A stretch of DNA of 64,000 bases from Octopus sinensis (taxonomy: Eukaryota). Every line of letters begins with the position of its first letter. The first letter of the stretch is position 1. The DNA lies in the NCBI RefSeq assembly GCF_006345805.1, contig NC_043009.1:69130001-69194000 (forward strand), in the 5' to 3' direction. This document shows, in pieces, positions 1 to 64,000 of this stretch. The notes beneath the pieces are model-generated. The model saw nothing but the letters and a program-made list of their open reading frames with translations, made no database searches and was not told where the DNA came from. Both the position numbers and the translations under genes were made by a program.

Positions 1-84
1 ACCCTGGGTACCTTATGCAAAGCTTTCTCTTCTATTCCGTTGAAATAATGATTCTACTTCGTGTGTGCAATGTCTTATAATACA

Positions 85-545
85 GGAATTAACCTAATAC
101 TTGCTGTCTATGGTTGTTCATTTAATCCCTGCTGGATTATCCCTTGATAATCTCACACCTGCTGCTTATGCCATCATTTACATTCGTTAACCTAACTCTT
201 GCTTCTTATAGCTATTAATTTAACACTTGCTGTATATGGCTGTTAGGACTGCCATTTATGGTTGTTAACTTAACAATTACTCTATATAATTGTTTACCTA
301 ATACCCATCTTTTTATGGCTATTAACACCTACTGTTTATGGTTGTTAACACCTGTTGTTTATACCTGTCAATCTAACAACTGCTGTTTATAGTTGCTAAC
401 TTAATACCTGCTGTTTATGGCTGTTAAACTAACACCTGTTTATAACCATTAACATTATGCCTGTTGTTTTTAGATGTTAACTTAATACCTTTTTTCCCCT
501 TTTCCCTTGATAACTCCACGCTTGCAGTTTATTGCTGTTAACAAC
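85..545. repeat. Degenerate minisatellite (unit like TAACACCTGCTGTTTATGGTTGT)
   Basis: Repeated imperfect copies of acacctgctgtttat..gttgt/taac. Confidence 0.7.
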
Positions 546-679
546 TGCTGTCTTTCGATATTCTTCTAGTTTCTTTGGCTGTTACCAAAAATTGCATCTG
601 CAAATTTTCAAAATATAAGTATCTGTTGCCACCTCTTTCTGACATTTTTTTCTTTCTATATTTAAGAGATGAGGAATTA

Positions 680-1035
680 TGTACATTATTTACATTTGAT
701 GGATATTTGTCCTCATCTTGTTTGTTGTTAGCCCAACGTTTCAGCTGATATACCCTCCAGCCTTCATCAGGTATCTTGAGGAAATTTCGAACTTGGGTTC
801 TCATTCCTAAGGTATGGCGTAGTGGTTATGAGCACGGGCTACTAACCCCAAGATTCCGAATTCGATTCCAGGCAGTGACCTGAACAATAACAACAACAAC
901 AATATCGAAAAATACCTTAGGAATGAGAACCCAGGTTCCAAGACACCTGATGAAGGCTGGAGGGTATATCAGCCGAAATGTTGTGTTAACAACAAACAAG
1001 ATGAGGACAAATATCCATCAAATGTAAATAATGTA
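680..1035. mobile_element. Inverted pair of Penelope-like terminal repeats around a tRNA-like SINE head; each arm carries a hammerhead core
   Basis: About 680-814 is the reverse complement of about 911-1035 (with a small indel). The centre has A/B-box-like ggcgtagtggtt...ttcgattcc. CTGATGA..GAAA cores lie at 941-987 (+) and 730-775 (-). Confidence 0.6.
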
Positions 1036-1189
1036 TCTTTTTCTATTGAGTTCTTTTTTTTTTTTTTTTGCTTTCCTTCAGCATATCACAATCTCCAAAT
1101 ATTTACACACCAAAATTGTCCATTGTCACTTTGGTCACCAAGCTGCAAAAGTCCATTGTAGCTTATGCAATATATTATTATTATTATTA

Positions 1190-1850
1190 TTAAGGATATG
1201 TGCTGGCAGAATTGTTGTACACTGGATAAAAAGCCTACCAGCATTTCATTTGTCTCTATGTTCTATGTTCAAATACCACTGAGGTCAGCTTTGCCTTTCA
1301 TCCTTTCAATCAAGTACTGGGGTCAATGATATTGACTTACCACTTACCCTAAAATTGCTGGCCTTGTGCCAAAATTTGAAACCATTATTGTTATTATTAA
1401 GGCGGTGAGCTGGCAGAATTGTTAGCACACCAGGCAAAATGCATTGTGACATTTCATCCGACTTTGTGTTCAGAGTTCAAATTCTGCCGAGTTTGACTTG
1501 GTTTTTCATCCTTTCGCAGTCAATGGAACAAGTACCAGCTTCATACTGGGGTTGATGTAATTGTCTACCCCCTCTCCCAAAATTTCAGGCCTTGTGCCTG
1601 TAGCTGAAAGGCTTGTTATTATTAATATTAAGCAAGCTGGCAGAAGCATTAGCATGCTGGACAAAATGCTTAGTGGTATTTCACCTGTCGCTATGTTCTG
1701 AGTTCAAATTCCACCTAGGTCAACTTTACCTTTCATCCTTTCTGGGTTGATAAATTAAGCACCAATGAAACACTGGGGGTTGATGTTATCAGCTATTCCC
1801 CTCCCCACGCATCTCAGGCCTTGTGCCTATAGTAGAAAAAATTACTACTA
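1190..1850 (+). mobile_element. Three tandem tRNA-derived SINEs (family B: gagctggcagaatcgttagc...gagttcaaattcc...ccttgtgcc, TAT-rich tail)
   Basis: Three consecutive diverged copies of a ~200-bp unit found many times in this window. Confidence 0.8.
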
Positions 1851-2869
1851 CTACCATTATTAGCGGTACCATTATGCTGAGGGCTGAGTCCTTCTGGATT
1901 CAACTGTACCACATTCCTGTCAGCGATGTTTGTCAAATTCCCCTCTTGGCCTTCCCTCAACCCATTAATAAAGTTTCATTTTGTAATTAATTAAACCAAT
2001 AGATTCTTTGTATTGCATAAATCTGTCAGCTGTCCTGCATTTGGTGAAGAGTCGGCCACTTTGTATTAATGGGCTTTTTTCAGTTTGGCCTTTTCCGGAT
2101 TTTTTTTTTTTTCTTCTTTTGCTAGAATTAGATATTACAAGTGAGAGTTTTTAACAGATTCTTCATACTTAAAACACAAAACCAAAATCCTGCAAATATT
2201 CACTCAAAAAAAAAAGAAAAGAAAAGAAAAATGAACAAAACAAGCAGAACATCTCCAAAGAACATTACTGGATATTTGTAATATTTAAAATATAAAATAA
2301 TTTCAAAGATGGTGGTCTCTTTTTTTCCTTTATTTATGATTTATTTATCATCATTATTAATATTATTATTATTATTATTATTATTATTTTTGTTATGTTA
2401 TACTTTGGAATAAAATTTCAATTTTTTTAATTCACAGAAAAATTTATTTATTTTTATTTTTCCTTCTGTTTTCGTTATATTTATCTCTGTTATGTTGTAA
2501 CGTCTTTCAGTTTTTTTTTTATAGTTTCTGAGAATTTTTCAATAATTTTTATTTAATAAATTTAAGTTTACTACTTTTCCTTATAAATGGCAAAAACTGT
2601 ACATAGTCACTCAGTCAGGTAGAAATAGCAGCCAAATCTCTCTCAGATTACACTCCATGGTTTTTATAAAACAGAAAATAACAAACATTGGATAAATTAA
2701 TTTTTGATAAATTATGACTGAATAAAAGAATGGATGGTCATGGTTGGAGCATCTTTCTTCAGAGGTTTGTTCAGTCAGGTCTGATCTGGAACTAAACAAT
2801 TATGATCGCTATGGATACTCGTTTATAAAAGGCATATGAATACATATCGATGCATGTACACACATACGA

Positions 2870-3050
2870 CTGTGGTGGTGCCAGGTAGATATGGCACCCA
2901 ATATACACTCTGTGAAGTGGTTGACGTTAGGAAGAAGGGCATCCAGCCATAGAAACCCTGCCAAAGCACAATGCCGACCTGCAGGATCCTGTCAAACCAC
3001 CCAATCCATGCCAACATGGAACATGGATGTTGATGATGATAATGATACTT
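2870..3050 (+). mobile_element. RTE-type 3' tail fragment ending in (GAT)n
   Basis: aggaagggcatccagc...ccatgccaacatgg...gatgatgat matches the 3' end of the RTE at 30690-32730. Confidence 0.7.
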
Positions 3051-3072
3051 GCATAACACAGTAGCTCACACA

Positions 3073-3103
<31 letters not shown>

Positions 3104-4464
3104 CACATCCATGCTAATACATACTGATACATATCATGCAAGCTCATGCTTAAACAAACCTCTCTCTCTCTTTCTCTCTTGTTTACTGACCTACATGCAC
3201 ATACTGAGGAAATTATCCGATAAACAGGGGGGGCCATTCTCTCCACTCTCCTCCATCTTGCAGTAAATTTATGAACCAACAGCACCTACCGCTCTGTTTC
3301 TCTCCAAATGGAACAATAAAGACTATTCCACTGCCTAAAAAATAATAATAATAATAATAATAGTAATTTTTACTTATAATTAAGATAAGATAAAACTATC
3401 CTTTTTGTCTTCTTCACCTCATTATCATCATCATCATCATCATTATTATTATTGCAATCATTATCCAAACTTAGGAAAGATTAACAAAGCGGACATGCAA
3501 TTTAGACTATTTCACTAATTATGCCAAAGATTATAAGAGGAGAACTGTCCTTCACATTCTTTTGAAATTTGTCTTTTTTTTTTTAATAATTTATTGAGAA
3601 ACAAGTTTTGAAAGAATGAAATTGTAATGTTTTTAAAGAAAATTAATTGAATATTTTACCTTTCATCTCCAATTGTCATCAAGTATCTTAATAATGTGTA
3701 CAGGTGGATCAATTTCATTTCGATCATCAGGTATCTTATTTCTGGATGTGCACTAGTGGACTACTTTCATTTCCAATTGTCATCAGGTGTCTTATTCCTC
3801 GATGTAGGTGAAATGGCAAATTTGGTAGGGCAAAATATCTTTGTGGTGTTTGGGTAACTTACTATATATTCTAAAGTGAAATTCCTGCCAACTCAACTTT
3901 TCCGATCTTCCTCCTAAAATTCAAAATAAATTGAATACCAAACAAAGTATTGTAGTTGATATAATTGACTAAACCCTGGAGGGCAGTACTCCAGCATGGA
4001 CACAATCCTTTGACTGAAACCAGTAAAAGAATAAAAGAAAGTACCAGCCTGGAATCTACCTGGAAACCATTATTTCTGAACTAAGAATAATAAAATTCTT
4101 AACTTTGTGGCCAATGGGGCATAAATCATTTTTGAATCTTGTATTTTAATCAATGATGTAAGTAATTAACAAAAATGATAATGTTCCTAACACCACAGAT
4201 ACGTTGATGCTCGTTAGTCAAGTGCTTTCTTAATTTAAGTGGTTGATGTAACCAAAACAATAAAGTGTTTGGATCCACTGAATATATTTGCCACCAAAGT
4301 TTTGTCTTTCTTTGTTCTGAGCTGAGATTTCAATGGAACTTGACTTTCGACACCAATAACACCACCACACCTGAGATCAATAGAAGAAATACCAGTAATA
4401 TATTGACCCTTCTCTGCAAAAGATTTGTGTGTGAGGAACTGATATTTAGTTTTTTTCTTTGTAG

Positions 4465-7400
4465 CAAGTGCCATAGTGTAAATAGGTAATTAAGCTCTTT
4501 AGCTGCTAAGATAATGATGTGATTTCAATTCCCAGTCAAGACCATTTTATTCCACTTTCTGCTGCTGATGTTTTCCCGAGAAAGGTTTGAGCATCACAGT
4601 ATCCTAATGACTCTGCCTCCTAAAAATATGGGGTCTTTTATGGATCCTCATCAGTAAAATCAATATCTTTTATCATTAATTTCAGTTCTGAGTTCACTTA
4701 CTACTGAGGGCACTAACCCTGCCATTTCCTCCTGGGTCACTGAATTAAATATCTGTTACTATAGTTACTTCAGTCATCTTTATTCTGTTCTCATAAAATT
4801 GTTTTCTATACGTCTACAGGAATAAATCAATGGCTTTCTTTTTATAAGGAATTCTTAAATATTTTTGAGCTCAAAGCCAAGATCAGATAAAGCCACAGAA
4901 ATGGTAAGTTCTTATATATTTCTTAAGTTCTGATATTTTGCAAAATAAGAGAAGAAAACTCACCCATAAAGGTGTTGTTGTATAAAATGTCTTGAACTCT
5001 TTGAACCCGCAAGTACACTTTAGTTGGCCTGACTTCCTTTGATTATACCCTGGGTAGATACATGGTTTTGTGTTTATGGCTGAAAATAAAAATGTTTCTG
5101 CCAATTAGCAAACAAACCATGTTTCTGCCTGCTTTTGTATTTTCCAGGGGTGTAGAAATCAGGACTGTTAAACCAGCCTCACTAGTTCAAAAGGTTAATA
5201 AAATACCTGAATCTCAGATGAGCCAAGAAAGTCTGTCCATTGAGGACTCTTTGGTCATTCTAATCATTGCCTCAAAGTTTAACAAAGATTTTCGGAAATA
5301 TTTGAGTGATAAGTTGAAATGAACCGGTTTAGTAAATAAGGTGTTGGACTGGCAGGGGTTTGGTACTGAGTTCAAACCAACTGCAGACACACTGTTGTGT
5401 GTGTTTGGGTAAGAAACTTTATTCTGTCTGTATTGGTCCAATTATTGGGAATAGGTACCAGATCTTCTAGGATCGTTCGTTATGACGTAATAATGTGCTG
5501 CCGTCCTAGGAGAGGTTTGTCTTTCATATGTTTAATGTTACAGAATTAAGTATGGAAGAATGTGGTTAAAGAAAGATTAACTGCAATTGTATTGTGTAGG
5601 AAAAAAAAGAAAAAATAAGAAACTGTGATGTACGATCCAAGAGTGTTTAAATCCTAAATTTGGAGAGAAGCAAACCAGTATTCAAGAATGCATTTTTGTT
5701 TGTATTTGTGTGTATTCTGTTTTGTATGTGATGTAAAGGAAAAAAATTCTCACCAGGAATTGAATATTTGGCTTTCAGAGTTTACCATTATTGCACAAAA
5801 GCTCTCCATCATGAAACAAATTCAAAGAAATGACTGTTAGCAAGTTGTGACATGCTTCCCATTCCCAGTCTGCTATGAAATTGGAAGAATGTTAGATGCA
5901 GTATTAAATATGTTAATAAATGAGGATGATAGAATTTTTTTTTTAAACCTGAATTTTATTAAAAATAAATCAAATAATTACAAGTCTTCTGTGTACAAAG
6001 TTTGACCCCCCAGGTTCAATTTCTAGTTGAAATGCATTCACTTTCAGAATGCTTGTGATTGGTTGGGAGAACATCTCAAGTTTCTTTCAGTTTTTCTCTT
6101 CTCTTGTATGCTTTAGGTTTTAGGATTTCCTAAATGTTGAGCTACTTAAGAAATCTTTCTATCTACAAGGTTTATGATGTGGCAGAGGTGGTGGGGTGCA
6201 TCAGTGGACATTTGAATGACTTTATTTAAAGTTAGTTTTACAACTCTACATCTGTTTCAAATATGCCAGGTTTCAAACTAACTTTTCATGACCCCCACCC
6301 AAAAAAAAATAGGTAACAGACATATTCTGGAATCCCTTTCACTCCCTATACCCCTTTCCAGCCCTCCTATAAATAAACTTTTGTTCATGCAAGAAACGAT
6401 TATGATTAAATTTTTTGAAATGAAAATTCAGAATGAAATCATTTAAATGCCATTCTTCATAAATTTTATTTTTTAAATTCCCCCTCCCCTCACATGGATA
6501 CCTAAAAGTGTAAGATGAAAACAAACAAACAAATTGAAATAAGCAAATAAAATTAGAGAAAGGCATCAAAATATATTGTTTCAGCCTAATTAATGTCTTA
6601 AGTAAATCCTAACTTTGGAGAAAAGCAAACCAGTATTTAAGTATGTATTTTAGTTTATGTGTATTGTTTTCCTTGACTGGGTAAATTGGAATTATAACAA
6701 TCTTAAGAACTAATTCTTTTATTATTAAGGTTCATTTTAAGGTGGTGAGCTGGCAGAATCATTAGCATCCCAGGCAAAATGCTTGGCAGCATTTCGTTTA
6801 TCCTTATGTTCTGAGTTCAAATTTCACTGAGGTCGACTTTGCCTTTCATCCTTTCAGGGTCGATAAAATAAGTACCAGTTGCATACTGGGGTTAATGCAA
6901 TCACCTTTGACTTACCCCTTCCTCTGAAATCGCTGGCTTTGTGCCATTTGAAGCCATTATTGAAGGTTATTTAGAGGTTATTGTTACAACTGATTTTGTG
7001 AAAAAAAAGCAGATGCCTTTAGATGATGTCCAGAAAATCTGCCATAAGCATTTTTGCTGTGGGAAAATTTGCCAAGGATGCACACGAGCAGACTATAAAC
7101 TAGATAACTCATTTGAAAGCAATTACCTTTCTCTAATTGACAGGTTAGTTGATGAAGTTGACATTTTAAGAAAGCAGGTATTTTTTTTTTCTTACAGCAA
7201 ATTATCCTAAAGCAAGAATGTTTACTGCAAAATTTCTTCTGACCCCTTTGTGTGGGCAGCTGTAAAACTTTCTGATTCTGTTTTTTGGTGAAGAAGCAAA
7301 AAACCAAAAAATTTGTTTTTACACAATCTACACAGAATGTTCTAAAGGATTTTCAATTTGTGAAAAGGGGAACACAAATTCTGTCTCTTTTGCTGACTTA

Positions 7401-7667
7401 GATTTTCTCCACAAAGAGAATGCAGTGACTTGCAGCACATAAAACAAACAGTTTGGTAGAATTTAATGGAATTAAAATAATCTCTCATTATGTCTAATCA
7501 GAGTAGAAGAAACTAAACTATTCCACAATATTAGACTATGGTGCACCAGTATGGCCATAACCATGTTGTAGAATTTGACTAAAAGAACTTGGAAAATTGG
7601 TCTGTTGATTTTTTTTCAGAATCTTATTCCACTTTATATGGCTACAGATCAAACTAGAACCAACTAA
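4465..7667 (+). other. Candidate spliced transcript, unidentified. Exons 4465-4485, 5148-5408, 7144-7177, 7620-7667; one in-frame TGA at 5320-5322
   Basis: Strong acceptors and donors with compatible phases (2,2,0). Reads KCHSVNR/GVEIRTVKPASLVQKVNKIPESQMSQESLSIEDSLVILIIASKFNKDFRKYLSDKLK*TGLVNKVLDWQGFGTEFKPTADTLLCVFG/LVDEVDILRKQ/NLIPLYMATDQTRTN*. It is followed by ~2.7 kb of repeat-poor AT-rich sequence with AATAAA (e.g. 10358). No family recognised. Confidence 0.35.
6740..6955 (+). mobile_element. SINE family B copy
   Basis: Same head and body as the copies at 1190-1850. Confidence 0.8.
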
Positions 7668-7971
7668 CCATTCCACAAACTTGGTAACAAACAGGGTGGC
7701 CATAGCCATGTGGTAGGCACTGACTAAAGTGTCAGAGAACTTCATCTCTCACTGATTTTCAAAATTCATTGTAGTTTGATAAGCTTAGGAAGGAGCTTTA
7801 CCATTATATTTGCATAACCTTTAACTCACAGCAATCTCTTGACAATCATCTTGGTTTTTTGGGGGATTGATAGGATTAGTAGACCACAAGAGAAAATACC
7901 TTGGAGTATTTGCTTACCAACTTTTACATTCTGCTTAGCTTTGCTTTTTTCTTCCTTCTGGGGTCGATTTA

Positions 7972-8035
7972 GTGGTGGGGGTGGGGGTGGGGGTGGGGGT
8001 GGGGGGGGGGTGGGGGGGGGGTGGGGGTGGGGGTG
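7972..8035 (+). repeat. (GGGGGT)n G-tract with G-quadruplex potential
   Basis: About ten runs of four or more G. Confidence 0.85.
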
Positions 8036-10399
8036 ATATAGTGACCAAACCCTTTCGGGGTGGTGCCTCAGCATGTTTGTAGTAGTCCAGTAACTCAACT
8101 AAAAATGAAAAAAAAAAAAAATCAAAAAAAAGAATACATGCATGATCAATGAATAATTTCCTGAATTTTTCCAGAAAGTGAGGAATCAAAAATCCAAAGA
8201 ATATCAAGTAACTGGTTTCTGTTGAATGTTTGTGTGACGTGCAGTCTTTTACAAACTTTATATTTCTATAAGTCTAACTTCAAAGAAACTAAATTAGAAA
8301 ATTTATTTTACAATATTTTCCAAATGAAAATGTAGTTTATATCTTTCTTTTTTGATATCTTCGTGAATGTCTGGGATTTAAAGAATGGTAATATCTATAA
8401 TCTCAAACATTTCTCCCAGTAACTGATGTTAACTTCTATGAGACAAATTCTATTGATGTTGTCTCTTTATCAAAGAAAATGGAACCATTTTTACGAGGTA
8501 CAAAAAGAACGAGTGTTATTATTTAAAATTCTGTTCAAAAAAATTTTTAATGAAAAAAACAAACTTCTGAATCTCAAAACATGAAGAAAAATATGGATGT
8601 ATTCTTAAAGAGATTGTCCTTTTTGTCTTTATTGCACAAAAACTGTTAGGCTGATGGATCGTTGTGATCCCTTTGTAAGGGTCAATCTATGAATTCTGTA
8701 AAGGAGAATCTCTTTGAATGTATTCCTTCTGATGACATCTCTAATACTAATCTTAAGATATGTCATACCTTGTGATGATCTTTCTTTTCCATTTCTTTCT
8801 TAATAGTACAGTCTCTAATGAAATGTTAAAAAGTTTCATTGCACTTCTACAACCTGGTATTTGTGTCAGAGACGAAACGGTTTGACACTTCATAATAGAC
8901 AGTACTATTAAGAAATAAATGAAAAGCAAATATAACAGTTTTATTTTTTTGTGTGTTCTTAAATGGCCAAAATGACTCCTCCATGATATAAAGATTTCAG
9001 TTTCAACCCATGGTCTCAGATCAAGTCACTTGCCAAATAAGTACAACTTTAAAAAATCATAATTTGTGATCTTCACAAACTTTATTGCATTTGCTTTCGC
9101 TATTTTCTGCATCTTCATGTTAAGATAATGATGAAAGAACATATATATATTCTTTGGTTAAGAATGATATTTTTTATTTTATATTCCTTTCATTAAAGCA
9201 TCGTTAAATTAGAACTTTTATTTGTCCAAAATCTATGATTGCTTTTCTAGTGAGTTTTGTTGTTCAAAAAGCAGATATTTGTCTGCAACATTTATCTTTA
9301 TTTATTTTTCCTCGTAGATTGCATCAATCTGCATATTTTCTTGCATTTCCCATTATTTAATTATTTCTAATGTTTCTCAAACAATCTTCTCAAAGGAGAC
9401 CAAATTACATATAAATTATGTTAAACTGTGCTCTCCCCCCCCCTACCCCACAGTAATTGAAAGTTTTTTAATGGGACTGACCCCTTCAATTATTGTTTAT
9501 CAGCTCATTATCCCATACTTATGTTATCAGTCATTTTGGTGCCGGCAACTGCGGGGTTCCAATAGAAGAATAACTTTTGTTTATTTACAATTTTTTTCTT
9601 TTTTTTTAAAGTTTTCCCTACCGATGATCTCAAATGGAAAGAAATTATTATTATTGCCAATTAAATTATAATCAGTAGAAATTAATTGGGTGTAAATAAA
9701 TTATTTCTCAATTCTTAAATTTTTTTCTGACAGTTGAACTTTATCTCTTCTTAGACTGAACAATGTTATTCCAACTTATAAAGCACAGTATTTTGGTTTC
9801 TCCCAGTCTTGGCATTACCTTGATTCTGTGTCAATTTACTGTCATCCCATACTGTTCAATTCCAACAGATATGTTCCATTATTTTCTTTGCAAGTACTAA
9901 AAGTACATAAGCCAAAGATTATTATATATAAATATATGTAAATATATATACTATATACATATATATTTTTTCTTCCTCCTTATAATATTTCCTTATACTG
10001 TTGAAATTTACCATTCTTGTTAACAAATATTTTTTAAACTTCCACAAATAGTTCTTTATACACTGATTGGAGAAGATGTTTTTTTCTTTATGTTTTTGTT
10101 TTTTTGTTCTTGTAAAGTTAATCCAATTATTTCATGGGTTTCACAAAAAATTTAACAATTCTTGAAATTGTTTCATTAGAATCTCACTGAGTCATAGAAT
10201 TTTTCTTAATTCATGTTTTGCCCTATTTTTCTTCTTTTAAGAATCATTGTTAATTCTGTGGAATTATATTTTCTATTAATTCTGAAATTCCTGTTCTCTT
10301 AGTTTATTTATTTATTTGTGACTGGAAGCTGTCGTCTTTCAAATTTGCTATTCTTTTAATAAAGTTTTAATTTAGTGCAAATTTCATTTGTGTTTTCAT

Positions 10400-10990
10400 T
10401 TTGTCATCATTGTCATCGTCATCATTTAACGCCTGTTTTCCAAGCTGGCATGGGTTGGACGGCTTGACAGGAAGTAACAAGGTTAGGGGTCACACCAGGG
10501 TCCATAGTCTGTTTTGGTTTGATTTCTATGGCTGGATTCTCTTCCTAATGCCAACCACTTTACAGAGTGGCACTGGGTGCCCTCTATGTGGCACCATCAC
10601 TAGTGCTTTTTGCATGGCCCCAACACCCACACTAACACTTTTTATGTGGCACCTTGGTTTTAGGATCTTAATTCTGTTATGGTGGATGGGTCTTCTTGAG
10701 TACAGCATCCCCTTCATAAGGCTCGGCTTTTTGAGATCAGCCTTCAATACTGTGTCCCCTGTTTTCCTTAATCTCCCTCTTCCACAACTTACCTCCTCTC
10801 TAAGGGATCATCATGCAACTGCCATCGGCCATCCACATCGCATGACCAAACCAGTGCAGCCTCTTCCTCTCTTGCCCCCTAATCATAATTCCTCTTCTCT
10901 CTCACACATGCACACTAGCATTGCACATCCTGCAGAGCTTATCAGCTTCTTTCTTCGCGTGTTCTTCGCATCCAGAGCCCACGTCTCACC
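10400..10990 (-). mobile_element. RTE LINE 3' fragment (decayed)
   Basis: Starts with the (CAT)n/tttaacg..ttcc..gcatgggttggac tail. The body resembles the RTE C-terminal region on the minus strand. Confidence 0.65.
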
Positions 10991-11039
10991 ACCATTCATT
11001 ATTTGTTTACAAAAATATTCATTCAATGGAAAACTTATC

Positions 11040-11560
11040 ATCTGTAACATAATACAGACATGGAAACACACACACACACACACACAATGGGCTTCTCTCA
11101 GTTTCCATTTACCAAATCTACTCATATGACTTTGGTCAACCTAGGGTTATAGCAGATAACACTTCCCCAAGGTGTCATACAATGGGACTGAACCTGAATC
11201 CATATGGTTAGCAATTGGACTTCTTAAACACATGGCCATGCCTGTGTGAATATCAGTGTCAGCTCCACACACAGGCAGGGTTGTGTGGTTAAGGGGTTTA
11301 CTTTCTAACCACATGGTCTCAGGTTCAATCCCTCTGTATGGCACTCTTGGCAAATTTCTTCCACAATTGCCCTAGGTTCCCCAAAACTGAGAGAGAATTG
11401 TGATAGGCAAACTGAAAGAGACTCTTCGTGTGGGTGTGTGCATGTACGTGTTTGTGTATGTATTTGCATTTGCCCTTCACAGGGGTCTTGAGCATCCACT
11501 GGTGTTGCTGTTGTCACTTCTTCTGTCAACAAATCATCCACATGGCTTTACATTTTCAAA
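11040..11560. mobile_element. Two head-to-head SINE family A fragments
   Basis: Diverged tRNA-like heads (gtgtggttaag...ggttcaatccc) in opposite orientations. Confidence 0.6.
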
Positions 11561-11822
11561 GATGTGTTAAATAAAAGATTCCTTATTTGAAAAACAGTTA
11601 AAGACTAGCAGGAGGAAGACCATCTAACTGTAACATGATACCTGAATAATATATCCATCTAACTCATGCTTACATGAAAAGGAGACATAAAAGGAACAAA
11701 CAAATAGTGGATTTCAACTTGGTTTTGAATAAACATATTTTACCTCCAATTACAGATTTTGTGAATCACAGGTTGTCATGAATACATAAATCAATATGAT
11801 GAGACCAAAACCCCACCTTCTC

Positions 11823-12038
11823 TGAGGGGGTGCTGAAAAGTTCCTAGCTTTAAGGGTCTCATGAAAGGCCTGGTTGGAGGTCCAGCCTTCTGAGTTCTTT
11901 TACAGGGATCAGAAAATCAAGGACTGCTACAACAAGTGAGTGAATCTGAGAGGGGAAGTGGTTGAATAAAATCCTAATTACCTGATCCTCCTGTATTTTC
12001 TTTTACCCCCAAAGCCAGGGTCTTTTCAGCGCCTCCTT
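11823..12038. mobile_element. Mariner-type MITE
   Basis: Imperfect terminal inverted repeats gagggggtgctgaaaagttcctagct ... agccagggtcttttcagcgcctcct. Confidence 0.55.
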
Positions 12039-12906
12039 GCAGACAGTGATGGCATTTAAATGGGGGAGGATGTGGGTGACTGGAGGACTGCAGTTGCTTC
12101 TCTTTATACTTTTTGTGTCCTCACAAAATATAGAAAATATGGAAACGGTAGTCTTTTACATATCTCAATAAAAGCGATGAAAGGGTTACCATCTGTTTGT
12201 GGTTCCAAAAGTCTCAAAACTTGGCTTGTGCTTAAAAAAGTAAGGTAGGAGTACAAAAAGTACCTGCACATCAAATTTGAAATCTAGCAACAAATGCTTC
12301 TTTGACATGAGAAGGTTAGGGTTCAACTGGAGGTTCAGGCACCCACGAGTATGGTTATATATCTATTGATTCAATGGTGTTTAATTTTGCTTATTTTTCT
12401 CCTATCTTCCACTGTTACCCCCTCAACTAACACCTTTCTCAACTCCCTCTTCCTTTCCCCTCCCACCATTCAGTGTCGTCTTCCCTGTTACAGTAACAAT
12501 AGACGATTATAGTCCTTTGTGCCCACCAGCCGGGACCATGGAAGTTCCACAGGCTTCCCTAGTATACTTAATGAGTGGATTTTCATTCCTTTGTACATTT
12601 ACCTGTGCGTTTGTAGGTGTGTCTGTTCATATGTATGTGTGTTCATACATATATATATATGTAGGTATGCATATATATATATATATATCATCATCATCAT
12701 CGTTTAACGTCCGTTTTCCATGCTAGTATGGGTTGGACGGTTCAAGGTAGCCATTTGTAAATAATGAATTTCTTTTTGTTTTCATTTTAAATCAACATAT
12801 TATTAACTTTGAATTATGGTATTTATTACGTTTTAGTGGATAATAAATTGGTTTTTAATCTTTTTAATCTTTTTCATAGCTAACTCTATTATTCTTAGGA
12901 GTTAGT

Positions 12907-13095
12907 AGATTTTTGTTTCATTAACCACAAACCCCTTCATGTAGATGGCTCTGCTCGATCTGTAGAAAAGGCATAGGTGGAAACTCTATAAGGTGTACCC
13001 AGTGTAAGCCTTATAGAGTTTCCACCTATGCCTTTTCTACAGATCGAGCAGAGCCATTTACATGAAGGGGTTTGTGGTTAATGAAACAAAAATCT
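12907..13095. repeat. Fold-back palindrome, 87-bp arms, 15-nt loop
   Basis: 12907-12993 versus 13009-13095, one mismatch seen. Confidence 0.9.
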
Positions 13096-13132
13096 CTATT
13101 ATTCTTAGGAGTTAGTAGATTTTTGTTTCATT

Positions 13133-13980
13133 GATGGAACCTGTGGAAGTGGTAGACCCAGGAAGACTAGGGATGAGGTGGTGAAGCACAGCCTTTGAAC
13201 ATTAGGCCTCACCAAGGCAATGACTAGTGATTGAGACCTTTGGAAATATGCTGTGCGTGAGAAGACCCGGCAAGACAAGTGAGACCATAACCTTGTGGCC
13301 TATGCCAGTGGTGTAACCAGCCCACTTGTACGTACCTTTCCTTTGGACACAAAACTCTGCTTGCAAAGACCTGTTGAGGTAAGTGAAATCGAAATCAAAA
13401 TTGAGTTCGAAATTGAACCTAATTTGGCTGGCACCCATGCCAACCTTCCTTCATTGGACACTAAACTCTGCTTGTGAAGACCTGTTGAGACAAACGAAAT
13501 CGAATTTGAACCAAATTCGATGACTGGCACCTGTGCCAATGGAACGCTAATAGCTCCATCCAAGTGGGATCACTGCCAGAGCAGCTGTCTACCTTCCATG
13601 CAGATGGCACGTAAAAAGCACCATTTTAGCATGTTTGTTACCGGTGTCACCTTACTGGCACAGTGCTGGTGGCACATGAACAAAACATTCGAGCAAGGTC
13701 ATTGCCAGTGCTGCTGGACTGACTCCTGTGAAGGTAACATGTATAAAACACTATTTGAGTATAGCCATTGCCAGTACCGCCTGACTGGCCCTCATGCCGG
13801 TGGCATGTAAAAGCACCCACTACACTCTTGGAGTGGTTGGTATTAGGAAGGGCATCCAGCTGTAGAAACTCTGCCAGATCAGATTGGAGCCTGGTGCAGC
13901 CGTCTGGTTCGCCAGTCCTCAGTCAAATTGTCCAACCCATGCTAGCATGAAAAGCGGACGTTAAATGATGATGATGATGA
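13133..13980 (+). mobile_element. RTE LINE 3' end (same family as 30690-32730)
   Basis: ggaacctgtgga...agacccaggaagac...gtggtgaagcac through the (GAT)n tail. Confidence 0.8.
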
Positions 13981-15077
13981 TAGATATCTTTCTTGTTTTG
14001 AATGGTCTGATGTTCCTTATATCATAACTTAATTGTTTGTTCCTGTCTGGGCTATTAAAGGTCTTTATTTAGTGAATCTTGCAAGCATGAAGTGGATTCG
14101 ATCCACTATAGCCAAATTTAAATTAGCAGTTCAACAGAACTTTTCTCATGGTGGAAAAATGATTTTTTTCAATGACAGCAGTTTTACATATGCCAGATGC
14201 CTTTAGCTAGGCCAAAATAATGTCTTCACCACTTGACCCTTATAACCTCTTCTACTTCACCAAAAGCTAGAATAGAGATATCACAGTACCACCAATGAAG
14301 CCCATTGTTCTCAAAGATATGCCTATCCTTCTGGATAGTTATAAAAGCAAGAACCCCAAGCAAAAATCTTTGGTCACTTGGTAATAACTGAGTGAGTTGG
14401 CTCGTGACAACTCAATCAGTAAGGAAACAGATTGCTAGAATCATGATCACAAGCAAAGCAACTACTAAAGACAATGGTCAGAGAGAGAAATGAAATTTAC
14501 TGTCAGCAACTTTGAGACCCAACTTCCCACGACCCTACAACTTTCACTTGTTCTAATTCTCTTCTCTTACAACATCATTCTATTGCTGTCTGTGGATTAC
14601 CGCTAACAATTTGTGTACGTCAAACTATGCAAGGAAAATCTACATCTATCTTTACTTTACATGCTTTTGGATTTCATCACCTGCCCGTCGAGGCGAGGTA
14701 TATACAAATGTAACAGTAAAAATAAATATTTCCTTAAAACTGCATGCATTGTTCATCTCTCGCATCTTACACCATGCTTTTACAATTTAATTTCAACCAA
14801 TACAAAAAATAATCTTAACCGTTACATATATATATATTGTTGGTCAAACCTATTCGTTCTAATAATGAATTCCTGAAGAAAAGCCTAATTTTGATTTCAA
14901 AAGGATTATTTTTTTTATGTTTTATTTTTGGAATTAATGAGGCTTGGAAACAATTTGTAGAATCTTTATTGGCTTTGTACCAACTTTTTTTGTCCTTTCC
15001 TTATACTTTTTTTATTGCTTATACAAATACTGAATATATACATTATTTACATTTGACATATATATATATATATATAT

Positions 15078-15533
15078 TGGTGAATTGAAGAAATGGAGCT
15101 GAATGCAGATTGAACAGAAATCGTTTTATTTCATTCTACACGTGTTTCGAAAGGCACAAATTACCAAAATCCGATTGAATAATGGGACCATATTGTGTCT
15201 TTCTCTTCAGGAAGAAAAAAGGAAATCCGTTGGAAAAACAAAAACAGAACAGAGGCAGAGCAAAAACAAATCGAACTGTGCTCCTAAGAGCCCATGGTGA
15301 GCCCATGGTTTCGCCATGGGCTCTTAGGAGCACAGTTCGATTTGTTTTTTGCTCTGCCTCTGTTCTGTTTTTGTTTTTCCAACGGATTTCCTTTTTTCTT
15401 CCTGAAGAGAAAGACACAATATGGTCCCATTATTCAATCGGATTTTGGTAATTTGTGCCTTTCGAAACACGTGTAGAATGAATAAAACGATTTCTGTTCA
15501 ATCTGCATTCAGCTCCATTTCTTCAATTCACCA
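15078..15533. repeat. Fold-back palindrome, ~220-bp arms, 16-nt loop
   Basis: 15078-15297 versus 15314-15533, one indel seen. The ORF track shows mirrored ORFs. Confidence 0.95.
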
Positions 15534-15688
15534 TAATGTTTTAATTTCAATTATCCGCACCAACGCACGGTTGCAACGCCAGATGGTTGTACCTCCAACC
15601 GTGCTGTTCACTGCTGTGATTTTGCTACTAAGGTATCGGTTAAACTTTTGATTAATCTACTACAAGATTATTCATCTTTCTATTTCAC

Positions 15689-15726
<38 letters not shown>

Positions 15727-15820
15727 AATAATGAGGGAGATAAATTAATATTAATTTTAATACCAATTTAAAACCAGTAGTCTAGCATACAAAAAATCTG
15801 AGAAATCAGAGAAAATTCTA

Positions 15821-16153
15821 ATATATGTGTATATTGGCAGGGCTTACTGCTAGGGAGTCGGCCGTATGCTAGAAATAGACCATCAATGATCAAAACTACA
15901 AGGAAATTCTCTAGGGGAAAAATACAGCGAACACCAGAACCAACTTTGGCGGGCATGACAGATGAAAATTTATATAAAAAAATTTAATTCTGTTTTTTAT
16001 ATAAATTTTCATCTGTCATGCCTGCCAAAGTTGGTTCTGGTGTTCGCTGTATTTTTCCCCTAGAGAATTTCCTTGTAGTTTTGATCATTGATGGTCTATT
16101 TCTAGCATACGGCCGACTCCCTAGCAGTAAGCCCTGCCAATATATACATATAT
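15821..16153. repeat. Fold-back palindrome, ~160-bp arms, 11-nt loop
   Basis: 15821-15981 versus 15993-16153, about two mismatches seen. Confidence 0.9.
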
Positions 16154-16204
16154 ATATATATATATATACATACACACATATATATATATGTACGTGTGTA
16201 GGTA

Positions 16205-16490
16205 TACAAGCACCCATGCCACTCGAAACATTGCGCCCAACCCATTGCCCAGTTGCTGTAGGCTTGCCAAAGCCTGCTCAATGTCTCTGTAGCAGACTTC
16301 CCAAGTTTTAACACAGAATTTCATATTGGCTCTTTGTTCCTGTCCATGACAAAACTGCAGGCTACAACATACACGCATGATCACAAAGACACAAATTTCA
16401 CAAGTTGCAAAGTAAACACAACAATGTCACTCAGCACACTGCCTCATGTTCTGCCATCTGTTGGCATGCTTTTTGTTAACACTTCAAATA
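16205..16490 (-). mobile_element. Mariner 5' fragment (family of 59821-60736)
   Basis: Minus-strand translation GQEQRANMKFCV..KSATETLSRLWQAYS closely matches the copy at 60 kb. Confidence 0.75.
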
Positions 16491-16539
16491 TACTCAAAAA
16501 TTAAGTAAAATCCCTGTTTCCCACCTGTAAAGGCTTGTC

Positions 16540-17035
<496 letters not shown>

Positions 17036-18924
17036 TATGAGGAAAGCCTTTTCAAAAGTTGTGTAGAAAGAGTTTTATATTCATTACAGTGAAGAGAACT
17101 TTTATTCTAGTCACTGTTGTGAACTGATGAAATGCTTAAAAGGAAATAAAACCGTTTGAATATAAAGGTCAGCAGACACGATCAAGTGAGAGAAAAGTTT
17201 AGAGAGGAAAAGAAAGAAAGAAAGAATGAAAGAATAAAAAATTCAAATTGTTAATTGAATATAGGTCAGTATTTGCTCAATTAAAAAAAAGTGACACTTT
17301 GCTATAATCTGAATAACAAGTTAAAGGAACTGATTTTTAACAATGTTTTTTTTTTTTTTTTAATTCCTGTAAGTGTAAATGTGTCAATTGGAATTTATGT
17401 GAAAAAATTTTTAATTTTCTCAAAGAGAATGTGTGTGCTTGCAAATTTCTTGAAAAATAGTTGTTTGTATATTTGTGAGTAGGAAGAAAAACCAACTCCA
17501 AGATTGCTTTTATATCATTACAATGGAAATTTAAAAAGAGTAAATACACAGAAATCAAATATTACAAAGAAACAATAAACATAGAAATAGAAAGAAGTAC
17601 ATATGTTACAACCCACCCTGCAACCAACAAGCAAAACACTTTATAGCAAAAAAAAAAGAGAAAAAAACAGATTTTAAAGGTTACTGAAACATTTTCCACC
17701 TGAGCAAAAATACGACAAACTACAAAATAAAATCATGAGTTTTCCTTTGTCCCACCAATAACTTCTCTCAAATGACAGCAAATTCCAACCAAGTAAAACT
17801 GGAAATAAAAAAGAATGAGCCAAAATCCTATTAACAATGACACAAATCATTGTGATATTCGAAAAACACTTGCCCTCAATGAGAAGAATGTTTTACTAAA
17901 GACCAGCTTAAGTGACCTCTCTCCACTTTTTCTTTTGTCTTCCTCTCCAGCTACTAAAATGGCATTACTAAAAGTAGGTAGTATACTTGTACATTAGCAA
18001 GCCAGGACAAAAAAATCCAAGACAAAAAAATCACTCAACCTCCTTCTAAAAGACTATGAGACCTACTTAAACAGATTGGATGATGTAGTGGGGCTGTTTT
18101 GGTAAGGCCTGGTCCCAGAGGTAAATACTATTTTTCTAGACCCATCAACACACTCAGTGATGCTAACAATAATTATGTTTTATAAATTAAGCAGTTTCAA
18201 AAAATTAATTAGTCTGTAGAGAATTTGCAGTCTGTAATGTTTGGAGGCCTTCTTCCTATAGTGAGATCAGCGCTGTAGATTTGTGGCCATTTATACCCTG
18301 AACAAGAGTGGGAAGACCAAACTTCTTCAGACGTCTGAAGACATTCCTTGGAACATCTCACTTATTTGTGTTAGTAGGTGATCAGAATAACATTTTGTAT
18401 GCATGCAGAATTCTTATGGGTATAGCTGATAAAGAAAAGGGTCATAAAAGCCTTGCACACCTGATCAGGCACTTCTAACTGCCTCACAGGTTTTGTCTTT
18501 ATGTTCCACATACACCATTGTAGTCTTGGATTAATTCAAGCAGATCATCCGAATTATATAGAATTATTGTTAGGTTAGCAGGCAGGATTAATGTATATTA
18601 TTCACGGTTTCTGATGGTTGTTTACATGGACCAGAAAATTGTGATGTGTACAGTCGACTTTGAATAGCCCAAATAGACAGGGGCTGGAAGCTGAATGCAT
18701 CTCTTCTGATGCAGAAAGATTTCAAAGGCTGGACCAGCAAACTTGCTAAGTAAGAGTTGAAGGGAACCCTCATCAACAACAGCTGGTCTTAAAAGGGAAC
18801 AATTTGGATAGAATCGATTAGCTTCAGTAAAGAGATAGATATTGAGAATGGTAAGATACAGAAGGAATTAAACCATTCAGGAGAGACTCAAAGAAGAAGC
18901 ATCGTGAATGACTTACTTTTTACT

Positions 18925-19268
18925 CTTTTTACTCTTTTACTTGTTTCAGTCATTTGACTGCAGCCATGCTGGAGCACCGCCTTTAGTCGAGTAAATCAAC
19001 CCCAGGACTTATTCTTTATAAGCCTAGTACTTATTCTATTGGCCTCTTTTGCTGAACCACTAAGTTACGGGGACGTAAACACACCAGCACCTGTTGTCAA
19101 GCGATGTTGGGGGGACAAACACAGACACACAAACACATGCATACATATATACGACGGGCTTCTTTCAGTTTCCGTCTACCAAATCCACTCACAAGGCTTT
19201 GGTTGACTCGAGGCTATAGTAGAAGACACTTGCCCAAGGTGCCATGCAGTGGGACTGAACCCGGAACC
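18925..19268 (-). mobile_element. SINE family A (ttactcttttacttgtttcagtcatttg...gggactgaacccggaac)
   Basis: Near full-length copy of a family also at 28445, 33794, 42275, 44008 and 47265. Confidence 0.85.
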
Positions 19269-19269
19269 T

Positions 19270-20990
19270 AGCAGTAAGAATGACCCTCAAGTATTTCTTC
19301 AATATAAAGTACAAAAGATGTCACTCCTGCTGAGGTGCATGTGCTGAAATATGAGGATACGGAAGCAGTTCAATGGTCTCACCTGACAGAAATGCAGAGT
19401 GGCAGCAAGGCCAGAATTCAGTCTGTGATGGACCCCTACTGGCACGTGCTCTCCTCCCTTGCCAAACACAGACAAGTGCAGCTTTCCGATAAGTACTTTA
19501 CCTAACTGTTCTCATTGCACGAGAGACAAGAGACAAGATATTTTGATGTCTACGTTGATGGTTTCTTGTGACTCTTGAGCAGAGAGATAGACTGCTACAA
19601 AATGCTGATGTCGATAAACGAAGTGGCGCACATGCTGAGCTACTCTGTGAGGTCCAGAGACCGCCATGATTGGATGGTCTTCTTTATGAGCTTCATTTCT
19701 ATAACACCATACTTGTTCACTCTTGTCTTTTTATCCATCTGACAACAGAACTGAAGCATCCCCAGCTGAGTTAACTGGGGAGGGGTGAGGCTGAGGAAGG
19801 AGGATGCAAACAAGAAGGACAGGGTTAAGAATTTCAGGCCAATAATTCTGCTTAACACAAATTCAAAGAATTTGGCAAAGGTGCTCTCCAAAAGGCTAGC
19901 ACTTGTCTGCAAAAGTGAATCAGAAAAGGAAAAACATTATGCACTCACTACCGTGTACAGTTCTCAGAAACCATTGAACTTCAAACACATGATCCTCCAA
20001 GAATGCCCTCTCGCCATGCTGCCATGTTTTGGTTTTGGAGCTATTACCATGGAGAATAGAGACTTTGAAAGGTTACCCATTCAAAGAGGGTCACAGGAAG
20101 CCATATCAACATATGCAGACAGAAGTGGTCGACATTGTACTGGTGGAATACGAGGAGTGTACAGGAACTCACACCAGAGACGAGTCAGTGGGCATCAGAT
20201 GAAACAAGTCACTTAGCATCAGTCCTGGCAGGCAGCAGTGATTTCTATCACTGGACTGAGCACCTGGTGCTCGAGGTTTGGTTTGGAGCAGACCTTCAGG
20301 TGGAATAGGAACTGGGAAAAGGTTATGAGAAGTGTGGCAAGTCACATTCAGAAATAGGTAAAAGTTGGGTGGAAGTGACTAATGCAACCATTTCCCCAGA
20401 GATGTAGCTTGTCCCCATGAAACACCTGACCAGGTTGAAATGTATGCTTTTCTGGTCCTTATAGAAGGGGCAGATTCTACTGATCAGGGAATCCATCTAC
20501 TGGCAATAGCCACTGTTTGATGGTCTTAGAGTGCTGCTGCTTATATGTGCTGATACACCTGTAGAAATATTTAGATCATTGCGATTATGACAATGTCGAC
20601 AAAAACAAAAGAGAAATTAGCATGGGTACCCTTCATGCAACAAGTCTGTTCACAGCCCGTGTCTTTGACTTAACTGAAATTATGGCTGAAGCTTAGACCA
20701 AGGTTGGGTGCTTGGGACATAGAAAATTATCAAAGACTTACAGCAATCGACTACTATTGGTGGTAATACAACTCTTGCATTCTAGAAAGGGTTAGTAGAG
20801 TGTAGGAGCGAAGGTAGCCTGGGAATGGCTCTGGTCATCAACGATAACGGTCTAAGCTGTCAGTACATAAGAACTTTCAAGTCGAGGATTTTGGGCAACT
20901 TCTCAAAGTCTCAAAGTATGGCAGTGCTACAAGAGGGATGAACATTATCTGTTCAAGATACAGAATAATCCAAGTTCTTGTGCCGATTTC
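19270..20990 (+). mobile_element. Decayed L1/Tx1-like LINE ORF2 fragment
   Basis: KNFRPIILLNTNSKNLAKVLSKRL resembles the L1/Tx1 RT motif RPISLLNxDxKILAKVLAxRL. Many stops. Confidence 0.6.
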
Positions 20991-21136
20991 CCTTCACCAA
21001 AAAGTCTTCCCTAGCATTGAGAACTTTCTAGTTATAGATATTTTTAAAAACTTTTTTTCTGTTGTTGCCAACCATATTTTTGTATTTGTTTTTTGTTGCC
21101 CTTAATGTGTTGAGTTCTTGTGGCCAATAAAAGAAG

Positions 21137-21167
<31 letters not shown>

Positions 21168-22104
21168 TATGGCAGTGAAATAAAAGTATACAAAGCACTG
21201 AACAAAATTCCTTACCGTATTTAGTTATCTCACTCTTTTTGAACCTTCTTTACTGTTTAATTCTCTCTCCCTCTCTATCTCTATCTCTATCTTTCTCTCT
21301 CTCCTCCCTTTATCTGTCTATGTTTCTCTTTGCCTCTCTCTCTCTCTTTCTATTTACCTACTTGTTTCTCTCTCTCTCTCTCTCTCTTTCTCCCTTTCTC
21401 TCTCTCCACCTGCCATTCCCTCCCATACACACAAGACAAACAGTATGGTAATGCTTCTGTGACAATATATTTCTTGCAGTAATCAGTAACTCTGCCGGCT
21501 TTCTTCGATGTCGGTTTAACCTTATTGAGTGGAAAAAAAATGAAAATAAACATCAAATTGTCATACTGACAGGTCAGTTAATTACATAGATTACAACAAC
21601 AACAGCAACAACAACAACAACAAGGTTTTGCTGATATGAAGAGAGAAAAATAAAGATGAAATGAGAGAAAGAGTAAGAGAGAGTGAGAGTAAGAGAGAGA
21701 GAGAAGTTAAGATAAAAAAGTAATTATCTTTTGAATTTTTAAACATTATCTCATTAATAAGAATTCATTGTGAAATATCAGTCATTAAAATAACTGTTGC
21801 AGGAGAGAGTGAGGAATGGTATCTAGGATGGATGCTTCAAGAATGGCTTCAGAAACAAAACAAAACAGAGAAAGCAATTACACAAAGATAGTTAATCTTT
21901 TCTCTCCAATTCCTTCCCCACCGTCCTCTCACCCACTGACCCGACACCCTGCCTCTAGTTTGGATGTGATCGCTTCATAAATAATGTAGATTGTTTTTTC
22001 ATGCTGTCATATCTTCACAGATGAGCATCAAATGGAAGAATCAGCAGAGTAAACATGGATAATTATCGTTATTATCATTATAATTAATATCATAAATTAA
22101 TAAT

Positions 22105-22888
22105 AATTATAATAATAATAATAATAATAATAATAATCTTTTCTATTAGAAGTACAAAGCCTTAAATTTGGGGGAAGGGATAAAGTCGATTACATCGACC
22201 CCAATGCACAACTGGTACTTAATTTATCAACCCCCGAAAGGATGAAGGACAAAGCCAATCTCAGTGGAATAATAATAATAATAATCATCATCATCATCGT
22301 TTAACGTCCGCTTTCCATGCTAGCATGGGTTGGACGATTCAACTGGGGTCTGGCAAGCTCGAGGGCTGCACCAGGCCAGTCAGATCTGGCAGTGTTTCTA
22401 CAGCTGGATGCCCTTCCTCCAATAATAATAGTAATAAAAGCAGTGAGCTGGCAGAAACATTAGCATGCTGGGCGAAATGCCTGGTGGTATTTCGTCTGCC
22501 GTTACGTTCTGAGTTCAAATTCCTCCGAGGTCAACTTTGCCTTTCATCCTTTCGGGGTCGATTAAATAAGTACCAGTTATGCACTGAGGTCGACATAATC
22601 AATTTAATCCCTTTGCCTGTCACCTATGTTTAGCCCCTTGTGGGCAATAAAGAAATAAATAAGAATCATAATAATTCTTTCTATTAGACGCACAAGGTCT
22701 GAAATTCTGGGGGAGGGGGCTAGTCAGTTGCATTGACCCCAGTAGTCAACTGGTACATATTTCATCAACTTTGAAAGGATGAAAGGCCAAGTCAACTTCA
22801 ACAGAATTTGAACTCAGAATGTAAAGACAGGTGAAATACCACTAAGCATTTCACCTGACATGCTAATAGTTATGCTAGCTTGTCACTT

Positions 22889-22932
<44 letters not shown>

Positions 22933-23155
22933 CATTTCTGCTATAGGCACAAGGCCTGAAAATTTTGGGGAAGGACCTGTTGATTAGATCAATCTCAGTA
23001 CACAACTGGTACTTGATTTATTAACCCTAAAAGGATAAAAGGCAAAGTCAACCTCGGTGGATTTTGAACTCAGAACAAAGCAATGGGCCAAATACCGCAA
23101 AGCAATGGCCAAATACCGCAAAGCATGCTAACGATTTTGCCAGCTCACCACCTTA
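22105..23155. mobile_element. Cluster of SINE family B copies and an RTE tail, separated by (TAA)n
   Basis: At least four B-family copies in both orientations, separated by aataat tracts. Confidence 0.75.
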
Positions 23156-23177
23156 ATAATAATAATGATAATAATAA

Positions 23178-23860
23178 TGTGGGAAGAGGGCTGAAAGTGT
23201 GACTCACATTGTTAGTGCTTGTGAAAGTCTGGCACACGGAGAATACAAGCATAGACACGACAAGGTAACCCAAAGCTTCCACTGGCTACTATATCTTAAG
23301 TATGGATATGAGGTTATGGGTGCTTGGTAACAACATACACCAGAAAAGGTTATGGACGAAAAGGAGGAGGCAAAAATCCTCTAGAACTTTGACTTCCAGA
23401 CAGACAAGGTATTAGAGCACCGAAGGCCGGATATAGTAACCTTTAGGAGGGAGAAACAAGAGTGGCTAATAATTGACGTGGCAGTGCCAGGAGATCAACA
23501 TATCATCATTAAAGAACGAGAAAAGGTTGATAAATATGGGAACCCCAAAATTGAGATCACTAAGATATGGCAGCTACGAGAGTTGAACATAAAGGTTATC
23601 CCTATTGTCATCAGAGCATTGGATTCAATACCACCCAATCTGAAAAAACATCTGTAAACCTTAGAAATATCCTGCAATGAAGATGTGTTGCAAAAGTCGG
23701 CATTACTTGGAACTGCATGCATATTGTGTAAAGTACTGTCTGTCTGAGGTCCTTGTTGTGACTTGACAAACAGTACAAACCCCCGGTCGGCACAATATCT
23801 TCAATCAACAACCTCACGATATTGTATACTGTGTGACGTCTATAATAATGATAATAATAA
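23178..23860 (+). mobile_element. R4/Dong-like RLE non-LTR retrotransposon, 3' fragment
   Basis: Degenerate EYKHRHDKV..HW and NFDFQTDKVLEHRRPDIV (restriction-like endonuclease region). Flanked by (TAA)n. Confidence 0.7.
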
Positions 23861-24574
23861 ACAAAAACAGCAGAGAACAAGTTAATGGGGATAAATCTAC
23901 CATAGAGGAAAGAGGGTCCCTTTAGCCTTGGTTGGCAACCCCTTAGAGATGGTGTCTTGATAAAAAAAACATTGGTGGTTGTGACATATCACCAATATGG
24001 CCTTCATTATGAGTGTAATGCCAAATAAAATTTATCCCAACTTCATTCCAAGTGAAAGTCTCTTGCACAGCAAGTGCTCCACTGGACAGCAGGGTGGATC
24101 TAGTCATTACCCAAATACTACCACAAACGTGAGGAGAAAATGGACTTATAATGACATTAAAACTGTAACGAAATTGCTAGAGAGATTGAAATTGAAACTC
24201 GCAGAAAAGTGCAATCCTGTATTCTGCAAGAATCTTCAAGAAGTTTCTTGAGATTTCAGCAGACTTGTCACCAAACATAAAAAAAATGTACTTGCTAACT
24301 AAATTAGCATGCACTTGCATAATAATAATAATAGGGCTACAGCAAATATTCTGCTCAATATCACAGATATGGTTGTCAGTTGCTTGACCTTAACCGGTTG
24401 ACGATGTCCCTTAGTGGCCGACAATATGTACATTTCTGATCTCAAGCAGGAGTAGTGGGGGAGCATCATAGCCATGTGTTGAGGGGAATCCATTAAGGTT
24501 GAATAATTAACCTCTGAAGGCATGGTGTTTTGCTCATCATCCGTGGCCCTCAGGGATGCTTAACCTGAAGAAAA

Positions 24575-25075
24575 TTCTAGACAGGTCCCACCTGGAAATA
24601 CATGGTACAATCATTGAGTTGAAAGAGAATTGGAGTTGGAGAACTGTAAGATTTTGTGGGACTTTCCTCTTCCAATGAACAAGAAGTTAGAAAATAATAG
24701 ATCAGACATAATGATTATAAATAAGGAAAAGCAAAGTTGCTTACTTATTGATCCATCATGTCCAATTGATTCCAGATGTAATAGGAAGAATTTGGAGCAT
24801 GTGAACAGAGAAAGTTGTAGCTATAATAATTGGTGCGTTGGGAAGAGTAAGCCAAGATATAGACAAACGGCTGAAGGAGATTGGAATAGAATGCCTGGTG
24901 GAGCTTCTACAGAATGTTTGTCACTTAGGACAGCAGGGATTATTAGGAGGGTTCTAAGCATTTGAAAGACTGCTGAAAACTTGTGGATAGCTAAAGTTAC
25001 ATGTAGCAACCTGCTATTCACATAATGATTACCAGGAATAAGACCAAACCTGAGCCAAACCAAAATAACAACAAT
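24575..25075 (+). mobile_element. R4/Dong-like RLE element, 3' fragment
   Basis: ENCKILWDFPLPMNKKLENNRSDIMIINK. Confidence 0.65.
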
Positions 25076-25104
25076 AACAACAACAACAACAACAATAATA
25101 AAAT

Positions 25105-25610
25105 AGACACTGGCTCTCATGGCTTCTGATCTTACTTGACTGGAAGTGTTATCATGTACATTGTTTTGTCTTGGTATAAAAGATGGGCTACAGCAAATAT
25201 TCTGCTCAATACCACAGAATTGCTTGTCAGTTGTTTGACCTTAACCAGTTGACCATGTCCCTCAGTGGCTGACGATATGTGCATCTCTGATCATGAGCAG
25301 AAGTAGTGGGGGAGCATCATAGTCATTTGTTGAGAGGAATTCTTTGGGGTTTGAATAATTCACCCCCAGAAACACGTGTTTCATTCAACATCCTTAAACA
25401 ATTCTTATTCAGGGCTACTTGACTTGAAGAAAATTCTAACTGGACTCTACCTGCAAGGTCATATGCTGCTTATTGTGATATGAAATCCCCATATTGTACA
25501 CATGTTTATGATGCATGTGCCTGGTGTATCCTTATCAGATGGGTGGTCATGATGGGCTTCGTATATTTGTACCCCAGTTTCACTCTGATGGCATGTGTTG
25601 CTCTCTCACA
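25105..25610. repeat. Unclassified ~550-bp interspersed element (also 54215-54768; partial at 24330-24600)
   Basis: Copies share long high-identity stretches (tggctctcatggcttctgatctt...tgctctctcac). Bounded by AAT/AAC tracts. Confidence 0.8.
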
Positions 25611-26271
25611 CAATAATAATAATAATAATAATAACAATAATGATGATATTTTTTTTTCCACCAAAGGCACAGGACCTGAAATTTGGGGTTGGGGAAGGGG
25701 CCAGTCATTTACATCGACCGCAGTGCACAACTGGTATTTATTTCCTCGACTCTGAAGGGACGAAAGGCAAAGCTGACCTCAGTAAAATTTGAACTCAGAA
25801 CTTAGATGGACAAAATGCTGCTGAGCCCTTCACCCAGCGTGCAAACGAATTTGCCAGCTTGCCTTGTTAACAATTTCCAAAATAAGCTCAAGGCCATAAA
25901 TGTTCTGCAGGGAGGGGGTTTAGTTAATTAAACTGATCTCAGTTCTTGATTGATAATTTATTTAATCAACCTTGAAAAGATGAAGAGTAAATTTGATCTT
26001 AGCAGGATTTGAACTCACAATGTAACGAAATACTGCAAGGCATTTTCTCATCATTCTACAAATTCTGTCACATGATGATGATGATGATGATGATGATGGA
26101 ACATTCTAAATAGATTTGTTTATTTTATTTTCTTATCAGGGTTAACAACTTAAGGGTTATTACAAGTTCAAGTATAATTAGTCTCAGCACAGGAGGGACT
26201 TGGAATGTTTGATTAACAACAGTAAAAAAAAATGGTTAAATGACAGGAATAGAAGAACGAGGAAATAACAG

Positions 26272-26480
26272 AACTACCACCACCACCACTACTGCAACCA
26301 TCACCACCACAACCACCACAACCATCACCACCACCATCCCCACCATCACCACCACTACTACAACCACCACCACCATCACCAACACCAGTAAAATCAGCCA
26401 CATTCTGAATAACTTCAATAACAACTCCAATATGAATAGCAACAACAACAACAACTGTAACAAGACCAACAAAAGCAACA
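26272..26480. repeat. (CCA/CAA)n low-complexity tract
   Basis: Explains the poly-T, poly-V and poly-G ORFs in the track. Confidence 0.85.
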
Positions 26481-27419
26481 ACAAAAAAATAGAAGAAGCA
26501 CCAAAGAGAGAGGGTGGGAGACAGGATTTGACCAGTTCCTCATGATAAGACTGTGAGCCACAATTCTTCCATTCCACATCCCCCCCCACCCTCTCTTGAC
26601 CCCTTTGCAGAAACTACTTAAAGCTCCTGTCTTCGGACCCTGAGCTCAGATCAGCCCAAGCTGCTGCTGCGAAAGGTAAGCAAAACTTTTAGTTATTATT
26701 GACTTATGAAAGAGTTGTGCAGTCAAAATGAATTCTTGGGGCATCAAACGCTGTCTGTTTGAACAGCCTCACTTGTTATAAGCTGCACCATCTGTTGCAA
26801 AGTCTGGGGTGCAAAATGTGTTATGAATTTGTTTTACTCTTTCACTTTTCAACAATTCATCCCAACATTTACAATTTTTCTAGTCATTTTCTTTCTTTTT
26901 CTTTTTCTTTTTGATTGAATCAGTCGTCGTCTCTCACTTGCAGTGTCCTCCAAACACTTGCAGTGTCTTCTTACAATATCTTCTCCCTTGCAGTGTCTTG
27001 TAAACATTTTCTTAAAGAAAACAAGAAAAACAAAAAAAAATATATACATAACGAAACAAACCCCCATCCCCCTGTCTGGAATTTTAGGTTGCTCTTCAGG
27101 GCTGCTATTGTTGTTTAGTCCCTGATCCAATTCTGATCATGCAGACCTATGTTTGAATGCATTCCACCCATGACCATACAGTCTCTTTTTTTGTTTGTCT
27201 TTTCCTTTTGGTGTGATGCTATTCAGGGAGACAAAAGCAGCAAAGTGGCAGGGTTAGAGTCAGGGTGTCAAACTAACATTTGTTCCAACCCTGCACTCCT
27301 TATGATCGAATCCTACTGGGTCAGTTTTGCTTTCTGTCTTTCTCAGGTTAATAAATAAAGTACCTGTCCATGATGATGGAATGGTGAAAGTGTCAGAGAA
27401 TCAGATGGCATGCCTGGTA

Positions 27420-27663
27420 TTGGGTTGCTGCATAATTATTGTGGCATTTTTTAAACAAATTTTATTCAACAAAAACAATAACAACATATAACAAAAACAT
27501 CTTTAAATGATTATTCTGGAGCATATTCACCATCTACTTCAATTACTGCTTCCCATTTACTTGGCAGACGATCAGACCATCATTTAAAGCTGGTTTTGTC
27601 AAATATTGTTTTTATTGAATAAAATTTGTTGTAAAAAGCCACAATAATTATGCACCAACCCAA
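27420..27663. mobile_element. Mariner-derived MITE with TA flanks
   Basis: TIRs ttgggttgctgcataattattgtggc / gccacaataattatgcaccaacccaa. An inverted sister copy lies at 40393-40624. Confidence 0.8.
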
Positions 27664-27898
27664 TAGTCTCTGTTCCAACTCTATATATTCCGAGCTTGAA
27701 TCTTACCTTGAGTAACTTGAGGGAGGGGGAAAAAAAGCCAAAACTGTGATGCTTTTGTCAGGAATTGTATTGGCAATTGAAGAACTGTGAAACTTTAGTT
27801 CCTTGGTTCAGTTTAAAGATTGTCTGAATAGGAACGAAGTGTAATACTAACATGTCCTTTCCACTTTTAAAATAGTAGGATATGGCTTGAATGATATA

Positions 27899-27965
27899 CA
27901 GTAGTTCCCCGGTATTCGCAGGGGTTACGTTCCTAGAGCGCCGGCAAATAGTGAGAAACTGCAAT
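27899..27965. mobile_element. Pogo/Tigger-like terminal fragment
   Basis: ta-cagtagttccccggtattcgcaggggttacgttcc resembles pogo-type TIRs. Confidence 0.4.
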
Positions 27966-28112
27966 TATTGGACGTGGTCCATAAAAATGCCTACAAATGT
28001 CAAAATATAACATAAAATATTTTATATATATATATGATATGAGGGAATATTATTCCAAATTTACAGGGAAAAATTCAATTTAGAAATACTAAATCAAATT
28101 TCACAAAATTTA

Positions 28113-28407
28113 ATATATATATATAAATTAGAAAAAAAACACCTTTTATCAATTCAATAATGAAAACTTAAATTATACCATTTAGAAAAATTACATCTTA
28201 TAGAAAGATTAAATATAAGATAAAACATATAACAATGATTAAGTAATATGCAAAATAGTAAATAAAACTTATATATTTGGTATTTTGTATATTACTTAAT
28301 CATTGTTATGTGTTTTATCGTATATTTAATCTTTCTATAAGATGTAATTTTTCTAAATGGTATAATTTAATTTTTCATTATTGAATTGATAAAAGGTGGG
28401 GTTTTTT

Positions 28408-28430
<23 letters not shown>
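28113..28430. repeat. AT-rich imperfect inverted repeat (MITE or foldback); related arm at ~59165-59325
   Basis: Arms of ~145 bp are clearly complementary, with scattered mismatches. Confidence 0.7.
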
Positions 28431-28444
<14 letters not shown>

Positions 28445-28445
<1 letters not shown>

Positions 28446-28646
28446 TCTTTACTTGTTTCAGTCATTTGATTGTGGCCATGCTGGAGCACCGCCTTTAATC
28501 TAGCAAATCGACCCCGGGACTTATTCTTTTTGTAAGCCCAGTACTTATTCTATCGGGCTCTTTTGCTGAACCGCTAAGTAATGGGGACATAAACACACCA
28601 CCATCGGTTGTCAAGCAATGCTAGAGGGACAAACACAGACACACAA

Positions 28647-28691
<45 letters not shown>

Positions 28692-28854
28692 TATGACAGG
28701 CCTCTTTCAGTTTCCGTCTACCAAATCCACTCACAAGGCTTTGGTCGGCCCAAGGCTATAGTAGAAGACACTTGCCCAAGGTGCCACGTAGTGAGACTGA
28801 ACCCGGAACCATGTGGTTGGTGGACAAGCTACTTACCACACAGCCACTCCTGCG

Positions 28855-28857
<3 letters not shown>
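28445..28857 (-). mobile_element. SINE family A
   Basis: Full-length match to the family. Confidence 0.85.
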
Positions 28858-28891
<34 letters not shown>

Positions 28892-29316
28892 ATTATTGTT
28901 GTATTTAGGAATGGTCATTTTGCCACTTGAGCCAATATAAACACACGCACTATATATTTGGTGTTACTTTGCTTCAGTGTTATTCATTTTTTACATTAAT
29001 CTTAATCTTATTTCGGCCAGTCTTCAGAGGTCTCAGTCTTCATCATTTCCTCTGTGAGGCCCCACCGGCACAGGTATCACACACACACACACACACACAC
29101 ATACACAATTTTCACTGGTTCTTCAGTTAATTACCATAATATAGTAGAGAAAAAAATCCAAACTTAAAATGTTATAATTTTAATATATAAATATTAAAGG
29201 AAATAAAGAAATACAGTTGATATATCAAAAATTTATTAACATTATTGTATAATATAATTATATTATAAAAAGATATAATATAATATAATATAAAAAATAA
29301 TCAAAACAAATATATA

Positions 29317-29394
29317 TCCTGCAATTTGTTTCGATTCATATCCAGTTGTGAATTTATAAAAATTCACATATATGCATATGAGTCTCATCAGGGT
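29317..29394 (-). ncRNA. Degenerate hammerhead ribozyme-like motif (Penelope type)
   Basis: Minus strand: CC-CTGATGA-GACTCATAT...ATATGAATC-GAAA-CAAATTG-CA-GG. The core is intact except the U16.1 position. Confidence 0.45.
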
Positions 29395-29489
29395 AATATT
29401 TGTCTAAAAAAATAGACAAAAATCTCATGCAAGGACTGCTAAATCATAAAACAGAGTCTATCTTATGTAGAGGTATGCACACACACACA

Positions 29490-29960
29490 CACACACACAC
29501 ACATTCTTATTTCTTTATTATCCACAAGGGGCTAAACACAGAGAGGACAAACAAAGACAGACAAACGGATTAAGTCGATTACATCAACTCCAGTGTGTAA
29601 CTGGTACTTATTTAATCGACCCCGAAAGGATGAAAGGCAAAGTCGACCTCGGCGGAATTTGAACTCAGAATGTAATGGCAGACGAAATACTGCCGAGCAT
29701 TTCGCCCTCAGTGCTAACGATTCTGCCAGCTCGCCGCCTTACACACACTGCCACACACACAGTACAGAGTTATGCATATGCACACACACAGAGCTGCATA
29801 TACAGTGCAGAAGTATGCACACACACACACACACTCTCTCACACACACAGTGCAGAGGTATACATACACACATACACTCTCTCACACACACAGCCACACA
29901 CACAGTGCAGAGATAAACACACACACACACTCTCTCTCACACACAGATGCACATATATCA
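29490..29960 (-). mobile_element. SINE family B copy followed by a CA-rich cryptic satellite
   Basis: Family B body; then repeats of acacacacagtgcagag. Confidence 0.75.
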
Positions 29961-30234
29961 ATATGCGTACGTATATGTGCATGTATATGTTTATATAACT
30001 ATATGATGACCTCCCCCATTAAAGACAACGTACGAGTGTTCAGCTTTTGCTGAATTACCTGCACAGGTGATTTGTTATACCTATACTCCACGGCAGAAAT
30101 GTTAAGACTGATTTTTCTGGTGATGTAAAGCACTCGTGGCAGTGTCACATAAAAGCGTCCATTTGGTGCCATGTAAAAGGACTTGTCCCAAACTTTGGCA
30201 TCGAGAGTTACACAAATACTAGAACTGGGTGCCA

Positions 30235-30590
30235 CTGCATAGTGCCAAGGACTCCAAATTTGCCATCAAGATGTAGGACAAGATACTGTGATAGCCTGGG
30301 CTTCAGAGGTCCACAGCTCTTCAATATCCTCCCGAAGGACCTGAGAGACCTGCATGGGGTGGATGCAGATGTCTTCAAAATAAAGCTGGACCTCTTCCTG
30401 TCAGGTGTCCCAGATGAACCAACTTCACGGCAGGAGGTGCAGATGAGGGCAGCTGCATCAAACTCTCTTATGCACCAAATGGCAATTGCTAAAAAGCATT
30501 CGTGGGGTAAAATCATGTAGCAACACCGAATGGCGGTGCCCCAGCATGGCCACAGCTCATGAGCTGAAACTAAATGAAATGAAAAAAATA
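30235..30590 (+). mobile_element. CR1/L2-group LINE 3' end
   Basis: SLGFRGPQLFNILPKDLRDL..DVFKIKLDLFLSGVPDEP is a typical ORF2 C-terminus for this group. Confidence 0.6.
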
Positions 30591-30689
30591 ACAAAATGAA
30601 TATGGCAACATGTAGAAGTGACTCTCATGTGGTGCCCCATGAAAGCACCCAACACACCTGTAAAGTGGTCAGCGTTGGTGGTCAGCTGA

Positions 30690-32730
30690 CCTTATAACAG
30701 GGTTGTCATCAAGGCATACCAAACCGTTTCTTCCTCATCATGGTTCTTTCTCAGCAGTGCCACCATAATGAAGGTTATGGAGAGGGTCATTAGGCAGAGA
30801 GTTAGTTTAGATGAGATGCAGTTTGGGTTCGCTCCAGGGAAAAGCACCACTGTTGCTATATTTCTGATAAGACAGTTGCAGGAGAAATACCTAGCCAAAG
30901 ATTAATCTCTGTACTTGGCTTTCATTGACATGGAGAAAGCCTTTGACAGGGTCCCCCGATCCCTTATCTGGTGGGCAATGAGGAAACTAGGGATACATGA
31001 ATGGTTAGTGAGAGCTGTGCAAGTCACGTACAGAGACGCTGTCAATAAGGTGAGGGTTGGCAATGAGTACAGTGAAGAATTCCAGGTAGAGGTAGGGGTC
31101 CACCAAGGTTCAGTCCTCAGCCCCCTCCTATTTATCATAGTCCTCCAGGCAATAACAGAGGAATTCAAGACAGGATGCCCCTGGGAGCTCCTCTATGCTG
31201 ATAACCTTGCTCTAATTGCTGAGTCACTATCAGAACTGGAGGAGAAGTTTCAAGTGTGGAAACAAGGATTAGAATCGAAGGGCCTTAAAATCAACCTAGC
31301 TAAAACCAAAGTCCTAATAAGTAAGGCAGGTAAATCCCAAATCCATTCAGGTAGATGGCCCTGCTCGATCTGTAGTAGAGGCGTAGGTAGAAGCTCTATA
31401 AGATGTACCCAGTGTAAGCTATGGACACATAAGAGGTGCAGTAATATCAAAGGAAGGCTAACTGGGAAGATAGTTTTGTATGTGACAGATGCTCGGGAGT
31501 GATAAACACTGAAAATGTGCAGAGACCAACTTCTGCCACATTCCAGGGAGAAAAACTAGACGTAGTTGATAGCTTGGGTTATCTAGGTGACCAAGTCAGT
31601 AGCGAAGGAAGGTGTGCTGAAAGTGTAGCTGCTAGAATTAGAATAGCTTGGGCAAAGTTCAGAGAGCTCTTACCTCTGCTGGTGACAAAGGGCCTCTCAC
31701 TCAGAGTAAAAGGTAGACTGTATGATGCATGTGTACGAACAGCCATGCTACATGGCTGTGAAACATGGGCTGTGAATGCTGAGGATATGTGTAAGCACAC
31801 AAGGAATGAAGCCAGTATGATCTGATGGATGTATAATGTCAGTGTGCATACACGACAGAGTGTAAGTACCTTGAGAGAAAAGTTGGACCTAAGAAGCATC
31901 AGTTGTGGTGTGCAAGAGAGACGTTTGCACTGGTATGGTCATGTGGTGAGAATGGATGAGGATAGCTGTGTGAAAAAGTGCCAATCCTAGTGGTTGAGGG
32001 AACCTGTGGACGACGTAGACCCAGGAAGACCTGGGACGAAGTGGTGAAGCACGACCTTCGAACATTAGGCCTCACCGAGGCAATGACTAGTGACCGAGAC
32101 CTTTGGAAATATGCTGTACTTGAGAAGACCCAGCAAGCCAAGTGAGACCATAACCCGTGGCCTATGCCAGGGGTGTAACCAACCCACTTATGCATACCTT
32201 TCCTTCATTGGACACTAAACTCTGCTTGCGAAGACCTGTTGAGACAAATGAAATTGAAATTAAATCAAATTCGATGACTGGCTCCTGTGCCAGTGGAGCA
32301 CTAAGAGCACCATCCGAGTGTGATCGTTGCCAGAGCAGCTTCCATGCCGGTGGCATGTAAAAAGCACCATTCGAGTGTGATCGTTACCATTGTTGCCTTA
32401 CAGGCACTTGTGCCGGTGGCATGTGAAAAGACATTCGAGCGAGGTCATTGCCAGTGCTACTGGACAGGCTCCTGTGCAGGTGGCACATAAAAAACACCAT
32501 TGGAGTGTGGCCATTGCCGCCAGCACCGCCTTACTGGCCCTCGTGCCAGTGGCACATAAAAGCACCCACAACACTCTCAGAGTGGCTGGTGTTAGGAAGG
32601 GCATCCAGCTGTAGAAACTCTGCCAGATCAGACTGAAGCCTGGTGCAGCCATCAGGTTCGCCAGTCCTCAGTCACATCGTCCAACCCATGCTAGCATGGA
32701 AAGTGGATGTTAAACGATGATGATGATGAG
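30690..32730 (+). mobile_element. 5'-truncated RTE LINE (RT region with stops and frameshifts, 3'UTR with ~50-bp subrepeats, (GAT)n tail)
   Basis: AFIDMEKAFDRVP, GVHQGSVLSPLLF, LLYADNL (YADD degenerate), a Cys-rich WPCSIC..CTQC..WTHKRC insert, and YLGDQVS. Confidence 0.92.
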
Positions 32731-33793
32731 GAGGAGGAGGAGGAGGAGGAAGAGAAAATACTTTTAAAAAATAAATAAGTAATAATGAAAAAGAGGACAA
32801 AAACAAATAAAATCTCTTGCATATGGTGTACAGGTTTTACTCCTTCAGACTTGCAGTTGAGGCTAGGCTTCTTGTATGTAGACAGACTCTGTGACTTGCC
32901 TTAACGTAGTATCAGAGGCATAGACAAGCCATTATGGTAATCTAGTACATGTTGGTAGAAAACCAAAGTCTCTTTTAAACATAACTATTCCAATATTTTC
33001 CTAAATCTGTCTCTAATACTTCTTTCCATTTATCCTTTGGTTACTGAAAGAAACTGAATAATTTCTTTGAATTTATTGCATTTTCTGTTATTTAATCTCC
33101 AATTCTCCTTTCAAAAATATTGATAAAATATTAGACAAAAGTATGTTAAAGATTACAGTTTAAAGTTTGTAGAATTTTTGTTTTAACTTTCTAAAATATG
33201 GATGGCTATGTGGTTCTGATTTGATCTTGAGCATCAATAATGGCAAGTGTCTTCTACCAAGAACTTCTTTGTGAGATCCATGGTGGCTTTTTCTGCAGTT
33301 TCAGTGATGGCGTATATGATCCATTGCCACCACCACTGCATCAATGATTCCAAGCCTAGCCATGGCTTTGCAGAATCAGCATCTTCCAAACCTCAAGCAT
33401 CCACATCAGCAGAAGTCTAGATGCCCGATTCTAATCTGTAAATGTTGTGGCTTGCTCTCCAATAAGCAAGAACAATAGAGTCCATTGATTTGCCAGGGAG
33501 CTGATACTGCTGCTAAGATGGCCCAGTTTAAAGGGACATTTGACTGCTATTTCTAACAGATCAAGTGAATGTGTTGAAGCTCCTGTTTTGACTAATTGAT
33601 TTTGTCATATCTTCAATGTTAAAATAAGGTCATTTCATATCAAGTTTATCAAGTTTGACTCTGAAGACAGGCAGGGTGCTCGTTAGTTGTCAGTGAATAT
33701 CTTATATTAACACAAAGTTAAGAATATGTATAAAAGAGTAATTAGATTAATTAACAGTCTTATGGTAAAGGGACATTGACAGCATGTTTAAGC

Positions 33794-34228
33794 AGGCGTA
33801 GGAGTGGCTGCGTGGTAAGTAGCTTTCTTACCAACCACATGGTTCCGGGTTCAGTCCCACTGCATGGCACCTTGGGCAAGTATCTTCTACTATAGCCTTG
33901 GGCCGACCAAAGCCTTATGAGTGGATTTCGTAGATGGAAACTGAAAGATGGCCATCATATATATGTGTATGTATATATATATATATATAATATATATATA
34001 TATATACATATGCATGTGTGTGCGTATGTGTTTCTGTGTCTGTGTTTGTCCCCCCAACATCGCTTGACAACCGATGCTGGTGTGTTTACGTCCCAGTGAC
34101 TTAGCAGTTCAGCAAAAAAAACCGATAGAATAAGTACTAGGCTTACAAAAAATAAGTCCTGGGGTCAATTTGCTCAACTAAAGGCGGTGCTCCAGCATGG
34201 CCACATTCAGATGACTGAAACAAGTAAA
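33794..34228 (+). mobile_element. SINE family A
   Basis: tRNA-like head ggcgtaggagtggctgcgtggtaag...ggttcagtccc. Confidence 0.85.
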
Positions 34229-34454
34229 AAGGTAAAAAAAAAAAGTAATTAAAAAGGTGGGTCTCGACATTTGTGGAGATGCATGTTTTAGTGTGGCGCT
34301 TTCAGTAACAAGATCATGGTTTTCATTCCCAGACTGGTGGTGTGTTGTATCCTTCAGCAAAACACTAAATTTCACATTGCTTCTGTTATTCAACAGATGT
34401 AATTGATTAGTCTCCTCCCACCAAGTTTGAGGCCTTGTGCCTCCAGTAGATAGG

Positions 34455-34830
<376 letters not shown>

Positions 34831-35199
34831 ATCCTCTTCTTTCAATTTTGATTCTATTTCTTGCTGAGTGTCTTCCCGGCATCTAGGGCAAAGAAATTAA
34901 CTGTATATATTGGTAGGCCATTAAAATAAGCACATTAGATTGTTAATTTACAAAGTCATGTGGCAGAAAAAAGGGGAAGAAAGAAAGAAGAAAAAATTTT
35001 TTTAAATATGAAAAATAAAAAAATCTAGAAAACAAAGAAAATAAAGGGGAAAAAAAGGAAAAAAAATTCACAGCAACAATGCTCTTCTTAATACATGTGG
35101 GTTACTAGTTAAGACAATCTTTTGCACTTCTTGCATAGATGGCAACGCCAGAGATCATCCTTGAAAATTTTCAGTTCCTTTTTTTGATCATTTCAAGTG

Positions 35200-35710
35200 T
35201 TTCTACCAATCATTGGTAAAAAGAGTCAAGAACCCCTTCAGTCACAAATGACCTGGGGATTGCACCTAGAAAGTTCTCCAATTCAAGACAACATTGTTTA
35301 TAGAAGACCAGCAGTCACCCATGCATACCAGCCTTCCCTTTCCATGCCATTATATATACATAGGGTAAAGGGTAAAGACTCCCTTTGGTCATCAATGACC
35401 ATGGGTATGCACCTAGAAACTTCCTCTCTGAGGCACAATCCAGGCAAGGTTGTTCATGAAAGACCAGCAGTCGCCCATGCATACCAGACTCCCCTCTCCA
35501 CACCACCGATGTTATCCAAGGGAAAGCAAAGGGGCCGATACGGTTTGGCACCTGTGATGTCACAACTCATTTCTACAGCTGAGTGAACTGGAGCAATGTG
35601 AAATAAAGTGTCTTGCTCAAGAACACAATACACAGCCCAGTCCAGGAATCGAACTCAATACCTCATGATTATAAACCCAATGCTCAACCACTGAGCCATG
35701 CACCTTCACA
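35200..35710 (-). mobile_element. tRNA-derived SINE (third family) with an internal tandem duplication; related copy at ~52490-52750
   Basis: Minus-strand head ggtgcatggctcagtggttgagc...gagttcgattcctgg. Duplicated agaccagcagtc.cccatgcataccag. Confidence 0.7.
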
Positions 35711-35899
35711 CAATCACTAGTATAGCAATTGTATATTGATCATCTTGAGACCCTTGAAGATACTGGCCAAAAGGAGCCACGCAATGGCATAGAACCCAAA
35801 ACAGCAAGGTTAGAAAGCAAATTCCATGTCAATACAGCCATGGTTACCTAAATAGCCATACGGGCATCTTTTCAGCATGGAAATATTGTGTTCAGTTCA

Positions 35900-36620
35900 A
35901 ATTACATTTTAATATTACCATATTGAACGATTTACGGCAAATTTTGTTTTTCTATTTACGAAAATATTTCTTCGGATTCTGTTACATCCGCCCAGAATCT
36001 ACCAAAATCATTTCCAGCCAAGAACTTTCTCTCATCTTAATCGAATTTATCCAAGAAATTATAATGCTACAAGGAAGAGTAAGTATTTATAGTGTTTAAA
36101 TGGATATAAAATATTTTCAGGACGGATCTTCGGAATAACTGTTCGGGCAATGAAAAGAGCAAAGAATCGGGAAGGCTTTTGTCTTCGTCATTTCAATATT
36201 TTACGATTCTCCGCCAAAATTTCGATCAGAATCAGAATTTCCTTTCTATCAAACACAGAAATACTAGGAAAAAGTGCGCTGGCTTTCGAAATAGCTATCG
36301 CAAATAAAAGGGAATTGCTCAGAGATTTCTTTTTTTTAGCATTTTTCACCATTTTATAGAATCTCACTTCACAAAACAAGATATTAATCACCTTCTTAAA
36401 AAACGAAAAAAGAAAAGAAATTGAGTATCTTTGCTTCTTTGGAAATGTCTCAGTCTCTCTGTCCCTCTCAGTTACGCCTTCCGAATAACTGCCACGATTC
36501 ACAGGAATTAATTTCCTTCCCAATTTTCCGTCTCTTCTGAAATATTTACAATTCACATTAGAAATAATACAAAATAACAAAAACTTCCAAATGCACCTCA
36601 CACTTCATCACACCTTTCAC
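35900..36620. promoter_or_regulatory. Repeat-free, CpG-enriched island; possible promoter or first exon
   Basis: Visibly more CG dinucleotides than the flanks. A strong + strand donor GA|GTAAGT lies at 36079. Confidence 0.3.
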
Positions 36621-36774
36621 AATCTGTCGTCTATACTCAAGAAGAAGCCGATCCCCTATTTTGGGCAAAAACTTGGTAATTTTCCATGGATCCTGTATAA
36701 AAGTTGACCCTAGTATTTGACGAGTAACATTTGTGGGTCCAGATGCAGTATAATCCTGTACGTAGAAGTAACTT

Positions 36775-37515
36775 TTTGTTTCATTTCTACTGTAGGCACA
36801 GGGCCCGGAATTTTTTGGGTGGGTGTCAGTCGATTAGATCGAACCAGTACGCAACTGGTATTTAATTTATCGACCCCGAAAGGATGAGAGGCAAAGTGGA
36901 CCTCGGCGGAATTTGAACGTAGGACATAAAGACAGATGAAATGCCTATTTCTTTACTATACACAAGGGGCTAAATACAGAGGGGACAAACAAGGACGGAT
37001 AAACGGATTAAGTCGAGTGTATCAACTCCAGTGCGTAACTGGTACTTATTTAATCGACCCCGAAAGGATGAAAGGCAAAGTCGACCTCGGCGGAATTTGA
37101 ACTCAGAATGTAATGACAAATGAAATACCACTAAGCATTTCACCCGGCATGCTAACATTTCTGCCAGCTCACCGCCTTTTAAAATTTACAACCCATGCCA
37201 GCATGGAAAACAGACGTTAAACGACAACGACGACGACGACGACGAGGAGGAGGAGGAGGAGGAGGAAATTGCTTATACTTCTACAATGCACAAAATATTC
37301 TTTTCTACTCAAGGCACAAAGCCCAAAGCTTTTGGAGAGGGAGCCAGTCGATTTGATCAACCCCAGTACATAACTGGTACTTAATTTATTGACACTAAAA
37401 AGATGAAAGGCAAAGTCAACCTCAGCGGAATTTGAACTCAGACTGTAAAGACAGACAAAATACTGTTAAGCATTTCGCCTGCTGTGCTAACAGTTCTGCC
37501 AGCTGGCCGCCTTTG
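36775..37515 (-). mobile_element. Three SINE family B copies plus an RTE tail
   Basis: Repeated cgaaaggatgaaaggcaaagtcgacctcggcggaatttgaac. Confidence 0.8.
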
Positions 37516-37639
37516 GGACTATGTTTATGTGTAATGTGGAATATTGCATCAAATTTAAAGCATTTGGTCATGTATGGAGGTTCCAGCATCATAGCAAGAG
37601 TCTGTTGAATATTTGTTGTAAGTAGTGAGATTCAGTGTA

Positions 37640-38200
37640 ATAGAATCCCCCCCCCCCCCGCCCCTTGGTTTATGACGGAGGTTGTATAAACCTTCAACAA
37701 GCAAGTTCTTTACAGCAGAAAATAGGGCTTGAAGATATTTGGTATTTGTTCATCCCCATCTTCTCTTCCCTCTATTCCTGGAAGTGTCATTGGGGACAGA
37801 ATCTTCACACCATAAGATCCTATTGAAAGCAACCACCATTACACTTTCCAGCCAGATTTACACGTGTAACCAACTGAGGATATTATCCAAACATCTCATT
37901 CTTGATCTAGTCTTCGGTCTCTTGCCAGTTAGCTTGGCTTGAAGAATCTGGCTTGCGGTTCTTTCCTGCGATATTTTAATTACATGTCCTATAGTATTGA
38001 AGCTGTTATTTCTCAATGGGAAAAAGTAGTGCATTGACCTGGGGAGACTCCCTGATCTCTGAGCTATGCACCTTTATTGAGTAACACCAATCCTGAGATC
38101 CTTTGGAGGAACTCCATTTGCTTGCATGACAAATATATAGCAGAAATAAAACCCCTGAAAAAATGACACCTGCCATTGTCGAGGAGACCTTTTGAGTGAA
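37640..38200 (-). mobile_element. Decayed RTE-type LINE fragment
   Basis: Minus-strand ILQAKLTGKRPKTRSRMRCLDNI resembles the RTE C-terminus. Confidence 0.45.
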
Positions 38201-39279
38201 GTACATCAACCTCAAATGAAATCAAATCACAATCAAATGGAAATTGTAGTTGTGGTCCCCGTGCCAGTGGCACATAAAAAGCATGAGGTCGATGCCAGCC
38301 CCCTCGCCCCCAAGTTTTCATTTTTTCCCCCAATTTAATACTGAGTTGAGCAGAGTTTAGCAGTGGTGAAAGTATGTTGCAATGATATTAATTGGATCAT
38401 GTTTATTTGCAATATATTCTGAACATGTTGCATCGTGTTTATTGCTACATGTGTTTATGAGTGAAATGCAATGTGACAGCACAGCTATGTTACTACACCC
38501 AGCTGTCTTCCAACCAATTTCTGGTAATAAATAAAGGTAGACAAGGTGAACTCAATAAAAGTAAGCTGATCAGGATTTCTCCTGGATTTATTAGGTTATG
38601 GCTTACAACCAACGACGACAGACTGGCAACGCTGTTCTGATTTGAAAACGAAAATTTATTTCAAGGTTACAGCCAGCAGTAAATTGTTAATTGGCAAAAT
38701 CTTAGACCAAAAGAACAATATACATTTTATTGTGAGAACTATAGGTAAATAGAAATATCATTTTGTATTCTCTTGTCTATATCTGTTGGTGTGTATGTGT
38801 GTGTGTGTTTGTTTGTCTGTGAGCGTGGGCATATTTTTATGGTTTCATATATCGACCAAAGAAATCAATTTCCTCTAGGTTACAAGATCTTCGTATTTCT
38901 TCTATTTCTTTAAATTTCAATGTCTTATAAGGTAAATGTTTTATAAAATGAGTTTCGGAGTTTCTTTTGTGGTTTCAACTTTATTTGACCCGCAAAACCT
39001 CTCTCAGAAACATTTCAGAAATTTCTAGTCTCTATGTCTCACAGAAACTGACTAGAAAATGTAATAAGCCATTTCAGTCAATAAATCTTATAGAAAGATT
39101 TTAAAATATTTCAGTCTGTTTATTATCATTTTTAATTAATAGAAGAGGCAATAATGGCTGTGTAATTGAGAGGTTTGGGTTCAGTCCCACTCTATGGCAC
39201 CATGGATAGGTGTCTTCTGCTACAGTATGGGATCAAACAAGTGGATTTGATGTGGATGGAAACTGAAAGAAGCTTGTCA

Positions 39280-39346
<67 letters not shown>

Positions 39347-39440
39347 GTTTTTCTATCAGTCTATCTATTAGTCTATCTATATATCTATCTGTCTGTCTGT
39401 CTATCTATCTGTCTGTCTGTCTGTCTGTCTGTCTATCAGT
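39280..39440. repeat. (CTAT)n/(CTGT)n microsatellite
   Basis: Seen directly in the sequence. Confidence 0.9.
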
Positions 39441-39646
39441 TTGTCTATTTATCTGTATGTCACTCTGTCTGTCAGCGTGTCTACCTTTGTGTGTGTGTCT
39501 GTGTGATCCCATTCGCACTTCTCCATAAATCACTAAACTCCAAAAAGTGATGCATTTACCTTTTTCTCACCTGTCAACAAATAACCAATTACTTTCGCAC
39601 CTTCTGAGATATATGCAACAAGAGATCACTTATCTTTAGAGTAAAA

Positions 39647-39823
39647 ATTATTTGCCAACATAACATGGCAGTCCTGGTTAGGACGAACGTTGCTGTAATT
39701 TAGCCCCAGGAGACATCGTTTCTAGCTGGTTATACGACATGATCTGGAGATGATGTCTCCTGGGGCTAAATTACAGCAACATTCGTCCTAAACCAGGGCT
39801 GCCATGTTATGTTGGCAAATAAT
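39647..39823. repeat. Inverted repeat, ~78-bp arms
   Basis: attatttgccaacataacatggcag... versus ...ctgccatgttatgttggcaaataat, a few mismatches. Confidence 0.85.
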
Positions 39824-40392
39824 CTTTATTCTAGAGTCCTGTTGCTGAATATCCCTTGTTGGGAGAGTTACAAATAGTAATTTTCTATCACTTATCTTTA
39901 TTTTGAAAGGAAGGATTAATGACAGGAAGGGTGTCCATCTGTAAAACTTTACCTCAATAATATATTCATCTAACCCATGCAAACATGGGAAAACAGATGT
40001 AAACCAACAAAATTTTATGAACATTAGCATTATTGATTGCAGATCCCCAGAAGTCCAGTTACTTGTTCATTGAATTTGTGACATTGCAGAGTGACAAGGG
40101 AGTGTCTGTCTAACTGTGGCAAGATAAATACCACAAGGTATGTTTTATTTATTTATTTAATGTGTGGGCATCTTTGGCGGATGTATGCCTGCTAGGTTTC
40201 TACATATATGTATATGCACATGCATATGTGTGTACACACAACCACATATATGAGTGTTTGTGTAGTTTTGCAGATGTAAATGTGTTGGCAATGAATTTGA
40301 TGGCAAGAAAACTGATAAATGTGATTTGATTTATTTTTGCTGAGAGCAAACAGAGACAAGTGGTAGTTTCATGTGCGAAAATATTGTGATTA

Positions 40393-40624
40393 TTGGGGTT
40401 GAGGCATAATTTATTTTGCAGCTTTTTTCAACAAATTTTATTCAACAAAAACATCTTTAAATGACGGTCTGACTGTCTGCCAAGCAAATGGGAAGCAGTA
40501 ATTGAAGTAGATGGTGAATATGCTCCAGAATAATCATTTAAAGATGTTTTTGTTAAATATTGTTATTGTTTTTGTTGAATAAAATTTGTTGAAAAAAAGC
40601 CACAAAAATTACGCACCAACCTAA
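40393..40624. mobile_element. Mariner-derived MITE (inverted sister of 27420-27663)
   Basis: The internal sequence is the reverse complement of the 27.5-kb copy. Confidence 0.8.
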
Positions 40625-41100
40625 TACTTATGTATCTATGTGTGTGAGTGCATGTGTGCATGAGTATATGTGTGTGTGTGCATGTGTGTTTGTGCATATG
40701 TGTGTCAGTGTATGTGTGTGTGCATATGTGCATGAGTGTATGTGTGTGCATGTATGTACATGTGTGTATGTGTGTGTAAGTGTATGTGTGTGTGCATATG
40801 TGTGTGAATGCATGTGTGCACACATGTACATATGCATACATGTGTGTGCATGTGTGCATGTGCATGTGTGGGGCAGGAGTGCATACCAGACAAAATGCAT
40901 AACCACATTCCTACAGGCTTTACATTCTGAGTTCAAATGCTGCTCAGTGGTCGACCTTTTCACCCTTTTGGGCCCTATAATACAAAAACTAGTCAAGTCC
41001 TGGGGTCGATGTAATCAACTAGGCCCCTCCCAGCAAAATTTCTGGTCTTATTCCTATAATAGAAAGGACTCTCCTTCTTCTTCTTCTTCTTCTTCTTATT

Positions 41101-41131
<31 letters not shown>

Positions 41132-41601
41132 TTATTATTATTATTATTGTTATTATTATTATTATTATTGTTATTACTATTATTATTATTATTGCTGTTG
41201 TTGTTGTTGTTATTATAATTAGTCCAAAGCTAGCATATGCAAGTTTAATTAGCAGCCAAATTATCTTCTTCGGGTCTCTTCAAAATGGAAGAATCTTTTT
41301 TTTAGGACTCTTGCAGAATATAGGATTGCACTTCTATTCTGCAGGTCAACAATGCAAGTCTCAATTCCCGTATCCTTCAGTCTCTTAAGTAGCCAAGTGT
41401 TGTGCCAAGTGCACTGATTACCAATCATCATCATCATTATCATCGTAAATGTCATCACTACCATCATCGTCATCATTACCATCATCATCATCACTACCAT
41501 CATCGTCATCACTACCGTCATCATCAGCAAGAGCTGCAGTAGCACTATTCTACACACCACCAACATTACCGTTTCTTCTTCTTTCATCAACAGACATCAA
41601 A

Positions 41602-55840
<14,239 letters not shown>

Positions 55841-57097
55841 CATTCGTCTTTTACAATTAAGAGAATTTCTCCTGATATGTCCTGAAGTGTTTGTTCTACT
55901 CCTTGTTGTGAATGTGAAGACAGATTTGGTCTATTCCTGTTCTTTCCTAAACAGAGATATATAATTTTACTCTTTGCCCTCTCATCTGGCAAAGAAATAC
56001 CATTCAGTTTTACAAAATTCTCCCAACTTCATTTTTTTTCCTTCTTTGAGCTCTGATTGGTTTAATAATTCTATTTGTTCAATTTATGTTAACACAATTT
56101 TTACCTTTGCACATTTCTTATAGGAATGGATAATAGTGTTTTACTTAGTATAAGAGTTGTCACAGCTGTTTTTAACTTTATCTTAAAAATTACTTCTTTG
56201 AGTGTTTGGGATATTTTTATTTTTGTCTGTTAATTTTTCATTAAATTGTTTGTTTTTTTACATTTAGAAAAAATGTATATTTGATAACCCTTTTAAGCAG
56301 ATGTGAAACAGTATATTTGGTAACCATTTTAAATGTGGAAAATTTAATGAGTGTCATCTGAGAAGAAATTCCTTTCTTCTTCTCTTCCTTCAATGAGGCT
56401 TTGAAAAGGGTCAATGCCTTTCCTCTTTCCGTTGAGTGATTAAAGAAAAAAAGCTAATGTCCATCTTTTAGGCAACATACACTGAATTAGTTTCTGTTGC
56501 TTTCTTCCGAATCCCTAGAAGGTTCCATTACAGAATTGCAAATGGAACAAATCCTTCATCCTTTATATAGCACCCTGCCCCCCCCCCCATCTACCACCTG
56601 TGGCCATGAACTCCACTTCCAAAACGTACCAATTTATATCTCAACATAAATATAGGGATTTGTAGCTGTGATCTTGCAGCAAGTGAACGACTGTGCTCAG
56701 TGTCTGTGAATACAGAGATTAGAGTTTGTTTTTAAAATATGTGTAGAACTAAGAATGTCCATGTGTCTCAGTGAGTGACCATAACTATGACAATTCTGGT
56801 TTAATAAAAATGATATGTAGAATTCCAGTGTTTGCCAAAAGTAATCTACTTTCTTCTGATTCTTTTTCATATTTTTGGCCGATAACTGGTCGCTTGAGAA
56901 TTTCAAACAAGAAGGCAAGTATAACAATAATTCCTGAGAATAATTATTTTCTCCATTCAACCTCTCTCTTTTTTCACCCTTAATTTCTTACACTCTCTAT
57001 TTATCTTTGTATGTGTCTGTCTCTCTTTATCTGTATATCCTTGTATAAGTCTGTTTCTACCTCTCTCTCTCCCTCCCTCTCTCTCTCTCTCTTTCTC

Positions 57098-57129
<32 letters not shown>

Positions 57130-57744
57130 CGAGAAGGAAGAGGTATTTTCATTGTACTTGTGGCTATGGCAAAAGAATGTGTCTAGTGGACGCATCTGAA
57201 AAGATTAGAGACAAACACTTCACTTTCCTCTCTGGTCAATCTCTCATCAGCTTCCTCAAGTATCACTTGAAGAGGAAGGTGAGAGTAGAGAGGCAAGTTT
57301 TGTCTAGTGAATGTTTAAAAAAAAGATGGGTGAATGTAGCAAGGATGGCACGTATGAATGACGAAGCCACCTTGAGCATAATCCTGTGAACTAGAAAAAA
57401 AAAGCAAGGTAAAAAAGAGAGTTACCTACTTATAAATGTGTTATGTGACATTATTGCCTGAGGTTACCATGGTCTTTTCATAGGTTTTTCTTTACACAAA
57501 TAAACCTCCCCACTTTTGGGAACTTTTTGTATTATTTCGACCTTTTGTATATCTCAAACGATTTCGATCCCTTTTGATCGTTATCCCTATTTTTTATTTA
57601 TTTTTATTTTTGTTTGTTTTCGCCCCCCCCCCCCCCTTCCAAGAAAAGCTCTACATTGTATTTGTCCGCTCTAAGTTCAACCCTTGTGTGGCCAATAAAG
57701 AAAGTTATCTATCTATCTATCTATATCTATCTATCTATTATCTA

Positions 57745-57803
<59 letters not shown>

Positions 57804-59079
57804 TTGGGTCGTCCGGAAAGTTTGTACCGATTTTTAAAGGAAAGAAAAAGGTCAATAAATACTTGGCATTACATTTTTAATCAACCAAATATGAACCATT
57901 TTGTTGCACAATCTCCATCTTTCCTTCAGCTTGAAAATATCCTCTTCCCAGAATTGAGGTAGTTTCAAGTCAAAGAATTCATCAAGGTATCTTTTTACGT
58001 CATCCAAGGAATTGAAATTTTTACCATTAAGTCTTCTGTAGAGACCTGAATAAGTGGAAATCCGAAGGAGCAATATCCGATGAATATGGAAGGTGGAGTA
58101 ACATCCCAGGCGAGCTGCAGCAATTTTTGTCTGGTTCCCAAAGAAACGTGCAGTCTTGCATTATCATGTTGGAAAACAACACCCTTTCTGTTGGCCAATT
58201 CTGGATGTTTCTCTCAAATTGCTGCTTTTAACTCGTCCAGTTGTGTGCAGTATTTCTCAGAATTAATTGCCTGGTTACTTGGGAAAAGCTCAAAGCACAG
58301 AATTCCTTTCCAATCCCACCAGACACAAAGCAAGACTTTTTTAGGGTAAGACCCGCTTTTGGGGTGGCTAAGGGTGGCTCGTGTTGCTTATTCCAGGATC
58401 ACTTTCTCTGAACATTTCGGTAGATAATCCATTTCTCATCACCTGTCACAATTTGCTTTAAAAAAAGGCACCTTTTCATTCCGTTTATAAAGTGAATCAC
58501 AGATGGAAATGTGATCCAAAAGGTTCTTCTCACTCAAATCATGTGGTACCCAAACATTGTAGCGATTTGTGTACCCAAGCTTTACCAGGTGCTCATGAAT
58601 GACGAAGTTTGATAGGTTGAGGCTAACTGCCAATTCTCGGGTTGTGCAATGTGGGTTATTCTCAATTAATGATTTGATTTGGTCATCATCTGTAGTCAAG
58701 GGTCTGCCTGATCACTCTTTATCAATAAGGCTACAATCTCCAGCTCGGAACCTTGCGAACCGATTCCGTACAGTTCTTTCAGATAAAGAAACATCACCGT
58801 AAACTGCGCATATTTCTTTGGTTGCTTGTGAGGCATTTTTCCTTTTACGGAAAAAGAAAAGCATCAAGTGCCGAAAATGAACTTTCTTATCTTCCATTGT
58901 AAAGGGTTACAGAATCAACACAGGTTATAGGAACATAAACCTTCTTCCATGAAAAGATAGCTTAAACTGTGCTCTAAATGGAGGTGTAGTCAAATCCTAT
59001 TTTATGAACTCAATCATGTTCTAAAATAAGTCGAAAGGTAAGCTACTATAAATCGGCATGAACTTTCCGGACAGCCCAA
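57804..59079 (-). mobile_element. Near full-length mariner (DD34D family) transposon, transposase disrupted, inserted in (TA)n
   Basis: TIRs ttgggtcgtccggaaagtttgtaccgattt / aaatcggcatgaactttccggacagcccaa. ORF pieces MEDKKVHFRH..., WVPHDL, VVFQHDNARLH and GKNFNSLDDVK. Confidence 0.92.
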
Positions 59080-59116
59080 TATATATATATATATATATAT
59101 ATAATAATTATTATAT

Positions 59117-59148
<32 letters not shown>

Positions 59149-59820
59149 ATAATTATTATATACGTTTTTATTATTATATTTTGCACTTTATTTAATCATT
59201 GACATTTTATTGTTATTTTAATTTTAACATTTCTATTATATGTAATTTTCTAGATAGTGTAATTTAATTGTTCGTTTTGAATTGATTAAAAGTGGGATTT
59301 TTCCTAATTTTATATATATATATATATATATCTTAATCTACCTCCTCATATTCACAAAATCTTCTACACTCAATTATTTACATTATTTACATTTAGTCAA
59401 TTAATTCTAGTAACTTCTATGAAAAGCAGGTCAGTCTTTCTTTAGACTTTCTATTTTTGTAGACATAGAACTTCTCCATAGAGGCAACCTTTCAGACAAA
59501 TTCCATGATGCTGTACTCCAATGTGGCGCTCAAGTTGTGAAAGGAAACTTGGTCTACTTTTTTTCTTTTATGTGTTAGCCATTTTCAAATAACTTGATTT
59601 GAATAACTGTTTGACGCCTGTTGAAAATGATACAAAATAATAAAGACAATAACGCCATAAAAAGAGAAGAAACTCACAAATAAATACTAATCTTTCTGCT
59701 TTTCTCCAATTTTAGAATATTTACTGCAAATGATGAAGGTGGAATAGAAAATAAGGAAATAACATGACAAAAAAAAAAGACTCCCATTTAGAAAAACAAG
59801 TTTAAAAAATTCTGTTGTTA

Positions 59821-60736
59821 TGAGGTAATATCAAAAAGTTCCGGGACTAGTTGTGTAGCATGCCAACAGATGGCAGCACATAGTTGCATGCTGCACAGTG
59901 AGAGCTAGCAATGACCTTCATGAGGCAGTATGAGGCCAAATGACATTGCTGTGTTTACTTTGCAACTTGTGGAATTTGTGTTTTGTGATCATGCGTGTAT
60001 GTTGTAGCCTCCAATTTTGTCATGGACAGGAACAAAGAGCCAATATGAGATTCTGTGCTAAACTTGAGAAGTCTGCTACAGAGACATTGAGCAGGCTTTG
60101 GCAAGCCTACAGTGATGAAGCAATGGGTTGTATGCAATGTTTTGAGAGGCACGAGTGCTTTAAAAGCAGACGAATGTCCCTGGAAGATGATGAGCGACCT
60201 GGAAGACATACCACAAGCATAACCCCTGGAAATGTGGTATTGTGCATCAAGAATCCGTCCCCTAGGGCCAGACCATCAGTTGAGGGATCTCCTGTGATAT
60301 TTTGAAGCATTTGAGATTGGAGACTTGGTGAAAGCGACTGGAGCCTGAAGAATTGGATTCATCATGATGACAATGCATTCTGTGACCGAGCTCTCCTCAC
60401 TTGTGAGTTTCTTGCTGAAGACTAAATGGTATCACTTCACAACCCAACCTATTCGCCAGATTCACCACCTGTCGACTTCCATCTCTTCCTCAAGATGAAA
60501 ATGCTGCTCAAAGGTCACCGTTTTAACACCATTGTCAACATCCGGAGCAAATTGCAGGTCTTTGGCTCACTTTCAGAAAACAACTTCCAGGAGAGATTCC
60601 AAAAGTGGTAGGAATGCTGCAACCTGTGTATTGCTGCACAAGGTAACTATTTCGAAGGAGAGAGTGTTAAAACTTAGGTAGATTAATTATTTTTCATTAA
60701 ACATAACTAATCTGGGAACCTTTTGGTACCACCTCA
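59821..60736 (+). mobile_element. Internally deleted mariner
   Basis: TA-flanked tgaggt...acctca ends. EQRANMRFCAKL..SLEDDERPGR and PTYSPDSPPVDFHLF. Confidence 0.85.
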
Positions 60737-61451
60737 TATACTTAAAGATGTCTACATTTTAAGCAGCTAATATATAAAGCTTTAATAATCCTTTCTGCTA
60801 TAGGCATAAGGTCTGAAATGTTGGAGAAGGGGACTAATTAATTACATTGAACAAAGTATCCAACTGATATTGAAAGGATGAAATTCAAAGCCAACCTCAA
60901 TGGAATTTGAACTCAGGGTGTAAAAATAGATGAAATACCACTAAGCATTTAGTCCAGCATGCCAACAGCTCTACCAGCTTACCACTTCAGATAAAGCTTT
61001 TATAATATAAGTAGTTTATATTTGACATTTATTTATGACTCATATATATTTAGCTGTTCATTTTCCCAGTCCTATCAGACACAGAAGGAGTATGGTATAA
61101 AAGCACCGTACTCTGGTTTGATGCAAAAACAGATCAGTCTACAATGCTACATCACAGCTTGGGTGTAATATCTACAATATATATGTCCCAACAAGAAGAA
61201 ATTGTTAAAAATTAGCATTACAGAAGTTAAAATGGAAGGACTTCTAAGCTGCAAGACGAAACTATGAAGCAACTGGTGGCTTATTTCCTGCAGTTGTTAT
61301 ACGCAACCACAACAATCTATATGACATCATAAACCATACCAGTTATGATGTTACATCAAAACAGGTATGGTTTACCTGCCATGCATGTCGTTCAATCACT
61401 GATCAAATTACAACATTAATCTTTGATGAGTTTATTTATCTGCCATTACAG

Positions 61452-63469
61452 ATGCCAACTGTAGCCTGGAAGGTACTTGGTATAATGATCTCGGTTCTAC
61501 AATGGTCATAAAACAAAATGAGGATGGTTTACTGGAAGGTAAGAAGAATATATTTTCAAAATATCAAAATGTAGATTATTTTAATAGTCATTCAAATTTG
61601 TATCAGGCCATTTTATTTTTTTAAATTATGTTATTTTAAAAGGATCCATTTATTGTAGATTTTGTTTCAATATATTTTGTGTTGGGTAAACACATCCTGA
61701 GTCAAATCTAGCTTTGATTCTTCATGTTAAATTCTGGGACAACATTCTCATAAGTTGGTATATCAGGCATCACAGATTGAGGTTCTACATATTTCTTCAG
61801 CCTTCTGAATGCAGTCACCAAACTCTCTTCAAATAAACTTCCTAATCAAATTAAGAAAAGAAGATAAAAGTAAAAAAAAAAAAAATCAAGGAAGGGGTCA
61901 CATACTTTGGATTCCAAAAGAATAATATAATTTGATTGGCTACAGGCCTAACTTGAGCATTTCATTGACCACAGGCAGAACTAACCATGCAAAATATATG
62001 TATTTTATTTCTAAAAGCATACTTTGAATTGATGCTAAGCCGCCACTTCCCTCTGCAAGGGTTACTGGTGTACAATCTGTGTGCTGAAACAATCTTTATT
62101 AATGAACGTAATTAAGCATTAAGGTCTGCAGACCATTAAGGATAACTAATTTGATCATTTTATTTCATTAAAGGTCAATTCCGCACTGCTGTTGAACGTG
62201 TCAATGGTTCATCTGGGGGTTTTAAAGCCAATGTTCATGGTGCTATCAGCCCTTATTCTGTCTTCAGTTTTGGTATTGTTTGGAATGAAGGAACTTCAAT
62301 TTCCTCCTTTGTTGGTGAGTAGCAATAACATCATGTATATTTCATTCATCACTTATCTTACAGAAAGCCAAATCGCTTCCATCCATTATTTCTTTGGCTG
62401 AAACTTCATAAACAGAGACTCTAAGTTTCATGTTTTACTAATCCCCAAGGAACCAAATACGAGGTTGAGTCAAAAAGTGATGCCATTTTGTTTAGGACAG
62501 GTATAATTACCAATACAGGAACATGTATCATACACCAAAATGAAGCTGGTCCTTTGTAGATCACATCCCTACAGTCACCGTTTCTCTGAATAGCAATGTT
62601 CCACCTTCAAATGAGAGCATGTATCCCTGCCCCATAAAATTCTGTTGACTGTTCTTTGAGTCACTTCTTCACTACAGTTTTCACTTCCTTGTCACTGGAA
62701 TAATGTTTGCCTCTCAAACCCTCTTTCATGGCCCCAAAGGGATGATAGTTTGAAGGCACTAACTTTGGTGCATATGGAGGATGTGGTAAAGTTGTCCACC
62801 TGAATGAGGCGATTGTCTCCCTTGTCCTGATGCTTGTGTGTGGTCGAGCATTGTCGTGCAGTAGGAGGATATTGTCGACTGGCAACTTGGGTCTTACTTG
62901 TCGGATTCTTGCTCTGAGCCTTGTCGGCGTCTCAATGTAGGCATCAGAGTTTATTGTTTTTCCTTTTGGCAAGAAACCAACTCCCCTATCGTAAGGTCAT
63001 GAGTTTGATTACCAGCACCATGTTGTCTCCTTTAGCAAAACACTTTATTTCTTGTTGCTGGACTGCACTCAATTAGCAACAAAGAGTATTACCCGTATTT
63101 CAAAGCGTCAGTCTCATCACATTCTGATACACGATGAATCTGCAGGCTGTTCCATTGATCGGAGCAACTGGAAGGCTCAATATTGCTAACTGATGGACTT
63201 TGTTAGTCTTTAAACATGTTTGTTGCTGAAATGTTTTTGAATTTTCTCAAAGTGGAAAAGGCTTTTTGTTGGCAACTTTCAAGCTCATGTCTGAATATAC
63301 AGATATACCCATGCATGTATGTTTTTTTGCTTCTCTTCTCCAGGTCAGTGTATCCCCTCATCAAACAATGCCACCTTCTTGAAAACTCAGTGGACAATGC
63401 TTGTGGGACAGGAGACCTTTGATACCAGCTGGAAAGCTTTTTACAATGGAATGAACAATTTCTACAGAG
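61452..63469 (+). CDS. Avidin-family protein, partial. Exons 61452-61538, 62174-62314, 63344-63469; upstream exon unresolved, continues downstream
   Basis: Three phase-1/phase-1 exons with GT-AG ends give DANCSLEGTWYNDLGSTMVIKQNEDGLLE/GQFRTAVERVNGSSGGFKANVHGAISPYSVFSFGIVWNEGTSISSFV/GQCIPSSNNATFLKTQWTMLVGQETFDTSWKAFYNGMNNFYR/G. This matches the avidin hallmarks CSLxGxWxNxLGS, TAV, FxxxW, FxGQC, LKTxW, WKA and GxNxF. Confidence 0.93.
62460..62975 (-). mobile_element. Mariner 3' fragment inside an avidin intron
   Basis: LLHDNARPH..LPHPPYAPKLVPSNYHPF; terminal ta-cgaggttgagtcaaaaag. Confidence 0.85.
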
Positions 63470-63499
63470 GTGAGATATGTATGATGTTACCTGCAAGGA

Positions 63500-63900
63500 T
63501 GGGTGGATAAATGGACATAGAGATGAGTGGATAGGGGGATGGATTTATGGGTAGGTGAAGGGATTTATGTATGGATCATTAGGTGAATAGATTGGTGAAT
63601 GGATAGACGGATGATGAGGGGATTATTAGGGTGGTGGGATGAGAGAAGAATGAATGCATGGACGCAATAGATTGATGGTTGGGAGTTGTGTGGGTGGGTA
63701 GGATAAATGTGGTTAAAAGTGTAGTTGATTGGATGATTGATTGGTTGGAGTGATGAATGCATTGAATGATGGTTGAATGAATGGACAAGTGGTATGTCGC
63801 CTGGTTAGATCGACAGTTTGACAGATGGTTTATTGAGTGGATGGTTAGATAAGTATCACAAGGATGGATTGGTGGTTAAACACCTGGTTGGTAAGGAGAC
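63500..63900. repeat. Degenerate (TGGA)n-like satellite
   Basis: Repeated gatgg/tgga motifs just after the last avidin donor. Confidence 0.65.
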
Positions 63901-64000
63901 ATGTCGTACGTGAAGCTGTGGCTATGATGTAGAGCCGGGTACTTGTTACAGGAGTTCTCACAGAGTGTATTTGCTGTTAACCATGGTGAAGTAATTCGCA

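Follow-up and report, generated by a model that had tools for sequence, protein, structure and literature searches.

An octopus avidin-family domain encoded behind a putative ligand-dead avidin-type barrel in a predicted secreted protein

Does a stretch of octopus DNA that carries the residues of an avidin biotin pocket encode a stand-alone biotin-binding avidin, or part of something larger? The stretch analysed here (the window) comprises 64,000 nt of Octopus sinensis contig NC_043009.1. The original prediction, made from the letters and their open reading frames, had placed at positions 61452–63469 a canonical biotin-binding avidin domain with a phenylalanine at the position of Y33. We found that this region encodes a genuine avidin-family domain. 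The three avidin exons stand; what does not stand is the extent of the gene, which has at least eight exons, the region holding just the final three.

All three avidin exons lie on the forward strand (residue numbers follow chicken avidin). Exon 6 (61452–61538, 87 nt; ANCSLEGTWYNDLGSTMVIKQNEDGLLE) encodes strands 1–2 and carries C4, W10, N12 and S16; exon 7 (62174–62314, 141 nt; GQFRTAVERVNGSSGGFKANVHGAISPYSVFSFGIVWNEGTSISSFV) encodes strands 3–6 with F33, T35, the L3,4 loop, W70, S75, S77 and F79; exon 8 (63344–63469, 126 nt; GQCIPSSNNATFLKTQWTMLVGQETFDTSWKAFYNGMNNFYR) encodes strands 7–8 with C83, W97, W110 and N118 and ends at a phase-1 donor, AGAG/GTGAGA. All three are bounded by AG at the acceptor and GT at the donor, with phase-1 junctions throughout. 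The spliced product is 117 aa long, ANCSLEGTWYNDLGSTMVIKQNEDGLLEGQFRTAVERVNGSSGGFKANVHGAISPYSVFSFGIVWNEGTSISSFVGQCIPSSNNATFLKTQWTMLVGQETFDTSWKAFYNGMNNFYR. A profile check against the Pfam Avidin family (PF01382) bore out the family assignment with 80.4 bits (E-value 1.7e-22) over profile positions 1–115 of 116; the curated threshold of this family is 24 bits, and the match is far above chance. Among proteins of solved structure, the top sequence matches of the domain are avidin constructs, zebavidin, AVR2 and AVR4, with 2c4i (an engineered dual-chain/single-chain avidin entry) as the best and zebavidin 4bj8 as the second best (E-value 2.2e-14). In the AF2 model of the full protein, whose pLDDT of 58.8 is modest, the C-terminal barrel has eight strands within residues 167–276, and its single-domain Foldseek matches are zebavidin, avidin and xenavidin with target-normalised TM scores of 0.69–0.77. 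No second sequence-detectable avidin domain was found in the 64-kb window.

The alignment to chicken avidin showed that the conserved residues named in the original prediction are present. C4, W10, N12, D13, L14, G15, S16 and T35 are unchanged, and so are W70, S75, F79, C83, W97, W110 and N118; W10 and D13 add to those that had been named. The substitutions Y33F and T77S were confirmed as well. Nine of the 11 classical contacts (N12, S16, Y33, T35, W70, S75, T77, F79, W97, W110 and N118) are identical, and the remaining two, Y33F and T77S, are conservative changes. If one counts the ring contacts (N12, S16, Y33, T35 and N118) together with the hydrophobic box (W70, F79, W97 and W110), eight out of nine are identical, with Y33 being F. 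The valeric-acid contacts are a different matter. Among T38, A39, T40, F72, S73 and S75 only S75 is retained: the L3,4 loop has E, R and V in place of T38, A39 and T40, as read from the alignment, and F72E and S73G were seen as well; all of these changes had escaped the original prediction. The sulphur contact T77 is S. To call the domain canonical was thus too strong, as F72, S73 and the L3,4 loop depart from chicken avidin in a zebavidin-like manner. The idea of Y33F as a special tuning of this one protein did not hold up either, because F at position 33 recurs in 17 of 118 near-full related domains. It usually sits within a recurrent GEFRTAVE motif, for instance in echinoderm proteins named ‘fibropellin-3-like’. 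Within the cephalopod family described below, position 33 is Y in Argonauta and O. vulgaris and F in the window copy.

Judged by its residues, the C-terminal barrel is likely to bind biotin, probably with an affinity well below that of chicken avidin. A reduced affinity is expected because the domain has F33, lacks the contacts of F72 and S73 and carries an L3,4 loop of the zebavidin type. Published work shows that Y33F is tolerated in avidin, causing no severe loss of affinity (PMC3029397), and that zebavidin, which is devoid of the F72 and S73 contacts, still binds biotin with about nanomolar affinity, its dissociation rate being 6.5e-3 per s versus 5e-8 per s for avidin (PMC3811995). The likeness to zebavidin thus points to an affinity class around the nanomolar range with fast dissociation, and reduced rather than abolished binding seems a sensible guess.

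We also considered that the live barrel may bind some other ligand, such as a biotin derivative, another small carboxylate, a peptide or a protein-bound group. The pocket for the valeric-acid tail is indeed changed (the L3,4 loop, F72E and S73G), and position 33 lacks a tyrosine hydroxyl. Still, N12, S16, T35 and N118, which recognise the bicyclic ring, are intact, as is the tryptophan box, and zebavidin, with a loop of the same type, still binds biotin (PMC3811995). We regard another ligand as very improbable.

A second alternative concerns the use of the fold rather than the ligand. In sea urchin fibropellin, non-binding of biotin has been ascribed to W70R and W110K, and the same case demonstrates that biotin binding cannot be established by inspection of residues (PMC8033661). 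By analogy, both barrels of the octopus protein might be merely oligomerisation or structural modules, with a C-terminal barrel that binds no biotin in vivo. This reading gains from the mosaic build of the protein, in which the partner barrel has clearly lost its pocket (see below), from the differences to chicken avidin at F33, E72 and G73, from the ‘fibropellin-3-like’ annotation of several relatives with F33 and from the fibropellin lesson that residues alone are not enough to judge binding (PMC8033661). On the other hand, the window domain, unlike fibropellin, keeps W70 and W110, the very positions of the loss in fibropellin (PMC8033661); It also retains W97 and, with a single exception, the residues that hydrogen-bond the ureido group. 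Comparison of the avidin exons with three paralogues gave dN/dS values of 0.24–0.32 (∼0.27 for the closest paralogue), which suggests that these exons are under coding constraint. The paralogues are old (dS 0.7–1.5), and conservation of the pocket residues across them at a dN/dS of about 0.3 speaks against a purely structural role. The same is true of the absence of EGF repeats: six-frame inspection of the 64 kb revealed no EGF cysteine pattern, and the window model produced no EGF Pfam match. A fibropellin/EGF architecture was rejected on these grounds, and we hold the structural-module explanation to be unlikely. The reading that we keep is that of a barrel with a probably functional, if weakened, biotin pocket.

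HMMER, run exhaustively against 1.84 billion representative proteins, returned 168 relatives of the domain. A word-indexed protein search had given no match for the avidin domain and, with a three-row alignment, only an O. bimaculoides fragment; this index misses relatives that exhaustive HMMER recovers. The best HMMER relative is GAB1601784.1 of Argonauta hians, a 536-aa protein entered as ‘uncharacterized protein LOC115218491’, which has two avidin domains with ∼130 residues without assignment before each. Together with O. vulgaris CAI9732303.1, O. bimaculoides A0A0L8HYN0 and CAE1145982.1 of the cuttlefish Acanthosepion pharaonis it makes up the closest relatives, and the avidin domains of the cephalopod relatives are 53–67% identical to that of the window. 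All these LOC115218491-like relatives are uncharacterised database entries.

With the A. hians protein as a probe, upstream exons were located at about 42.0, 43.0 and 52.9 kb of the window. Exon 2 (42013–42138, forward strand; DIGGILEGSWSSEENLLLTFNQRNNSLSATLTISCSRGYNFT), delimited by tblastn and splice sites, encodes the first part of an N-terminal barrel; it is in phase 1 at both ends and collinear with the O. bimaculoides protein. Exon 3 (43022–43090, forward strand; GNITNSNTFHLYGAFNTTAIAVT), found by tblastn with the same protein and likewise in phase 1 at both ends, encodes the middle of this barrel. The end of the barrel and the start of a linker are encoded by exon 4 (52922–53100, forward strand; GQLYKTNQNNKILKITLLKYDYANCTNYTPTKISFHEL...YNWYNYL), whose donor CTA/GTAAGT is in phase 0; O. 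vulgaris and the two A. hians modules also have a phase-0 donor at the matching position, and a weak alternative phase-1 donor follows 53104. A scan for an ATG with a hydrophobic stretch and a phase-1 donor yielded exon 1 as its best candidate (41602–41668, forward strand; MRLSIAFVLLCLSLCQA/KNISS; donor CAG/GTAAGA, phase 1). By its sequence pattern exon 1 encodes the start codon and a predicted signal peptide; the N-terminus of O. bimaculoides A0A0L8HYN0 reads MRLSIAFALLSLSLCQAENNSS. This protein, a 161-aa gene model from another species, is 89% identical to exons 1–4 and has the same exon junctions, which confirms these exons; past the exon 4 donor the model continues into intron sequence and ends there. 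Over its whole length the window model aligns collinearly with each of the two modules of GAB1601784.1, with 45% identity to either.

The gene thus assembled encodes a signal peptide, an N-terminal domain of ∼110 residues, a linker and the avidin domain, in at least eight exons that span at least 41602–63469. The original prediction of what amounted to a stand-alone avidin has to be revised accordingly: the domain is the C-terminal barrel of a larger, predicted-secreted protein with at least five upstream exons. A vertebrate-type single-domain avidin was rejected, as ∼145 residues in four exons separate the signal peptide from the avidin domain and the gene extends over at least 22 kb. Open reading frames resembling signal peptides directly upstream of 61452 were ruled out by phase or by stop codons. 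As to the surroundings, the introns are filled with transposon debris (LINE, mariner), microsatellites are present and the GC content is 30–46% in 2-kb windows (mostly 32–41%); such a GC range, microsatellites and LINE/mariner debris fit octopod genomes. The nearest proteins, all from cephalopods, bear out the probable cephalopod origin given in the original prediction and point to an octopod akin to O. bimaculoides yet distinct from it. No tRNA genes were found in the window.

What is the N-terminal domain? It had no Pfam match even with E-values up to 10. The AF2 model of this domain alone has eight consecutive strands (pLDDT 78, pTM 0.72), and the alignment behind it was limited to four copies of the N-terminal domain, avidin sequences being absent from it. 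When the model was compared with the PDB by Foldseek, all 50 top matches were avidin, streptavidin, xenavidin, zebavidin or shwanavidin, the best being 5hlm_B (TM 0.69/0.71, rmsd 3.2 Å, 106 columns). Profile–profile comparison with avidin was weak without the cuttlefish copy (P 0.02); with this copy included hhalign gave an E-value of 5e-5 over 89 collinear columns. The avidin HMM itself matches copies of the N-terminal domain, with E-values of 3e-5 for cuttlefish and 3e-4 for the window. The resulting alignment retains W10 and the GQ motif, shows other residues in place of N12, S16, Y33, T35, W70 and W97 and lacks the L3,4 loop; W110 and N118, if they have counterparts at all, would fall within the poorly aligned C-terminal part. 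Model and alignment thus describe the N-terminal domain as a predicted avidin-type barrel without a biotin pocket, that is, as putatively ligand-dead. A reelin/reeler domain, after which A0A0L8HYN0 is named in UniProt, was rejected, given that there was no Pfam match and that the 50 top fold matches were all of the avidin/streptavidin type. The full two-domain AF2 model rests on a four-sequence alignment (pLDDT 58.8), which makes its packing between barrels unreliable; the best Foldseek match of this low-confidence model is the single-chain dimeric streptavidin 6s50, with 282 columns, which hints that the two barrels may pack like avidin subunits.

To join the two barrels, a phase clash has to be bridged between the phase-0 donor of exon 4 at 53100 and the phase-1 acceptor of the avidin exons at 61452; in the relatives a micro-exon does so. 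By DNA similarity to the O. vulgaris locus we located a candidate linker micro-exon (56878–56914, forward strand; ADNWSLENFKQE) that leads from phase 0 to phase 1 and has a donor of the GC type, AAG/GCAAGT. Its acceptor could be a non-canonical TG at 56876–56877 or a canonical AG at 56897–56898; the latter would make a 16-nt exon, 56899–56914, that also restores the frame. An AG acceptor any further upstream is excluded, because an in-frame stop lies six codons upstream of the micro-exon. The position of the acceptor has AG in A. hians module 2 and TG in the window, O. vulgaris and A. hians module 1. A scan of 53107–61451 for a canonical AG...GT micro-exon leading from phase 0 to phase 1 gave nothing convincing. 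Given the phases of the exon 4 donor and the avidin acceptor, the avidin frame depends on the micro-exon; if it is skipped, the avidin exons are out of frame and a stop appears 19 codons into the avidin exon. Use of the weak donor after 53104 would likewise restore the avidin frame.

This junction is the place where a decaying or non-productive copy could hide, one in which the avidin exons are no longer joined in frame and only the N-terminal barrel, or nothing, is made. It is also the one upstream junction at which the frameshift named in the original prediction as a ground for refutation may apply. The GC donor of the micro-exon, the frameshift that would follow skipping and the lack of an in-frame AG where Argonauta module 2 has its acceptor fit such a copy; so do the O. 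bimaculoides gene model, which stops after exon 4, and introns laden with transposon remains. In the word-indexed searches no database protein that includes this avidin half was found. However, all eight exons are open, and seven of the eight have canonical AG/GT sites and matching phases. AAG/GCAAGT is the usual context of working GC donors, and the canonical AG 21 nt downstream of the TG offers another way back into frame. The TG itself is common to O. vulgaris and A. hians module 1. Homologues of the micro-exon are present at the O. vulgaris locus and in both A. hians modules, and all four copies are open with a length of 3n + 1, which argues for coding constraint. The dN/dS of ∼0.27 against the closest paralogue also speaks for a gene in use. 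On balance we find decay of this copy distinctly improbable and proceed with a probably productive gene in which the barrels would be joined in frame.

At its 3′ end the gene probably continues into further exons past position 64000, since exon 8 ends at a phase-1 donor. At the position of this donor the relatives are spliced onward, to FYR/ESERGF... in A. hians, where the next barrel pair begins, and to FYK/DSKEE followed by a stop in O. vulgaris. If the donor is unused, the frame continues to a stop at 63508–63510. No plausible terminal exon was found in 63470–64000, the remaining 531 bases of the window.

The ligand-dead and the live barrel form a phase-1-symmetric unit, which occurs twice in the 536-aa Argonauta protein and once in the cuttlefish protein. 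Presence of the dead–live pair in an octopod and in a cuttlefish implies that it predates the octopus–cuttlefish split. The window gene agrees with its cephalopod relatives in the phase of the exon 4 donor, in having the micro-exon and in the splice points of the avidin part. Between the window and the O. vulgaris locus no collinear overlap was found, only shared repeats and paralogous exons. We conclude that the window protein belongs to an uncharacterised coleoid family of dead–live barrel pairs, and that this family is distinct from the wider invertebrate di-avidin lineage, which cephalopods also have.

Our overall reading, which we consider somewhat better than an even bet, is that of a secreted protein with a dead–live barrel pair whose C-terminal barrel is predicted to bind biotin at reduced affinity. 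The chain would run from a signal peptide through a pocket-lost barrel of avidin fold and a short linker to a pocket-complete avidin barrel, and the protein would be secreted and N-glycosylated. Biotin would be held by hydrogen bonds from N12, S16, T35, N118, S75 and S77 inside a hydrophobic box of W70, F79, W97 and W110. The dead barrel probably packs on the live one where a partner subunit would otherwise sit, and such packing would fix both valency and oligomeric state. A role in extracellular sequestration of biotin, e.g. in defence of eggs or mucosa, can be speculated upon, and so can the antimicrobial sequestration put forward in the original prediction.

In a survey of 2021 the verified avidins of eukaryotes come from birds, reptiles, amphibians, fish, sea urchin, lancelet and fungi, and no mollusc is among them (PMC8033661). 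No paper on a cephalopod avidin was found in the literature that we searched, the coverage of which is incomplete, and the arrangement of a dead barrel with a live avidin barrel was not found in the avidin literature searched. A dead and a pocket-complete barrel in a secreted octopus protein would extend the avidin family to molluscs, and the N-terminal barrel would illustrate how the avidin fold can be reused after ligand loss. A bolder proposal, which we put forward tentatively and expect to fail sooner than to hold, is that coleoids possess a natural single-chain avidin in which the dead barrel permanently replaces the partner subunit, with the two-unit form of Argonauta being a single-chain pseudo-tetramer with exactly two sites. 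If true, nature would have arrived at what protein engineers have constructed themselves: a fixed valency together with biotin binding that is tuned and reversible. The protein would be a natural counterpart of engineered dual-chain avidins and would offer a biotin binder of naturally lower affinity, and possibly of lower valency, as a reagent scaffold.

How does the window protein compare with known systems? With vertebrate avidins (chicken avidin, AVR2, AVR4 and xenavidin) it shares PF01382, the eight-strand barrel, the C4–C83 pair and the residues N12, S16, T35, W70, S75, F79, W97, W110 and N118; vertebrate precursors are secreted, and secretion is predicted for the window precursor likewise. 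Vertebrate avidins are single-domain proteins of ∼150 aa encoded by four-exon genes (PMC3811995), whereas the window gene is split into at least eight exons, spans 22 kb or more and encodes an additional N-terminal barrel, and its avidin domain differs by Y33F, F72E, S73G and another L3,4 loop. Zebavidin (4bj8) resembles the window domain in its L3,4 loop of the TAVE..G..G type and in the loss of the F72 and S73 contacts (from our reading of the alignment and PMC3811995); unlike the window protein, it has the tyrosine at position 33, forms a homotetramer of single-domain chains and is one residue shorter in the L5,6 loop. Sea urchin fibropellin is similar in that an avidin fold is placed inside a larger secreted invertebrate protein, but its avidin-like domain follows EGF repeats, has W70R and W110K and does not bind biotin (PMC8033661, PMC10336842).

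The di-avidin proteins (from Owenia, Ridgeia, Actinia and Ptychodera, along with A. hians GAB1601759.1 and a cuttlefish protein) also carry tandem avidin domains in one secreted chain and are 35–38% identical to the window domain. They differ from the window protein in that Pfam Avidin matches each of the two domains and the EYRTAVE motif is kept in both, and several have a hydrophobic tail end. The cephalopod LOC115218491-like proteins have the dead–live unit and the exon phases of the window gene; the Argonauta protein differs in having two units, and the models from O. vulgaris and O. bimaculoides are fragmentary. Finally, engineered dual-chain and single-chain avidins and single-chain dimeric streptavidin (2c4i and 6s50) have two avidin-type barrels per polypeptide, as the window protein appears to have. 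These fusions are man-made and have two active subunits, in contrast to the octopus protein, which would be a natural fusion with one of its barrels ligand-dead.

The N-terminal domain of the gene (exons 2–4, window 42013–53100) is a degenerate avidin-fold barrel that lacks a biotin pocket. In UniProt, its orthologue in O. bimaculoides is called 'Reelin domain-containing protein', a name supported neither by Pfam nor by fold search. A (CAT)n-like microsatellite (window 41430–41530) is located directly upstream of the exon 1 start codon.

Copies of the linker micro-exon, which lies between exon 4 and the first avidin exon, were found in the window (56860–56920), at the O. vulgaris locus L001 (9990–10045) and twice at the Argonauta hians locus L002 (14320–14375 and 23995–24035). 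In three of these four cephalopod copies the acceptor position is occupied by TG rather than AG, and the window copy has a GC donor besides. Either the TG is a non-canonical 3′ splice site kept across octopods, or an internal AG is used and the exon is shorter.

Locus L001 (OX597826.1:81243571–81272095) is annotated with two adjoining gene models, one of 230 aa at 1–9711 and one of 105 aa at 10001–18525. Each has a Pfam Avidin match; the 105-aa model leaves out half of an intact avidin exon (13314–13466). The two models look like a single multi-barrel gene divided by annotation.

Two mariner/Mos1-type transposase remnants were detected, one inside a gene intron (59940–60302, + strand; HTH_48, E 0.003) and the other in the intron separating the second from the third avidin exon (62664–62972, − strand; DDE_3, E 0.007). 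Elsewhere in the window, a PHD/C1-like cysteine-rich stretch comes after a LINE-type reverse transcriptase fragment (30915–31499, + strand; RVT_1, E 5.6e-20), and many of the other long ORFs are translated microsatellites.

Chains with two Pfam-positive avidin domains form a widespread invertebrate family (proteins P0002–P0012, from Owenia, Ridgeia, Actinia, Ptychodera, Argonauta and Acanthosepion). The linkers are GPRK-rich, and several of these proteins have a hydrophobic C-terminal tail; the database labels of the named members are, without exception, uncharacterised, unnamed or hypothetical.
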